A DNA stretch of 63,996 bases, filler included, from Chrysochromulina tobinii (taxonomy: Eukaryota), in NCBI GenBank assembly GCA_001275005.1. It is 6 parts of 6 records of this genome, joined end to end, with 100 filler letters (N's around TTAATTAATTAA, not from the genome) between each part and the next. Parts side by side here need not be neighbours in the genome. Positions count along the whole stretch, not along the records: positions 33,941 to 51,614 come from JWZX01001218.1; 5 more parts are not named here. One strand, given 5' to 3'. Under the pieces are notes generated by a model. It was not told where the DNA came from, made no database searches, and saw only the letters and a list, made by a program, of their open reading frames with translations. Within the stretch, counting starts at the first letter, position 1. Each line of letters begins with the position of its first letter. The translations under genes were made by a program, and so were the position numbers. Positions 1 to 63,996 of this stretch are shown piece after piece.

Positions 1-505
1 AAGCTGCGGATCACCATGCCAGAGCGAGTCGCGAGGGCACAGCCACAGGCAGCAGCATCGAGGTGGCTCGCAGACTCAATCAGATCAAACGCTGCAGCGC
101 AGCAGGCGCGCGCACAAGCAGGCGACCGTCGGCGGGGTGCCGCGAAGCACGATCGCTCAGAACGGCGTTTCGCCGGAAAGAAATCTATATTTGGAAACGG
201 CGAGCGACCGCGGCATCTTCATGAGTCAGACAGTTTCATTGCGTCATCCTTCAACCCCTTTCGCTTGATTCACACTTCCCACCCGAGCAGACACGACATG
301 ACACGACGTGTAGTTGCGCGCGCGGTCTTCCAGGCACATTGACATTCGAAACATCGAACATGAGCCTTACCCTATTGGTAGTTTAAAAACGAGATACGAG
401 TGATGAGAATCGTTTAGGACTGGAGAACCAAGCAAGCATGCTTGCAAGAAGCAAGAGTCGCATGCGCGCGCTCGTCCAGGGCGAAGCCCATCACGAGCTC
501 AAGGC
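1..505. repeat. Partial dispersed repeat, inverted relative to 11190-11760
   Basis: 1-215 is nearly the exact reverse complement of 11550-11760; patchy similarity continues to a sharp shared boundary (GAGCTCAAGGC at 495-505 / GCCTTGAGCTC at 11190-11200). Confidence 0.85.
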
Positions 506-886
506 ATTGAATTTCGCACAAATCGCACCCAACTCATCACAATCCGACAACGCGAAAACGCGACATGCGACCACGATTGGAGATCAAACTCGTTCGCTTC
601 ATGGCGCTCCTTACGTAAATCGGGGGTGACGAGTTGCGTACTGCTCAGTGCTCGGCACGCTAGTACAGTGTCGTGTGTTATGTGGTGTACGTTGACGGTG
701 ACGTTCAAGGACATACGGGTTCAACGCAGTCTGAGCGAGAACAAGAAGTGAACTACCGTACTATACGTATTATAAATTCATACTCGACTTGTACCCTGAT
801 CCCTACACGCCTACAGCTCTACACGAGCTGTACGGACTGCGTGTTCTCATCTCTCCTGACCTGTTGCCGCGTGTCTCTCATCTCTC

Positions 887-917
<31 letters not shown>

Positions 918-1100
918 CCCTCTCTCTCCCTCACCAGCGCTGTGGCCCCGGGGACACAATAGCCGGTGCGTCTCTGGGTGGGCAGGGCACGATCTCTCGC
1001 CTTCCACAGGGCAAGAACCACACGATCTCTCGCCTTCGAGCCCTCAGCCGTTGGCCGGCTGGGAGCCCGTTTGCACGCGCCGTACTGAGCGCCCACGGTC

Positions 1101-3496
1101 TCACTGGATGTGATTGTCACGACCGCCGCCCATCCCGTCGTAACATACCTTGAGGTCCTCCCTCGCGTTCCGGATCTCGTCGCGAGACTTGAAGCTCGCG
1201 TTCGGCATGCCGTACACGTGGACGGACTCAAGGCTCGGGAGGGCGCCTCCCCGGAGGCACTGCTCGATGATCTTCATCCCTTCATCAGTCAGGTGGTTCT
1301 TGCTCAGCCAAAGTTGCCTGCACTTGGGCATGTCGGTCTGCGAGAGCACCGCGCAGAGCGCGCGCACCTCGTCATCGCCCCACCCATTCCCCATCGTACA
1401 AGAGAGCGTCGAGGGACGGGAACGCGGCGTTGAAGAACGCCTCGTACGCCGCAGCGAGCACCTCGCGGTCAGCGTCCCGGACAAAGGCCCTTGCTCTGAG
1501 GGCGGCGGCAAAGGCGGCGGGAAGCAGAGGCGGCGTGTTGAGCGCCCGGCACGACTCCACCAGGGGCTCCAAAAAGGGAGCTTCCTCCCCACCCTCATCC
1601 TCAAACTTGGAGACATCGATCACCATGGTGGGCGGCTTCACCAGCCGCGCCACACACGACTCGAATAGCGACCATCCCAGCACCGCGTACGCGGCGGAGG
1701 CTGCGCCGCTCGCATCCACGTCCGCCGGCAGCGCAGGCAGCAAGAGCACGGGGATGGCAGTGTAGCCGTAGATGGACGCAAGCCCGTGCAGCGCCCGCTC
1801 GTACCGCTCGCCATCGCCGGCGGGCGGCGACACGCTGCAGTACGGCAACAGCACGCCGTATGAGCCGCCGTCGTCCTCCACAAAACTGTCCAGCACGCGC
1901 CCAAGACGGCGGAGAAGGACGCCTGTCGGGTCCGGATGCTCACCCGACAGCCTCGGCATCGACACAGCGAGCACTCGAAGCGTGTTCTCGAGCGAGCCGT
2001 AGCTCTCCCGCTGCAGCCGGCTGACGTCGAAGAACGCGCCCTCAGGCAGCGCGTCGCGCCCGACGAGGCGGCCACCCTCGGCCTTCGCCAGTGCAACCAG
2101 GAACCGAGCGTCCACGAGTCGAATGGGCGCCTCGGACGGCTCGCCTCCGACTCCGAGCGCCTCGTCGAGCGTTCGTACGCCTTCGTCCTCCTCCGTCAAC
2201 TCGAGCCACGCCTTCATCTTGGCGTCCGCGTAGTCAGCGTCGCCCTCCGCGGCCGCGGCCGCCTGCTCTGCGCACTCCTGCACGACGGCTGCCACCTCCT
2301 CGAAGATGGAGGACTCATCTGCATCTTGGGCCTCTGCACCGGCCCAAGGCAAGGGAGGCGGACCTGCACGTGCCAAGAGGATGTGATGAGTGAGGCAATC
2401 ATGCGATGAGGGAGGCAATCATGCGATGAGGGAGGCAATCAAGGAAGGCGGACCTGCACGCGCCACGAGGATGCGATGGGGAGGCAATCAAGGAGGCCCT
2501 CAGAAGCGCAATCAGAGGCGCAATCAGAGGCGCCATCAACTCGCCTGCCGACGCCTCCTTCGCCGTCTCGAGCTGATCGCCGACCAGGGTTTCGTCATTC
2601 GCAGCAAAGGTCTCGAGGGGGCCTACCTTCACCTCCAGCTCGCCTTCGTGCTCAACGATGTTCACGACGAATCTGCTCTCCTCATTGACGAATCTGCTCT
2701 CCTCATTGACGAATCTGCTCTCCTCATTGACGAATCTGCTCTCCTCATTGACGAATCTGCTCTCCTCATTGACGAATCTGCTCTCCTCATTCATGGGGGC
2801 CTCAGTAGGAGAGTCTGGAGTGGGCTCGGATGCTGCTGCCGCCGGCTCCGGCTCCGCCGCCGCCGGCTCCGGCTCCGCCGCCGCCGCTGGCTCCGGCTCC
2901 GGCTCCGGCGTCGGCTCCGGAGGCATCGGCAATGGCGTCGGCACCGGAGGCATCGGCTCCGTCTCCAGCTCGGTATGAGTCGGCGTGGGTGGCTTCTGTG
3001 CGCCGCGCCGGCCGCCCGTATCAAAGTCTTCCGTGTCCAATGCCACCGCCACCGAAACACGAGGCGACGGAGGCACGGGAATGGGTACAAACTTGATCGG
3101 CGGTGCCGGTGCCATGCCTGCGTCTTCCTCGTTTGACGAGGCCTTGGTTTTGGAGGCTAACGATTTTTTCATCGCCCCTTCAGCTTTTGTGGCCGCGGCG
3201 CGAGAGCTCGAGGTCCCAGCAGCCGACGCCGCGGCGCGAAAGCTCGTGGCCCCAGCAGCCGATGTGGCCGCAGTGCGAACGCTCGCTTGCCCGGCGATCG
3301 GCTTCTTCCGGTCGGTGCCATTTCCTCGTGCGGACGACACCTTGCTCTCGGAAGCCTTGGCTTTCGAGGTGTCGATTTTCAACGGCGCAGCTTTCTTAGG
3401 AGCCCCGCCACGCGGGGATGCAGCCCGAGCCGGAGGCGCGTTTCGCGGCGACCCAGCCCGAGGCACACCCGACGTGCCGAGCGCCTTGGGCGACAT
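1101..3496 (-). CDS. Low-complexity N-terminus + degenerate HET-like domain + C-terminal LRRs (one intron, one apparent frameshift)
   Basis: ATG 3496; ORFs 2399-3661 and 1372-2418 join via a phase-1 GC-AG intron 2544-2364. PIRLVDARFL...VSMPRLSGEHPDPTG...GWSLFE resembles algal HET-like domains. An extra G near 1390 shifts into the LRR frame (GWGDDEVRALC, LWLSKNHLTDEG). Confidence 0.65.
2364..2544 (-). other. GC-AG intron containing GATTGCCTCCCTCATC repeats
   Basis: CAG|GCGAGT donor and GTGCAG|GT acceptor join two long ORFs in phase 1. Confidence 0.75.
2667..2790 (-). repeat. 21-bp coding tandem repeat (NEESRFV x6)
   Basis: GACGAATCTGCTCTCCTCATT repeated about 6 times. Confidence 0.95.
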
Positions 3497-3701
3497 TGTA
3501 AGCCGCGGCCGTCCACAAAGGATTTGCGAGGTTGCGATTTGCGATTGGATTTTGGCGAGAAAAAAACATGATTCGATTTGCGAAAAATAAAAGAAACCTC
3601 CGCCCGCCTGCCGAGGGCCTGCTTCTACGAGGACATTCACATTCACTGCCTGCAGTATCACATTTCACTGCCTCGGACCCATCGCGAGCGCCGCCATCTC
3701 C

Positions 3702-6700
3702 ATGAGCGCGCCTCCGTCGCCCGAAGAGGCCGCGCGCACGGTTGAGCAGGCGTCGCTCGCCTTCCTAAACGCGACGACTGCCACGGAGCGTTCCGCTGCG
3801 GAGCGCTGGCTACTCGAGATCCGCAAGTGGCCGCAGCCGCTTGCGTGCTGCCGCGAGCTGCTGCTGCGCTCGATGGTGGGCTACGCCAAGCTGCAGGCCC
3901 TCATCATGATGCGCGAGTGCCTCGGCACGCAATGGCCGATGCTTTCGCCTGCTGAGCGCTCCGAGCTGCAGCAGCTGCTGCTCCGCCTGCTCGCCGAGGG
4001 CTCCGTGGAGCCGTATGTGCGCGCGGCCGCCGCGCAAAACCTGGCGGTGCATGCGAAGCACGATCTGCTGCACGCGCTGCCGCCGGCCGGCAGCGCGGAG
4101 AGCGGTGCGCCGGCCGTCGCGCTCGAGACGCTGCTGCAGGCGGCGACGCAGATGCTCGAGGAGCCGAGCGGCGCGCATGCACCCGCAGCGCTCGAGATCG
4201 TGCATGCGACGCTCAGCGAGTTTGGCGCGCCTTCGTCGGGCGTCGTGGGCGGTGCGCTGCCCTGGTCGATGCACGCGCGCGCGCGCGCTGCCTTCCAGAC
4301 GCACCATCTGCTGCGCGCCGTGCACGTCGGCCTCGGCCACCTGCAGAGGCTGTACCCAGTGCCGCCACCTCTCCCGCCACCGTTGGCACGCACGCTCGCG
4401 CAGTGTGCAACGGTGCTCTCGAGTGCATTCTCGTGGGACTTTGACGGCGTAGGCGAGGCCGCGGCCGTGGGCGATGCGCGCCCCGGGCTCAACGCGATCG
4501 TAGTCAAACCTCCGAGCGGCGCGCCCGGCACGGCGCGCGGGTGGATGGAGCTGCTTGGCAGATCGGATCTCGCCGCAGCAGTGCTCCAACTGCTCGCCGC
4601 GCATGCACCTCCGCCGGGTGCGGGGCCGGTCGGCGGCGGCGGCGCGGCGGGTGCGGCGGCCGAGGAGCTCGCGCACAGCCTGCGCCAGCTGCTCGTGATG
4701 CTCTCCTCGGTCTCGCGTCGTGTCTTCGACGACGACGCGAACTATGCCACGTACGCGGCGACGCTGCTTGGTGGCATCGCCGAGCTGCTCGCGACAGCGC
4801 CTGCAGCCGTCGGTGGGCCGGCGCGCGCGGTGCGCGGCGAGGCCGCCTTCCGCGATGGGTGCGTCGCGCTGCAGCGGCTCATCGTGTGCGCCGGCGCGGA
4901 GGCGCTCCTCGCGCTGCCCAACACGACGCTCGAGGGCGCCGTGCGGCTGCTGCATGCCTCGACGATGCACACGGTCTCGTGTGCGATGCAGCCGCCCGCG
5001 GCGGCGGCGGAGGAGGAGACCGATGCGGCGGCGCTTCTCGCGGAGGCGCACGATGTGCTCCTCGACGGGTGGGTCTCTCTGCTCCACGGCACCGGAACGC
5101 TTCGGCGCCGCCCGCCTGCCCTCGACGATGCCGCGTACCACGTGTACGAGGCCTGCGTGCGCGCCAAGCTGCATGCCTCCGCTCAGGCGGCGGCGCTCTG
5201 CGCGGAGGAGGAGGTGGACGACGGCGCCGAGGACGCTGACACGGAGCGGGAGCGTCTGAGTGCACTCTCGGTGCTCGGGAGGGCGCGTGTGCGCTCCGCG
5301 GTCCCACTGCTACTCAGCGCGCTCTCGACGAGCGGCGCCAATCTGCAGCAGTACTGCGAGCTTGTGGCGAGTGGAGGGCCGGCGGCGGCCGCGCGCGCGG
5401 GCGTGAGCGCCGCCACGCTCGAGGCGACGCTCGAGGAGCTAGACTGCCTGGTTGCCCTGTCGGGCCATCTGATCGCCGATGCGCCCGAGGCAGGCGAGAC
5501 GGCAGAGCCGCCGCCGGAATTCGCCGCCTTCGACTCGCCGATGAGCCCCGTCGCGGGCGGCGCGGGCGGCGCGGGGGCCGAGGAGGCGGCGGCGGCGGCC
5601 TCGGGCCACCCTGTGGCCGCGCTGAGCGAGGGAGTGCTCCGAGTGCTGCGCCTGCAGCTCCAAGCCATCTGCACCTACGACGTGCCGCCCGCCGCCTCGC
5701 CCCTTGCCTCCGCGCTCTCGCCGGCGCTCGGCACCTCGTTACTGCACTTTCTGCGCCGGTTTGCATGCTGCTACCTCATGCCCGACGAGGCGACCTGCTC
5801 GGTGCTCTCCCCCACTCTCCTTCGGCTCTGGGGGGGCGACACGCCAGGCGCCGCCGGGCTGCTCACCCTCTGCGTCGACGCGGCGGTCGTGTACCTGCAG
5901 CGCTGGCCTTTGGAGGCTGACGTGGCCGAGGAGGCGTGTACTCTCCTCGCTGCACTCGCTCGACTGCGCGCGCCGCGCCGGGGCCCTGCCCAAGCGCTGA
6001 GTGCCCTCCCGTCGTGGCGTCAGCTCGCCGGCGCGCCACCCGCCGCGCTGCCGCCGAAGGCACAGCAGCTCCTGCTTGAAGGGCTGAGCCGCGCCGCCGC
6101 GGCGATCGCCGACGATGTGACGAGGGACGCGACTCTACGGACGCTCATCGCACCGATGCCCGCACGGCTGCAGGCGATCGCCTCTCGCGCGGGCGGGAGT
6201 CCGAGCTCCTTCTTGATGCGACCTGACGTGAGCCTCGAGGTGCGTGCATGCTGTGCGAGCCTACGAGGCATCGCGCTCTCGTGCTGCCGCGAGACGGTCG
6301 CGATCACCGCGGAGGGTCTCGGCCCTTGCCTGCAGCAGCTGCTGCACATGGTGCCAGCGTACGCGCCGGCCGCCGAGCCGCTGGCCGCGCTGCTCAAAGT
6401 GCACCGCGATCTGGCACGCACCGCCGCGCCTCTGCTGCCGCCGCCCGCCGCGCAGGCCTTCGCGGAGCACTGCGCGCATCTCGTGCAATCGTATGCCCAG
6501 CATGCCCCCGAGGAGGCGGCGGCTGGCAGCGGCGGCGGCGGCGGTGGCGGCCGCGGCCGCGGCGGCGGCGGCCCGATCTCCGAGGTTGAGCTCGAGGAGC
6601 ACCTGCGGTACAAGCAGATCAAGACGCTGCTACAGATGCTCACGTACCTCGCCGAACGCGACGTGGACAGGGACGACGCGCAGTACGAGGCGGGCTACAC

Positions 6701-7313
6701 GCACGCGCTCGGCATGGCGCTCTCGGCGTTACTGCCGTGCGTCACCGAGCCCATGTTGCTCTACCCGAAGCTCAGCGTTGCCTATTTTGGAACGCTCTCC
6801 GCCTGGCTTGAGGGACGGCCTCTCGCCGCCGTCTCGATGCCCCCGCCCCTCTACGAGGCTGTCCTCGCCTCACTGCGCTTCGGATTCGCCCATCACGACG
6901 CGTCCATCTGCCGGGGGGCGCTCGAGACGGCGTTCGAGCTCGCGCGCCGTGCGGCCGATCACGGGCACTCGGCGGCTCCGATGGAGGCGCTGCTGCGACA
7001 GCTGCTCGAGCGCGTGGCGGCCGACCTGCTCACCTCGCGACTCCATCCAGAGGTGATCGAGCCCGCCGGTAGCAATGCGCTGCTCGCGCTCATCGTCGCG
7101 CAGCCCGCGCACTGGCAGGCGCTCGTGGCGGCGCTCGTCGGGGCGCAGCCGAGCGCGGAGGCAGCCGAGCGAGCCGCCGCGCTCTTTGGCGCGCTCCTCA
7201 CCTCGAATGGCGTCACGGCCACGCTCGCCCGGCCCAATCGCACGCGCTTCCGCGCCAACCTCGAAGGGCTGCTGCGCGGAGTGACGGCGGCGAATCTTGT
7301 GCTTCCGCAGTAG
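3702..7313 (+). CDS. XPO4: Exportin-4-like karyopherin (importin-beta family HEAT repeats)
   Basis: 1203-aa helical ORF; N-terminal ERSAAERWLLEIRK...AKLQAL, GHLIAD, LSPALG and C-terminal LLYPKLSVAYF segments resemble exportin-4. Confidence 0.75.
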   Translation: MSAPPSPEEAARTVEQASLAFLNATTATERSAAERWLLEIRKWPQPLACCRELLLRSMVGYAKLQALIMMRECLGTQWPMLSPAERSELQQLLLRLLAEGSVEPYVRAAAAQNLAVHAKHDLLHALPPAGSAESGAPAVALETLLQAATQMLEEPSGAHAPAALEIVHATLSEFGAPSSGVVGGALPWSMHARARAAFQTHHLLRAVHVGLGHLQRLYPVPPPLPPPLARTLAQCATVLSSAFSWDFDGVGEAAAVGDARPGLNAIVVKPPSGAPGTARGWMELLGRSDLAAAVLQLLAAHAPPPGAGPVGGGGAAGAAAEELAHSLRQLLVMLSSVSRRVFDDDANYATYAATLLGGIAELLATAPAAVGGPARAVRGEAAFRDGCVALQRLIVCAGAEALLALPNTTLEGAVRLLHASTMHTVSCAMQPPAAAAEEETDAAALLAEAHDVLLDGWVSLLHGTGTLRRRPPALDDAAYHVYEACVRAKLHASAQAAALCAEEEVDDGAEDADTERERLSALSVLGRARVRSAVPLLLSALSTSGANLQQYCELVASGGPAAAARAGVSAATLEATLEELDCLVALSGHLIADAPEAGETAEPPPEFAAFDSPMSPVAGGAGGAGAEEAAAAASGHPVAALSEGVLRVLRLQLQAICTYDVPPAASPLASALSPALGTSLLHFLRRFACCYLMPDEATCSVLSPTLLRLWGGDTPGAAGLLTLCVDAAVVYLQRWPLEADVAEEACTLLAALARLRAPRRGPAQALSALPSWRQLAGAPPAALPPKAQQLLLEGLSRAAAAIADDVTRDATLRTLIAPMPARLQAIASRAGGSPSSFLMRPDVSLEVRACCASLRGIALSCCRETVAITAEGLGPCLQQLLHMVPAYAPAAEPLAALLKVHRDLARTAAPLLPPPAAQAFAEHCAHLVQSYAQHAPEEAAAGSGGGGGGGRGRGGGGPISEVELEEHLRYKQIKTLLQMLTYLAERDVDRDDAQYEAGYTHALGMALSALLPCVTEPMLLYPKLSVAYFGTLSAWLEGRPLAAVSMPPPLYEAVLASLRFGFAHHDASICRGALETAFELARRAADHGHSAAPMEALLRQLLERVAADLLTSRLHPEVIEPAGSNALLALIVAQPAHWQALVAALVGAQPSAEAAERAAALFGALLTSNGVTATLARPNRTRFRANLEGLLRGVTAANLVLPQ

Positions 7314-7531
7314 GGAGTCCCCAATGATGAGCATTTCGCTTGCGCCCCCCACGATGGGTCTCCACGGGACCTGTGGTTGTGCGTCTTTCCGAGATGGCAA
7401 TTTAACGTGAACGTGAACGTGAACGTGATGAGCATAGATGAGTTTATCCATTAAGAATTCACACCGAAAAATCTCCGCGGCCATTAGGGCGCTCGGTTTT
7501 TGTCGTCATCAAAAACCTGCTCATCAACATC

Positions 7532-8027
7532 ATGTCAGCCATCCTTCGCGTCCTCGTCTGCTTCTTCGCGACTGCCGCGGCTCTCAAGGTCAACCCCAGC
7601 TCCAAGATCGAGGCTGCCAAGAGCAAACTCCCGCTCGCGCAAGTCTTCGCGGCCGCTCAAGTGTTTGCGGCGGACAATGGTCGCGTGATCGAGGATGTCG
7701 AGGAGAACCCCATGGTCCAGCACATGAAGGACATCTACCTCGCGGCGAAGGATCGCAAGGCCTGGTACGCATGCCATCTCGCACGCCTCTCACTCGCGTA
7801 GAAGAATGATGCACTCGTCCCACAAAAGATCCTCGCTCACGAGTACGCATGAGCCTCGAGACTAACGTGGCCTCTTGCCCCTTGCTCACAGGTGCGCTGA
7901 TCGCTGCCTTGCCACGGGCTACTGCGATGTCCTCGAGGACATCTATGAGATGACCACCGCGCAGGTGATGAAGTTTTGCGAGCACTGCACGGGCAACGAC
8001 GAGTGCGAGCTGTCATACGCGAACTGA
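7532..8027 (+). CDS. Small signal-peptide-bearing Cys-rich protein (2 exons)
   Basis: Hydrophobic N-terminus; intron 7765-7891 (GTACGC...ACTAAC...CACAG) gives WCADRCLATGYCDVLEDIYEMTTAQVMKFCEHCTGNDECELSYAN*. Confidence 0.7.
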
Positions 8028-8573
8028 TGACCGCGTTGCACACAAAGTTGGCCCCCGCCGTACGCCGACCACATGACAGTCGAACATGCATTCAAACGAC
8101 ACATCGGGCGGGCGGCTCCGAGAGCTGCATGGCATGAATCGTCTACCGGATCGACGTGTCGCGAGACCACGCACAATCTCTGGTCTCTCGAGAGCTCTGA
8201 ACTCAAGTTGCGCGTAAAGGCTGAGGAGCGCCCTGGAGGGCGCACATGAACTGCAGTGGGAAAACCCTCGCACTGTGTAGAAGGGGACTTGGGGGCTTAT
8301 CTTTGGTTGGTCCGAATACATAGCGCGTGTTGAAAGCTCTACGTAAGCTGGGCGGGGATGGGCTCGGATGGCATCCCGGAACTCATGGCAGCGCGGTCGA
8401 CTAGCCGCTCTACAAAACAGGCCATGGGGCTAATCAGACCTCGACTTAAGCTTCTAAGGGTTCGTGTTGTGGCGGGTTGATCCAAGAACACAATCCAATT
8501 GCGAGTTTACTCAGTGGCGGACCAAAAATGGTAAGGAACTACAGTACCATGCGCCCACGTCGAGACGTCGACC

Positions 8574-9491
8574 ATGTCGAAGGCCTGCGTCCCTCGCGCG
8601 GGAGCTCTAGGCCCGATTTCCCAGCAAATCAGCCACCAGTTACTCGCCGAGATCTTCTCCATGCTGCACGACAGAGACCTCGGGCGCGCAGCTAGCGTGT
8701 GCACCGACTGGCGTGCGGCGGCGAGAGAGCCGGGTGTATGGCGGTCAGTGTTCCGAGAGATGTACGGCGCTCACAGCGAGAGCTGGGCGCCGGAGCACAT
8801 GCCGGCCACGCCGTGCGATGACGAGGTCGCACTCTGGCGCAACCGCTGCGAGATGCGCGCGCGCGCTGATGCCTCCCGCCTCGCGGGCGAGTGCCACTTC
8901 CGCACGTGGCCCTTTCGTGCGGAGGCCACGACCGCCGGCTTCTTCGTCACGTGCATGAGCATCGACGGGCCGTGGCTGGCGCTCGGCCAGGCGGATGGCA
9001 AGACCTCGCTCTTCAACCTGACGAGCGACGCTGCCGACCAGCGCCGCTGGTGCGAGGGCTCCTTTGGCGAGTTTGGTCGGTATTCGGTCCCCGATGAGTT
9101 TGCCGCTGTGATTGACGTGCACGTGTGCGCGCTGTGTGGGATGGTGACGACGCTGCATTCGCTCGGAGCAATCCTCGTGCGCTCGCTGCGCACGGGCGCG
9201 GTGCTTTACTTCGTCGACGGCCTCGCGCCCGAGTTGCTCGTGCACGTCGACGAGCACATCTGGGCGTTTGCGAACAACACGGAGACGTTGATCCGTGTAG
9301 CGTCGCTCCGGCGAGTGTGCCTGTACTCGCCGGAACGGGCGGGGCCCGAGGCGGCGGGGCTTGGGCTGCGTCTGGTGGCGTTCGGCGATGCGGATGAGGA
9401 CGACTTGGCGGCCGAAGCGGAGGGGGATGTCGGCGGCGGTGGAGGTGACGGCGGCGGCGAAGGGGGCGGAGGAGGAGGCGATGGAGGAGGA

Positions 9492-9555
<64 letters not shown>

Positions 9556-11204
9556 GTGGTGGTGGAGGAGGAGAGCTCAAATCTGAGGCACAGCGTGTGC
9601 TCACCATTACCTGGGAGCTGCCCCCGCCCTCTGCCGCCACCACCGTGGCCGCGATGGCTGCAATGTCGGAGTGCACATCTCTCATGAATCTCCGCTTCCA
9701 TCCAGGCGAGGCGACCGACGAGAGCGTCTCCTCCGCCTCCTCCTCAGACAATCACCTGTTGGACGCCGACAAGGCGGCGCAAGCCATCCTCGAGGCCGCT
9801 ACCAACGCTGTACGCAGCGCAAGAGCAGGTGGCAGTGCCGAAGGGTTCCGTGAGGCGAGCCAGGCCGTGAGCACGGCCTTGCGCACTTACTTGGCGCTGG
9901 GCCCCACCCCGCGCTTGCTCCGGCAAAGGCGCGGGCTGATGTCGGAGCAAGCCGGCGTCGTGGCGGAGCTCTGGACGCCCGCGGCGGGCGCCTGGCTCAT
10001 ACTCCTCTTCGACGTGTTCACACACGCGCCGCTCGGCGTGGTTCCGCTGGACATTGGTCCCCAGCTGCGGACAGACACGTTTGTCTGGCCGATGCACGTG
10101 TGCCTGTTTCGTCGGTCGGAGCAGCCGCAGCTGGCTGGGCGCCGCTGGTCCCTGCTGGTACACACGAGGGAGCAGTTTCGTGACGGAATTGCCCAAGAGC
10201 ACGAGCCACTCTTACGGTGAGCGCTGATTGCCCCTGAGTGGTGCCTCTGAATGGTGCCTCTGAATGGTGCCTCTGAACGCCTCTCGATTGCGTCCCTCAT
10301 CAGGCATTCGGACAGCCTCATTCACGTCGATCTGCTCTCGCCCGTGTCTGCCGAGGAGCTGCGCACCGCCGCGCCGCGCAAGGCCGTCTACCATAAGGGG
10401 GGGCAGGCTTCGGCAGCAGTGCATCAGAATCCGGAGCAACTTCGGATCGAGGCAGCGGGTGGCGCGCCACTGCGCGTGCTCCGCGTGCAATCGCGCCGCC
10501 TCAATGCCTTTGGCGTCAGCATAGGTCTATCCCCAAGCTGGGGCGCCTTTGACAGGCATCGCTCGCCCTTCCTGCCGGCCATGTCGATGCTCAGCTCGCC
10601 GTCGGGCGAGCTCAGCAATCTCGGGCACAAGCTGATCGATCTCGATGCCAATCTCGAGATCATTTTGGCCTATGACGATGACGACGGCGTGACCAGCCAC
10701 ACGGCGTTTGGCCAAGGTGGCTGCACGTGCACCGACCTGCAGCTGGCTTACGCGAGCTGCAGGAACCTCGATCCCGAAGGCGGTGGCTCTGCGCGCAAGT
10801 TCACGTCGACGCCGCTGCCCCTCGTGTGGGCCGAAGAGCCAGCCACGACAGTCCACGACATGCCTCAAGTAATGCTGGCGGAGAACGACGTGGTGGCACT
10901 CCGGTGCTGGCGGCTCTCCAACGACTTCCCACACGAGCCGGGGGGGTACCTGTGGGAAGAGTCCAGCAGCGTGCTACGCGGCTGGCATGCGGCTGCCGAG
11001 TTGCGCCGGTTGAACGACGGGAAGCTGATGCCGCTCCACTTCACCCGGGATCCGAGCGACACACGCGATGAGAGGGAGGCGATGCTATCGACCTCGACCT
11101 GGCGCCACCTGGTCGTCATCGATGCGATCGGGGTGCACGTGCTCGACTTTTTGCCGCGCGCGTGCTGGAAGCGCGCGCAGAAGGACGCGGCCTTGAGCTC
11201 GTGA
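8574..11204 (+). CDS. F-box protein with WD40-like region and poly-Gly tract (2 exons)
   Basis: QLLAEIFSMLHDRDLGRAASVCTDWR F-box motif; phase-2 intron 10217-10303 joins ORFs 8574-10220 and 10251-11204. Confidence 0.8.
10217..10303 (+). other. Intron of the GATTGC...CCCTCATCAG family
   Basis: GTGAGC donor, TGGTGCCTCTGAA x3, ends GATTGCGTCCCTCATCAG; restores the reading frame. Confidence 0.8.
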
Positions 11205-11760
11205 TGGGCTTCGCCTTGGACGAGCGCGCGCATGCGACGCTCTTGATTCTTGCAAGCATGCTTGCTTGATTCTCCCGTTAACGCTCCAGTCCTAAACGTT
11301 TCTATACTACCCGTATTAGGGTTAAGGTTCCCTACCCACCCCATTTAAGGGCCGGCTTATCGATGTTTACGAATCGCCTGGAAGACCGCGCGGCGCGCGC
11401 GCAACACGTCGACCGTGTTCTCGGGTGGGAAGTGTTAATCAAGCGAAAGGAGTTGAAGGATGAAGCTCATCAACGACGGGGGACCGCGACGAAACTGACT
11501 TACCGCCTGAAATGCCGCGGACGCTTGCCAATATGTATTTCTCGTTAATGCCGCGGACGCTTGCCGTTTCCAAATATAGATTTCTTTCCGGGAAACGCCG
11601 CTGAGCGATCGTGCTTCGCGGCACACCGCCGACGGTCGCCTGCTTGTGCGCGCGTCTGCTGCGCTGCTGCGTTTGATCTGATTGAGTCTGCGAGCCACCT
11701 CGATGCTGCTGCCTGTGGCTGTGCCCTCGCGACTCGCTCTGGCATGGTGATCCGCAGCTG
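11190..11760. repeat. Partial dispersed repeat, inverted copy of 1-505
   Basis: See 1-505; supplies the last codons and the TGA of the F-box ORF. Confidence 0.85.
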
Positions 11761-11860
11761 NNNNNNNNNNNNNNNNNNNNNNNNNNNNNNNNNNNNNNNN
11801 NNNNTTAATTAATTAANNNNNNNNNNNNNNNNNNNNNNNNNNNNNNNNNNNNNNNNNNNN
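11761..11860. other. Artificial contig linker
   Basis: N-run with central TTAATTAATTAA (stops in six frames). Confidence 0.99.
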
Positions 11861-12744
11861 CCGACCCGACGCCTGTGCAGCTCGCCGCGCTGCGTCCCGG
11901 AGACACTCTCCTCATCGCACCGCCGCGTTCGAAGACCGACCAATTCGGAGAGATTCACTCCCCCTTTCCGTCCGCGATCGCCTACTCCCACGACCCGAAC
12001 AGCGCTGGTTACATCATACAGCAAATCGAGCTTTTGCGCCCGCTGCGCGGCCGCAGCCGAGAGAGCACGCCGCTATTTGCTGATGAGACCGGGCTGCCGT
12101 ACACGCACAACGCAATGGACACGCTCCTGCACGCCGCCCTGGTGCGGCTCTACGGCGAGCAGGTCGCGTCGTGCTACTCCTGGCACTCGCTGCGCTCCGG
12201 CCTCGCCACCGCCCTCAAAGCCGCTGGCTGCGAAGACAGCGTCATCCAAATGATATGTCGATGGGCAAACCCTGAATCGCTCAAAGTGTACGCTCGACAC
12301 GGCACGTCACTACACATCAACTGGGTGGATCGCGCCGAAAAAGCCGTCATCGACGCCATCTTGTCATCCAGCGTGCCAAAAGTGTGCAACAGCGAAGGCA
12401 ACATAGCCCTGCAACACCACTTTGGTGGCACCGTCCCAGCGCGTGCTCGGCACGTGCTCGACAATGCCGACAGAGACGCGGGCGACGCAACGGCAGCGCC
12501 TCCGGCGCCCCCTGATGCCTCGCCACTAACCCGCACCAACGCCGTCGGGCGCCGGGTGCGAGTGCCTGCCACTTGCTGGCCGACCTATACATGCACCGAG
12601 CACGCAGGATCAGGCTGGACAGCTCACATCCTATCTCTGCAACGAGCAAACGCTGTAACCCTGCGCTTCGCCGAAGCTACGGACGACCGCGGCCTGCCAT
12701 TTGCAGATGTCCAGCTCGACCTGGGAGCCCTGATCCCCTTCTGA
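11861..12744 (+). CDS. Tyrosine recombinase, C-terminal part (DIRS/Ngaro- or Crypton-like element), 5' truncated by contig edge
   Basis: RSKTDQFG (catalytic K), WHSLRSG (HxxR), CRW, LKVYAR (catalytic Y). Confidence 0.88.
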
Positions 12745-13028
12745 TCTCAGATTCACGTCACAGACGGACCGTCACCGTCACAACCTCCGTCACAAACCTC
12801 CGTCATACCTCCGTCACAAAGGCAGCCGCCATGAAACGCCAAGAGCGCTGAGAAAGGCTGCCCCGACGACGGAACTACAATCAACAGATCTCAAATTCAC
12901 GTCACCGACGACCGTCACCGTCAAAACCTCCGTCACAAACCTCCGTCTTACCTCCGTCACCAGGCAGCCGCCATGAAACGCCAAGAGCGCTGAGAATGGC
13001 TGCCCCGACGACGGAACTCCAATCAACA
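12743..13028 (+). repeat. Two tandem ~143-bp units downstream of the recombinase (probable element 3' region)
   Basis: GATCTCA.ATTCACGTCAC...GACGACGGAACT.CAATCAACA occurs twice with few differences. Confidence 0.9.
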
Positions 13029-13212
13029 CCACCCACCCGCCCTTTGGGATTCTAACCAATGACCGCACGACGCCGCCCACAACCGCCAACAGCAACAACG
13101 CCGTCTCTCGGCGCATCACACCACCTGGGACTCAGAGCCGGCCCCTGGCCGTCTCTGTGGGGGGCTGCTTATTAATAACCATCCCTTTGAGTGTGATGCA
13201 CAGAGAAGACTA

Positions 13213-15378
13213 ATGGTGGCTTACCCTTTGCAATGCTTGCTGTTGCCCGTTATCATCGCCTCCGGCGCGCCAGCTGGCAGCCCTCACGATCACCATCACC
13301 ATTTGCACACACTGCCGACGCCGCTACCACGCCACGCCTTCGATCCCAGTGCGGCGGTGCAGCCATTTGGGCTCTCAGAGATTCGCCTCTTGCCCAATTC
13401 GGCTTTCGCTGAAGCGCAGGATCTGAATACAGAATACTTGCGCCAGCTCGATATTGACCGGCTTCTCCATTCATTCCGTACCCAAGCTGGCCTCACCAAT
13501 CCAGCCCCGCCATATGGCGGCTGGGAATCTCCATCGTACCAGTGGGGCCTGGTCAACGGCCACTTTGTAGGTCACTATTTGAGCGCACTCGCCTTCGCCA
13601 CCGCCGTCGGCAACGAGGATTTGCGTAGGAAGGGCACGCAGCTGGTGGCTGGCCTCGCGGCATGCCAGGACGCCATCGCAAAGGCCAACCCGGACAGGGT
13701 GGGCTGGCTCTCGGCGTACCCGATCGATCATATTGAGCGGCTAGAGGCCCACAATCTCACGCAAGTGTGGGCACCGTACTACACGCTGCATAAGATCATG
13801 GCCGGGCTGTACGACCACTACATGCTCACGGCCAAGCTGAGCGAGCCGGGCAATGATCAGGCACTCGCAGTCCTCGTGCAGATGGCCAACTACATCTCAT
13901 CGCGCATCACCAAACTGATCGCCGCGAAGGGCGCCGCTTGGTGGCAATGGTGCCTCGATGTCGAGTTCGGCGGCATGAACGAGCTCGCGTACAACTTGTT
14001 CTCCCTCACCAAAGATCCGCGCCACGCGCAGCTCGCCGCCCTCTTCAGCCCGGACAACTTCCTCAACCCACTCGCAGACGGCACCCAAGATCCCCTCGAT
14101 GGACTGCATGCAAACCAGCACCTGCCCATCATCGTCGGTGCGGCGCGGGGCTTCGAAGTGATGGGCAACAAGACCCTCGGCACGATCACGCACAACTTTG
14201 GCTGCCTTCTGAGCTCACGCTACGAGTACAGCACCGGCGGCTCGAGTGACAACGAGTACTGGGGAAACCCTCGAGAGCTCGGCACCTCGATCCACACGGA
14301 CTTCGACAGCGTCACGCACGCGCCGATGAACTCGGATGGCTATCATACGCAAGAGACGTGCACGACGTACAACTCGCTCAAGATCTCGCGCTACCTGTTC
14401 ACATGGGCGCCGACGGCCGCGCTCGCCGATGCGTTCGAGGCGAAGCTCCTCAACGGCATCCTTGGCGTCCAGCAGCCTGGCGTCGTTGGATCCCTGTCGT
14501 ACATGACGCCACTCGGGAGGGGCGTGAACCGCAATCGCTGGGACTGGTATGGCTTCGGCAACGCAAACAGCTCCTTTTGGTGCTGCTACGGCACCACCGT
14601 CGAGCAGTTTGCGAAGCTCGGCGACTCCATCTACTTCACTGAGGGCATTGAGCAACTGTGGGTGGCACAATACATACCCTCGACCCTCTCGTGGGCAGCC
14701 AAGGGATTGAGTGTCGTGATGACGTCGAGCCTCGCTATGGCCCTGCCCACCCAACGCGGCGCGCGTGCTGAGCCCTACACGGCCACGCTGACCGTCAACA
14801 TCACGCTCTCCTCGTTCCTCTCTCGTGGGCCCGGCCCTCTGCCTGCTCTCGACCTGCGCGTACGTGTACCCGGCTGGGCCGCGAGGGAGAGCGCCGTGCG
14901 TGTCCGACGCCGCAACTCGAGCATGAGTGAGCACACGCCAGCCAATGGCACCTTCTTTGCTGTCCCCACTCCCGAATTGGGTTGGCTCGTTGGCGACGTC
15001 GTCGAGCTCACCCTCGGCATGGTGCCACGCCTCACCCCCATCAATGATGTGCGGCCCGAGTTCGCGTCAGTTTCGTCCATCATGCTCGGGCCACTTGTGC
15101 TCACGGGCATCACGAACGAGACGGACGAGCTCCGCGCAGATCCCGCGCGAGTGGCCGAATGGGTGGCGCCGGAAAAGATCCAGCGGACACGCTGTGCCGG
15201 CCGCGCACACTGGAAAATTTGGGACGGGGAGCGCTGTGGCGATGCCCAAGAGGACGCGACCACCGATGGCATGCAGCTGGTCGCCCACGGCAAGAATCGT
15301 AACTACACGTTGCTTCCACTGGCACGCGTCGCTCTCCTTAATTACACGGCGTACTTCAATGTGACGAAACCTGTATGA
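13213..15378 (+). CDS. Secreted beta-L-arabinofuranosidase-like glycoside hydrolase (GH127/GH146)
   Basis: Signal peptide; GHFVGHYLSA, WAPYYTLHKIMAGL, EFGGMNE, LHANQH, ETCTTYN, FWCCYGT. Confidence 0.9.
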   Translation: MVAYPLQCLLLPVIIASGAPAGSPHDHHHHLHTLPTPLPRHAFDPSAAVQPFGLSEIRLLPNSAFAEAQDLNTEYLRQLDIDRLLHSFRTQAGLTNPAPPYGGWESPSYQWGLVNGHFVGHYLSALAFATAVGNEDLRRKGTQLVAGLAACQDAIAKANPDRVGWLSAYPIDHIERLEAHNLTQVWAPYYTLHKIMAGLYDHYMLTAKLSEPGNDQALAVLVQMANYISSRITKLIAAKGAAWWQWCLDVEFGGMNELAYNLFSLTKDPRHAQLAALFSPDNFLNPLADGTQDPLDGLHANQHLPIIVGAARGFEVMGNKTLGTITHNFGCLLSSRYEYSTGGSSDNEYWGNPRELGTSIHTDFDSVTHAPMNSDGYHTQETCTTYNSLKISRYLFTWAPTAALADAFEAKLLNGILGVQQPGVVGSLSYMTPLGRGVNRNRWDWYGFGNANSSFWCCYGTTVEQFAKLGDSIYFTEGIEQLWVAQYIPSTLSWAAKGLSVVMTSSLAMALPTQRGARAEPYTATLTVNITLSSFLSRGPGPLPALDLRVRVPGWAARESAVRVRRRNSSMSEHTPANGTFFAVPTPELGWLVGDVVELTLGMVPRLTPINDVRPEFASVSSIMLGPLVLTGITNETDELRADPARVAEWVAPEKIQRTRCAGRAHWKIWDGERCGDAQEDATTDGMQLVAHGKNRNYTLLPLARVALLNYTAYFNVTKPV

Positions 15379-15402
15379 GTTCGGCCGACTCTGTGACTGT
15401 GA

Positions 15403-15621
15403 TCTTGTCGTGAGGCATAATTTCCTTAATTTGGTCCGCAGGTCATGTCGGCACCACGGTAGTGCCAGTGGTAGGGGGCGCACGAAGCCCACGGGCACGC
15501 GCGACCGGCCACGGCCGCGGCGGCGGGGTGTGGTACCTCGCCTACTCGACTGTATTAACGACTCCAAAACCGCACCGCAGCGCGCCGTACAGTCTACATG
15601 TGTACGGCTACAAGTTACTAG
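15403..15621 (+). mobile_element. Short non-autonomous Helitron-like element
   Basis: 3' hairpin GCCGTACA-9nt-TGTACGGC (15584-15608), then CTAG|T; candidate 5' end A|TC at 15402/15403 (less certain). Confidence 0.55.
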
Positions 15622-15637
15622 TAAGTGAGTGCTTTGC

Positions 15638-17191
15638 TCATTTACCGCGCAAAATTGTGTGTAAGTTTGCGTCACGGCTCTTGATGCTCTTGCGGTTGCG
15701 CTTGGCCTTCGCCTTGCCCGTCAACATCTGCTTCGACCATCGCGCCGCGTACTCCGCGAGTGTGACCTTCTCCAGCTCCAACCGCCGCTTCTCGAATGCG
15801 TTAGCCTCCTCTTGTAGCCTCTCGAGTACTGGCGCTCCTGCCGCTCGGTGCGAGCAAGGCGAGGTCTGCAGAATCTCTGCAGAACGTGCGCTGAGCGCGG
15901 GTGCGGGCCCCGCTGCCGCAACAGCCTCTGCCACAAACCTCTCGGGCAGTCCGAGCGACGCGCGAAACTCTTGGAGGCAGCTTGCGTGTGCGAGCGCATT
16001 GGAAAACGTGGTGCCTCCTGGTAGGCGTGCTTTGTGCTCCTCGGCAGCGTCGGCGGTGAAGGCGGCGTCGTCGCTGGCCGCAGAGGTTCGACGCCATGCG
16101 TTCAGTCTCGCGTCTCCGAAGGGCTCGAGACCATGCTGCTCCTTGGAGCCCTGCGGCAGTGGGTCGGTCATGCCGAGCACGAGGATACCGCCAGGCGCGA
16201 GCCGTTGGACAATCTTGCCGAGCGCGACGCTCGCGTCCGCCCCGTTGCTGTAGAGAAAGATCGAGTAGCGGCAAAGGACGAGATCAAACTGGGATGGCGC
16301 CGCGCCGGCACCGCAACAAACGTGCTCCGCCACGGCCGTCGTGTCCTCCACACCGAATGAGCAGCTGGCTCGGCCGCCATCGGAGAGTGTGAAACGCTTC
16401 GGCAGCAGCCCACCATCGAAGGAACCAGGGTCCGCAGTCGAAGGGGTAAGACAAGAATTCGGCATCGGCTGGTAGCGCCGGCCAGCCATAAATGGCTTTG
16501 CACAGCTTTTCGGTATAGTCGGCGCCCACTCCGGATTCATCGCGACCTCGTGGAAGAAGGCGTCGCGCAGCTCGATGGGCACGTTGGCGAGAGCGGCCTC
16601 GCTCCACTCGTACCGGAGGTCCTGCACGGTTTTCACGATCGTAGCGTCGCGGTCGGTGCCATAGCCGACGAATTCGGGCGCATGCTCGCCAAAGGTCGGC
16701 GCGACCCACTTCTGGTAGACCATGCGCGCCGTGAAGAGCTCCTCGCCGCTCGAACAACCGCAGCTCCAGACGCGTAGGCGTGCGGCCGAAGAAGCGGACG
16801 TGTCATTCTGGCGGAGGGTGGACCTTGCTGCTGCGAAGAGCGCCCGGTTGGCAATCAGACCATCCCACAGACCCGCCCCATCTCGGAAGAAGGCAGTGTT
16901 GTGGATCCACGCCCGCTGCGTGATGTTGAACGTCGAGCTGCCCGTCGGAGAGACGTACCTTCGCACAGCGCTCGACGACACCGGTCGCGTCGTCGCCGGT
17001 TGCGGAGTGGCTATTGACGCTGCTGTCCCTTTCAAGATACCGCCCTGCACTTCTGGCAGCAGCGTCGGTGAGCGTGATGGCTGCGACAGCAGCAGCTGTA
17101 GCCTCTGCTTTGGCTTCGGCGGCGTGGCTGGCGTCTTTGTTTTGGTTGATGACGACGAATTGGGCGGTGAGCTGATGGATAGGTCCAGCAT
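15638..17191 (-). CDS. CheR-type SAM-dependent methyltransferase
   Basis: HNTAFFRD, LRVWSCGCSSGEE, GTDRD, FDLVLCRY..LY and LAPGGILVLG match CheR motifs in order. Confidence 0.85.
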   Translation of the reverse strand: MLDLSISSPPNSSSSTKTKTPATPPKPKQRLQLLLSQPSRSPTLLPEVQGGILKGTAASIATPQPATTRPVSSSAVRRYVSPTGSSTFNITQRAWIHNTAFFRDGAGLWDGLIANRALFAAARSTLRQNDTSASSAARLRVWSCGCSSGEELFTARMVYQKWVAPTFGEHAPEFVGYGTDRDATIVKTVQDLRYEWSEAALANVPIELRDAFFHEVAMNPEWAPTIPKSCAKPFMAGRRYQPMPNSCLTPSTADPGSFDGGLLPKRFTLSDGGRASCSFGVEDTTAVAEHVCCGAGAAPSQFDLVLCRYSIFLYSNGADASVALGKIVQRLAPGGILVLGMTDPLPQGSKEQHGLEPFGDARLNAWRRTSAASDDAAFTADAAEEHKARLPGGTTFSNALAHASCLQEFRASLGLPERFVAEAVAAAGPAPALSARSAEILQTSPCSHRAAGAPVLERLQEEANAFEKRRLELEKVTLAEYAARWSKQMLTGKAKAKRNRKSIKSRDANLHTILRGK

Positions 17192-17450
17192 TGGGCCTCC
17201 TGCCTCGCGCAACGCGACGACCTACAGAGTCCCAAATATGGACGTTTGAACTCGGTGAAACAGATCCTCAATTTCGAAACCAAACAAACACTCTCCACCA
17301 AGGGACACCAAACAGAAATCCACTGTTGCAGGGTCCTATTTTTGCGAAAAACGTATGTAGGGGAGTGACGGGAGCGAGCCGGACATCGCGGTAAGTGCGA
17401 AGTGCGACGACTTCGCGAAAACGATTTTGGCCTCAGGACTCCTCGGAGGC

Positions 17451-18461
17451 ATGAGCGCCCTTTCCATCGAGGTTCCTTCAACCGCAAACGCGGATGAACA
17501 CGGGGCTTCCATGGCGTCGCCCAGCAAACCGAGCAAGGTCTACCGGGCCGATTACGGCCGGCTTTTGCAGGAGCAGGTTAACCATGAGAAGGGTGACGCC
17601 GAGCGTGCTGAGAAGCAGATAATGCAAATGAGGCTGGATGAGCTGCGTGAGTCCTTCAAGGAGCGCGGCCGCACGCTGCGCAATGAACGGCAGCGCGGCC
17701 AGGAGTTGATCAAGTCGAAGATTGACGAGTGCCGTCAGCAAGCCAAGGAATCTGGCGAAAACGTGCGTATGCAGCGGGAGGTCTTTCGTGCAAAGCGGCA
17801 GAGCATGAGCCAGACATGGAAGAATCACGGTAATACGCTCTCCAAAGAACATGCAGATCTCAAGGCAAAGATGCGCGCCGCCACAGAAGCTCGTCTCGCA
17901 GAGGCGAGGGCAAGTGGCAGCGAGTTCAAGAGTGAGCTCAAGGAGCTGGTGAAAAACACCGACGACTCGCACTATCACTACAAATGCGACCTCGCCGGCC
18001 GCGTTAAGGCGGCGACGTCGAAGCACGTGACGCGTGCATCAAAGCAAGACTTCCTCATGGACACATGGGACAAGGCGGACCTGCTGCGGGAGCAGATGAC
18101 AAGGCTGCGGCAGCAGCGCTTGCGACAGGAGCAAGAGTACCTTGCTTACGCGATGATGACCAAGGAGGACATGCGAAAGAAAAATCACGAGGCAGCTGAC
18201 AAGCTGGAGGCCGACCTGCGCGAGCGCTCGACAAATCTTCGCAGGGAAGAGAAAGAAATGAAGGACGCAGTCGCAGCAGCGAAAAAGAACTTCTTTGATG
18301 CAAAGAAGGCGCTACGCGAGCAAACCGAGACCAACAAGCTCGTGCCTGACGCAGAGCTCACCGATGACGGGGAATCCCTTCGCGAATCGATTAGCGCGGC
18401 CTTTTCGCGCTTCTTTGGATATCGGCGGCGCGGCATAGGGACATCTCCGGTTGCAATATAA
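17451..18461 (+). CDS. Coiled-coil protein of unknown function
   Basis: 336-aa E/K/R/Q-rich ORF with host-like codon use. Confidence 0.75.
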   Translation: MSALSIEVPSTANADEHGASMASPSKPSKVYRADYGRLLQEQVNHEKGDAERAEKQIMQMRLDELRESFKERGRTLRNERQRGQELIKSKIDECRQQAKESGENVRMQREVFRAKRQSMSQTWKNHGNTLSKEHADLKAKMRAATEARLAEARASGSEFKSELKELVKNTDDSHYHYKCDLAGRVKAATSKHVTRASKQDFLMDTWDKADLLREQMTRLRQQRLRQEQEYLAYAMMTKEDMRKKNHEAADKLEADLRERSTNLRREEKEMKDAVAAAKKNFFDAKKALREQTETNKLVPDAELTDDGESLRESISAAFSRFFGYRRRGIGTSPVAI

Positions 18462-19655
18462 GCGATGCGATCAGACGGGAGGACGCGCAACAACTTAATG
18501 GCGCGAGTGCGCCCATGCACCACGGGCACCACCGTATGCGTATCCCGCATCCCGCCCCGCGCCGCCGCGGGCACCCGCGCTACGTTCCGCGATCCCGTCG
18601 TAGTACATGCATACTGCACGCGCGCGGTAATTTCAACCCGTCACGATCCGTTTAATGATTTAATGATTTAATGATAATTTAATGATTACAAACTAATATT
18701 CCAATTCAATTCAATTGCGATTACAAATCGATGGAGGGCGATCGGGCTGATCCGGGCACGCACGCGGACGCGCGTTTCGCCGTTTGCGCGCTTTCGTTTT
18801 TGCGGCGCCCCGCGAGGCCAATATGCGCTTGTACACGGACCATTTCCGCATTTCGCTTTCGGAGCGCGGGTCACACCGCGGTTGAGAGCCCCCCTTCGGC
18901 GGTTATCGCGGCAGGGGCCAGGAATCACAACCATCACGGCGGAAAATCATTTTCATTACAAAAATCTGCAGCGTCCTGGGATGTCGGCAGAACGCGCACA
19001 TGACGCACGATCGCGGAGACCACGCCACGCACGCGATCCCCGGCCGGTTTGCGCAACTTCACATGCGGGAATCAAATACACCGCGTGTCAGCGTATGTAC
19101 GAACGAAACCTTACAAACCGCACTACTGTCCGTCTGAATCCGCCCCCGACGACCGTGGGAAGGTGGATGACTCCCCCCGCAGCCGATCGACCCGAGCCGC
19201 TCCGGAGCACACCCACAGCGTTGAGCGTACAGGCTACTAAACTCCGTCGGTGGCAGTACCGGTACATGTGGTATGGTGGCCCGGCCCAATAGATTGCACA
19301 TCCCTCATCTGATCTTGAAGTGGCTCATGCGAGAGAGGAACGGCAACGGGGAGCTGACAGGAGCGATACCGTACTGCTAACAGTCCATCTCAATTTCTCC
19401 CCCTGGTGCTCAGGGGGCCACTTCATGCATGGTGAGCCACACGGTGTATCACGTTTCTGATCTCCATCGGTCCAAAAAGAAGCGCAAAGTCGCCACTGCG
19501 CGGCCCACTTCACCGCCAATAGTGCCATGCTCGTCTTGCAGCGGCAGTGGCTTTCTCGGTCGGCTGCCGATTCCAAATGCGCATCGATACGCTTGCACGG
19601 TCAAAAGCGTCAACGTTGGCCTCAGAGGCGCTGCTCAGATCCGCAGTAGTTTGGT

Positions 19656-21002
19656 CTATGAAGCACTGGTCGCAGACAACTGACCCTCCGGAGTCAGGTC
19701 CTTGGTCGACTCAGCCTTCTTGCGCTCGATGTAATTCAAGCTCGGCAGCTTCGGCATCCCGGAGGGGGTTGACAGCTTGGTAGCGAGGATGTCGCTCGCC
19801 AAAGGGGCCGACTTGGCCACTGGCGGCTCACGAGGTGGTAGAGGCTGCCCGGGTGGTGGTGGGCGCAGGACCCTCAAAGTGATGACGCCCGTCATCTGCT
19901 TGAGCCGCGTTGAGGTCTCAGAGTGGCCGACGGCATTCCATTCGTTGACCGAGAGCACCTGGTCGCCCACGAGCAGCTTGCCGTACGCGAGGCCGTTGCT
20001 TGCGACATCATCGAGGAAGGGGTGTCCTTCGCCCGAGAGGGTGACACCTAGCTTCGCGTCCTTGTCAGGCTTCTCGAGCACGACCTCCAGCCCAAAGACG
20101 GGATCCCATTTTCCGATCCCCTGACGGTAAGTGGGATAATTGAGGACCCATGCCGGCGTAGACGGCGGCACCGCGGCGGCCGCCGGGGGCGGCGGCGCAG
20201 GCTTCTCCGGCGGGGGTGCGTTCTCGACTTCGCCGTAAAAGTGGAACGGGCCGGCGAATGCGGGCGGCTGCTTGGGATAGACCACCGCCAGGCGCATCAT
20301 CGGCAGGTACAGGATGCCGGCGATCGAGAGAGACCAGTGGAAATACCACAGGGAGCCCATGCGCGCGCCGCTCACGCCACCAAAGATGTAACAGAAGCAA
20401 TTGCTGAACAGAATGAGGGAATCGCGCTTCTCAGCCGGCGTCAAGCCGACGGTGAGCCCGTTGTACATGGCGATACCCAGCTTTTGGATGTTGTTCGAGA
20501 GGAACGTCACGTCGTTCTTGATGACATCGGCCTTCAACGAGATGATGTTCGTCATGCCAAGGGCGAAGGGCACGAGCGTCGACGCGAGCGACGACCAGAT
20601 GTTGTACTGTGGCGGACCCATGACGTCGTTGTACTCACGCATCCGGTCTCCATCGGGACTGTTGAAGGTTTGATGGTAATCGATGCCGTCGACCAAGATG
20701 AAGATGCCGCACATGAAGATGATGATCGCTGGGTCAGCGATGCTGCCCAACCTCGGCAGCATGTGGAGCCCCAGCATGACGCCGCACATGAAGTTAGTGA
20801 TGCACAAAAAGTAGATGCCGACCCAAGTCCAGTTATTCTCCTGCGCCGCCATGCCCATCTGCACGACGTTGCCGGTCATCATGCCACCATACGTGTCGAA
20901 ACGCACCTTGGTGTTGCTGACAACGTAGCCCGAGACGAAACTGACAAGTCCAGCCACGAGGAAATCGCGATTCGCGTGGAACACCGACTGTCTGGCCGGC
21001 AT
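19656..21002 (-). CDS. YoaK/DUF1275-like membrane protein fused to a C-terminal PDZ domain
   Basis: LVSFVSGY...MMTGN and FALGMTN...TFLSNN transmembrane motifs; then KLGVTL...GKLLVGDQVLSVN...ITLRV PDZ pattern. Confidence 0.75.
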   Translation of the reverse strand: MPARQSVFHANRDFLVAGLVSFVSGYVVSNTKVRFDTYGGMMTGNVVQMGMAAQENNWTWVGIYFLCITNFMCGVMLGLHMLPRLGSIADPAIIIFMCGIFILVDGIDYHQTFNSPDGDRMREYNDVMGPPQYNIWSSLASTLVPFALGMTNIISLKADVIKNDVTFLSNNIQKLGIAMYNGLTVGLTPAEKRDSLILFSNCFCYIFGGVSGARMGSLWYFHWSLSIAGILYLPMMRLAVVYPKQPPAFAGPFHFYGEVENAPPPEKPAPPPPAAAAVPPSTPAWVLNYPTYRQGIGKWDPVFGLEVVLEKPDKDAKLGVTLSGEGHPFLDDVASNGLAYGKLLVGDQVLSVNEWNAVGHSETSTRLKQMTGVITLRVLRPPPPGQPLPPREPPVAKSAPLASDILATKLSTPSGMPKLPSLNYIERKKAESTKDLTPEGQLSATSAS

Positions 21003-21267
21003 GAATGTCGACAAATGCGAGTCGTTTCGGAGGACGACCGTCCAGAGTCGGGGACCGGCTTTGTTTTCGTTTCAGATCAAAAGTTTTCCCACAGACCTGC
21101 TGTTTTTCGCAAACGTGGACGTCGGAAAGCTCGCTCGCTCGAACACTTGACTGCAACAACCCTCCCACCCACGTCGATCGCCGTAGCGTTCCCAGATACA
21201 AACAGCCCTCTCTGACGCGACGGACCTGACAAAGCTGAGATTCGCCCTCTCTTCCCCCTCTCTTTCT

Positions 21268-21891
21268 TCAGTCCGCGAAAATGGTTGGATCCTTCGTCTT
21301 CAGATAGCCCTGCACCGACTTGACGAGCTCGCTCATGTCGGCCTGCTTGCCCTTGATGGCGCCGAAGACCTCCTCCTCCGAAGGGCCAAGCTTCGCGACG
21401 AACGCGTCGCGGTATGGAGCCGCCTTGACACCCACGCTGAACGTGGTGCGGATCATCATGCCGTGGTGCGGCTTGAGGCTCACCTCGTAGCCCGCTAGCA
21501 CACAGTCGCTCAGCTTCTTGCCCGGATTCGCGATAAGCTCTTCGAGCATTTTGATAATGAAGTTGAGTGCACGTGCGAGCCACAGCAGCGCACACGAAAC
21601 CGTCTTGCCGTCACCCGCGATCTTCTTGAGCGCCGCCGCGTCCTTGCCCGCGCACTCGGCGTCGATGAGCGACTTGAGCGTGCTGCCAGGGTTGGCGTTC
21701 GCCGCTTTGAGCAACGTGTTAGCGTTGCCACTCATGTCGGCGCTCGCCATGCCCATGCCCGTGATCAGGTCGAAGACCGAGATGAGGGCAAGCGAAGCCT
21801 CCGCAAATTGCTTCGCGTCGGCCTCCTCCTTCTTGCCGAGCGACGGCTCGAATTTCTCGAGCACCTTCGAATCCTGAAGCCAGCCTGGCAT
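21268..21891 (-). CDS. Glycolipid transfer protein (GLTP/HET-C2 family)
   Basis: DMSGN, ALLWLARAL, YEVSLKPHHG motifs. Confidence 0.88.
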   Translation of the reverse strand: MPGWLQDSKVLEKFEPSLGKKEEADAKQFAEASLALISVFDLITGMGMASADMSGNANTLLKAANANPGSTLKSLIDAECAGKDAAALKKIAGDGKTVSCALLWLARALNFIIKMLEELIANPGKKLSDCVLAGYEVSLKPHHGMMIRTTFSVGVKAAPYRDAFVAKLGPSEEEVFGAIKGKQADMSELVKSVQGYLKTKDPTIFAD

Positions 21892-22143
21892 GCGCGCGCC
21901 ACGAAGTCGGCACAAGGGGGGCGGAACGCAGTTGTAAGTTTCGATGGTAGGCGGATACCTACGAAAATGCGGCGTAATCGACGGGACATGAGGGCCGGCG
22001 TCGGGAACACATTGTTCGACTGGATGGGCATGTGTGCGTGCTCACAAGCCGACCACCGTGGAGTCCTCTCTTAATCACTCCCGTCAGAGGCTCGGCCAGC
22101 CAACTCCACCGGGGCGGCTTGGGCCCCGGGCGTCTCTCCCCGC

Positions 22144-23274
22144 TCAGCAGCCGTGCTTGTTGCAAAACTTGTGGTGCCAGTCGGGCTTGCGCGTGCCCTT
22201 CCACACGGGAGCCTCTCGGCGCGCGACGATGCCCGCCTGCCACGGGACCTTTTCGGGCACCTCCCACGGCCACACGTTCGTCGCGACTGCCCAGGGCCAG
22301 TCCTTGCGCGCGGCGCGCCGCATGCGCGCGGGCAGTGTGGGGCCGGCGGCGATCGGATAGCTCTCATTCGCCTCGTGCTTGAGCCAACATTCACCCTTCG
22401 TGTGATTATGGATCGTGTAAGAGAAGCAGCGGTCCTCGAAGCCAGCCGCCTCCGGTGAGCCCGGGCAGAACACCCAAGCATTACACACCCCGCTGCCACT
22501 GCACCTGCCCTGCGTCTTCTCGCGCCGCGACGCTCGCCAAAATGGCTTGCCGCGGTTGGCTGGCCTGGCACAGACGTGCCTCTGGGTGGCGCACGCAGCA
22601 CAGCACTCAGCCGCGGACGCGACGTTGAAGGCGAGTCCCCACACGTACGCCGCGTCGCCCGCGATGTCATACCCCTGGCGAGCGTGGCAACTGAGCCCGG
22701 TGCTCTCCATCTGCGTCTCGCCTGTCTGCGCCAGCTGCTGCTTGAACGCCGCGCTGTCGACGGCTTGGGCAAACTCCGCTTCTGTCGGCGGCAGCCCCAA
22801 GTGGGCGGAAGCAGCAGCGGCAGTGGCAGGCGCGGCGTCACCGCGCAGCAGCGACTCCTTCTCGCGGTGGCGCCGCTCCTCCGCGGCATTGCGGTCGGCA
22901 TGCGGCGCCGCGGCCGCGGCCGCGGCCGGCACCGCGCTCACGGTCGGCACCGTGTTCGCGGTCGCAAGCAGCGCCTCCCTCTTTCGACGCTCCTCAGCAG
23001 CAGTCTCCGCAGTGGTGGGCACAGCCTCTTTGGCGCCCACGACGACCTGATCAGGCATGTCCGGGTCCACCTCCTGCTTGAATTTGGACGGCCGCACGCG
23101 CTTCTGCAGCGGCACGGCCGCCTCGTGGATGTAACCGCGCGCGCCGTGAGCGTCATTCCTCCATCCGCCGCCCATGCCATTGTAGAGGACGGCGGCGAGC
23201 ATGAGGCCCGCGAGAATGCCGAGCACCTTGATAGGAATGGGCGTTGGCGGCGGCGAATCGGGACCTGCTGGCAT
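22144..23274 (-). CDS. Membrane-anchored PAN/apple-domain protein
   Basis: N-terminal TM; GYDIAGDAAYVWG...SAAECCAAC...CNAWVFC...ECWLK. Confidence 0.75.
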   Translation of the reverse strand: MPAGPDSPPPTPIPIKVLGILAGLMLAAVLYNGMGGGWRNDAHGARGYIHEAAVPLQKRVRPSKFKQEVDPDMPDQVVVGAKEAVPTTAETAAEERRKREALLATANTVPTVSAVPAAAAAAAPHADRNAAEERRHREKESLLRGDAAPATAAAASAHLGLPPTEAEFAQAVDSAAFKQQLAQTGETQMESTGLSCHARQGYDIAGDAAYVWGLAFNVASAAECCAACATQRHVCARPANRGKPFWRASRREKTQGRCSGSGVCNAWVFCPGSPEAAGFEDRCFSYTIHNHTKGECWLKHEANESYPIAAGPTLPARMRRAARKDWPWAVATNVWPWEVPEKVPWQAGIVARREAPVWKGTRKPDWHHKFCNKHGC

Positions 23275-23514
23275 TGTGCAGTGCCGCGTGCGTCGGTCGT
23301 GATGTTGCCCGCCCTTGCTCTGGATGCTCCTAAAAAGGGCGCCAAGAGTTGTTTGCAACAAGTCAGTTTCGTCGCGTCCGCGTTGAGGACGTCAATGTTT
23401 GCGGCCATGTGATTACGGCGTTCAACGGCTCCGCTCCCGGTCAAACACGCAAGTACTGACGTGAAGCTCATACTCATGGCAGTTTCGTTAATTCATGCGT
23501 ACCACACGTCCGCT

Positions 23515-23603
23515 CAGGATCGCCGCGCGTCCACCGCTCACCCTGCTTGCTTCTCGCAGAACGGCGGCGCCATACACGCACGGCCTCAACGACGAATACC
23601 TCC
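23515..23603 (+). repeat. One end of the ~0.9-kb repeat also present at 52759-53650
   Basis: CAGGATCGCCGCGCGTCCACC...CGGCCTCAACGACGA matches the reverse complement of 53566-53650. Confidence 0.75.
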
Positions 23604-23703
23604 NNNNNNNNNNNNNNNNNNNNNNNNNNNNNNNNNNNNNNNNNNNNTTAATTAATTAANNNNNNNNNNNNNNNNNNNNNNNNNNNNNNNNNNNNNNNNN
23701 NNN
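23604..23703. other. Artificial contig linker
   Basis: N-run with TTAATTAATTAA. Confidence 0.99.
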
Positions 23704-23792
23704 CCGCCCTCTGCCAAGGGGGGGTTCGCTAGCCGCCCGATGGTTACCCGCCTCGTTAGGTACGGTCCGGTGAGACAAAACAAACTTTTCTG
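23704..23792 (+). repeat. Other end of the ~0.9-kb repeat at 52759-53650
   Basis: Near-identical to the reverse complement of 52759-52847; similarity stops at CTTTTCTG. Confidence 0.85.
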
Positions 23793-23812
23793 AATCGGCT
23801 TCGCACTGCGCG

Positions 23813-25853
23813 ATGCTTGAATCGGTTTCGCATTGCGCGAGGCTTGACACTCGTCTGAGGACGGCGAGGGCGGTCACGCCTTCCCCTTTCTCGGCTGCTT
23901 CGCAGCTGAGCTCCTCATCCTCAGCGCCAGTGCGCAAGGCGTCGTTCCGCGACCTTCCTTCGGTCGCTCGCGCCGTCCCGTCGCCCCCAGTGCGACTTCC
24001 GAACAACGCCCGCGCTGTTCCATCCTCGGCGCCCGAGAGTTCGCCGCTGGTTCCATCGACAGGTGCACTCGGTGCCTCCTCGTCCTCTCTTCCTCGGAGA
24101 TCCTCTCCGCGCCACTCCGCGTCAGTGCGCTCTTCCTCCGCCTCGGATTTCTCGGCCGCGTCCGTCGCGGCCGTCTCCGCGCAGGACTTGATGCGACGCA
24201 GTATGGCGCCGCCCAGAGCCTCCCGTGGGCCCTCTCGGCGAGCCTATACGAAGACCGAAGGGCCGCCCGCTCGGGCCAAGAAGCGCCCTCTTGCAGAGCT
24301 GGCTCTTCCTCCTCCTCCCATTGAGGGTTTCTTCAACCTCGAGGTTAGCGCGTTCACCAGGCGCCGCCGCCGGCTGACGCAAGCCGAGAAGGACCTCCAC
24401 GTCACGTACGCGGACGTGCAGGACTATAAGAAGCGCAACGCCGCGGCATGGCTCGCGTCCATACTCGGCCCGAAGCTCCGCGACCACATGCGTGGGCGGT
24501 CCTTTAGCAGTCCTTCAGACCCCGTCTGAACTTGATCGGGATGAGGCACTCACGCAGCTTCTCCTGCTACGAGCCAGCTCCGAGGGGGCTGCGCTCGCGA
24601 AAGTTCGGCGCGCACTCGCCGCCCTCGTCGCCTTCATGCCGTCCGATCATCTTCCGGCCTCGGCCCTCCTCCTCAACCGGTGCATCACGTCGGCTTCGAT
24701 TGCTGCCCTCTCTGCCGCGAAAGGCTCTCAGGGCGGCGCCACCGTCGCGTCGTCTCTTCGAAGTGGCTTTCGCGACGCCCAGATCCTCGGCATTCCGCTT
24801 CAAGCGGACTCGCTGCTGGTCGATGCAGCAGCCCCGCCCGGTAAGAAGATGCGCCGCGAGCGGCGCGCGGGTTCTATTCCTCTCAAGTGGTACTACGCTT
24901 TTGAGCACTGGGCCCGCTCTATGCCGCCCGGTTTCCATCGCCTTGTGCTGCGACAAGTCCTTATCCTCTGGCTGCACTCGCGGCTACGGATGGTCGACGT
25001 CATGCGCGCCTCGGTGTCTCTCTCGGCCCCATCTACGGATGGGTGTCCTGTCATCATGGTCGTCACTTCCTTCTCCAAGGATGGGGCGCCCATCGACGTC
25101 TACTTCCGCGCCGAAGGTTTCCTCGGCCGCTGGGAATGGATCGATGAGCACATTCTCGATCTTCAGACGCATGGCGTCATCGGGTTTGGTATCCCCGCCT
25201 TCGTGTGCCCCAGGGGCCACGCTGGCAAGATCCTCGAGGCTACGGGCCTCTGCGCCCCGGCTCGCACGGCATCAAAGGAGTACGCCATCGCGTCGCTCAA
25301 GGCCTTCACGGCCATGGAGCCCCTCCTTGCCGTGCCTGCCGTCTGGCTCGCTCTGGGCATTGTCCCCCACTCGGGCCACGGCTCCCCTTCTGACCAACTC
25401 GCGGTCATCGGGCCTCACGCCCCGCCCGACATCGCCATGACCGATGTCGACGAGCGCGAGATGGGTCATTGGCGTCGGCTCGCCAAGCTCAACTCCGGCG
25501 ACGGGGAGATTCCACTCGAGCCGCTCCTACAGGAGGCCATCGACGCCGCTGCCCATCGCGCAGCCGCGACCGCCGCTGGAGCTGGCACGGTTCGCCCTGC
25601 AGCCCCACCGGCCATGACGGCCCAGGACGCGGAGATGCGCGTTCGCTACACTTCCGGCACTAACCGCGAAGGGCGTAAGCGCGCCCAAGTGCGCGTGCAT
25701 GAGCGCTGGGTGCGCGCCGTTCGCCGCGGCATGGCCGCCTTCGGTCAGCCCTGGACAGATCTCCGGGGTGACCGCTCGGACTATGATGTCCTTGAGAACA
25801 TCCCGGCCCTTGAGGCGCCTGTCCTCGGGTCCGACTCGGACTCTGACGATTGA
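23813..25853 (+). CDS. Divergent tyrosine recombinase (probable frameshift near 24490)
   Basis: HSRLRMVD (R), FSKDG (K), PHSGH (HxxR position), MGHW, VRYT (Y); ORFs 23813-24529 and 24492-25853 overlap by one frameshift. Confidence 0.7.
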
Positions 25854-26010
25854 GTACGAACTCTCGTCACGCACCGTGTCTCTCGGAGACGTCTTTCGTT
25901 CGGTTCCTCCGAGCGCCTTTTTCCGCAGCGATTTTCGTTGTGTGTCCGGGCCACTTGCCTGTGAGAGCAATGGAAGAGGAGGCCACGTGCCCCCAGGAAG
26001 GTACATTGGA

Positions 26011-26138
26011 GGGCTTAGTCCCGTTGGCCTACCTTATCTTTTACCATTGACTCTGTCACTGGTCAGGCCCATCACCTACTTCAACGAGATATCACGAGAT
26101 ATGCTATACACGGTTAACGGGCGACCACAAAGTTAGTT
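26011..26138 (+). repeat. 128-bp direct repeat, internal copy
   Basis: GGGCTTAGTCCC...CACAAAGTTAGTT identical to 31161-31288. Confidence 0.97.
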
Positions 26139-26448
26139 CCGCGACAACGAAGATTTATCTATCGTGTTAGCGCACTAGCTTTCTGGACGTCCTACTCTCC
26201 GTATTCATAGCTCGAAGAGCGCTCCGCGCTCTTTCTCTTTCATACTGGAAGTTCACACTTCAACTTCCTCAAGAAAATATCAACGCGTCAAGCGCTCTGC
26301 GCTTCGCCTTTCCGCGGTCGCCGTCAGGCTGCTGCGCTGATATTTTATTTTACCCACCCTCTCCTCCCTAGTAACGTGACCCGCGGGGTTACGTCTCGAT
26401 GCGTGTCACGACCACTTTTGGTCTCACCCGATCATGATATCACGGCGC

Positions 26449-27027
26449 CTACGGCTCCGCCGGCTCCTCTCGGCGCGCGTGGATCCATTCTGCGATCACG
26501 TCCCCATGGCATTCCCTGGGCTTGCATGTACAACGCAGATGCAGCGTCTCTCCGTTACGAACACGCTCAGCTAACCTACTGAGCGCCTGCATCCTTCGAT
26601 GCAAGGGGATTTTTGCGTTCGACGCATGAGGGGTCCCAAGCCTGCGCTCACGCGCGATCTGCGAGGCGGTCTTCGACCCCGTGATCAGCTCGCGGTATCC
26701 TCCCACGGCGGCATTACGGTCTCCCTCAGCGAGCATCTCTAATGGATTCCCATATACCCCCATCGAGGCTCCGCTTCGACGTATGTCGATTTCTCCCGCG
26801 ACGAAGGCGTCTCCGGGACCGAGCACCACCACGCTCCCGCACACATGTTTCCCGCCTTCGGCGGCCTCAGCAGTATCTGCGGGTGCCACCCTTGCCTCGT
26901 AACGCGCCTCAGCTCGCCTTCGAGCAGAATAACCAGCGCGTCGGATCGCCTCGGCGACTTCCCCCTCTTCACCACCGCCGACCTCGGCGAATGAGACTCT
27001 CTTCTTCGGACTCTCCTCAGAGGCCAG
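26449..27027 (-). CDS. DUF4326-like domain, in frame with the upstream gag-like ORF
   Basis: IDIRR...YGNPL...LRCTCKPRECHGDVI; frame is open from directly after the gag TGA, with no ATG ahead of the domain start. Confidence 0.7.
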   Translation of the reverse strand: MASEESPKKRVSFAEVGGGEEGEVAEAIRRAGYSARRRAEARYEARVAPADTAEAAEGGKHVCGSVVVLGPGDAFVAGEIDIRRSGASMGVYGNPLEMLAEGDRNAAVGGYRELITGSKTASQIARERRLGTPHASNAKIPLHRRMQALSRLAERVRNGETLHLRCTCKPRECHGDVIAEWIHARREEPAEP

Positions 27028-28356
27028 TCACTTCTTCGCCTTCTTCTCGGCCGCGACGCGCCCGAGATTGGTCCATGCGTGGTTGTGCCTCTTCCCGCAC
27101 TTCCCTTCCTCGCGCGCATCGCACGTGCCCGTTTTCTCCCATTCGGGACACACGGGCGCCTCGCCGCGCCGCCTGTTCGGCGTGGGCGACCCTCTGCCCT
27201 TTCCGCCCCCTTTTGGGCGCTTGACGCCAGGGGTGACCTCCTCATCCTCCTCTTCAGGACGGCTAGTTTTGGCGGCTGGGGCGCGTCGCCCCGAGCTGCG
27301 CTCCTCTTTGCACGCGTCCTGCCACACTCGGGAGTCCGAGCTGAAGACTCTCGCGACCGCGCGTGACAGCGAGTGGCCGTTCAGCACGGAGATTTCGCTC
27401 ACGAGCTCGTTCCAGAGCGTGTCGCCAAGGGTGATCTTCTGCCTCTCCGTCAGCGGCTCGAGGGCGGTGATCAGATGCAGGATAGCGCTGTCGACGATCT
27501 TCCCCGACAGCTGCGCGGGACGCTTCTCCTTCTTCTTTTTGCTCGGATCCTTGGGGTCCTCCTCATCGAGAGTCCACTCGAGCATCGTCAGGTCGACCCT
27601 CTTGTCGACCTTGAATCCCTCAGGCATCGGCTCCGCGTAAGCCTTGCGCATCGCGAGCAGCACCGAGATGAGGTCCAACAGGTAGCTCTCTCGACCGGCC
27701 GGCACCGTCTGTGCGCGGCCTTTCTCGATGATCTCGCTCAGCCTTCGAACATTCGGGCAGCTTGAGGCCACGGGCCACTTGTCGAACGCCAGCACCATCG
27801 CCCTAGACGGCAGCAGTGCCGCGGGCCATGTATGCGTCTCTGGATGCATCGCCTCCCAGCTCGAGAGCTTCGCGATCCGCTCGTCTTCGCGATCCTTCTG
27901 GCTCTTGATCACGAGGGATCGCTCTTCTCCTCCTTTGCCCGCGGCGCTCGACGGCGTCGTGTCCGGGCTAAGTCGCCCAGCCTTTGTCAATGCTCGAGCC
28001 TCCTCCCCCGATTGCCCAAGCAGCACTCGCAGCAGGCCTTTCATTTCCGAGCGCAGCGCATCTTTGTCTCGTCCGAGGGCCGCCCCACCTGGCGACCCCA
28101 GCAATCGATCCACGCACGCGATCAAGAAGGCCGGCTCTTCCGTCCGCTTCTCGGTGTCCAACCCGAACGTGCGGCACAGCTGCGTGGCTGTCTTCGCGCA
28201 GCCATTCTTCTCAGCCTCGGCGACCTCCACCATCAGCTCGAACATCTTGCTGTAGTCGGTGGCGCCGTAGTTGATGACCATCTGCAGGCTCGCAGGCATC
28301 TCTTTCAGCGCCGCATCCAAGCGGCCCTCCTGGCGCTCCTGCCGTGTCTTCGACAT
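27028..28356 (-). CDS. Gag-like ORF with C-terminal CCCH zinc finger
   Basis: CPEWEKTGTCDAREEGKCGKRH after a basic linker; lies inside the element repeats. Confidence 0.65.
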   Translation of the reverse strand: MSKTRQERQEGRLDAALKEMPASLQMVINYGATDYSKMFELMVEVAEAEKNGCAKTATQLCRTFGLDTEKRTEEPAFLIACVDRLLGSPGGAALGRDKDALRSEMKGLLRVLLGQSGEEARALTKAGRLSPDTTPSSAAGKGGEERSLVIKSQKDREDERIAKLSSWEAMHPETHTWPAALLPSRAMVLAFDKWPVASSCPNVRRLSEIIEKGRAQTVPAGRESYLLDLISVLLAMRKAYAEPMPEGFKVDKRVDLTMLEWTLDEEDPKDPSKKKKEKRPAQLSGKIVDSAILHLITALEPLTERQKITLGDTLWNELVSEISVLNGHSLSRAVARVFSSDSRVWQDACKEERSSGRRAPAAKTSRPEEEDEEVTPGVKRPKGGGKGRGSPTPNRRRGEAPVCPEWEKTGTCDAREEGKCGKRHNHAWTNLGRVAAEKKAKK

Positions 28357-28555
28357 GCTTGCGGCGACGATGCGACTCGTCTCGAGCGCGCCCAAGTGTC
28401 AGTGACACTTTCGGAGGATGATCTCACGTTTGAGATTACTTCAGAGACGCTCCGCGCCCCGACTCATGGACTGACTAGTGCCTCCTTTGGAGGCCCGACA
28501 TCCAAATATGGATGTTACGTCCCACGACGACGCGTAAGTTTGGGCGCACCAAACG

Positions 28556-30976
28556 ATGTCGTCCCGACGGTCATTCGACTCTCGCCCGCTCACTCGCAGC
28601 GCCGAGTCGCGCCGCGAACAATGTCGCGCGCTTCGCGCCGACATGCGTCGCTCGACCGTGTGGCGCAAATGCCTCGCCACCCTTTCGTCGCTATGCCTTC
28701 TTCAAGGACACACGCGACCCGTCGGCAAGAACGAGGCTTGGCTGGTACAGCACTTCCTCGTTCCCGGTCATATTTCAGCTTCATCGCCGGCTGCCCGAGC
28801 CGCAGACGTCGCGAGCCACTTCGCCGAAGCCTTCAAGATGACCCACCCACGCCAGCGCATGGAAGCGGACCTCGATCCAGCTTGCAGGGCTACTATTGAG
28901 TGGCAGTGTTCTGCTCACTTGCGTGGTGACGACATTCGCGTTCTCCGGAACGCTCGCCTTTCGGCGATGGTACAATGCGCGCGTGACCTGGAAGGATGGT
29001 CGCGCGCCCTCGAGGGGCTTGCCCCTTCGTGGCTACAGGATTCCAAGCTCCCGCGACCTCATCACGCTCTCTTCGACCTCGTATCCGAGGTATGCCAGCT
29101 ACCCGACGCCGACCTGGTCGACGACCTGGTTTGTGGCGCCCCGGCCGTTGGCGTATGCCCAGACTCTGGGGCTTTTCGCCGCGATTGGCAGCCGAGCGCG
29201 GTGTCCATCGACGACCTTGACCACGCCGCATGGCACGATGAGGTCCACAGGCAGCTCTCGCGCGCCGGGGCCGACCCCGCCCGCCGCGCCGAGCACGAGG
29301 CCTTGTGGGCGCGTACTGCCGAGGAGGTGGCGAACGGGTTTGCCTTTCCCCTCGGCGGTCGCAAGGACGCGGCTGTTTTCTTTGGTGGCGACGACCAATT
29401 TCGCGAAATGGTTCGTTTCGCAGTCAAGCAGAAGGGCAAGATCCGCCCTTGCGACAACGCCCGCGTCTCCTTACACAACCTCGCCACCACGCTCTTTGAG
29501 CGCCTTTCGCTTGAGTCGGCCGACTTTCCTGCTCGGGCTGCCTCCCTATACGCCGAGCTTTTAGGCGACACCGTCTTTGCCTTTCTCCTCGGCACGGAAG
29601 ACATTTCAGCGGCCTACCGCCGCATGCCGTGCGCGCATCCGTGGTTCACCGTCTTCGCACAGTGGGACCCGGGCGTCCCGGAAGTCAGAGAGCCCTCTGT
29701 CCAATATTTCCGCCTTGAAGGATTCAACTTTGGCCTCAAATCAGCCGTCGTCGCTTTCAATCGCCTCGCCTTTTGTATTCAGCAATCGGCCTCGCGCCTG
29801 TTGGCACTTTGCTGCGCGTCGTACTTTGACGACTTTTGCGTTGCGGAACCTTCTTTTGCGAAGGGCGGCCAACAGATGCTTCGAGATTATGCGTCTCTCC
29901 TTCGCGTGCCCTTTGCGGGCGCCTTCTTGGGCGAACCAGGATCGAAGAGCGACGCACCGTCGCTTCGCAACACCTTCTTGGGCGTTCAGCACGATTTCTC
30001 TCGCTTTGCGCGTGAACGCATCTCCGAGGCGGGCATTGTGCCCGACCGTCTCGCTGAGCTGGCCAAGGACATCTCAGAGATTCTCGAGATGGGCTCCTTC
30101 TCTTCTACGGCGGGTCCTCTCAAGCTCGCAGGGAGGCTCTGGTTCACACTCTCGTGGGCGGTGGGCCGCTTTGGCAGAGCGGCGCTTCAGCCCCTGCACG
30201 CAGCCTCTCTGGGCTCTAGGTCGGAGGTCATCTCGGATGAACTTCGGCGAGCCTTGTCCTTCATACGAGACCTTCTCGTGGACCCTTCGTCGGGATTGCC
30301 TCGCCTTCGCCCGAGGAAGTTCCGCTACAAGCGTTCTCGCCTTCCGCCGGTCCTCGTCTGGTCTGACGCCCGGTGGGAAGCCTCGGACGAGCGCCCTGCG
30401 GGGATGGGATTCGTAGTCTTCTTCCCAGAGACACCTGACCAAGCCCGGGCCGCCACCGACGCCATGGCCGGACGCCGCCCGCCTTGGCTGCTCGGCGCCG
30501 AGACCCCTAGGGGTACGTGGCGCTACGCCGCGTATGACCCAGACTCATCGGTGTACGCCCACTGGCGCGCACGCGAGCAGTACATCGGCCAGCTTGAGTT
30601 GCTGGCCGCCGTCAGCGTATATTATTCGCTGCGTGACGACCTTCGCGGCCGCGAAGTCATCCACTTCACAGACAACGCTGGCGCTCTTGCCTGTCTGATC
30701 AAGAATTACTCGTCGGACATAGACTCCGCACGCCTCGTCCATACCTTCTGGGCCTTGGCGTCCTGCCTGGAGATCGATGTGTGGTTCGAGTTTGTATACT
30801 CCGAAGCCAACATCGCGGACTGGCCGTCTCGTGGAGAGTTGGCCTTCGCCAACGACCTCGAGGCTCTCGCTTGCGAGATGCGAGTTCCCCCTTCGGACTC
30901 ATGGGGAGCGGTCGAGGCCGTTCAGCCTACGGGCGACCCTCCCGCCCCTCCCCGAAAGAAAGTGAGACGCCGTTGA
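28556..30976 (+). CDS. DIRS-type reverse transcriptase + RNase H
   Basis: EDISAAYRR, NFGLKSAV, YFDDF (RT); WSDA, QLELLA, FTDN, SEANIADWPSR (DIRS RNase H). Confidence 0.93.
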   Translation: MSSRRSFDSRPLTRSAESRREQCRALRADMRRSTVWRKCLATLSSLCLLQGHTRPVGKNEAWLVQHFLVPGHISASSPAARAADVASHFAEAFKMTHPRQRMEADLDPACRATIEWQCSAHLRGDDIRVLRNARLSAMVQCARDLEGWSRALEGLAPSWLQDSKLPRPHHALFDLVSEVCQLPDADLVDDLVCGAPAVGVCPDSGAFRRDWQPSAVSIDDLDHAAWHDEVHRQLSRAGADPARRAEHEALWARTAEEVANGFAFPLGGRKDAAVFFGGDDQFREMVRFAVKQKGKIRPCDNARVSLHNLATTLFERLSLESADFPARAASLYAELLGDTVFAFLLGTEDISAAYRRMPCAHPWFTVFAQWDPGVPEVREPSVQYFRLEGFNFGLKSAVVAFNRLAFCIQQSASRLLALCCASYFDDFCVAEPSFAKGGQQMLRDYASLLRVPFAGAFLGEPGSKSDAPSLRNTFLGVQHDFSRFARERISEAGIVPDRLAELAKDISEILEMGSFSSTAGPLKLAGRLWFTLSWAVGRFGRAALQPLHAASLGSRSEVISDELRRALSFIRDLLVDPSSGLPRLRPRKFRYKRSRLPPVLVWSDARWEASDERPAGMGFVVFFPETPDQARAATDAMAGRRPPWLLGAETPRGTWRYAAYDPDSSVYAHWRAREQYIGQLELLAAVSVYYSLRDDLRGREVIHFTDNAGALACLIKNYSSDIDSARLVHTFWALASCLEIDVWFEFVYSEANIADWPSRGELAFANDLEALACEMRVPPSDSWGAVEAVQPTGDPPAPPRKKVRRR

Positions 30977-31160
30977 TCGCGTTTATATTCCTTTCTTATA
31001 GTATGGTACCCATTCGGCAACCATGCGGTACCACGTGGGCAACCTGCGCGGGAGTCCGTGCTTGCGAGGCCGGTCGGCTAGTCGAGCTTGCCCGATGGGC
31101 CTGCTCCTACCCGATGTCGGTACCGCATAGGTTCTCCGGTGTAGGCCGCCCGGTACCTAC

Positions 31161-31288
31161 GGGCTTAGTCCCGTTGGCCTACCTTATCTTTTACCATTGA
31201 CTCTGTCACTGGTCAGGCCCATCACCTACTTCAACGAGATATCACGAGATATGCTATACACGGTTAACGGGCGACCACAAAGTTAGTT
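31161..31288 (+). repeat. 128-bp direct repeat, terminal copy
   Basis: Identical to 26011-26138. Confidence 0.97.
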
Positions 31289-31300
31289 TCCTACTGACTT

Positions 31301-32782
31301 ATGCGCAAGCACGTCGGCGTCCTCGGCGGAGGCTTCGTGGGATGCAGCTCCGCTTTGCACCTGCTTGACCAAGGTGTCAAAGTCACGCTGCTGGACTCGA
31401 CGCGCCCAGGCTCTCGAGCGGCGGCATCTTATGGAAACGCCGGCGTGCTCGCCAACTACGCAACGTCGCCCATCCAGAATCCGGCCTTGCCCTTTCGCCT
31501 TCCTGGGATGCTGAGCCGACACGACGGGCCGGTGGCCTTTGCGCGGCCCTTGGGTGCACTGGCACGCTGGGCCGTACAGCCGGCAACACTCAGATGGCTC
31601 GGCTGCTTCCTTTCCAATTGTAGGCCTTCCAAGGTGGCTGCCACACAGCAGGCGTTGGCTGCGCTGCTGCGCTCGGCCGAGTCGGGCTGGCAGGTTCCGT
31701 TTGCGTCGCTCACAGCCGAAGAGCGCACGCGGGCCTTTGGCGGCAGCGGGCCAACGAAGCTCGGCGCGTGTTTACTCTTTGAGTCACTCGACGCGGCGAA
31801 GGCCGATTTGGCGAGGCGGGAGGCGCATGGCGTTCGTGGCGCAACGCTCAACGCGGCGGGTCTGCTGGAACTTGAGCCCGCGTTCGAGCGAGCAGCGGCA
31901 GAGGGCCGCGTGCTCACTGGCAACTATTTTCCCGATGCGTGGCATCTGGCGTCGCCGGGCGCGCTGGTAACAGCGCTAGCGGCGGCGGTTGCTCGTGCCC
32001 CCTTAGGTCGCGTTCTCTCCGGGACACACGCTGTCGAGATTATCCCCGAGACGCGCGCTCCCAAGAGCGCGAGTGCAGCCGGCGGTGGTGCTGGCGATGG
32101 TGGCGGCGGTGGTGCTGGCGATGGTGGCGGCAGCTCAGCCCAAATCGGAGTGCACGTGCGCCAAGAAGGCCGAGGGGACACAGTACTGCGATTCGACGAG
32201 GTCGTCGTGGCGTGCGGCGCTCATAGCAAAGGCCTCGCGGCCTCGGTAGGGGATGACCTGCCATTGGACACGGAGAGAGGATACCACCTGACGTATCAAT
32301 GGAGTGGTGGAGTTGCGATTCCGCCTCCTCCGAACCTGAGCCTACGCCGCCCGGTCGGCCACACCAAATTGGGCATCTTGCTCACGCCGATGTTCTGCCC
32401 GGAATCGGGCGCGCCCCAGATCCGATGCGCAGGCACAGTCGAGCTCGGAGGCTTCGATGCGCCCGCCAATTCCGCCCGCCTCGACGCGATCGCCCAATTT
32501 GCCGAAACTCTCTTTCCGCCACTGCGCGATCCGGAGAGCGGATGGCGCCGAGTTGGGCAGCCCCTCGGCGACTGGCTGGGCTTCCGCCCGACGCTGCCCG
32601 ACTCGCTGCCCGTCATCGGCCGGTCGAGCGCGTGCCCGCAGGTCGTGTACGCGTTCGGCCACCAGCATCTGGGCTGGACGCTCGGCGGTGTAACCGGTTC
32701 GATGGTAGCGCAGCTGGTATGTGGAGAGGTATCTGTGGAGCCCAGCCTCTCGCCGTTCGCGCCGGGGCGTAGCTTCCTATGA
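31301..32782 (+). CDS. D-amino-acid dehydrogenase-like FAD oxidoreductase
   Basis: GGGFVG, ASYGNAG, ERGYHL, WLGFRPTLPDSLPVIG, FGHQHLGWTLG. Confidence 0.9.
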   Translation: MRKHVGVLGGGFVGCSSALHLLDQGVKVTLLDSTRPGSRAAASYGNAGVLANYATSPIQNPALPFRLPGMLSRHDGPVAFARPLGALARWAVQPATLRWLGCFLSNCRPSKVAATQQALAALLRSAESGWQVPFASLTAEERTRAFGGSGPTKLGACLLFESLDAAKADLARREAHGVRGATLNAAGLLELEPAFERAAAEGRVLTGNYFPDAWHLASPGALVTALAAAVARAPLGRVLSGTHAVEIIPETRAPKSASAAGGGAGDGGGGGAGDGGGSSAQIGVHVRQEGRGDTVLRFDEVVVACGAHSKGLAASVGDDLPLDTERGYHLTYQWSGGVAIPPPPNLSLRRPVGHTKLGILLTPMFCPESGAPQIRCAGTVELGGFDAPANSARLDAIAQFAETLFPPLRDPESGWRRVGQPLGDWLGFRPTLPDSLPVIGRSSACPQVVYAFGHQHLGWTLGGVTGSMVAQLVCGEVSVEPSLSPFAPGRSFL

Positions 32783-32938
32783 AATTCAAGGCGCTCAGAC
32801 CCGCGGCCTCGCCCTCGCGGGCCGTGCGCCGTGCGTTAGTTTTAAAGGAAAGACCGAAAGCTATTTCGAGTCCCACATAGGTTTCATACACATTTCCTCC
32901 TCCTCCTCCTCCTCCTCAATTCCTCTCCTCCTCCTCAT

Positions 32939-33396
32939 CTACGAGTCAGCTAATTGAATTTGGAGTTCCTGGTAGCCAGTGGCCGGGTCGAGCGTTCTGG
33001 TGAACTCAAGCTCAGGCAGCTCGCCAAGCATGACTTCGGCAGTCGTGCGGATGTGGGCTGCGCCCTTGCAGTGACCACCGATGACGGAGCCGTCACGTCG
33101 GCTCAAACTACAATGAAGATGATGTGCGCGGTCTCGGCCTACGGTCCCAACCAGTGAGACAATCTCAAGCTCCTCCTCGTAGGTACAAATCTCCTGTGCT
33201 GCTGCCAAACGCAAGGTTGCACGTGACAGCGAGCCGACGCACGATACAATGCATGCGTCTGGCAATGATCTAGGATGCTCTCGACGAGATCGTCGCCGGG
33301 CATGAGGCGCAACGCGTGCACGATCATCAACGATTTCATCGCCGCGGCATGGAGTGCGAGGATGAGAAGATTTAGCCTCCGCAAGCTGCTTCCCAT
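32939..33396 (-). CDS. PPC/DUF296-domain protein (apparent frameshift near 33255)
   Basis: HALRLMPGDDL in one frame; CVGSLSRATLR...EIVSLVGT...HLHCSLS...IGGH...TTAEV in another. Confidence 0.8.
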
Positions 33397-33840
33397 AGCC
33401 ACAAGTCTCCCGTGTTAGACGCACATGGGAGTTTCGTCATGGGTTCCCGCGATGTGTGCCATCTTACAGTACGTCACAAGTATCGTGTGTGTCGACTCAA
33501 CTGACCTTTTCTCAAGAATGGTGCGTCGCGATGCAGGTTCACAGCCAATGTTTAGAATATGGGCCCAGGGGGCGAGGGCTGGGGACCCGCTTTTCTTTTC
33601 GTCTCTCTTTACAAAAACTTGCACCCGGACCCGGTCAGCGGAAACCGCGGACGCCACCTACGGACGCCTCCCACGCAGCCGGGCGGGTCGGCGGCGGGCG
33701 CAGGCCTGCGGCGCACGCGCAGCTTCAGCCGCGCCGGCATCCGGTGCGAGGCAGCAGCCTCTGTGGGTTACGCACACGCACCAGGCGGGGAGGCGACGAT
33801 GGCGGGGCGCGGCGCATGGAGACTAGATGGCGAGGCGCTG

Positions 33841-33940
33841 NNNNNNNNNNNNNNNNNNNNNNNNNNNNNNNNNNNNNNNNNNNNTTAATTAATTAANNNN
33901 NNNNNNNNNNNNNNNNNNNNNNNNNNNNNNNNNNNNNNNN
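33841..33940. other. Artificial contig linker
   Basis: N-run with TTAATTAATTAA. Confidence 0.99.
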
Positions 33941-34670
33941 TGGGATGCGCGTCGCCCTCCCTTGCAAGTACACTTGGCACCGCCGCCCCGCGAAGCAGGT
34001 ATCTTTTTGGCTCCTGATGCGCTGACGACGACTCGATGGGCAGTTGGCCATGCCCGACGCCACCGCCCCCTCCGGAGACCTGATGGTGGTAAGCTGGGCC
34101 ACCTGATGGGCCGAATAGGAGGGCCTTGTGCTGATGGATTTGCGGCGGCGAGCCGAAAGTCGTCTCACCGTAACGCGATGTGTCGTACTTGGTGTCGTAC
34201 TTGGTACCCCACCTATACTGCAGCTGCTCCGGCCTCCATTGGGGATCAGGGAGGGCGAGACCCGCGCGCGTGCGTACGCCCGCCTCCAAGTGCGGCTCGG
34301 TCTTTGCGCCGTGCGTGTTGCCCGTGAACGAGCCCGTAAGCTCGGACTGCTCGCACGAGGAGGTGGCGGGGTCAGGGTAGTACCGCAGGCTCTCGAGCCA
34401 CGCCTGATTGGCGATCCACGATTGGGTGTGCGGCAGTCGTGCTGAATGCCTCTCGAGGTCGTCTGCGTTTGGCCCCATCGATGCGCCGCCGCGAAAGGCC
34501 TGCGTTAGTGAGGTGCCGTCTGCGTGGGATCTGGAAAGCCGCTCGCGCGAGGAAGCGAAGAACGAAACATCGCAGTACCAATCGGCGCAGCGCAGGTCGG
34601 CGCGGCGTGCCGGGTTGGGGTGGAAGCGTCCTGAAGGCGAGTCCGTCTGTGCAGCCGCTCGAAAGCTCAT
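33941..34670 (-). CDS. Hypothetical protein, 3' truncated by contig edge
   Basis: Open frame from ATG 34670 to the gap; no recognised motif. Confidence 0.45.
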
Positions 34671-34926
34671 CAGCAGGCGCGCCAGCCACGAGAGCCTGGG
34701 GCGCTTTCTTTTTGGGACCGCTGATCGGTGCCGTTGTGATCAGAAATCCAATAAATTGAAAGCCATATTGTGCAGCCATATTGCATGCAACCGTTGTGGG
34801 GCGACGAGCTCGGGGCGAACCCGCCGCGCAGGCGAAAACGGCATGAAACGGAAAAGGAGTTCTGGAGTTGCCTCTTGGCGAGATTGCTCGTAAAACGGTA
34901 AAAGTTCCGGACCCGCTCCGGAAAAC

Positions 34927-35768
34927 TTGAGCCCTGGCCTCGACAACTCGACAGGAAACTCGACAGGAACTCGACAGGCTACTCGACAGGATACCTCGAC
35001 AGACCTCGACAGACCTCGACAGACCTCGACAGACCTCGACAGACCCCCCCCTGACTCCATGTGACGGCCTGTCAAGTGTCAAGCTCGACAGCTCGACAGA
35101 CCTCGACAGACCTCGACACGAGGTAACATGAGGTCTAAGACTGGGATCTAGCATTTTTAGCTGAGAGAAGCCAGGTTAGAGCCCCACTCCTTCAAGGTGA
35201 AGGTTGATGGACCCACTGGTCAACTACACAACTTGGTGGCTGGATGATGGATGTTCAGGTGGACCTTTCGATCCACGTTCGTGCTCTTTCGTGCTCTTTA
35301 TGACCTAATTCTCCTCAGAACTGCATTAAGATTGCATTTTCTGGTCTTGAAACCAGTGGCTAGGTAGGGGTTAGGGGTTAGGGTGTGAACGACGGGTCCT
35401 GATCTCCGAGTTCTTTATCCGTTTGACGCTTTGACCTAGTCTGGTTGGTGGTCTATGTGGAAGTTTATGTGTGGGTCCTCTCAAGGGGGTCCTCTAGGCC
35501 TACACGCCTACTGCTGTGAGAGTCAGAGTGCTTCATGAAAAATAGCAAAGCTACATGCGAGGCTCAAGCTCGACAGCACACTCGACAGTTATAAACTCGA
35601 CAGCCTCGACAGACCTCGACAGGCCGGCACATGTTGGAGTCAGCCTCGACGGGGCTTGACGGGGCTCGACAGGAACTCGACAGGCTCGACAGGCAAGGCC
35701 TCGACAACGGCCTCGACAGCGGCTCGACGGAGCCTCGACAGCTCGACAGCTCGACAGCCAGGGCTCAA
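34927..35768. mobile_element. 842-bp non-autonomous TIR element (MITE)
   Basis: 12-bp TIR TTGAGCCCTGGC/GCCAGGGCTCAA; perfect 8-bp TSD CGGAAAAC (34919-34926, 35769-35776); CTCGACAG arrays in both arms. Confidence 0.92.
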
Positions 35769-35910
35769 CGGAAAACAAGCTACCCCCAGCCCCCCACGCA
35801 CCCTATGATGCTCGGCTCAGAATACAGAAACAGAATTCAGAAAGAGCGCGGCGCGATACAGCCGAGCTTCTCTAAATCTCCATGCCATCAAGACACCCAA
35901 CTCCCACGCT

Positions 35911-38043
35911 TTACATTTTCCTGGAACCGCCCATCATGAGGATAGATTTCGCCTCCTTCGCCTCGTTCATGGCTGCCTGTGCCGCGAGCACCGCGCCATC
36001 GCTCGCCGCATCCAAGCCCGCCGCTGCCGCCGCCGCCATCGCCTCTTTGAGCGCAGCGCCCGCCGCGGCCACCCGGGCGGTGGCCGCCTTGACCTCCTCT
36101 GGGCTCGCCTTCTTCTTCGTGGTGGACTGAGCGGGGGGCTCAGCCGAAACGTCCGAAAGGTCGACTGCGCTGCCGACCCGAGACGGCGCTGCCGACCCGA
36201 GGCTGTCGGGATCGGTGCACGTTGTCGCGAGAGACGCGGAGCTAGCGTTGCGCGACTTCGCGAGTGATGAGACGGAGCTGCTGCTCTCGTTCTTACTCAA
36301 CCTCTTCTCGACCATCCTCAACGTCACCATGAGCGGCGTGATCCTGTATCCGCCCACCATCGCCTCGCCGATCGAATCGAGCGACGCCTGCAGCGCAATC
36401 GATTCTGGCTCTGTCAGCGCAACGATGGCGGCCTTTGCCGCCATCGCGTCCTTTTTGAACGCCAGGCCGAGCGCGGCAAAGTCAAACTTGACAACAAGCT
36501 CGAGCTGCGGCGCCGCCTCCGCCTTCGCCTCCGCCGCAGCATCCGCATCCGATGGCGTTTCTTCGATGTTAAGCCCAGCCAAGCCGACCAGCGCGCACTC
36601 GACAGCCGCCTTGCGCGGCAAGGTGGGGATCGTCGTGCGCCCTAGGACCTCGCGCGCGTACAGGTTGGCATTCGTCACAATGTCCGGCTTGCTCCACTTG
36701 AGTGCTTTGCGCTGCCCATTCATCGCCACGATCCATGCGCGGTACGTCTGCGTGGCCACCTCGTCATCTACGCGCGCCGCCGCCGCTCGAACCGCTCGCA
36801 TCTCCTCCACACTCCCGAGGTTGTCGGAGGCCATATGCTCGATGGGCAGGCCCTTGAGTGTCGAGAGGAAGCTCTTTTCGTACTCGCAGAGCAAGAGGAT
36901 GGCTGCGCCCGACGCCCCAGCGCGGCCTGTACGCCCGATGCGTTGCACGTAGACATCGCGTGACGCGGGAGATCCAACTTGAAGGACGAGCGTGACATCG
37001 GGGTAGTCGACGCCGCGCGCCGACACGTCCGAGGACAGCAGCACCTGCTTCGTGTGCTTGCGGAAGGTGTCGGAGGCGTACGAGCGCTCGGTCGCCGTGC
37101 GTCGCGAGTGGATCTCGAGGACGGCGATCCCCATCTCCACTAGGCAGAGCGTCGAGAACTGCACCTGGCGGGCTGTCGGCAGGAAGGCCATGACCTTGTA
37201 CGTGTCGGGGTGGCTGGCCATCTCCTCGCGGATCAGCGCGTACAGCGCCACCATAGAGCGATCGAGCGGATGAACGAGCACCCGCTGCACAATCTGGGAG
37301 TGCGCGTCGGCCGTCACCTCGCCCACACAGTCGACGACGACGTGGTCGGGCCGGAGAGCCAGCCCCAGAACGGCGAGCATCTTCTCGGGGACCGTCGCCG
37401 AGAAGCAGAGCGTCTGTCGTCCGGCCGGGAGCGCGCTGATGATCTCCTCGATGTCACGCTGGAATCCGCCGTCGAGCAGCATGTCGCACTCATCGAGGAT
37501 GAGCACCTCGACACCGGCGAGCCGCGCGGCGAAGCTTGACGTGGAGTGCAGGTGCTCGATGAGCCGGCCGGGCGTTGCGACCATTACGTCGACAACGCCA
37601 CCGTACTGCGCCGAGAAGCGCTCGGCGATGCTCGGGTCGAGCCGCTCGCGCTGCGGCGTAACACTCGATGCACCCATGATCGTCTCGACGTTGTACTGTG
37701 GCAGCGAGGCGGCAAGCTTTTCGGCCTGCGTGACGATCTGCGTGCCGAGCTCGCGCGCACTGCTCAGCACGAGCGCGCGCACCGGGTCGACGCCGCTAGG
37801 CAAGGGCCGACGGGAGTTGCTCCGTGCAAGCCGCTCGAAGGTGGGCAGAAGGAAGGCAAAGGTCTTTCCGGTGCCAGTCTTGGCCTTTGCGAGCACGTCG
37901 GAGCCGGCGAGGCAGTGGGGCAGACATTCGGATTGGATCGGAGTCAGCTCCTTAACGCCCGCATCAGCGAGGGCTCGCACGAGCTCCTCGCGAATACCCG
38001 GCGCGGCAAGCGCGAGGGTCGGCATCGCGCGGTCTCGTTTCAT
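35911..38043 (-). CDS. DEAD-box RNA helicase (MSS116/DDX18-like clade) with C-terminal extension
   Basis: TPIQ Q-motif, AKTGTGKT, TPGR, DECD, SAT, ARGVD, QRIGRTGR. Confidence 0.92.
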   Translation of the reverse strand: MKRDRAMPTLALAAPGIREELVRALADAGVKELTPIQSECLPHCLAGSDVLAKAKTGTGKTFAFLLPTFERLARSNSRRPLPSGVDPVRALVLSSARELGTQIVTQAEKLAASLPQYNVETIMGASSVTPQRERLDPSIAERFSAQYGGVVDVMVATPGRLIEHLHSTSSFAARLAGVEVLILDECDMLLDGGFQRDIEEIISALPAGRQTLCFSATVPEKMLAVLGLALRPDHVVVDCVGEVTADAHSQIVQRVLVHPLDRSMVALYALIREEMASHPDTYKVMAFLPTARQVQFSTLCLVEMGIAVLEIHSRRTATERSYASDTFRKHTKQVLLSSDVSARGVDYPDVTLVLQVGSPASRDVYVQRIGRTGRAGASGAAILLLCEYEKSFLSTLKGLPIEHMASDNLGSVEEMRAVRAAAARVDDEVATQTYRAWIVAMNGQRKALKWSKPDIVTNANLYAREVLGRTTIPTLPRKAAVECALVGLAGLNIEETPSDADAAAEAKAEAAPQLELVVKFDFAALGLAFKKDAMAAKAAIVALTEPESIALQASLDSIGEAMVGGYRITPLMVTLRMVEKRLSKNESSSSVSSLAKSRNASSASLATTCTDPDSLGSAAPSRVGSAVDLSDVSAEPPAQSTTKKKASPEEVKAATARVAAAGAALKEAMAAAAAAGLDAASDGAVLAAQAAMNEAKEAKSILMMGGSRKM

Positions 38044-38047
38044 GTTA

Positions 38048-38133
38048 GAGACGAGTTCGTTTGTGAGACTTCGCAGTTCGTCACTTCCTTTTCCGAGACT
38101 TGAGTTCGAACACTTCCGATTCTGAGACTTCGC
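38048..38133 (+). repeat. Left TIR of the MULE
   Basis: Reverse complement of 51403-51488. Confidence 0.96.
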
Positions 38134-38139
38134 AGTTCG

Positions 38140-38825
38140 ACCACTACCGTTTGTGAGAGTTCACGGTTCTCCAGTTCCCGGTTTTGTTTGTGAGACTTTG
38201 GCTATTACCGTTTGTGAGACTTGAGTTCATTCGGCCATTACCGTTTGTGAGACTTTAGTTCCTTCGCAGTTCCGTTTGTGAGACTTCGCGGTTCCGTTTG
38301 TGAGACTTCGCAGTTCCGTTTGTGAGACTTCGCAGTTCCGTTTGTGAGACTTGAGTTCCTTCGGCCATTACCGTTTGTGAGACTTTAGTTCCTTCGCAGT
38401 TCCGTTTGTGAGACTTCACGGTTCCGTTTGTGAGACTTCACGGTTCCGTTTGTGAGACTTCGCAGTTCCGTTTGTGAGACTTCGGCCATTACCGTTTGTG
38501 AGACTTTAGTTCCTTCGCGCGTCCGATTCTGAGACTTCGCGGTTCCGTTTGTGAGACTTCGCAGTTCCGTTTGTGAGACTTCGCGGTTCCGTTTGTGAGA
38601 CTTCGCGGTTCCGTTTGTGAGACTTCGCAGTTCCGTTTGTGAGACTTCACGGTTCCGTTTGTGAGACTTCGCAGTTCCGTTTGTGAGACTTCACGGTTCC
38701 GTTTGTGAGACTTCACGGTTCCGTTTGTGAGACTTCACGGTTCCGTTTGTGAGACTTCACGGTTCCGTTTGTGAGACTTCGCGGACCGTTTGTGAGACTT
38801 CGCGGACCGTTTGTGAGACTTCACG
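38140..38825 (+). repeat. Left subterminal array (core CCGTTTGTGAGACTT, mostly 22-bp units)
   Basis: GGTTCCGTTTGTGAGACTTCAC-type units repeated more than 20 times. Confidence 0.96.
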
Positions 38826-39387
38826 GTAGCCAGCGAAGTGGCCAACCTCGAGAGAGAGATGAAGTTGTGCTTGTAGCCTAGGCGGCGGGGTTCGGCGGCT
38901 TCAGAAGGGCACAGAGATGGCGCCCGATGTCCTCCCACGGCTTTCCCACGGCCAGGGTGCTGATGAGGCCTCAGTGTTGAACCACTCTTCTTTCGCTCAG
39001 AGGAGCTCACCACATCAAGCGAGCCGCCGTTCTGGAGATTCATTGGCCACTGCCCCCCCTTAGCACAGTCGACCCCTCTCGGACTTCCTTACAGAAGTAG
39101 CGAGGGAGCCTTGCCATCCGAAGACGACTCGCTAATGACGGATGGGATGGACCGATTTCCCAGCGGCTCTCCGATGCAGCTGAAGAGGGTGACACGAGAG
39201 ACTAGGATCAAGCACGATCGCTCACGCGGGGAAGCTGGGGAGTCCTTGGGACGACATTCTGGCAGCCTTCTTCCACCCAGCCCCCCTTCCCCCCCTGGCA
39301 CGTTCCGCATCTGCAACGAGGGGGATGGGATAAGGCCGTCAGAACCAGCAGGTATGGTCTCGCCAACACACGCAGCGCATACCTCAA

Positions 39388-41193
39388 TCAAAACGGAAAT
39401 GTCAAAAGCGCACCGTCGATGTCCACAGGCCTTGGGATCACAGGAGAATCTAAGAAGCCGTGCACGCGCCAATTCTCACTGTCGACCTCGTCACCTGCAT
39501 GTCCAAAATCTCCACGAAAGAGGATCATGTCCCCTTCCTCAAAGATTGCAATCTCGTGTTTATCAGTGTCGAATGGCCATCCGTGTAGCCTAGTGTGATC
39601 TTGGAGCGCCAAGACAAACGCGAGAGGTACATCTTCAGGTGGCTGATTCCGCAAAGAGTTCCGATCCGCTGAATCAGCGTGGCGTGGTTGGTGTTCCTTG
39701 CGCTTGTTCGATCGAGGAAGGCTTCTCAACCCACACAGAACCGAGAGCTGTTTCTCACCTTGGGAGCACGAAAGGTAGCCAAGCGCACGGAATTTGGCTG
39801 TCAGTTGAGGGCCTACCTCTTCCGTCCAGCTTTGGTGGCCCACGGTGTGCAGTCTCTTGCCATCTGCTACCAGCTTTCCCCCACGCACGTCGTTGAATAT
39901 GGTTTCACACTTGCTTGTTCGGATTTGTCTCTTCATGTGCTCTGGGAGCTTCAACACGTCTTTTATTATGACAAATCCGCGCCTGTGCAGTGGGTTCTGG
40001 CGCATCAGCCAGGTATTTGCACGGGCTTGCAAGCGCTTGTCAAAGTAGTCAGATCGGATGGTTGCCTGCATTTCCGCACTCTCTTTCGACACTCGATCCA
40101 CAAACCCCTCCATCATGCGCAAATTGTATGAGACAACGTGCAGTCCGTCCACTTTCCCTGTGTCTTGCGAGTCCACTGCATTTCCGAGGACGTCCGCGTG
40201 CACGGTGCCATGTAAGCTTTGGTTGTAGTTGCTAACAAGAACGCAAATGAGGTCCTCATGCAGCACTGGGATCGAGACCCCTCGTCCACCCGTGGCAGAT
40301 TCGAAGATGGCGAATTCACGCCATTGAACAGGGTGCTGCTCATCTCCACCCAAGAACAGGATGGCACCGCCGAAGTCGCCTCCCCCATCCATCTTGTCCA
40401 CGTGCAAATCCGCCGCACTGGCATCCGGACGGTCACGCGACATATGACCTCGAACCACCACCTGTTGTGATGGGAATGTCACACCTCCTGGGGGTGCACG
40501 TGGATATTGGCACGTGTTCCTCCACACGTCCTCGTCGCTTTCAGCTCCGTCGAACACACACCAGCTTGCCATGTCGGGAAACAGTGCAGTCAGACACACG
40601 GCCAGGGTACCATTCAGAGAACTCAAAATTGGTTCGATTTCGTCGCTCCTGGATCCCGGTGATCTAGAAAACGGAATGTTCGTCGACCGGCCATCCAGCA
40701 CCACGGAATGTCGCTTCCTTCCAGGCAAAATGCCATGGCCCAGACTGATGTACTGGCCCGCTGCAGGCTGGATCGACGTGGAGTTCACATCCCCTTCTTG
40801 CTTCCCCGCCCAGATTCGTAGCTGATCCACGAGATTCTTTGTCGTCCCTTCTCCAAGGCCATTCATCTTGTCCACTGCGGTGTGCCTGACCCATGCGACA
40901 CGCGCCACAGCCTTGCCGTTTTCCGTTGTTATCTTCGCACCGTGCATGCTTTCTTCGTGAAGAAGAGGTAATGGCACCCGATCCAGAACGAGTCCACCTT
41001 GCGCGGACCTCAGGATTGGATTCCCATTGGACTTTGCAGACGCATGATCTGGATGGGAATGGTGAGATAGGGAGGCTATCACCTCGCCTTTATCTAGCAA
41101 AGCGCCAGACACGTGGAGGCGCACTCCCTCGCCCCTAATCACGTGCTCGGAGATGTCTGCACGCAAGTTCTCACCGGCACGGGTCTTGACTAG
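39388..41193 (-). CDS. Tandem dioxygenase ORF: TET/JBP-like domain + second 2OG-Fe(II) (PhyH-like) domain, in frame with the transposase
   Basis: Domain 1: LHVDKMD...SLHGT...HVVSY. Domain 2: RRGFVII...QPRHAD...GDMILFRGDFGHAG...NWRVH. Confidence 0.75.
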   Translation of the reverse strand, partial: LVKTRAGENLRADISEHVIRGEGVRLHVSGALLDKGEVIASLSHHSHPDHASAKSNGNPILRSAQGGLVLDRVPLPLLHEESMHGAKITTENGKAVARVAWVRHTAVDKMNGLGEGTTKNLVDQLRIWAGKQEGDVNSTSIQPAAGQYISLGHGILPGRKRHSVVLDGRSTNIPFSRSPGSRSDEIEPILSSLNGTLAVCLTALFPDMASWCVFDGAESDEDVWRNTCQYPRAPPGGVTFPSQQVVVRGHMSRDRPDASAADLHVDKMDGGGDFGGAILFLGGDEQHPVQWREFAIFESATGGRGVSIPVLHEDLICVLVSNYNQSLHGTVHADVLGNAVDSQDTGKVDGLHVVSYNLRMMEGFVDRVSKESAEMQATIRSDYFDKRLQARANTWLMRQNPLHRRGFVIIKDVLKLPEHMKRQIRTSKCETIFNDVRGGKLVADGKRLHTVGHQSWTEEVGPQLTAKFRALGYLSCSQGEKQLSVLCGLRSLPRSNKRKEHQPRHADSADRNSLRNQPPEDVPLAFVLALQDHTRLHGWPFDTDKHEIAIFEEGDMILFRGDFGHAGDEVDSENWRVHGFLDSPVIPRPVDIDGALLTFPF

Positions 41194-44100
41194 TCACCTT
41201 TCTCCGAGGTGAGATATTGTTGCTAAGCCAGGGAAAAATGCCTTCCAAAACACTGGTACGGGGAAGTGCATGAGGTGGTTAGGGAGGTAGCCAGCGAAGT
41301 GGCCATTGCCATTGTATTCCACGACAATATACAAGCCATTTGGTTGCCTGGACTTCAGGAAGGTTTCGAGGGTGTCCAACGGGTGGAAGACCTCACTGCA
41401 TTCCGCGTCGCCGTTGTACACCACGAATTGTTTCGGTGATGTTAAGTCCAAGACGAAGATAGGTACGTTGAGGAGATTCGCTAGCACTCCAAAAGTGCCA
41501 TCACTTCCCCCCCAAGTACCGTTCTGCGTGTCCGAGGCACACTTCAAGCCCAAGATCATCTTGACGTTTCGCTCCTGTGCCTGCCCGTCATTCATGAGCA
41601 CCTTGTTACGCTCCAGCACGTGAGTCTGCATGGCACGTAGAAGGATGCTCGACATTCTGTAATCACGCGCCGTTGGGGTCTTCTCAGGTTGTGTTTTCTG
41701 AAGGACTCGGACTGGGTTGGCGTGATCCAACGTGCCGGCGTAGCCAGCCATAACAGCGTACAGCCAGCAAGAGCCATTCCCTTTGACGGTCACACGGGTG
41801 CCGATGAGGTCCTTGGGTACCTTGTCCAATTGAGCCCGAGTCGCTTGAATGCCCTTGGCAACGTCCTCTTTCGACTTTTGAGCTCCTTGGTGTGAATAGT
41901 ACCTCTCAAGCTCCATTTTCCGCCACGCTTCGACAGCATCTTTAGACCATTGCGAGGAGAGCAAGTGCTCATCGATCTCCGTTGCCGCAGCGATCTCACT
42001 ATCAATCGCCATTCTTTCCAAGTGCTCGGTCGTGAGATACATCTCCCATGCCTTCCTGTCCTTGACGCTCATTGTCAAGACATCGACGAAGCTCTCCTTC
42101 CTGGCTCTTTTGGGGGAGGACTCGGCCGATACGTCATTCAAGAGGGCTGATGTTGAGGCATAAGATGCCCGCGCAAACTCCGCCACGTCTGCTGCGCCAT
42201 CCACGGAGAAGCCCACTTTCTCCCAGAATGCCTTCGACTCCGCCTTGCATCCTCCGAGGTTGACGCGGATCTTGGTGTTGGGCTCCAATATGAATAGGAG
42301 GGTACATAGTTGAAAGACAAGCAACGCGCCATTTCCTTTCGCCCCGGACGCGCAACAGCGGACGATCTCGAGGATCACGGCCTTCTCCCTGGCATGTTTC
42401 CTTTGCATCCGTCTCAACAGCATGACACCATCACATGCGTCACCGCGCTTTCGTACGAAGTAGAACGTGTTGTCTTTCGCCGGCGACGTGTGCATGATTG
42501 TCCAAAAAGAGGACAGTGTGGAATTCGGCTGGAACGGAGAGGTTTCATCGAGAGGCACCAGATCTTGAATTGGTAGAGCTGGATCGAGTTCTTGGGCGCC
42601 ACGCATCAAGAGGCAGCCCTTCTCGGATCCATCCAGCTCATAACGCAGGGAAAAGGACCATGGGCATTGCTGATGAGGGTCGGGTCCTATGACGAAGAAG
42701 GAGCTCAATCGACCATCAGGCTTCATTCTCCAAGCTTTTTCCAGAACTGCAGGTGCTGGTGGGTCTTGTGCCTTGATGTCAGACATTGAGGCACCCTGCA
42801 AAAAATTCGTCTGTGAGTCATGGGTTGCCGAGCCACCTGTGTTAGAGGCACCTGACTCCCGCTCCGTTTCTCGCCTCTTCCAAGCTGCTACCGCTTCATC
42901 GTGTTTTACGCAATGACGACTCCATCTTTGAATGTCCTTATCAAAACGGGCTTGAGCATCGTCATCCCGATAGTGCCCGTAGTGACCACGCGTGGGATAC
43001 TTTGGCCTTTCGTCTGCCTTCGAGGGACGCAAGTACTTGTAGTGTTCTCCGTCGTACAAGACATGAATCGAGGGGTTTGCATACGTGAGCTTGGAGGTAG
43101 AGGCATACCGTTCCGGCTCCGTTCGAGTTCCGTCGTGCACGACTAGGTCAACCTCGAGGGCCAAAGCGGTGAGAAGAATGCCTTCTTCGGACACCCATTC
43201 ATCAGCTACGGCCATCTGGGCTCTGAACCATTCCATGGCTTCTTCCGTACTTTGGCCGTCTCGGCGATGCAAGTTCTCAGCAATGACATGTTTGTGATCT
43301 GGGAGTTTACCTACGACAAAGTCCCTGTACTTCGCGTGCTGATGCTCGTCGAATTCAAAGTGTAAAGCCAAGCACCGGAAAAAGCATGCCCCATCACCGA
43401 CGACGTCGAAAACTTCGTACCCAGCTTCGGTTAGGGATCTTTCGAACGCCGCAACTTCCGCCTCCGAGGCATTCTTGCGTCTCGCGTGATCATCCCATTT
43501 CGCGACCTCTGGACCCAGTTCATTCTCGACATTTTGCTCACGCAAGGCCCTGCGAAGCTGTGCAACAAGGTCTTTTTTGAGGAGCTTCGGAGTTAAGCCC
43601 ATTGCGCGGAGGTACGATTGAATAGCTTTGACGGTCATGCTCTGGATTGAGTCTGCCTCCAAAGGAGGGAGGGTTGATCTCGGTAACACTGATGCGGGTA
43701 CCTGAGCAACGACCTCAAGGTTTGCCTCGTCCGTCTCGGCCAGCGGGGCGCCATTCTCATCCACCGTCACTTCCATGTTGACTTCCTCGCCGTCCGCCAC
43801 CTCCTCATCCATCTCATCCATACCTTCCACCTCTTCCTGTGCTCCAGGTGCCTCTTCCGCCCCAGCCTCGTCCGCCTCTTCTTCTTCCTGTGCTCCTGCC
43901 TCATCCGCCTCTGCCACTTCCTCTTCCTGTGCTGATGCGTCTTCCTCTTCCTGTGCTGCTGCCTCATCCTCCTCTTCCGAGGCTCCTGCCGACTCTGCCG
44001 CCTCTGCCTCTTCCTCTTTTTCCGGTGCTGCGATGACATCATCCACTGTCTTCCGTAGCCACTCTCTGTCGTAATGTGACCCCTGCTTCACACCGAGCTC

Positions 44101-47100
44101 CGTCTCAAGCTGCGCCTTCAACTTTTTCATGGAAACCACGTTGAGGTCGACATCCTTGATGTATCGATTCACCCAGATCTTTATCGACTCTAGCGTCGAC
44201 GCGTTGTGCGGCACTGAGTCTTGGATCCCTAAACCTTCAACACGTTTGTCAAAGGGGGCAACCGAATTGTTGTTTGCTGGAAGACGACCATCTTCTGGAT
44301 ACCGTTGTGACGCAGATGTGGCGGCTTCTTCGGCGCCCTCGACGCTTGAGTAGTGCGCGTGAGGACTCATTGACGGCTCCTCGAAGGCGACTTGCTCTGC
44401 TTCAACAGTGGGACCAGCTGCGAACGTCGTAGCATCTGACTCGCTAATGACTGATGCCGCTGTTTCCCGTGCTGCTGCCTCTTCTACCTTCTCGGGTTCC
44501 TCAAGCGAAACACTTTCCATCTGACCGGGCTGCTTGTTACGCTCGTCGTCCACATTGACGAAGAATGCATTGACGATGGCCTCACGGTCAATCATCTGCC
44601 GAGGCGCAGCAAGTGTCGGTGCAACAGAGGCTACCTCGAGGTCTCGTGAAGGGCACTTATCCCGACGATGTTCACTCGACTTGCAAAAGCTGCACGTCTT
44701 GGACGTGCCCTTTCCACCTGGATTGTAACCTTGTCCGCCTGTGGCCGCATAGTGTCCAAGGACCGTCTGGGCCTTGGTTGCTGAATGAACGTCTTCGATG
44801 ATGCTCTTGAGTCGCCGCTTTTCATTTGCAAGCTGCTTGAGGATCGATGGACGTCCTTTTGGAGCGGGCCGGATTTCCGGTTGAGTAGCCTGCAGGAACT
44901 GAGATGTCGCATGGCAAGATACCAAACCGCGGATGATTTCCTGGCCCCCAGGGACACAGAAGTCTGGCCCAACTTGACGTTCCCAAGTGTCTGCGCGGCA
45001 CCAGTACGGGACCCAAGCGCGCCAGTCAGTATTGATAGCTCTGAAGAGCGCCTCCGTTTCCTTGCACCACAAGTTGCTGAAGCCTCCCTTGCCACACGAG
45101 CACAACTTATGAAACTGCCGGGTATGGAAGCAGTTCAGGTCGACCACATGGACAATCTCTCTGTTGAGCGTCACTCTCCACACCTTATCATTGTTCTCGT
45201 CCACCTTGTGAACACGGAGGAGGTCCTGTACCTTCGCTCTCAGAGCAGTATGTTCCTTGAACACCGGCTCCGTGATGGAATCCTGTGGCCAAGTGTCCTC
45301 TGGCCTGAGCAGCGCCGCTGTTTGCCTAAAATTCTGCATCGCTTTCAGATGCTGGACCTTGCTTCGCAAGTCGTCACGGCGGCGTTTGAGAATGGCCACA
45401 GTAGCGAGCAACGAGTTGCAGAGCTCCTTTTGCTTCCGCGTCTCTGCAAACATGTGGTTCGAGACTTCAGCGAAGTTGTTGGTCTTGACGCCGAACAACG
45501 ACCCATGGAGGTACGCCTGACAGATTTGTTCACGAGGAATCTTGCGAAGCGGGCTACGTTCCGGGAGTTTCGCGAAAAGTTCATCAGCTTCTTGAACTCG
45601 TCCGAAGGGCACTTGCAAGAGCTCTTCGTATATTTGCAGGCTCAACTTGCATCGTTTCCGCAACTCCTCCTTCATGTGGTGCATGCACCGAAATAAGCTG
45701 GTGGAGGGATGCATGGCGTTCTGCACGCCCATGAGCGCTGGCCCGCCATCGGTGATTGTGACTCTTCCGGGCGCGTCCAAAGGCGAATTCGTAGTCAACC
45801 CAGGTGACGACGATTGCCTCAAGAGCACATTCTCCGCCGTCATGTGCGCGTTCAGTGCTGCATTGCACTCTGACGTAAGCAGGACACTGATCGAAATGGG
45901 ATGCACGTTCTCGTTGGCGTCCTTTGTTGCCCGTATGAACATCGTACCAGCTGCATCATCTCTCATGGCTGCCCCATCGATCGCATCAACAGGAATGAAG
46001 TTCAGAAGATTGTCGTACATCATGTTCTTTGGGATCAGAGTCCAGCCAATGACATACTTGTTAGAGTGGTCCTCGTCCTCGGTGTACTTGGAGATGACTG
46101 TCGTCAGATTGTCAGGATTGAAGGGAACGGACTTAGCGACCGGGTCCTTCGCTTGCCATGCTCTGTACTGATTCTTCGCTATGTCCACGATCATGGTGGC
46201 GACGGTGGACGCACTCACCATGTGGAATGCGACTCCGAATCCTTGCTCACCGAGATTGTGAGCCAAGCCATGCAGCAAGCTGACGTTGAAGGCTGGGGAA
46301 AGGATGCTGGGTGCCTTCAACTCCCTAAGCACGGCGAACGCCATTCTTCTGTTGGCTGCGGAATCGAGCCGCTGCATTTCTTCGAAGACGTCGTCCACGC
46401 TCCACGGCGATTTCGAAGCGTCGAATCTGGACTTAAGAACGCTGACGTGGTGCGATGCTTTGACACGTCGGCCACCGCAACCTGCTGGAACTAACGAGAG
46501 AGCTCCCGCCGAACTTGGTATGGTCGATGTGCTCCCTGTGTTGGATGCCGCACAGCTCGCACAGCTCGGAGGCGGTATTGGAGGCGGTATTGGAGTTGCC
46601 AAGCACGTATGGGGTTTGTAGAGAGTGCACACCCAGACGAGGTTGTCATCAGGCACATCCGAGTACAACGAGGGAAGCTGCGGAAGACTGATTCTGGTCG
46701 TTGGGTTAGACTCAGTACCCAGTCCGTAGAAAAATTTCGTCCAGGAGGTCGGTTTGTAAGCCCCCCTCCGCAACTGTCCCATCTTAATCAGCTGCGCCTG
46801 AACGATGCAGTGGCATCCCTCGTGATTGAAGAAGTCTTTGGCACGGCTGCCGTTTTCTTTTTTCGCCTTCTTCTCCTCTGACGCGGAGCCTCCCTCTGAC
46901 TCCGGATTGACTCCCGACGCTTTGTCTCGCACAGCATCCATTGATTTGCAGACATAAACTTTGCAGGTAGGCGCTGTGCCACCCAGGGGACGTAGCGCTG
47001 CCGGGCTTTTTGAACGTATGATAAGGTCTACCACTTTTCCTCCTGGTTGCCCCGTGAAATCCAGCACGCTGCCGTATTGGAGTTCCGCGTTTGCGCCCTG

Positions 47101-47766
47101 TTGAAGACCTGCTTGGATGGCATCTTGTTCGGTATTTGCCGCCTCGGCCCGGCTCGCATGGCGTGAGATTTGCATGGCCTCCTCCAACATCGACGATGTT
47201 GTCATGTACGCAGCTTCTTCATTACGGTCCTTTTGAAGTTGCTTTACGAGAACCTGAATAGTGTCTGGTAAGCACGTGAGAGGTGCCGCCTCGACGTGTT
47301 CCAAGACTGAAGCGTGAGTGACCTTGATCTTCTCCCTGATAGCACAATGAAAAACTTCGGACGAGCTTATGATGTCTTCTGTGGCGCTCGCAGCAACATC
47401 TTTCTCACGATTGTGGACCATAGACTCGTCCTCGGCAACCTGGAGATCATGCATCGGCGTGCTGAGGGGCTCGACGCCGTCAAGAGGAACATCGAGATCA
47501 ACTTGAAGATTCGTTATGAGGTGGATTGACCACGCTGATTTGGATCTTCGATAGGGAGTCTTCGACGCCGAATGTTCTTGAATACCATCTGGTACAGTAG
47601 GAGGAGCAGCTGGTCGCTGAAAAGCATCAGAGCCGGTATCGACCAAATCAGAGGTCTTGCGAGCCTTGCCACCATGTCCTTCATGCCCAGCACGACTAGG
47701 ATGAGACGGAGGATTTGCGGCTGGAGTCGTAGAAGATGAACTAGCGCCTCCGGGATTGTTGGTCAC
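41194..47766 (-). CDS. Multidomain MULE transposase (DDE, SWIM-like, Zn knuckle, DEK-C, SAP, OTU, GNAT-like, OTU)
   Basis: AIDG...TKDAN...ITDGG...RCMHH...TNNFAE; CSCG..WCKE; CSFCKSSEHRRDKC; DLNVVSMKKLKAQLETELG; MTVKAIQSYLRAMGL..KKDLVAQL; GDGACFFR...EHY; KGNGALLV...FWEKVGF; GNGSCWLYA...GHF. Confidence 0.9.
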   Translation of the reverse strand: MTNNPGGASSSSTTPAANPPSHPSRAGHEGHGGKARKTSDLVDTGSDAFQRPAAPPTVPDGIQEHSASKTPYRRSKSAWSIHLITNLQVDLDVPLDGVEPLSTPMHDLQVAEDESMVHNREKDVAASATEDIISSSEVFHCAIREKIKVTHASVLEHVEAAPLTCLPDTIQVLVKQLQKDRNEEAAYMTTSSMLEEAMQISRHASRAEAANTEQDAIQAGLQQGANAELQYGSVLDFTGQPGGKVVDLIIRSKSPAALRPLGGTAPTCKVYVCKSMDAVRDKASGVNPESEGGSASEEKKAKKENGSRAKDFFNHEGCHCIVQAQLIKMGQLRRGAYKPTSWTKFFYGLGTESNPTTRISLPQLPSLYSDVPDDNLVWVCTLYKPHTCLATPIPPPIPPPSCASCAASNTGSTSTIPSSAGALSLVPAGCGGRRVKASHHVSVLKSRFDASKSPWSVDDVFEEMQRLDSAANRRMAFAVLRELKAPSILSPAFNVSLLHGLAHNLGEQGFGVAFHMVSASTVATMIVDIAKNQYRAWQAKDPVAKSVPFNPDNLTTVISKYTEDEDHSNKYVIGWTLIPKNMMYDNLLNFIPVDAIDGAAMRDDAAGTMFIRATKDANENVHPISISVLLTSECNAALNAHMTAENVLLRQSSSPGLTTNSPLDAPGRVTITDGGPALMGVQNAMHPSTSLFRCMHHMKEELRKRCKLSLQIYEELLQVPFGRVQEADELFAKLPERSPLRKIPREQICQAYLHGSLFGVKTNNFAEVSNHMFAETRKQKELCNSLLATVAILKRRRDDLRSKVQHLKAMQNFRQTAALLRPEDTWPQDSITEPVFKEHTALRAKVQDLLRVHKVDENNDKVWRVTLNREIVHVVDLNCFHTRQFHKLCSCGKGGFSNLWCKETEALFRAINTDWRAWVPYWCRADTWERQVGPDFCVPGGQEIIRGLVSCHATSQFLQATQPEIRPAPKGRPSILKQLANEKRRLKSIIEDVHSATKAQTVLGHYAATGGQGYNPGGKGTSKTCSFCKSSEHRRDKCPSRDLEVASVAPTLAAPRQMIDREAIVNAFFVNVDDERNKQPGQMESVSLEEPEKVEEAAARETAASVISESDATTFAAGPTVEAEQVAFEEPSMSPHAHYSSVEGAEEAATSASQRYPEDGRLPANNNSVAPFDKRVEGLGIQDSVPHNASTLESIKIWVNRYIKDVDLNVVSMKKLKAQLETELGVKQGSHYDREWLRKTVDDVIAAPEKEEEAEAAESAGASEEEDEAAAQEEEDASAQEEEVAEADEAGAQEEEEADEAGAEEAPGAQEEVEGMDEMDEEVADGEEVNMEVTVDENGAPLAETDEANLEVVAQVPASVLPRSTLPPLEADSIQSMTVKAIQSYLRAMGLTPKLLKKDLVAQLRRALREQNVENELGPEVAKWDDHARRKNASEAEVAAFERSLTEAGYEVFDVVGDGACFFRCLALHFEFDEHQHAKYRDFVVGKLPDHKHVIAENLHRRDGQSTEEAMEWFRAQMAVADEWVSEEGILLTALALEVDLVVHDGTRTEPERYASTSKLTYANPSIHVLYDGEHYKYLRPSKADERPKYPTRGHYGHYRDDDAQARFDKDIQRWSRHCVKHDEAVAAWKRRETERESGASNTGGSATHDSQTNFLQGASMSDIKAQDPPAPAVLEKAWRMKPDGRLSSFFVIGPDPHQQCPWSFSLRYELDGSEKGCLLMRGAQELDPALPIQDLVPLDETSPFQPNSTLSSFWTIMHTSPAKDNTFYFVRKRGDACDGVMLLRRMQRKHAREKAVILEIVRCCASGAKGNGALLVFQLCTLLFILEPNTKIRVNLGGCKAESKAFWEKVGFSVDGAADVAEFARASYASTSALLNDVSAESSPKRARKESFVDVLTMSVKDRKAWEMYLTTEHLERMAIDSEIAAATEIDEHLLSSQWSKDAVEAWRKMELERYYSHQGAQKSKEDVAKGIQATRAQLDKVPKDLIGTRVTVKGNGSCWLYAVMAGYAGTLDHANPVRVLQKTQPEKTPTARDYRMSSILLRAMQTHVLERNKVLMNDGQAQERNVKMILGLKCASDTQNGTWGGSDGTFGVLANLLNVPIFVLDLTSPKQFVVYNGDAECSEVFHPLDTLETFLKSRQPNGLYIVVEYNGNGHFAGYLPNHLMHFPVPVFWKAFFPGLATISHLGER

Positions 47767-48491
47767 CGGCCCTGTCCTCTGTGCCAGTCATTCACGAGGT
47801 CGTCGTAGTTATAAGGCACGCCTGGTCCTCTGCCAATCCTCTTAGACGCCGAATGCTCTTGAATACCATGTGCTACAGTAGGAGGAGGAGCTGGTCGATG
47901 AAATGCATAAGAGCCCGTATCGACCCCATCAGAGGTTATGCGTGCCTGACCGCCACGTCCTTCATGCGCAGCATGACTAGGTTGAGACGGAGGTTTTGCA
48001 GCAGGAATAGAAGATGAACTAGCGCCACCGGGATTGTTGGTCACCTGCCCTCGTGCATCCCAATCCTTCAGGAGTTCGGCGTCGGTAACAGACACGCCTG
48101 GTCCTCTGCCAGCTCGGGGTGCCTGATAGAGCTCCCATGCAGCCTTGACGGTGAAAGCCTTGTCAACGCCATCCGAGTACTGCATGAGACCGGTTGTCAC
48201 GTTGGTACGACTCCATCCGGGGGGCAAACGTTCCGCCGACGAGGATGGAATGGCTGCACCGAGCGTGTTTTCCTCCTCCGTGCGACTGCATTCTGGACGA
48301 GGACCATGTACCCCGGCTCCTCCAGGAGCACCAGCAAGAACTGCGCCTGGAGATGCACAGTTTGGTTGCGCTGGAGAGGAGGACAAACATCGAGGAAGAG
48401 GCATTGACAGCGAAGACGATGATGACATCGATGCGGACGACGCCGTACCTGCTTGATCCGGTGCTCTGTTGCTCTTCTTTCTCCCCATCAT
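47763..48491 (-). CDS. Probable N-terminal part of the transposase gene (out of frame by intron or frameshift)
   Basis: ATG 48491; contains a diverged duplicate of the first ~70 aa of the transposase ORF, which itself starts with GTG. Confidence 0.5.
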   Translation of the reverse strand: MMGRKKSNRAPDQAGTASSASMSSSSSLSMPLPRCLSSSPAQPNCASPGAVLAGAPGGAGVHGPRPECSRTEEENTLGAAIPSSSAERLPPGWSRTNVTTGLMQYSDGVDKAFTVKAAWELYQAPRAGRGPGVSVTDAELLKDWDARGQVTNNPGGASSSSIPAAKPPSQPSHAAHEGRGGQARITSDGVDTGSYAFHRPAPPPTVAHGIQEHSASKRIGRGPGVPYNYDDLVNDWHRGQGR

Positions 48492-48759
48492 GCAGGCTTG
48501 CGCGCGCACCCAACCCGTCACCGACTTTTCTGCGCGGCGTCTCAAAACGAACTGGCAAGTCTCACAAACGGAACCACGCACGAACTCAAGTCTCGCAAAC
48601 GGAACTCAAGTTTCGCAAGTCTCACATACGGAACCACGCACTATAAGGCAAGTCTCGCAAACGGTGCAAGTAACTTTCGAACATAAGTTTCTCTACAACC
48701 TTGTCGCGCAGGCGAAACACTCAAAGCAAACTTCCTGTGAACCAACGTGTTGTGTTAAC

Positions 48760-49270
48760 ATGAAGAAACGCGCGTACAGAGAGTTCCACGCGTTCATGAA
48801 CACCATTGCGTCGCGACAAGATGCGCGCGCGCGCACAGCCAGGATGGCCTCTGCGCCGGTGACAAGATCCGCAGCCAGGATGGCCTCTGCGCCAGGACGT
48901 GAAGCTTGTGGCGACGCCTCAGAGTTCATCACAATCGAAGTGATTATGGAGGATGGCCGACCCGGCGAGAAAGTGACCCGTGCGCGGCATCGCCATGAAA
49001 CCATCCCTGGGACCCGCAATGGTTGCCGTCCCACCAAGCTGACCACATAGAGAGCCTATGTGCGGTGTGCACTCAGACATAAGATGCAAGCGCACGACGA
49101 CTTTCGAAAAGCTGATTTTGGCCTACAAAAGGCTCCACCGCGACGTGAGCCGAGGCTCGTTGTACTTTCAGTACGACGGCCAAGAGCTAGTTCCAAGACA
49201 GACCCCGGATGATTTCAAGATGCAGGACGGCGCGGTCGTTTGCGCGCTTCGCGTGATCTCCGTCGAATAG
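48760..49270 (+). CDS. SUMO-like (Rad60-SLD type) protein without C-terminal GG, 2 exons
   Basis: Intron 48980-49076 (GTGCGC...GCTGAC...CTCAG) gives FITIEVIMEDGRPGEKVTHIRCKRTTTFEKLILAY...FQYDGQEL..QTPDDFKMQDGAVV. Confidence 0.8.
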
Positions 49271-50294
49271 GTCAGAGTGTGTACACGGGTTGCATCTTTG
49301 GGGAATGCGTGAGTCTGTGGTACTTGTGTTCCTACCTGTCAACGCCGTCCGAGTACTGCTGGAGTCGTTGCACGATGTCACGACGGCGAGACATGGTGGT
49401 GACGGCGGCGCGACGGTGACGAGTCTGCCATGCTGTGGATACACTCAATTTGGTATTGTATAGCGCTGTGAGGGCGGCAGCGACGGAGGTGTTGGTGAAG
49501 GGAGGTCTGCGCGCGGTAGCGAGAGAGTGGAGAGTATCTGGTGAGATGTGATATGATTGTTCATTCAATTATTGAGGTGATTTTCTCACACCACTGTCCT
49601 TTTTAGGACAAGACAAACCTTTTCCCTTCAGCAGGGAACCCTTTTCTCGGCCCCTAAAATGCTAGTAACCATTGGCGCCGCGCTCGAGCTATGCACGTCG
49701 CTGCGCGCAGATGCGCCACCCTGCTGCTGCATCGTACGCTGCGCGCAGATGCGCTTGAGATGCGTCCGTAGTGATGCGTAAACAACCCCGTTTTGATGCG
49801 GTGGTCGGGCGATCAACTCTCTACTGCCACCAAGCGTGTCTGCAGGTAATCCCTCTCAGATTCCGTTTCATGAGACCTGGCTTCTGCTGCATCGTACAGG
49901 TAGCCAAGCGCAAATCTGGAACACACCAGCCAATCAGACTGCGCAGGTCAGGCTTCATTCATCTGCGAAGAACGCCAAGAGGGAAATGTCAAGAGTCTAC
50001 CGTATGCAAGTTGCATAAGCAGGTGTGGTCTCAGCCTCAACAAGCATGGTCCTCAAGGCGCACATGTTCCTGATGCGTGCCAGCGCTGCAGAAGGCGTAC
50101 AGGAATCGCATCCGCAAGTGTCTTCGGTGATGCTGCACCAGACCCGAACATCGCTCACTCTTAGCCGCACCAGACCCTAACAATACACATGATGCCCATG
50201 TGAAGTAGTGACACTGTAAAACCTGAGGATGCGCCCTGCGGATACGCGGCGAGGATCACAGAGACAAGCTCTTTAATTCCGTCTGGTCGGTGAA

Positions 50295-50864
50295 TCACGA
50301 GAGCAAATAAGAAGGTAACATGGATGGATCAGGCTTAAAGACGTATTGAAGCCAAGCATCCGCAGGCAAAGAGCACAGAAAGTCACGATAACGGCAAACT
50401 TGAGTCACGCACTGAAATTCACTGCTGCTGTCTTCGTCTTGAAGTTGAAGTAGTTTGCTGTGTAAAGCAACCACTTGTAACGCTGCCCTTTCAGCTTCAA
50501 GATCGGAATCATCGACTAGTGATCTCAGGGTGCCACATCGATTTGCAAGGAGTAAATCACCGAACGTCATTGAGGTCGGTATGCAACTGATAACCACCAT
50601 GTGCTCAGAGGGAATAAAGATGTCGCGCAAGAAGCAAAACAGGAAGACGTGCCAAGCGCCTTGCTCCTTATCAAAATCCAAAACCCAGCCATGGACTGCG
50701 GTTACGTGCGCCAGGAATTCGCTTTCGGCGTGCGTTGACGCTCTCCCAACACCGAGCGGGCTGCACAACAACGACAACGTCGTTGCGTCGGATGCAGGTC
50801 GGACACGAACCAGTGATCCTTGGGAAGCGAGAGCATCACCAACCACGGGCCATGCGATCGACAT
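50295..50864 (-). CDS. Hypothetical MULE cargo protein (may continue by splicing to ~49815)
   Basis: 189-aa ATG ORF next to the right array; a downstream Cys-containing open segment has plausible GT-AG sites. Confidence 0.45.
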   Translation of the reverse strand: MSIAWPVVGDALASQGSLVRVRPASDATTLSLLCSPLGVGRASTHAESEFLAHVTAVHGWVLDFDKEQGAWHVFLFCFLRDIFIPSEHMVVISCIPTSMTFGDLLLANRCGTLRSLVDDSDLEAERAALQVVALHSKLLQLQDEDSSSEFQCVTQVCRYRDFLCSLPADAWLQYVFKPDPSMLPSYLLS

Positions 50865-50874
50865 GTCACGAACA

Positions 50875-51400
50875 ACTCAAGTCGAACTCAAGTCTCACAA
50901 ACGGTAGTGGCCGAAGGGAACTCAAGTCTCACAAACGGTAGTGGTCGAACTCAAGTCTCACAAACGGTAGTGGTCGAACTCAAGTCTCACAAACGGTAGT
51001 GGTCGAACTCAAGTCTCACAAACGGTAGTGGCCGAAGGGGACTCAAGTCTCACGAACGGTAGTGGCCGAAGGGGACTAAAGTCTCACAAACGGTAGTGTC
51101 AAACTCAAGTCTCACAAACGGTGGTAGTCGAACTAAAGTCTCACAAACGGTAGAGGCCGAAGGGGACTAAAGTCTCACAAACGGTAGTGGTCGAACTCAA
51201 GTCACACAAACGGTAGAGGCCGAAGAAACTCAAGTCTCACAAACGGTAGTGGTCGAACTCAAGTCTCACAAACGGTAGTGGCCGAAGAAACTCAAGTCTC
51301 ACAAACGGTAGTGGTCGAACTCAAGTCTCACAAACGGTAGTGGCCGAAGAAACTCAAGTCTCACAAACGGTAGTGGTCGAACTCAAGTCTCACAAACGGT
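50875..51400 (-). repeat. Right subterminal array (core AAGTCTCACAAACGG, ~29-34-bp units)
   Basis: GAACTCAAGTCTCACAAACGGTAGTGGTC-type units; core inverted relative to the left array. Confidence 0.96.
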
Positions 51401-51402
51401 CC

Positions 51403-51488
51403 GCGAAGTCTCAGAATCGGAAGTGTTCGAACTCAAGTCTCGGAAAAGGAAGTGACGAACTGCGAAGTCTCACAAACGAACTCGTCTC
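51403..51488 (-). repeat. Right TIR of the MULE
   Basis: Reverse complement of 38048-38133. Confidence 0.96.
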
Positions 51489-51614
51489 TTTTATGTTAAT
51501 ACACACAACACGTAAGCAGTACAGCCGTGTAAACTTGGTCGCGTGTTTGACTTGAATTGCTGTTCATCAGAGCTACACAAGCAGCCTGGTGAGCGCGACA
51601 ACCCGGTCCCTGCT

Positions 51615-51714
51615 NNNNNNNNNNNNNNNNNNNNNNNNNNNNNNNNNNNNNNNNNNNNTTAATTAATTAANNNNNNNNNNNNNNNNNNNNNNNNNNNNNN
51701 NNNNNNNNNNNNNN
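51615..51714. other. Artificial contig linker
   Basis: N-run with TTAATTAATTAA. Confidence 0.99.
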
Positions 51715-52195
51715 CGGTTTGTGGCGACGCGTGCGTCCCGGGGTTTGGGTGTGGACTGGCGCGGTTTGGGTGTGGTCTGGCGCGCGCGAGTCGGTGGGTG
51801 GGCTGGTTTTGAGGGGGTTCGGTTTGTGCGGTTCGTGTGTCTGTCCCGTGTGTGTCCCGGCTCCCCCCGGTGTCTTTTTACCGGTACTGTACCGACCAGC
51901 CACTTCCACACGAAACACAGGACAGACGGGCGCAGAGTTTGCGAAAGGGTCAGTTGAATCGAGAGTTTGTTATTCATACACTTACCCGGTACACAAGTTT
52001 GGGGGAATCTGACATGATTCTGAATAACTGATTTCGGCCCTATAAATGCATTTCGCAACGGCGCCGGCAGGTGTCGATCATCCCTAGGCACAGGCACGCC
52101 CGCTAGGGCGCCCAGCACATTTCTCATTCTCGCGCCATTTCGTTGATTCCAAGGCCGGCCCCGACCGTCACTCGACACTCGGCCCTCTCTGCTCT

Positions 52196-52758
52196 CAGCC
52201 TGGTTTGTTATTGGATACAAGTCCTGATGTATCGTGATGTATCGTGCATGTATCCTGAAGGTTACACGTATCCTGATGAATCCTAATGTATCTCAAATGT
52301 ATCTTACATGCTCTGTTACATTCGAAGAGAATACATGTATCCCCTTGCATGTATCTTGACATTTTGCATGTATTTTGACATGTATCCCAATAGGAGTCCA
52401 AGATACATTTGGGATACATGTCAGATACATCAAGATACATGTATCTTGCGCACTTCCTTGGTGTCACCTTTGATACATATCAGGATACATCAAGATACGT
52501 GTATCCTATAGACTGTTCATCGCGATACATCAGGATACATGTACACCGAGATACAAAATCACGATACATGTGTCTTGGACGGAATACATGCGGGATACAA
52601 TCTGAAATGCATACCTCGAATGTATCCAGAGAGGTACGTATCTGAGATGCAAGATACATACAAGATACATTCGGGATACATGTATCAAACATGTATCTGC
52701 AGAGGTGATCAATAAATCAAGATACATACGGGATACATCTGAGATACATTATGGGATA
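52196..52758. repeat. ATGTATC/GATACAT-rich quasi-palindromic repeat (probable truncated MITE)
   Basis: ATGTATC motifs dominate the left part and their complement GATACAT the right part. Confidence 0.7.
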
Positions 52759-53650
52759 CAGAAAAGTTTTTCTTTTGTCTCACCGGACCGTACCTAACGA
52801 GGCGGGCGACCATCGGGCGGCTAGAACCCCCCCTTGGCAGGGGGCGGTTCGTTTGCGACCCCCCTACGTGCCACCCCCACAAGTATAACGGCCTATGCGG
52901 TCCGGGGGGTACATCAGTGTGATGACACCCGGTGACCCCTTACCTCCCCCCTCCCGACACATCGAACCCCCCTTTTCCGTAGGGGAAGTTCGGGAGGTTG
53001 TGGAAAAACCATCCACCCCGGGGAGGATTTTTCGATGCGTTTCACGGCCCGCCCCCGGATGGGGGGGCGTCGCGCCGTAGGGCGATGCGTTTCACGGCCC
53101 GCCCCCGGGTGGGGGGGCGTCGCGCCGTTGGGCGATCGATGGCATTTGTGTGTGTAGTTGAAGAAAGTGGTGTGTGTCAGTCTTGACTTGACTTGTTTTT
53201 GCTGGGAGGTTACTGAGAGGTGTTTTGGAGGGTCAAGCGAGTTGGGAATTCTTCTTTTTCTACTCTATTTCTTTCCTCTTTGTGCGCGACGGCGGTTGAT
53301 GATGGAAAACAGGCCATCTGAATGGAGCTCTGGCGTGCGCTGGTGGGGGTCTCTGAGGTGAGTCGCGGAGCAGCGAGCGTCATTGGGAATCTGCTGGCTT
53401 TGGCGCGGGCGCTTCGTATGAGGTCAGCGGTCGTGAGCAGCATGTCAAGATGGGCGAGCAAGGCTCTGGATGCGATTGGTTGGTCGTTTGTTGGTCTATA
53501 GCCGGAGGGAGCAGAGCCCCCACGCAGCATCTTCAAGAAGATGCTCGAGAGCATCCTTGAAGTAGGAACTCGTCGTTGAGGCCGAGCGTGATGGTGACCG
53601 CCATTGTGCGAGGGTCGGGCTGTGAGAGGGGTGGACGCGCGGCGATCCTG
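52759..53650. mobile_element. ~0.9-kb dispersed non-coding element without TIR or TSD
   Basis: Both ends defined by homology to 23515-23603 and 23704-23792; internal 50-bp direct repeat at 53033-53132. Confidence 0.65.
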
Positions 53651-54053
53651 TGTAAGGTCTCTTGGACCATAAAAAGCCGTTAGGGCTTTGTGTTCTGGTG
53701 TACAGCCTGTACAGCCATGTAAACCTTATTTGTAGGAATGTCGCGCGCGATATTGGTTAATTATGCGAGATTCATACGAGATATTCACCGAGATACAGCC
53801 GAGATATGGGAGATACATGCGAGATTTACGCGGGTTGATCTCCTGGTTTATTGGTTGTTTGCTTTGTTTTGCTTTGTTGTGAGAGCATTGATAGACTATC
53901 AACCCGGAGGGGGTGATCTAAGCCGATCGCGTTGACTTGGGGTCGTTTCGATTTAAGTTGGCGCGATCTTTCACTATACCGGTTTTACCGGTGTACCGGT
54001 ACCCATTTCGGCTCCGCAACCCTTTCCTTATCTTTTTATCTTTTCAACGCACG

Positions 54054-55373
54054 ATGCTGTCCCTTTTTGCAGCTTTTGTGAGCACGGAATTGAAGCTCAC
54101 TGCCAGACCAGGACACTCTTCTAGCCTCGCTGTCGTCGCCCAAGTGAACGACTACAAGTCCTTCGAGCTCGAAAAGTGCCCCCTTGCGCGAGCGTCCCAA
54201 TTCTTCGCCACGTGCAATGCACCGTGCAAGGCACATATCGAGCCCGTGTTGTTGACCTACCCAGCCTCCACCGCGACGGGCGTATCGACCATGGAGACCG
54301 TGCAAGCTGTGCTGGCTGCTGCGTGGGCTGCCTACCCCGTCAAGGTGGACCTCTTGCTGCGCACCGGGTGCCATGGCGCTCACGAACTCCAGATTCTGGC
54401 GCAGAGCGTGGAACTGTTTTGGCCGCGCGGCATCGGCAGTGTCGTGGTCGTGCTGGACGATAGCGACCGGCCCATCGCGCACCACATGGTCCTCAACAAC
54501 TCACGTCATGACTGGGTGGTACGCTTCGAGAACGTCTCTTGCATGCCTGGCCGCATCTTCAACCAGATTAGCTATCTGATGGCCGACCATTACTCGACCG
54601 CCGACGTCATCGTCACCATCGACAGCGACTGCGTGCTGCACTCGCCCGTCACGCCCAGGCTGTTGTTTCGGGATGGCAAGATTCGGATGCCCCATTCGGC
54701 CCATTTCCAGCATCGTATGTGGAAGACGAACATCGAGTTCTTTACTGGCCCTGGCACCTACAAGTTTCATACCATGACGTCGCAGCCCGTCACCTTTCAC
54801 CGGTCCACACTGACCGCCTACAGGGAGTGGTACACAGCCGCCCACAATGGGACGTGCTACCTGGACGGCGTGGTCCATATGTTACACAAAGTCGGACCAA
54901 TAACAAAGGGGAAGTATTGCTGGATGTGTCAGCTGGGCACCTTTCTGAACATGACCGGCATCACGGCCGACCTGTATGACCTTGTGAACCTGGACCAACC
55001 TACGCCTCACCCGTACCAGCGCATGGCTGTGCACGTGCCATATGAGCCATGGGGTGGAAGATTGGATGGGTGTGCGGAAAGCAAAAACATGAGCCTGGCG
55101 CACAAACTCGGCTCCTGCACGGACAAAGAGAGCCTCAAACGTATGGCGACCAGCGAGGTCGCAATGCGCCAGGGCATGTGCCTAGCTCTGGGGGCTTCCG
55201 CAGTGCCCGAGTGTGCCAACATGAGCACGAAGTACGTGCGGGAGCGCATGTTCAATTATGCATCCTATGAATATGTGGCGGACGAGAAAGTTAAGAATGC
55301 GACGGTCGACGCGTTTGTGCAAGAGATCAGACAGTTGATGAGGGAGTTGATGCAGAAAGGTCAGCTCCAGTAA
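54054..55373 (+). CDS. Putative GT-A fold glycosyltransferase
   Basis: Hydrophobic N-terminus; SVELFWP...VVVVLD...NQISYLMADHY...VTIDSDC (DxD). Confidence 0.65.
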   Translation: MLSLFAAFVSTELKLTARPGHSSSLAVVAQVNDYKSFELEKCPLARASQFFATCNAPCKAHIEPVLLTYPASTATGVSTMETVQAVLAAAWAAYPVKVDLLLRTGCHGAHELQILAQSVELFWPRGIGSVVVVLDDSDRPIAHHMVLNNSRHDWVVRFENVSCMPGRIFNQISYLMADHYSTADVIVTIDSDCVLHSPVTPRLLFRDGKIRMPHSAHFQHRMWKTNIEFFTGPGTYKFHTMTSQPVTFHRSTLTAYREWYTAAHNGTCYLDGVVHMLHKVGPITKGKYCWMCQLGTFLNMTGITADLYDLVNLDQPTPHPYQRMAVHVPYEPWGGRLDGCAESKNMSLAHKLGSCTDKESLKRMATSEVAMRQGMCLALGASAVPECANMSTKYVRERMFNYASYEYVADEKVKNATVDAFVQEIRQLMRELMQKGQLQ

Positions 55374-56022
55374 GCTCCAGAACGCTCCGGTGGATTCAAA
55401 TGCGGTGCTTGACGAACCCCACCATCCTCGCTCAAAAATCGGCCAAACCCCGCCGGACTTTGTGCTCCAGAACAAAACAAACTCCCGCTGTGCATACTTA
55501 GCATGATACTTAGGGCGGAGAGGGTTACACTATAGCGGCGAATCAAAGTGAGGGTGTGATTTCAAACTCACATACGGGTACTAAACAGTCGCTTTCGGTT
55601 CCGCTATCAAACCTACGGTTTATCAGACTGTGCAGGAATCCGAGTTCTTCGGAGAGGTGGGGCACACACGCCAGCGGGGTGGGGCACACGCCAGCGGGGG
55701 CGTCCGTGCGTACGTGGTGCGGCCAAGCGTCGAGCCACGTTTGTTCTGCGTGACCGTGTGTAGGATCCTTCTATGAGGGCTTGCGGCCGTCTGCCGCGTT
55801 CGCCGAGATTTGGTGCACCTGCAGTGATGCAGACATCTGTGTGGTGTTCCTTGTTCGTTTCGGCTTGCATCTTAGTAGAGGTTGTTTCATCGCCGACGCG
55901 TTCGTTAGATACAAGTCAGTAGCGCTGCGACGCCCTGCATCCCGTGTCAGCGCACGGCAGAGAATCGGAACGCCGAACGCGTCGGACGTATTCGGCACCC
56001 TCCTTTTGCAACGCTTGTATAG

Positions 56023-56532
56023 TCACCGCCCTCGACCCCGGCTGATGATGAGCATCGCGCAGCACAGCCCCGCGACGAACGTCGCCGCGAGCATCCGGGG
56101 CGAGGTGGGACTTCCATGTGCCGCTGCCTCGACCTTCGTCGCTTCCAGCCGGTCAGTGCCCAGGTAAAAGTAGTGTTGCAGCTCACATATCTCCTCGAGT
56201 GGGCTCAACCCTTTTGGCGTGTACTTTGCCATCGTGGCCTGCCAGCGAGCGTTGACTTCCGTCGCGTCCATCCGAGCGCACGCGGTCGTAAAGTCCACGT
56301 CTGTTTCGAAGTATCCGATCGCATAGCCGTCAGGGCGAAAAAAGAGCGAGTAGTTGTGCCAGCCGCAGCTCACAAGAGCCTGCTGCATTTCCGGCCAGAC
56401 CGCCTCGTGGTCCTTCAGGTACTGGGGCAGGTTCGACGTGTCAAACTGAAGCTGGAAGCAAATGCGCCGACGACCGGCTGACGTCAGGCCTCCACCACCT
56501 GTGAAGGTCTGCGGCTCGAAAGGACCGACCAT
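56023..56532 (-). CDS. rhaM: L-rhamnose mutarotase with C-terminal hydrophobic tail
   Basis: YLKDHEAVWPEM...GWHNYSLF...GYFET...VNARWQ..M. Confidence 0.88.
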   Translation of the reverse strand: MVGPFEPQTFTGGGGLTSAGRRRICFQLQFDTSNLPQYLKDHEAVWPEMQQALVSCGWHNYSLFFRPDGYAIGYFETDVDFTTACARMDATEVNARWQATMAKYTPKGLSPLEEICELQHYFYLGTDRLEATKVEAAAHGSPTSPRMLAATFVAGLCCAMLIISRGRGR

Positions 56533-56692
56533 CTTTTCAGAGCCGGCCGCGTCGGCCTCGACCGTCACACCCTGCAAGTAGAAGTACACCACTCTTGCCC
56601 ACCTGTGAAACGAAAAGGATGCGATTCCGCGACCGCATAAAAGAGGCCCCTCTGACCTACTCGGGGGGAACTGCATCGTTTTTCCTTTGCCC

Positions 56693-57528
56693 TCATTTCA
56701 TGTACGTGGTCTCGGCCAACGAGCTGCGTGAGTCCGCATCCATAGGGTGCAGCGCAGCGAATGGCAGCCCTCGGATCACAACGGCGCGCGAGTGGCACGC
56801 AGCTCTGAGCTCGTCGCATGCTGGGCAAGCACCTGCATGTACGGGCTGCCCAGGGTTCACTCGCTCTCGAGAGCCCACAGGCCGGACATAGTGGGGGTAT
56901 GGAGAGTCGACCTCTCCAACGACGAGCCGCTGCAAGCTGGGCAGGGCGCCTCGGCTCAGGACGCTCGTGAGCGCCGCGAGCCCGTCCGACACTTGATGAC
57001 CCCGCAGGCTGAGCTCCTGCAGGCAAGGCGCGCCACCGCTCTCGAGGGCCTCGGCCAGCGCGGCGAACCCCGTGCGCCCAAATGGATTGTACCTGATGAG
57101 GGAGGCAATTAAGAGTCATCAGAGGTCATCAAGAGGCAATCGTGGGCCCAAATGGATTGTACCTGATGAGGGAGGCAATTAAGAGTCATCAGAGGTCATC
57201 AAGAGGCAATCGTGGGCCCGAATGGAGTGTACCTGATGAGGGAGGCAATTAAGAGTCATCAGAGGTCATCAAGAGGCAATCGTGGGTCCGAATGGGTTGT
57301 ACCCCAAGCTGAGCGTCTCGAGGGCGGCGAGGGCGGCGGTGCTCGTGGCCCCGCCGGCCGCGTGTCCTAATTTGGTCATAGACCCGCCGGTCGCGCGCCC
57401 ATGCGAAGGCGCCGCTCGATGGTAAAGGTCAGCTCGATGGCGGCCGAACGTCGATGTGACGAGACGGGTGCTGGTGCTGGTGCTGGTGCTGGTGCTGGTG
57501 CTGGTGCTGGTGCTGGTGCTGCTACTCG

Positions 57529-57561
<33 letters not shown>

Positions 57562-58838
57562 CCGACCAAGTTCGGGATGGCACGTATTCAGCACTGCCGG
57601 TCCGCTGCAGCGCGCGTGCGATGGCGCTCAGGCCGTGATCGCCGAGCGAATTGCTCGAGAGGTTGATCGCCGTTAGCCGATGCAGCGCACCGGACGACAC
57701 AGCGCGAGCCAACCAGAGAAATGCGCCCTCATTCAGGCGGTTGCCGCTCAGGTTGAGCTTTCGAAGATTCTCGAGCGCGCCGCTCGCAAGCAGCCCCGCG
57801 AGGAGAGGCATCTGGGACGAGCCCGGCCGGCAACTCCCGAGAGTGGCGGCATGCCGCTGGATCAGGACGCTATCTGCATGGCCCACGCCATCTGCGTTGC
57901 CCAAGTACAGGTCGGGCAGGCCTCGGGCACCACTCCCTCTGCCTGGGGCGCTCCATCTGTGCTGGTTACCCAAGTTGAAGGCAGATGCCCCCGGTGCAAG
58001 GCGCGTGACGAAGCGCGCGCTGAGCAGCGTCAGTGCAAAGCGTGCCTCGTCGCTCGCGACGCCGGCGAGGACGTCAGGCAGCTGAAGCAAGCCGCCACGC
58101 GCGGCGACAGCACGGAGCGGGGCAAGCTCCAGACCCGCGCACGCGCCTGGCACGCGCGCCACCATCTTCCACTGCACCAGTACAAGCTGGGTGCGCGTCG
58201 CGAGCATAGATGCAAGGCGCGAGGTAGATTGAGAGAAGCCTTCATCAACCCTGCGCAGGTGCTTCTTGAGCTCCTTCACGGCACGCCCGGCGCCGCTGGA
58301 GGCAAGCAGGCTCGGGCTCATCTGCACCCCCTCGAGGGTCCACATCGCTTGGAGCACTGCGGTCTGCACCGACTCACAAAAGGGCAGTGGCGCCTTTCCA
58401 GCCTCGCGGATGCAATGGACGTGTGCAGCCACCATGTCGGCTGCAATGGTCGGAGGTTTGGTGAGAAGGTAGATCTCCGTCAGTCCATGGAGCCTGCATG
58501 CGAGCGCCCCGAGGCGCCGAAGTGCTGTACTCGGCACATTGCCTAACGAGAGCGTGACATGCGCTTGCGCGCACAACCAGCGGCGGACCGTGAGGCTGAT
58601 CGGCCGGCACGTGCAGCAGAGCGCTGCCACCGGCTCGAGCGAGGCGCCAGCGCAATGCTCCACAACGAGGAGCAGCAGAGGGTGCGAACCACTCTCGTCA
58701 ACTACGTTGAGGAGAGGACGCATATGCGGCTTCGCCACAAAGACAGCTTCTCGGTGGCTTCTGTGAACGCGCTGACTCTTTTTCGTGAACTCCCACAACG
58801 CGGACAGAGTCGGGCCGCCACCGCCCTCTCGGCCACCT

Positions 58839-58869
<31 letters not shown>

Positions 58870-58930
58870 CGCTGCCGCCGCCTCCGCTGCAGCTGCCTCG
58901 GCCGCAGAACGAGCAATCTTCACAATCCAT
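56693..58930 (-). CDS. LRR protein with TFIIS N-terminal-like helical domain (2 exons; start uncertain)
   Basis: LEGVQMSPSLLASSGAGRAVKELKK; LNLSGNRL, INLSSNSLGD; intron 57302-57093 joins to GYNPFGRTGFAALAEAL...LQEL. Confidence 0.7.
57093..57302 (-). other. 210-bp intron made of three 70-bp tandem units
   Basis: Each unit = 22-nt copy of the next exon start + 48-nt ATTGCC...CCCTCATCAG module; removal restores the frame. Confidence 0.85.
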
Positions 58931-58936
58931 TTCTCA

Positions 58937-60877
58937 ATGTTTGGCGACAGTGCGCGGACCGCCCTAAAACGAGAACCCCGCATTCGCTCCAACATAGCAC
59001 TCCCCAAACTGTGCTCACGCATCCTCACCGGCGTCTCTCTCGCTCACAGTGTTCAACAAGGCGGCGGCCGCCGCCGCTGCCGCCGCCGAAGAAGCCAGGT
59101 CAGCAGCCGCAGCTGCGCAGGAGAGGGCGACGCGGCAGGCGGAGCAGATGAATGCATCTTCGCTGTTCGCAAACCTCGAGGCGGTCATGGCCGCTACGCC
59201 CGGCCAGCTCGTCGCCGAGGCGCGCGAGAACGAGAGTGTCATCGCCGTCACAAACAACCTGACCAAGGCCTTTGCGACGGAGGCGACCGTCAACCCGTCG
59301 GCGACCTCAGATCCTTTTGGCGGCATCGACCCGTTTGGCAGCCTCGAGGGCAGTGGCGGTGGTGGTGGCGGCGGCGGCTGGGATCCATTTGGCACCGTCC
59401 AAGCGCCGGCTGCGCAGCCGCCGCCACCACCGTCGTCGTCGTCGGAGCTCGCGGCCGCTGTGGCCGCCTACCTGCGTGAGAGCGGCCAGCCGGCGGCCGC
59501 GGACGCGCCGCCAAGCGAGCTGGCCGAACGGCTGCGCGAGCGTTCAGGTGCGCTAGCGCGCAAGCACGGCGTCCTCGAAGCGCACGCGAGCCAGCTCGAG
59601 GAGCACCTGAAGGCCGAGGTGGCTCGCGTGGCGAATCTCCTCGCGGAGATCGATGCCCTCAAGGCGGCGGGCGCAGCGGCAGCGAGCACAGAGGCGCGCA
59701 CGACGCTCGAGCAGCAGGAGGTGCGCCATCGCGATGCACTCGAGACGGCGCGCGCCCACGCCGAGGCGCAGCGGTTGCAGCTGCGCCAGCAGGCTGAGGC
59801 GGCGCTCGAGGCGCAGCGGCTGCAGCTCACGTCGACCCACATCGAGCCGTTGCAGCGCGAGCTGGCCGCACTGGCGCCCAAGCTGGCCAAGCTGCAGGAG
59901 AGTGAGCGTGCGGCGCGGCTGGCGGCAGACGAGGCGCTCGCCACCCTCGCCTCCGAGCGCGATATGATGCGCCTCGAGCGAGAGACGGAAGCGCATCAAG
60001 CCAAGTCGGATGCGAGCGTGCAGCAGCAGATGCAGCAGATGCAGCAGATGCAGCAGCAATTGCAACAGGCCCTTGCGACGGCACAGCAGCAGGCACAGGC
60101 CGCCGTCGCCGCCGCCAAGGCCGCCGAGGACGCCAAGGCAGCTGCGGAGGAGCGTGTGGCCGCTGCGCACGCGGCGGCCGACGCAGCGGCGGCCTTGGCG
60201 GCGGCCAGGGCGGCGGCGGCCGCGGAGCAAGCGGCGGCGCAGACGTCTGCGGCGGAGGTGGCGGCGTCGGAGCTTCGCAGAGCGCTCAGCGCCGCCAAGG
60301 CCGAGCTGAGCGCCACGGCTGAGCAGCGGCAGGCCGAGCGTGCTGATCGTGAGGTGGCGGCGAGCAAAGCGGCGGCGGCCGCAGCGGAGGTGGCGCGGAT
60401 GGAGGCTGTAAGGGCAGCAGAGGCGACATTGGCGGCGGCGCAGGCGGAAGCGGCGCGCGCGTACGCGAGCCTGCGTGCTGAGGTCTCTCGCCTTGAGGGT
60501 GAGCTCTCGACGAGATCGGCCGAGATTGCGCAGCTCGAGGCGGCGGCGGCGGCGGCGGCGGCACGGACGGAGGCTGCATCATCTTCTGAGGCGGCGTGGG
60601 GGTTTGAGGCGGTGACGGAGGCGACGGAGGCGACGGAGGCGCGTCGGGCGACCGAGGCGGCCGAGGCGGCGCGCGCGGCGAGCGAGGCGGCGCGTGTCTC
60701 TCTCGAGGCGTCCGCCCAGCAAGCCCGCTCCAAGCTCGCGACAGCCGAGGCAGCTGCCACCGCTCAGGCCGCGGAGGACGCTGCAAGGGTGCGAGCGGCG
60801 ACGGCAGCGGCGGAAGAGGCCATGAGGCGGGCGAGTGCGGCAGAGGCGGCGGCGGCGGCGGAGGCGGCGCGCCGGGT

Positions 60878-60908
<31 letters not shown>

Positions 60909-62141
60909 GCGCACGCGGCGCGCGAGGCGGCGGCACTGCGGGCGGCAGTGCAAGCTGCCGAAGAGCGAGCCGGCAGCGCCGTCGCACAGGTCGCGACGAG
61001 CGAGCGGGTGGCGGCGGCCGCCGCGGAGGCAGCGGCGGCGCGGCTGGCCGAACTGCAGAGCGCGCTCGCCGAGAGCAAATCACAGCTGAGCGCGTCCGCC
61101 GCGGAGGGCCGAGGTCGTGAAGAGGCGCTCTCCCGAGCGCTCGCCGAGGCGCGAGAGGCGGCGACGGCGGCGATGGAGCGATCCGAGACGCTGAGGACGC
61201 ACGAGCAGCGACAGCGCGAGGATGGCTCATCGGCGGCAAGTGCCGCGCTGGCGGCGGCGAACGAGGCGCGTGCGCAGCTACTGAGCAGCGAGCAGGCGGG
61301 GCGACGGCTCGTGGCCCAACTGGAAGAAGCTCACGAGGCGGCCGAGGCGCAGCGTGCGAGGATGGCCGAGATCGAGGGACGGCTTAAGGAGGCGCTCGAG
61401 CAGCAGCAGGAGCAGCAGGCCACGAGCGGCGCACACATTGCGGAGCTCGAGGCCCAGCTGGCGCAGCTGAGGGCGGCGGCCGAGACGCGCGTCGAGGAGC
61501 TCGCGAGCGCAGGGTGGGGGCGGAAGGCCGAGGTGGAGGAGGTACGTGCACAGGCGGCAGCAGCGGCCGCGCAGGCGACACGCCAGCAGGAGGCTTTGGC
61601 TCGGGAGCGTGCGACGTTACAGACGCAGGCGACGGAGTTGCAGCGCCAGGTGAACGAGCTGACTGCGGATCTGAGGCGGCAGCAGGAGGTGCGGCAGGCC
61701 GACGGCACGAGGCGGGAGGCGGCCGTCGAGGAGGAGGTGCGAAGACTGCGCGAGCTCAATGCGACGCGCGCGGCCGAGCGAGCGGCGGCGGAGAAGGAGG
61801 CGGCGGTGCAAGCGCAGGCGGCACAGGCGGCGATGGCGAGGGAGGAGGCGGCGCGCGCGGAGGCCAAGGCGGCGCGCGCGGAGGCCAAGGAGGCAGCGGC
61901 AACCGCCAAGGAGGCGAGCGCACAGGCGGCCGAGTTGCGAGGGCGCATCAAGGCCGCCACCACTCAGCTGGCGGAGGCGACTCAATCTCGCTCCGACCTC
62001 GAGAAGCAGGCGTCCGACCAGCTAGCGAAGCTGATGATGGAGCTGGCGGACGCGCGTGCGAAGCAAGCGACGTCCGAGGCACGGCTGGGCGACGCACAGC
62101 GAAGCCTCGCGGAGACGGGGGCGGCCGCAGCGCGCGCGACG

Positions 62142-62183
<42 letters not shown>

Positions 62184-62195
62184 GGCGGTGGCGGC
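58937..62195 (+). CDS. Long Ala/Glu-rich coiled-coil protein, 3' truncated
   Basis: Micro-exon ATG 58937 and intron 58950-59049 give MFGDMFNK; more than 1000 codons of heptad-like sequence; DPF motifs near the N-terminus. Confidence 0.8.
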
Positions 62196-62295
62196 NNNNN
62201 NNNNNNNNNNNNNNNNNNNNNNNNNNNNNNNNNNNNNNNTTAATTAATTAANNNNNNNNNNNNNNNNNNNNNNNNNNNNNNNNNNNNNNNNNNNN
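62196..62295. other. Artificial contig linker
   Basis: N-run with TTAATTAATTAA. Confidence 0.99.
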
Positions 62296-62300
62296 ATCGT

Positions 62301-63996
62301 ATGCCACCATCGGCCTCTTCGAGGGACGTGACAAATTCCGACGCCTACATGACGCCAGCTCATCTTGCTTGTGCGTTTGGCAACCCTACGACTGGCACTG
62401 CTTCTGGCGCGCCACCCACTACGACCGATGGGCTCTCCTAGCTAGTCGCATCCTGCACGTTGCCATTCATCAGCGAGTGGGCTGAACGTGCTCTCAGGTC
62501 GCATGTGGAGGTCCTGCTCGGCGAGGCGGGTATCCCTCTGGTGCACCACTCCCCATTCCACCAATTTGCGGCCCTCATTGTCGCCCAGAACCTTCCGCTG
62601 GACAGCTTTTTGCCTACGTTCCTCGCAGAGCGTTACCCGGATTTTACCCAGGACGAGTGGACTACGATCATGGACCGTGCTTCAAGAACCCTTCGCGGCA
62701 TTTTCAACAACGGGACGTCACCCTCCTTTTGTGTATGGGCTCACGGTGGAATTGATGCATCTGAAATGGTTCAACAGGTCCTTGACGGCTACGCATTTGA
62801 CAGAGTTCGAACGCAGCGTCTCATTGGCGGCTCGCTCGGCGATGACGTTCGCCCTGACAGGGGGAGAGACGGGGGAGGCACGGCTTTTGGATTGCCTCGT
62901 CACCCCCCACCACCTTCATCGAATTCATCACTGCTGCATGGCACGTACCCGCCGCCGACCCCCGGACTCACACCCGCTGCTTCACCACTTCCGCCTCCGA
63001 CTCTCGAGCCACTTGCTTCCTCTGCTGATTTCGATGCCCGAGTTGCTGCGGCTGTCGATGCTCGAGTTACTGCGGCTGTCGCTATGGCTCTTCGTGCTCA
63101 TGGTGTCTCACCGCCCCCAACGGGCTCCACTTCTCCTGGCCGTGGTTCCCCTTTCGATGAGCACCCCCCTTCACCCTCGCGTGGGTTCGATTTGAAGGGC
63201 CTGACTTTCGAGGTTGCCGTCCGTGAGTGCCTGGCTGAAAACTTTATGACTCAACCCGTTTGGTATGGTTGCGGTCCCCCACCGGGCCGTGTGGACGGTT
63301 CGACCAACTCGCCCGCCGCATGGTCGACTCATCTGCACCAAGTCTGTGTCCAACTACTGAAGGGCCGTGAATTCAACACGCGCTCCCAGACCTTCTCTAA
63401 CCCCGTCACTAAATTCGAGGCTGACGTCAGACGTGTCCTTACTGATCCGGATTCTTACCGCCTCTGTCGTCCAAGCCTTCACGAGGCCCTCGCCCGGTTG
63501 TTTCTGACCAAGGGCGTGAACGACTCTGCCACAAGGAAGGAAGCTACTCAATATGTCATGCAACAACTCGAATCTACCCTTCCGAAATCTCCACCGAAGG
63601 GGTGCCTGCATTACTCACTGGAGGAGGTCCAACGGTTTCTCTTGCATTCCATGTCGCACCGCGACGACACCGATGACGATGCTGATATGTCTCTCATGCA
63701 ATTTCTCCACATGCTCGACAACTTTTACCTTTCGCAAACAGCCTCAGACCCGTACAACGACTTCTCTTCTATGCACTGGTCGCACTCCGTCACTTGGGTG
63801 GAGTATGTCGTTGATATCAAGCGGTTTGCTGAGCGGCACCGATACTTTCAGCGGTTGAACTCTTCTGGCCATAAGGGTTCCGCCCCGGTCAATATGGACG
63901 CTACTCAAGTGTTCCTGCGCCAAATCGTCCAGACCCTCCAGCGGTGCATGATTGAAGACGGTAATGATTCCGTCGCGGCTGAGCTTTTTACACTTT
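62301..63996 (+). CDS. Long open frame running off the window (absent from the ORF track), possibly retroelement gag/ORF1; one in-frame TAG at 62439
   Basis: Frame is open 62442-63996 (LPFISEWAERALRSHVEV...AAELFTL); T-rich third positions unlike host genes; Pro-rich linker. Confidence 0.55.

Follow-up and report, generated by a model that had tools for sequence, protein, structure and literature searches.

The analysed window comprises 63,996 nt of Chrysochromulina tobinii DNA, and all coordinates count along its whole length. Positions 38048..51488, located in the part derived from JWZX01001218.1, almost certainly represent a Mutator-like DNA transposon (MULE) of about 13 kb. Its terminal inverted repeats (TIRs, left 38048..38133, right 51403..51488) are 100% complementary over 86/86 bp, as stated in the original prediction of intact 86-bp TIRs. 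The predicted target site duplication (TSD, 38038..38047 and 51489..51498) was confirmed in its length of 10 bp, but the copies are not perfect and match at 9/10 positions; other lengths from 6 to 13 bp gave at most 6 matches. The left subterminal array (38048..38830) consists of 22–33-nt units built around a GAGACT core (30 in total), which are likely to be transposase binding sites, and the right array (50880..51488; 19 GAGACT cores) ends in the right TIR. Downstream of the dioxygenase ORF, the region 38961..39255 is 75–82% identical at the nucleotide level in lineages C and D, where it is more conserved than their coding regions (about 65%); it had no match in Rfam.

All coding features lie on the minus strand unless stated otherwise. 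The main ORF (41194..47787) spans 2197 codons from stop to stop and encodes the transposase and cargo domains. The 2190 codons predicted for it are correct if counted from a GTG, but the gene is not complete. Its first ATG is codon 112, and the N-terminus is cut off in the window copy by a net gain of 2 nt near 47775, within a tandem duplication of 281 bp (47559..48017, 84% identical). The true N-terminal segment (47763..48491, ATG at 48491), which has the motif LPPGW...KAAWE in common with protein P0002, lies here in another frame, whereas the intact sister copy L003/L004 reads it together with the transposase as one ORF of 2278 codons. A further ORF of 189 codons (50295..50863) is also open in L003/L004 and 90% identical. 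Unless its translation begins at Met112 or splicing mends the frame, the window copy probably relies on intact sister copies.

The transposase core had no Pfam MULE match and was assigned by motifs and ESM Atlas. The DDE core (45466..45978; D604, D680, CxxH at C701, E774) is invariant in 6/6 aligned proteins. A degenerate SWIM finger with Glu at the last His ligand and a zinc knuckle CX2CX4HX4C follow (44653..45110). A probable DNA-binding domain of the WRKY-GCM1 'HxC' family (46603..46956), which is described in PMC1702500 (excerpt), was recognized by motif only (Cys...H[TS]C in 5/5 proteins spanning the region).

Beyond this core, the predicted DEK-C domain, acidic tract, SAP, first OTU and GNAT domains were recovered at or near their expected places, DEK-C (44035..44172; Pfam E 2e-5, 24.7 bits, cutoff 24.8) and SAP (43543..43647; E 8e-4 alone) with scores below the Pfam cutoff. 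Between these two, the sequence contains the acidic low-complexity tract (43700..44030). The model of OTU1 (43018..43470) has an OTUD1/OTUD3-like deubiquitinase fold (Z 14.1 to OTUD1/OTUD3), and the catalytic motifs claimed for it are present in the window copy (D1465, C1468, H1582). The Cys is replaced by Ser in two lineages and the domain is missing in a third, so OTU1 is dead or absent in 3/6 spanning lineages. The GNAT-fold acyltransferase domain (42043..42666) matched KKT23 best (Z 11.1; GCN5 9.4), and bacterial GNATs score alike; as modelled, it is not specifically GCN5-like. Of the second OTU domain predicted with catalytic motifs (OTU2, 41280..41810; N2004, C2007, H2163), Cys2007 and His2163 are kept. 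Its identity as a divergent OTU-like protease domain relies on these motifs and on weak scores (Pfam E 0.038; best profile match in the PDB a viral OTU, E 0.028; hhalign probability to OTU1 4%), and the fold matches of the model do not cover it. Present in 7/7 lineages, GNAT and OTU2 form the conserved part of the cargo.

The predicted SUMO-like gene was verified as an exon in divergent orientation on the plus strand (49043..49270; Rad60-SLD E 1e-9), probably spliced to an upstream exon. Since it has no C-terminal Gly-Gly as read and Pfam revealed no SUMO protease of the Ulp1 type in the element, the proposed removal of SUMO marks is unsupported. The remainder of the toolkit suggested to act against silencing stands in so far as fold and profile matches place chromatin, ubiquitin and DNA-modification cargo in this MULE.

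It is possible, albeit rather unlikely, that the OTU and GNAT domains serve the protein and not chromatin, either by polyprotein processing or by protecting the transposase from ubiquitin-dependent destruction, with a non-histone target for GNAT. Such functions would be compatible with the readthrough discussed below. Processing of a polyprotein was proposed for MULE-OTU fusions of Medicago (PMC1702500, excerpt), and OTU2 lies directly before the stop codon of the main ORF. Furthermore, the chromatin-binding cargo (DEK-C, SAP, WW, PH-like) is exchanged from lineage to lineage and the GNAT matches are not histone-specific. However, the predicted OTU1 fold resembles the ubiquitin isopeptidases OTUD1/3 rather than a protease for processing, the best Foldseek matches of GNAT include GCN5/PCAF, and the SAP, DEK-C and TET-like domains alongside point to chromatin.

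Both domains of the predicted dioxygenase tandem were confirmed. DOX2 (39391..39980; H505, D507, H565, R576 of a 601-codon ORF) is a PhyH-like 2OG-Fe(II) dioxygenase domain with ESM Atlas scores of 0.94–0.95 to PhyH-type and giant-virus clusters; its model stayed under a pLDDT of 50, too low for a fold comparison. For DOX1 (40009..41193; H264, D266, D269, H328) there was neither a Pfam Tet_JBP match nor a sequence match to the PDB, but its model showed a TET/JBP fold (TET2: Z 15.6, rmsd 4.6, 274 aligned residues; NgTET1 13.8; CcTet 13.5; CMD1 12.8; AlkB family 10.7 or less), and the third-ranking BFVD match is a named phage JBP1/TET protein. DOX1 keeps HxDxxD...H, and the spacing of HxDxxD equals that of H345/D347/D350 in CMD1, where D350 reads the cytosine N4 (PMC7854593, excerpt). 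Activity of the predicted TET-like domain on 5-methylcytosine (5mC) is slightly more likely than not.

The predicted 2-oxoglutarate (2OG)-binding position, which was assigned by motif spacing and not by residue-level superposition, is occupied by Arg in 34/50 and by Lys in 6/50 family members. In the transposon clade it is invariably His (17/17 sequences; His352 in DOX1), and these sequences form one branch (support 100 in a quick tree). Because of this His, the catalysis of DOX1 may be changed or lost. Readthrough could then still occur, with DOX1 using another co-substrate or acting as a 5mC-binding module that directs the transposase. CMD1 is a precedent, as it lost 2OG binding with a basic residue of the pocket and uses vitamin C (PMC7854593, excerpt). 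Nevertheless, a DOX1 that is no ordinary TET appears unlikely; the Asp that reads the base and all three residues binding the metal are retained in 48–49/50 family sequences, including the whole His clade, and His can still bind a carboxylate.

The dioxygenase ORF follows the TGA of the transposase ORF directly and in the same frame, and has no Met for 82 codons (first Met at codon 83). This in-frame junction was absent from the original prediction and is the most unusual feature of the element. Its sequence, TGA then CTAG (41190..41196), is a candidate programmed readthrough site. Among 18 loci fetched by DOX1, 15 were evaluable (in L001 the same junction lies within an inversion, and L016/L017 are of insufficient length), and all 15 showed a TGA followed by the in-frame DOX1 ORF; they represent only four lineages with many near-duplicates, relatives without DOX1 could not appear in such a set, and the DNA behind P0002, P0003, P0006 and P0007 is left out of the count. 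P0007 may have its own start. The contexts TGA-CTAG (lineages A and B), TGA-CTAT (C) and TGA-CAACTA (D) all fit the readthrough motifs UGA-CUA(G) or CARYYA (PMC4132726, excerpt). A leaky context occurred in 5/5 distinct junction contexts compared to 0/60 other stops ending ORFs of 300+ codons, controls which include shadow ORFs. Synonymous sites are near saturation between the lineages (pS 0.66–0.83; DDE core, OTU2), CTA accounts for 6.5–13% of the Leu codons, and OTU2 next to the junction is 35–51% identical across the four lineages.

The 82 codons preceding the first Met of DOX1 are 61%, 51% and 36% identical to those of lineages B, C and D, with a dN/dS of 0.40 and 0.33 where measurable. 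They were modelled at a mean pLDDT of 73–95 per 10-residue block and are within the TET2-aligned range (model 1–378). In 5/6 sequences, no GT[AG]-type donor within 75 nt upstream would give an intron that removes the stop and keeps the frame. A common RNA structure downstream of the stop was not found. Four RNA runs, which may be DNA, yielded only short low-depth contigs, and none of those listed bridged the junction. From the sequence comparisons, stop-codon readthrough at the TGA is probable.

Production of the dioxygenase without readthrough is improbable. It would require alternative splicing (donor further upstream, the AG of CTAG as acceptor just after the stop) or an own transcript with a non-AUG start. 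TGACTAG resembles a branch-point/acceptor signal, spliced fusions are common in DNA transposons, the donor search covered only 75 nt upstream and the RNA contigs are compatible with splicing. However, lineages C and D have no adjacent AG and yet keep stop, frame and readthrough motif, neither splicing nor an own promoter would require the strict phase between the ORFs seen in all four lineages, and no ATG precedes the conserved N-terminal 80 codons in lineages A–C. That the TGA arose by chance as a nonsense mutation, or that it reflects selenocysteine or a variant genetic code, is largely refuted by the junction comparison and most improbable. In favour, TGA terminates more of the long ORFs than any other stop (36/60 controls), and the window copy has another lesion. 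However, the stop lies at the same place, a poorly conserved linker, in four lineages, and each of nine CDSs examined has exactly this one internal stop. In lineage A, TGA also terminates the DOX ORF; moreover, Rfam gave neither a SECIS nor any other match, and longer proteins included no fused form (a weak test).

Diverged relatives retain the order transposase-(OTU)-GNAT-OTU-TET-like, and dN/dS values against L003 (DDE core 0.22, GNAT 0.20, OTU1 0.42, OTU2 0.37, DOX1 0.21, DOX2 0.30) show purifying selection both before and after the stop. However, the DEK-C domain and the SUMO-like gene were found only in the element's own subfamily; because of this, the OTU1 losses and the frameshift of the window copy, the toolkit as a whole is not conserved as a unit. 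Between two copies, synonymous C/T changes were 2.3-fold more frequent at CpG (74/384) than elsewhere (75/876; p 2e-7). This divergence is consistent with CG methylation of the transposon family and indirectly supports an anti-silencing role of the cargo, which we consider fairly probable.

Readthrough is the preferred explanation of the junction. One mRNA would span both ORFs; most ribosomes would halt at the TGA and release a form of ~2280 aa, whereas a few per cent would read through to a ~2880-aa form with the dioxygenase. The DNA-binding domain of the transposase could tether the cargo to the GAGACT arrays at both ends; the TET-like domain would likely oxidise 5mC of the element at methylated CpG and counter silencing by the host. 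GNAT may target chromatin or something else in the nucleus, while the OTU domains might strip ubiquitin from chromatin or the transposase itself. Through readthrough, an enzyme that oxidises DNA and could be genotoxic would remain rare and linked to the element. As a whole, this reading of a MULE with predicted OTU/GNAT cargo and a readthrough-added TET-like dioxygenase directed against silencing is reasonably likely; it combines directly observed features (TIRs, TSD, domain order, in-frame TGA context, selection) with OTU1, GNAT and TET folds derived from models.

TET-carrying transposons and MULE-OTU fusions are already known. Plant MULEs bear Ulp1, and TET-positive DNA transposons of fungi were reportedly described by Iyer et al. 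in 2014. In line with the original claim of novelty, neither the combination of OTU, GNAT and a TET-like domain in one MULE nor stop-codon readthrough in a cut-and-paste transposon was found in the literature searched. The fungal elements comprise 11 lineages, none of them MuDR/MULE, with TET as a gene beside the transposase (Kojima 2025, PMC12730594); the main text of that study does not contain 'fused' or 'stop codon'. In Chlamydomonas, the CMD1 transposon and Helitrons carry TET-type enzymes (bioRxiv 10.64898/2026.10.09.758095, excerpt). Like these, the window element is a DNA transposon for whose TET/JBP-fold dioxygenase a role against silencing by methylation is proposed, but its enzyme has no Pfam Tet_JBP match, has the predicted 2OG site occupied by His and is joined to the transposase by an in-frame leaky stop. 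With human TET2, Naegleria TET1, Coprinopsis CcTet and Chlamydomonas CMD1, DOX1 shares the fold (Z 12.8–15.6), the HxD...H metal site, the Asp three residues after HxD and an aromatic residue for base stacking, although identity is 7–15% and, by motif spacing, Gly, His and Leu stand at the positions of Arg1896, Ser1898 and His1904 of TET2.

Other MULEs with cargo are the MULE-OTU fusions of Medicago (PMC1702500, excerpt), a Phytophthora MuDR with SET and Arabidopsis Vandal/VANC (cited in PMC12730594 and PMC6446971, excerpts). The window element shares with them a DDE transposase of the Mutator type, SWIM and knuckle, a TSD of 10 bp, an OTU fusion at the C-terminus and cargo read as anti-silencing. 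In contrast, the window family has two OTUs flanking GNAT plus TET-like and PhyH-like dioxygenases in one frame of about 2800–3350 codons; the accessible portions of the MULE literature contained no GNAT in a MULE. The junction itself resembles Gag-Pol readthrough in LTR retrotransposons (Tj1, Tosmo1-3, Tcry1, Tca2), including TGA-CT[A/G] between gag and pol of fission-yeast retrotransposons (bioRxiv 2022.12.06.519325, excerpt), and that of alphaviruses and tobamoviruses, in which an in-frame TGA followed by CT[A/G] or CARYYA is conserved across diverged elements and yields a minority fusion. Here, however, the element is a cut-and-paste DNA transposon, and the predicted extension is an epigenetic enzyme and not a polymerase.

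The transposase ORF of the Mutator-like element (element 38048-51488; main ORF 41194-47787, minus strand) ends with a TGA at positions 41194-41196, behind which a dioxygenase ORF continues in the same frame; the context is TGA-CTAG, and the first Met downstream is codon 83. A profile search of metagenomes with DOX1, the first dioxygenase domain, yielded 18 loci. Together with related proteins, these fall into seven lineages: A (window copy, L001-L004), B (L005/6, P0004), C (L007-L015, P0005), D (L018, partial), P0002, P0003 and P0006. OTU2, the second OTU domain of the transposase, immediately precedes DOX1 in 16/16 loci with upstream DNA, and one in-frame TGA joins both ORFs in all 15 evaluable loci; outside this set are L001, whose junction lies in a 721-bp inversion, and L016 and L017, which are too short. 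The TGA is followed by CTAG in lineages A and B, by CTAT in C and by CAACTA in D. It is the only internal stop in each of nine CDSs, synonymous divergence between lineages approaches saturation, and CTA is rare (6.5-13% of Leu codons). A leaky context was present at 5/5 distinct junctions (duplicates removed) versus 0/60 other long-ORF stops, a control that includes shadow ORFs; the junctions represent four independent lineages selected by DOX1. Furthermore, the codons before the first DOX1 Met are conserved between lineages and lie within the TET-like fold region. Readthrough is known to be promoted by UGA-CUA(G) and CARYYA according to the available part of PMC4132726, at 1.5% for UGA-CUA alone and up to 31% in OPRL1, and the accessible text of bioRxiv 2022.12.06.519325 describes fission-yeast retrotransposons in which gag and pol are joined by TGA-CT[A/G]. 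At the level of sequence, the leaky stop context and the coding conservation past the stop are as expected of programmed UGA readthrough. No consensus RNA structure was found 3' of the stop; hairpins were seen in individual sequences only (z -2.5 to +0.7, six sequences), and the best of them lies in L018 behind a spacer of 8 nt.

The large ORF had been described in the original prediction as a MULE transposase. This assignment is upheld by the DDE and CxxH motifs, the ESM Atlas match and the TIRs and TSD, whereas the ORF does not represent the whole gene, which is frameshifted near 47775. All six proteins compared, that of the window and five relatives (core identity 39-59%), share D604, D680, C701xxH and E774, and CxxH is counted among the criteria for Mutator/MULE transposases. 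The best ESM Atlas match was a MULE cluster (0.95, 173 shared features); a Pfam scan of the transposase gave no MULE match. The zinc knuckle is intact, and the last SWIM ligand is Glu instead of His in the window copy and His in P0002 (Pfam SWIM, E 0.02) and P0005. The main ORF has 2197 codons with the first ATG at codon 112; the true N-terminus starts at ATG 48491 in another frame, beyond a net 2-nt insertion within a 281-bp duplication. Since the frameshift is identical in L001 and in one contig of DNA run X2, it resides in the DNA. Among the donors listed, 21 GT..YAG pairs could on paper mend it, and none of these had read support. The sister copy L003/L004 possesses a single open frame of 2278 codons (protein about 90% identical). 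An uninterrupted transposase, as expected of an autonomous MULE, was thus found in L003/L004 and not in the window, and therefore this copy is probably impaired and the family is not.

For the LPPGW motif, an MBD-like identity found no support in Pfam or PDB; P0002 dominated the second profile used. The transposases of lineage C run to about 3000 codons before the stop and open with a GDSL/SGNH-hydrolase-like domain (L013/L014, P0005; Pfam E 0.017).

The 86-bp TIRs were borne out (86/86 bases identical), and both ends additionally carry GAGACT-core arrays of 30 and 19 copies. The predicted 10-bp TSD is correct in length and has one mismatch (9/10; no other length between 6 and 13 matches at more than 6 positions). 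According to the available part of PMC6446971, MULE TSDs measure 8-11 bp, and the TIR and TSD of the element conform, as sequences, to the definition given there. Related TIRs were found in L009 and L014, the only two other loci with both ends; a TSD is absent from both, and their assembly is possibly chimeric. The GC content is 55% in the element versus 63-65% in the flanks. The run labels point to a GC-rich eukaryotic host in freshwater and mixed-culture metagenomes, which may, judging by GC content and gene style, be a haptophyte-like alga. One contig of DNA run X1 covered the left junction with zero differences, and contigs from four DNA runs gave one identical and at least one diverged version, with depth not to be read as copy number. 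No relatives of the element were found in viral contigs or prokaryotic genomes.

Several further observations concern the element ends and their surroundings. The probable start of a DEAD-box helicase gene (35911-38047) and the left TIR are about 20 bp apart, and the insertion parts this gene from its upstream region. In the sister copy L003, the 10-mers flanking the right end (12758-12767) and another left TIR at a distance of 2.6 kb (15398-15407) match at 8/10 positions, which may represent the TSD of this copy within a collapsed assembly. The segment 38961-39255, which lies beyond the end of the dioxygenase ORF, matches lineage C at 82% identity and lineage D at 75%, above the coding regions; its frames shift among copies, it is missing in L007, and it has no Rfam match, as was the case across the whole element (0 matches). 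It may be a conserved cis element or RNA, or result from recent exchange between subfamilies. Inversions of 721-732 bp occur in otherwise near-identical copies (L001:9278-9998; L009:8874-9605; L012:3919-4650). That of L001 includes the readthrough junction, and P0001 is its truncated product; no clear inverted repeat was found at the breakpoints, and these inversions may be assembly artefacts or real variants. Other short-unit arrays (10-, 11- and 70-nt units; 34980-35128, 35590-35671, 52388-52749, 57071-57303) may mark the ends of further small elements. ORFs at 24378-30976 and 11809-12744, judged by eye as gag-like, RT/RNase H-like and recombinase-like, look like a tyrosine-recombinase (DIRS/Ngaro-type) retrotransposon.

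The cargo domains fused to the transposase were modelled with AlphaFold (residues 1370-2197, 12 sequences, mean pLDDT 70.5). Two OTU domains with catalytic Cys and His had been proposed. For OTU1 this is supported by fold and motifs (OTUD1/OTUD3, Z 14.1, rmsd 2.5, 141 aligned in the structure comparison VIA; Asp-Cys-His motifs present), and OTU1 of L005 lies above the Pfam OTU cutoff. The Cys is found in lineages A, B and C and is Ser in P0002 and P0003; the domain is missing in P0006. OTU2, outside the region spanned by VIA, retains the Cys and His motifs in all lineages, with weak profile scores and a Cys to Phe exchange in L013. The proposed GNAT-like domain was confirmed by similarity to many GNATs (KKT23, Z 11.1; GCN5, 9.4; bacterial GNATs, 9-10) and by the conserved glycine-rich motif A (SGxxGxG). 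Profile matches were all GNATs (E 0.03 or weaker). GCN5 ranked high in Foldseek; in VIA, as regards GCN5/PCAF, GCN5 lay below KKT23 and level with bacterial GNATs. It is possible, if rather unlikely, that OTU and GNAT act at the protein level, which would be compatible with readthrough.

The proposed test of domain-order conservation and dN/dS gave a divided result. GNAT and OTU2 are present in 7/7 lineages, and dN/dS against L003 was below 1 for the cargo (0.20-0.42 for GNAT, both OTUs, DEK-C and both dioxygenases; SAP 0.50; linkers 0.41-0.64), calculated pairwise after Nei-Gojobori with no significance test. DEK-C and the SUMO-like ORF, on the other hand, are confined to lineage A, and a WW domain occurs in C and a PH-like domain in P0002; half of the toolkit is subfamily-specific. 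The SUMO-like gene exists as an ORF that, as read, lacks the terminal Gly-Gly of a conjugatable SUMO (last residues VISVE in the window copy, VIAIE in L003), which splicing could alter.

Of the tandem dioxygenase domains predicted in the 601-codon ORF, DOX1 has a TET/JBP-type fold in its model, and DOX2 is PhyH-like by language-model features, with fold models of two sequences at pLDDT <50. DOX2 occurs in lineage A and P0007; D has a diverged HxD...H domain by eye, and B and C carry other tails. In the DOX1 model, most 10-residue blocks reached pLDDT 70-95. Comparison with TET2 gave E 4e-7 in Foldseek and Z 15.6 (rmsd 4.6, 274 aligned) in VIA, here a re-scoring of the Foldseek matches, and the top 16 VIA rows were all TET2, NgTET1, CcTet or CMD1, ahead of AlkB proteins. 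DOX1 also matches a phage JBP1/TET protein. Pfam Tet_JBP matched neither the window protein (0/1) nor 4 close and 44 distant homologues, and the DOX1 profile search returned 135 representatives (50% identity) at E 0.001 or better. The HxD...H ligands and the base-reading Asp (H264, D266, D269, H328) correspond to an HxD, an Asp three residues on and a distal His kept in 48-49 of 50 near-full-length family members.

In the transposon-borne clade, which forms one branch of a quick tree (46 rows), the position four residues before the stacking Tyr (Y-4) is His; it is assigned by motif spacing to the predicted 2-oxoglutarate pocket, and in 40/50 family members it is Arg or Lys. This clade has Gly at Y-6, and an Arg for the C5 carboxylate of 2-oxoglutarate (TET2 R1896) was not found. 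CMD1 likewise differs in this pocket and uses vitamin C (PMC7854593, available part). Non-canonical or lost catalysis of DOX1 is unlikely and would be compatible with readthrough. A wider unannotated TET-like family (P0086-P0211) keeps the Arg; two of its members showed weak matches to SET (P0196) and PHD (P0191).

Most likely, a single mRNA would encode transposase-OTU-GNAT-OTU as the main product and, by readthrough, a less abundant form, which would end in the TET-like and, here, the PhyH-like domain. By binding the terminal arrays, the transposase would carry the cargo to the element's own DNA. A substrate is plausible: where two copies differ by C/T at synonymous sites, the differences are more frequent at CpG (74/384 vs 75/876), as CG methylation would lead one to expect. 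Among the contigs listed from four of six RNA runs, which are sparse, no piece bridged the junction and one non-intron joint was seen (39301-39383); no fused transposase-DOX1 protein of 1079-3080 aa was found, which is a weak test. Production of the dioxygenase by splicing or from a separate transcript is quite improbable, even if the intron test covered 75 nt upstream of the stop, which leaves room for a distant donor, and an unspliced transcript could not be seen in RNA contigs of such low coverage. It is tentatively proposed, as a possibility that may well fail in part, that in this giant Mutator family UGA readthrough doses a new TET-like family onto the transposase, yielding a self-targeted eraser that would also deubiquitinate and acetylate chromatin at the element ends, and that the His in the co-substrate pocket would reflect a DNA modification chemistry unlike that of TET2 and CMD1.

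The conserved junction, at which probable readthrough leads into an unannotated TET-like family, is unexpected and can be put to a direct test. As regards the way in which transposons aim and dose anti-silencing enzymes, VANC is, to our knowledge, the one sequence-specific case, and the TET cargo of fungi and algae is either untested or not targeted. If readthrough fuses transposase and TET, the dose would come from the leaky stop and the aim from the transposase. Translational recoding would then reach cut-and-paste transposons; the cases of programmed UGA readthrough known to us so far are those of viruses, of LTR retrotransposons and of cellular genes. The TET-like family may yield new DNA bases and could serve for epigenome tools. 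Elements of this kind are broken at the TGA by gene callers, a possible reason for their having been overlooked.

The literature search, with Repbase, Dfam and non-CC papers outside its scope, gave no match for readthrough in DNA transposons or for a MULE with combined cargo. The claimed novelty of the combination is consistent with this result; each cargo type taken singly has a precedent. DNMT5/DNMT1 of haptophytes are treated in PMC9998398. Helentrons carry OTU (PMC6431247, available part), and TET cargo is reported from Chlamydomonas transposons in the accessible text of bioRxiv 10.64898/2026.10.09.758095. The available part of PMC12730594 lists TET cargo in 11 fungal DNA-transposon lineages, none of them MuDR, whereas the carrier here is a MULE. 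The OTU-transposase fusion, in turn, is common to the window element and the Medicago MULE-OTU fusions described in the available part of PMC1702500.

Follow-up and report, generated by a model that had tools for sequence, protein, structure and literature searches.

A stretch of DNA of 63,996 nucleotides from Chrysochromulina tobinii (the window) holds, in its part from JWZX01001218.1, one Mutator-like DNA transposon within which lie both a transposase frame (ORF1) and, directly behind it, a frame (ORF2) whose first domain is predicted from its modelled fold to be a TET-like 5-methylcytosine dioxygenase. The frames are separated by a single TGA followed by CTAG. This junction is best explained by programmed UGA-CUAG readthrough, which, as far as the sequence goes, is probably what occurs. 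The fuller proposal, in which we place slightly more doubt than belief, is of a DNA transposon with a leaky stop of the retroviral kind, which would meter a transposase-TET fusion that oxidises 5-methylcytosine (5mC) on the element's own ends, in a family present in many aquatic metagenomes.

Anatomy of the element

The features of the element are collected in Table 1. Its inverted ends, subterminal arrays and 10-bp target-site duplication (9/10 identical) place it among the Mutator-like elements (MULE/MuDR), whose target duplications range from 9 to 11 bp. The same element end was found in L001, L002, L003 and L004, with different flanks in L003/L004; copies are dispersed at separate sites, given that the flanks differ among the end of the window and L002, the end of L003/L004, and a second end in L003. 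A metagenome scan with ORF2 as the sole query gave only four close loci. A Pfam search with the small ORF0 returned no match.

The copy in the window is itself damaged. The ATG of ORF1 lies in a different frame from the rest of the protein, since a duplication with 281-nt spacing causes a frameshift, and in other data the same locus carries the junction in inverted orientation. L003/L004 contain an intact copy, and with the stop read through L003 would encode 2267+1+601 = 2869 residues; the length of about 2790 residues given for the fusion in the earlier note holds as a stop-to-stop figure, but the true start is in another frame.

Table 1. Coordinates of the element and its parts along the window
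Feature	Position	Strand	Remarks
Whole Mutator-like element	38048..51488	-	13,441 bp; terminal inverted repeats, each end opening with GAGACGAGTTCG
Target-site duplication, 3' copy	38038..38047	+	10 bp; 9/10 identical to 51489-51498
Target-site duplication, 5' copy	51489..51498	+	
3' subterminal array	38051..38829	.	Repeats of 22-33 nt with core GTTTGTGAGACTT; orientation opposite to 5' array
5' subterminal array	50881..51476	.	~29 nt repeats
Third small repeat cluster	48530-48674		Immediately upstream of ORF1
ORF0	50295..50876	-	193 codons stop-to-stop; 90% identical in L003/L004
ORF1, true N-terminus	47763..48491	-	ATG 48491, 242 codons; cut off from remainder by frameshift in window copy
Duplication	47559..48017	.	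47559-47736 / 47840-48017, 281-nt spacing; missing from L003
ORF1 frame	41194..47787	-	2197 codons + TGA (41196-41194)
MULE DDE transposase core and SWIM-like region	44908..46350	-	D-rich motif aa 600-607, D680, CxxH 701-704, E774
OTU2, OTU-like cysteine protease	41197..41799	-	Weak Pfam OTU match, E 0.034
721-nt segment (OTU2 and junction)	41121..41841	.	Inverted at same locus in L002 and DNA runs X1, X4, X8
Junction AGG TGA CTA G	41190..41199	-	Stop 41196-41194; identical in L001, L003, L004
ORF2 frame	41193-39388	-	601 codons open, in frame with ORF1; first ATG codon 83 (40947)
ORF2 domain 1	39994..41193	-	Codons 1-400; TET/JBP-fold dioxygenase (predicted), H264-x-D266...H328
ORF2 domain 2	39388..40011	-	Codons 395-601; PhyH-like 2OG-Fe(II) dioxygenase; ends in TGA

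The transposase frame

ORF1 is composed of a MULE transposase, a SWIM-like region, a CCHC knuckle, DEK_C, an acidic tract, SAP, OTU1, a motif that we take to be GNAT-like, and OTU2. Pfam did not match MULE directly in ORF1, and the assignment comes from the Atlas, in which the first match (0.94) had 177 shared features and MULE on 76% of members. The MULE DDE and CxxH motifs are kept in all three full-length transposases compared, including P0028 and P0267, as are the Cys and His motifs of OTU2, and the SWIM His is replaced by Glu in two of the three. The core evolves with a dN/dS of 0.26. Assignment to the KDZ (Kyakuja-Dileera-Zisupton) transposases was discarded, given the MULE resemblance and zero matches to KDZ Pfam families. 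The N-terminus has an LPPGW...AAWE motif in common with distant transposases; an MBD-like interpretation of it found no support in Pfam.

Among distant ORF1 families, the four closest (P0028, P0030, P0023 and P0083; 35-53% identical) end 33-36 residues past the His motif of OTU2, and ORF1 of the window ends 35 residues past it. In all of these, the window's ORF1 included, the final residue is Arg, and a terminal Arg or Lys is present in 12 of 15 proteins that end in OTU2 versus 17 of 131 other matches, an excess that also fits a phase-2 splice donor (AG/GT). Contigs of equal size offer a lead, no more, that distant ORF1 and ORF2 calls reside together (P0028/P0249, 15178; P0267/P0012, 9312; P0323/P0222, 3380); further pairs are P0324/P0239 (99407) and P0263/P0200 (10543), and one pair of the five may be due to chance.

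The dioxygenase frame

ORF2 was not recognised by sequence in Pfam or the PDB, and the Atlas gave leads under 0.9 only. Its predicted model has a TET-type DSBH fold with an N-terminal extension and aligns with TET2 from residue 1 (Z 16.4, rmsd 3.6, 262 aligned). The top 16 rows of VIA-align are TET2, NgTET1, CMD1 and CcTet (Z 12.4-16.4), with FTO/AlkB below (11.0 and lower), and nearly all AlkB/FTO matches begin near residue 63-86. The predicted fold and the HxD...H iron triad are like those of TET2, NgTET1, CcTet and CMD1, at 7-14% identity to these structures. Among 27 aligned rows, the iron ligands H264, D266 and H328 are present in 26, 25 and 24, respectively, the remainder being gaps. An Asp five residues past the first His is spaced like Asp350 of CMD1, which according to the available text of PMC7854593 reads the 5mC base. 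The Arg that canonically binds 2-oxoglutarate is not apparent: the equivalent of TET2 Arg1896 (C5 carboxylate of 2-oxoglutarate) is, by motif spacing, Gly350; at position 352 the close group has His and seven distant rows have Arg. Co-substrate use may therefore differ from that of the four enzymes, since no Arg stands six residues before the stacking aromatic. The earlier note had spoken of one dioxygenase; a dioxygenase fold is indeed predicted, but ORF2 comprises two dioxygenase domains, and in the second, PhyH-like one HxD...H...R is unchanged throughout 31 aligned sequences.

Purifying selection acts on ORF2 between copies carrying the same stop (dN/dS 0.28 versus L003 and 0.30 versus L001), to a degree similar to that of the transposase core. 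Codons 1-83 alone gave 0.63, 0.52 and 0.27, values underlain by few changes. Within the reach of each gene call, 15 of 16 ORF2 homologs conserve codons 1-82; these include the conserved His45, upstream of Met83, and the part that aligns to the TET2 N-terminal region. Being conserved and part of the TET fold, these 82 codons ahead of the ATG are probably translated. The 11 closest homologs retain Met83, which the 44-48% group lacks. Gene calls of P0005 (69%) and P0015 (44%) start at codon 2, with K/C-T-R-x-G, and linker length varies, P0004 being about five residues longer. Codons 10-19 form a confident strand in the model; against close homologs their mean BLOSUM score is 2.5-3.3, versus 2.4-3.2 for codons 20-45, with conservative exchanges, and in the more distant group they align poorly (-0.9 to +0.8).

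The junction

On the minus strand the junction reads GAA AGG TGA CTA GTC AAG, ORF1 passing to ORF2 with zero gap and in the same frame, just as the earlier note had described; its estimate of about 600 open codons with the first ATG some 80 codons on was likewise borne out. TGA-CTAG is rare, following this pattern in 4 of 2849 stop-like triplets of the window, and CTA then G makes up 0.18% of element codons. When the codon was aligned across family copies, stop and CTAG proved the same in all three distinct un-inverted copies, although at 90-94% identity seven unchanged bases are unremarkable. DNA of distant relatives gave no match in the viral contigs or prokaryote genomes searched. Four of six RNA runs (X11, X12, X13 and X16) were examined, as had also been proposed: the contigs listed fall in ORF1, in ORF2 and in the 3' region with thin coverage of the element, and among them none bridges the stop and no splice joint is listed. 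RNA structure beyond the stop was not significant (z -1.43, -0.46 and -0.88), and no stimulatory hairpin was detected.

Readthrough and its alternatives

Readthrough is the best supported reading, though the support is indirect: the context is rare, no ATG precedes the TET-fold part, the position of the stop is conserved, and one distant cluster, P0067 (7 of 331 proteins retrieved), has the OTU2 end fused to the TET domain without a stop. Longer fused ORF2 homologs were absent among 7865 candidates, which is weak evidence. A second candidate fusion, P0220, with an SGNH domain ahead of the TET homolog, was dropped as a one-off rearrangement, since P0294 has the same SGNH protein with another tail. 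Counted against readthrough were the origin of the TGA-CTAG DNA in close copies alone, the lack of a stop-bridging RNA contig among those listed, the non-significant 3' structure, the dN/dS of codons 1-83, the terminal Arg/Lys excess, the variable linker and the 2-oxoglutarate Arg that is not evident.

Because ORF2 has no start codon of its own and lies in frame right behind the ORF1 stop, it is likely to be made only by occasional readthrough. The element would probably make one mRNA, on which UGA ends translation for most ribosomes and frees the transposase, while a minority would pass UGA-CUAG and add the predicted TET-like and PhyH-like dioxygenases, giving a fusion of about 2870 residues in an intact copy. 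The transposase portion could carry the TET domain to the repeated ends of the element, where oxidation of 5mC would allow escape from silencing, and the leaky stop may serve to hold the enzyme scarce. In viral polyproteins a protease cuts between joined products; by analogy, the OTU protease before the stop might cut the T-R-A-G linker and free the enzyme, with the TET domain using a non-standard co-substrate, an extension that we regard as a long shot.

Splicing is the main rival, although both of its forms together are unlikely. In the first, itself rather improbable, CTAG/ acts as a 3' splice site that joins a 5' exon of the element at codon 2 and yields the dioxygenase without the transposase body; alternative splicing of this sort is known from TnpA of Spm/En. 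TAG/ is a valid acceptor that retains every conserved codon from 2 onward, the point at which the gene calls of two families begin, and a conserved donor-like mini-ORF lies upstream (49394-49332). However, the donor of this mini-ORF is in phase 2, so that codon 2 would be read in the wrong frame, the sequence upstream of the acceptor is purine-rich with two intervening AGs, no joint is listed in the four RNA runs, which cover the element thinly, and it would have to be a coincidence that ORF1 stops in the same frame just four bases before the acceptor.

The second form, quite improbable, takes AAG/GTGACT as a 5' splice site, as the earlier note had suggested; removal of a 63-nt intron (41197-41135) would drop the stop and fuse the two frames into one, with intron retention as the control. 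The sequence is indeed donor-like, in-frame acceptors at 63 nt (TTAG/G, codon 20) and 249 nt are common to all three copies, close homologs have Ser or Arg at codon 20, compatible with a retained AG, and the Arg/Lys excess fits. Against it, the nearest shared acceptor deletes codons 1-19, of which codons 10-19 are conserved as protein, being as similar as codons 20-45 within the close group and a confident strand in the model; one RNA contig continues beyond the acceptor for 8 nt, no loose end being listed for it, a weak point since it could be DNA.

A transcript of ORF2's own, from a promoter within ORF1 and starting at a non-AUG codon or Met83, is distinctly improbable: the conservation of Met83 in the closest homologs speaks for it, but this start loses His45 and the part aligned to the N-terminal region of TET2 and is missing in the 44-48% group, codon 18 changes from GTG to GTC in L003, and the rare CTAG is left unexplained. 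Either the CTAG/ acceptor or an internal promoter would yield free dioxygenase, so that the statement that every route implies a fusion was too strong. Least probable of all, and already largely refuted, is a plain nonsense mutation (CGA to TGA, in the earlier note) or a Sec/recoded codon in a once-continuous frame, with ORF2 decaying or always translated, for although P0067 is stop-free and the window copy has other lesions, the junction is common to copies, ORF2 is under selection behind the same stop, relatives at 35-53% identity end at the same position, TGA serves as a stop in the element, since it terminates ORF2 itself at the C-terminus of its homologs, and 38000-42000 gave no SECIS family match (weak evidence). 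Rfam returned one chance match.

Comparison with known systems

Readthrough at UGA-CUAG is known from alphaviruses and mammalian genes, whose seven-nucleotide signal is identical to the one found here; in this element it comes with no detected 3' hairpin. According to the available text of bioRxiv 10.1101/2022.12.06.519325, fission-yeast retrotransposons retain the same published context at their gag-pol boundary. Tosmo1-3, Tcry1 and Tj1 from that source, and Tca2 (PMC2194720, in its available text), resemble the present case in having an in-frame TGA then CT(A/G) between two mobile-element ORFs and a conserved preceding codon. As described there, these gag-UGA-pol elements are LTR retroelements that dose Pol, whereas here a DNA transposon would dose an accessory DNA-modifying enzyme.

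Fungal DNA transposons that carry TET/JBP genes on cut-and-paste elements, as here, have been described, with a proposed escape from methylation silencing (Kojima 2025, PMC12730594). In the available text, their eleven lineages are all fungal and none is MuDR/Mutator; in the main text, 'fusion', 'fused' and 'stop codon' have no matches, and Met usually begins the TET domain. The TET gene of the window, in contrast, lacks an initial ATG, follows the transposase in frame and is accompanied by a second dioxygenase. That paper also summarises the anti-silencing VANDAL MuDR elements of plants and SET-carrying MuDR elements of oomycetes, likewise Mutator elements with their own chromatin-modifying or anti-silencing cargo; here the cargo differs, being an enzyme that is predicted to oxidise bases and whose frame is coupled to that of the transposase.

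Implications

No report of readthrough in a Mutator element, or of such an element carrying a TET gene, was found in the open-access literature. TET-carrying DNA transposons have been described in fungi as separate genes, as far as the available text of that work goes, and readthrough in retroelements and RNA viruses; the junction, if real, unites both. It also carries the warning that gene callers cut the N-terminus off this enzyme family throughout. If real, it would provide a compact natural architecture for a DNA-targeted TET enzyme. It would also allow the standing proposal that TET enzymes of transposons remove silencing from their own element to be tested directly, because the enzyme could be abolished, or made at full level, by changing one codon.

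Structure of the element and of ORF1

The transposase frame (ORF1) and the dioxygenase frame (ORF2) lie in a 13,441-bp unit with inverted ends and inverted subterminal repeat arrays, bounded by target duplications of 10 bp that differ at one position. The ORF1 core resembles a MULE transposase (best Atlas match 0.94), with no direct Pfam MULE match, and DDE and CxxH motifs are retained in 3/3 full-length transposase relatives. Downstream of the core come DEK_C, SAP and two OTU-like domains; in the full-length transposases the catalytic motifs of the second (OTU2) are intact in 3/3, and the Cys of the first (OTU1) is lost in 2/3.

Coordinates of the features (window positions unless stated)
Feature	Position	Strand	Remarks
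Element	38048-51488		
ORF1	47787-41197	-	2197 codons
ORF1 stop	41196-41194	-	TGA
ORF2	to 39388	-	601 codons past TGA
Gly-Leu-His, ORF2 residues 350-352	40140-40146	-	
PhyH-like domain	39388-40011	-	mobile module
ORF0	50295-50876	-	193 codons, inside element 5' end; no Pfam match
Mini-ORF	49394-49332	-	20 codons, good start context
True ORF1 ATG	48491		
Inverted segment	41121-41841		721 nt; L002:9278-9998
Second element end	L003:15408-15532		2.6 kb past 3' end of first copy
Region with DEAD-box helicase ORF	35911-38047		ORF directly downstream of insertion site
N run with short linker	51615-51714		130 nt outside element 5' end; read as assembly gap, falls between records
Tyrosine-recombinase-like ORF	11809-12744	+	weak match, E 3.6e-06
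Tandem duplication	12743-13028		142 nt, adjoins preceding ORF
CheR-type methyltransferase domain	15638-17221	-	eukaryote-like contig

ORF0 is 90% identical in the metagenome loci L003/L004. The mini-ORF, similar to part of the ORF1 N-terminus and retained in L003, ends AG/GTAGGA (Arg then stop) and may be a 5' exon or a uORF. An in-frame ATG at the helicase ORF falls partly within the 3' copy of the target duplication. Elsewhere in the window, the recombinase-like ORF and its duplication are possibly another mobile element.

In the window copy a 281-nt duplication, absent from L003, puts the true N-terminus of ORF1 out of frame. L002 is the same locus with an inversion that severs OTU2 and the junction, cutting ORF1 to 1987 codons and removing the first 25 codons of ORF2; no repeat was found at its breakpoints, and both joints are present in 3/3 DNA runs (X1, X4 and X8) at about single-copy depth.

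The junction and its conservation

The junction reads GAA AGG TGA CTA GTC AAG and, as the earlier note had stated, both ORFs share one frame interrupted by a single TGA-CTAG; its estimates of about 600 open codons and a first ATG some 80 codons on agree with the measured length and with the earliest ATG, which is codon 83 of ORF2 in all copies. TGA-CTAG accounts for 4 of the 2849 stop-like triplets in the whole window and CTA followed by G for 0.18% of the codons of the element; this context is therefore unlike that of a random stop.

A metagenome scan for copies revealed four loci. AGG TGA CTA GTC is also present, and neither frame is broken, in L001 (94% identical) and in L003/L004 (about 90% identical to the window copy; their coding regions do not differ from each other). 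In the alignment proposed earlier these copies have TGA and no sense codon; TGA-CTAG itself was seen only among these copies, 90-94% alike. The dN/dS of ORF2 is 0.28 against L003 (dS 0.12) and 0.30 against L001, similar to that of the transposase core (0.26). A profile search gave 15 OTU2 homologs with the His motif kept (four fragments ending before it were excluded), which terminate 26-36 residues past this motif; the four closest families (P0028, P0030, P0023 and P0083) do so at 33-36 residues and ORF1 at 35, all in Arg. Because the copies share the TGA, the dN/dS of ORF2 is low and the ends of the relatives match this position, a recent nonsense mutation (CGA to TGA), an alternative raised in the earlier note, appears unlikely from these comparisons.

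Of 16 close homologs, 15 conserve codons 1-82 of ORF2 within the reach of their gene calls, and the call of the sixteenth starts at Met83; two families have calls starting at codon 2 (K/C-T-R-x-G), and His45 is found in 26/27 aligned rows. For codons 1-83 alone, with few changes, dN/dS scatters at 0.63, 0.52 and 0.27. The ORF2 model aligns with TET2 from residue 1, and nearly all AlkB/FTO matches start from about residue 63-86. The conserved codons lacking an ATG, together with the TET2 alignment, therefore indicate that ORF2 needs entry upstream of Met83. In one distant cluster, P0067 (7/331 fetched proteins), the OTU2 end is joined to a TET domain without a stop, and judging by these proteins the fused architecture occurs naturally.

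Possible routes to ORF2

Readthrough accounts at once for the exact frame, the absence of any gap, the rarity of the context and the lack of an ATG. The junction is a real feature, and ORF2 is probably made by UGA-CUAG readthrough of the ORF1 stop, as the earlier note proposed. TGA-CTAG is a published readthrough-promoting signal, retained at the gag-pol boundary of fission-yeast retrotransposons (bioRxiv 10.1101/2022.12.06.519325). Counting against readthrough, none of the contigs listed for four RNA runs bridges the TGA, and no significant 3' hairpin was found after it. An Arg/Lys C-terminus is present in 12/15 OTU2-ending proteins versus 17/131 other matches, an excess that would fit a phase-2 donor AG/GT and conservation of the 5' context equally.

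It is unlikely that CTAG/ serves as the acceptor for a 5' exon: all conserved codons would be retained, but the in-frame stop becomes a coincidence and the upstream tract is purine-rich. The splicing suggested previously, in which AAG/GTGACT is a 5' donor and loss of the TGA yields an in-frame fusion, seems improbable; in-frame acceptors common to all three copies do exist at 63 and 249 nt, and the Arg/Lys ends suit it, yet a 63-nt intron would delete codons 1-19, of which 10-19 are as conserved as 20-45 in the close group (they align poorly in the distant one). An internal promoter, for which Tca2 offers a precedent (PMC2194720), is slightly more doubtful still, given that there is no start codon. 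A plain lesion or a recoded TGA ranks last and is very improbable, as ORF2 itself terminates in TGA and an Rfam search gave no SECIS.

Domains of ORF2 and significance

Pfam and PDB sequence searches did not recognise ORF2. The first 400 residues of its model mostly show pLDDT above 90, the best structural matches being TET2 (Z 16.4, rmsd 3.6, 262 aligned), CcTet, NgTET1 and CMD1, and the last 207 residues are modelled as a PhyH-like dioxygenase (pLDDT 95). An Asp spaced like Asp350 of CMD1, described in PMC7854593 as reading the 5mC base, is nearly invariant. No clear counterpart of the usual 2-oxoglutarate Arg is seen by motif spacing: where TET2 has it, the close group has Gly-Leu-His, whereas distant members have x-x-Arg; co-substrate use may differ from that of TET2. 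Homologs of the PhyH-like domain are joined to SET (P0027, P0091, P0093, P0103), to ankyrin repeats or to a GNAT domain, and the TET-PhyH pairing is common only to the P0004 family.

The accessible sections of Kojima 2025 (PMC12730594) list TET genes from 11 lineages of fungal DNA transposons; Mutator is not among these, and neither fusion nor stop codons are mentioned; in contrast, the window element is MULE-like, with a TET-like ORF2 behind a TGA. Among the papers listed in searches of the open-access literature, none was seen to report readthrough in a Mutator or other DNA transposon. The fusion frame is continuous across the TGA, as the earlier note held, and its size of about 2790 aa is revised: an intact copy would yield a minority 2869-aa product beside a 2267-aa transposase. 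Such a fusion may be targeted to the repeats of the element and may oxidise 5mC there.
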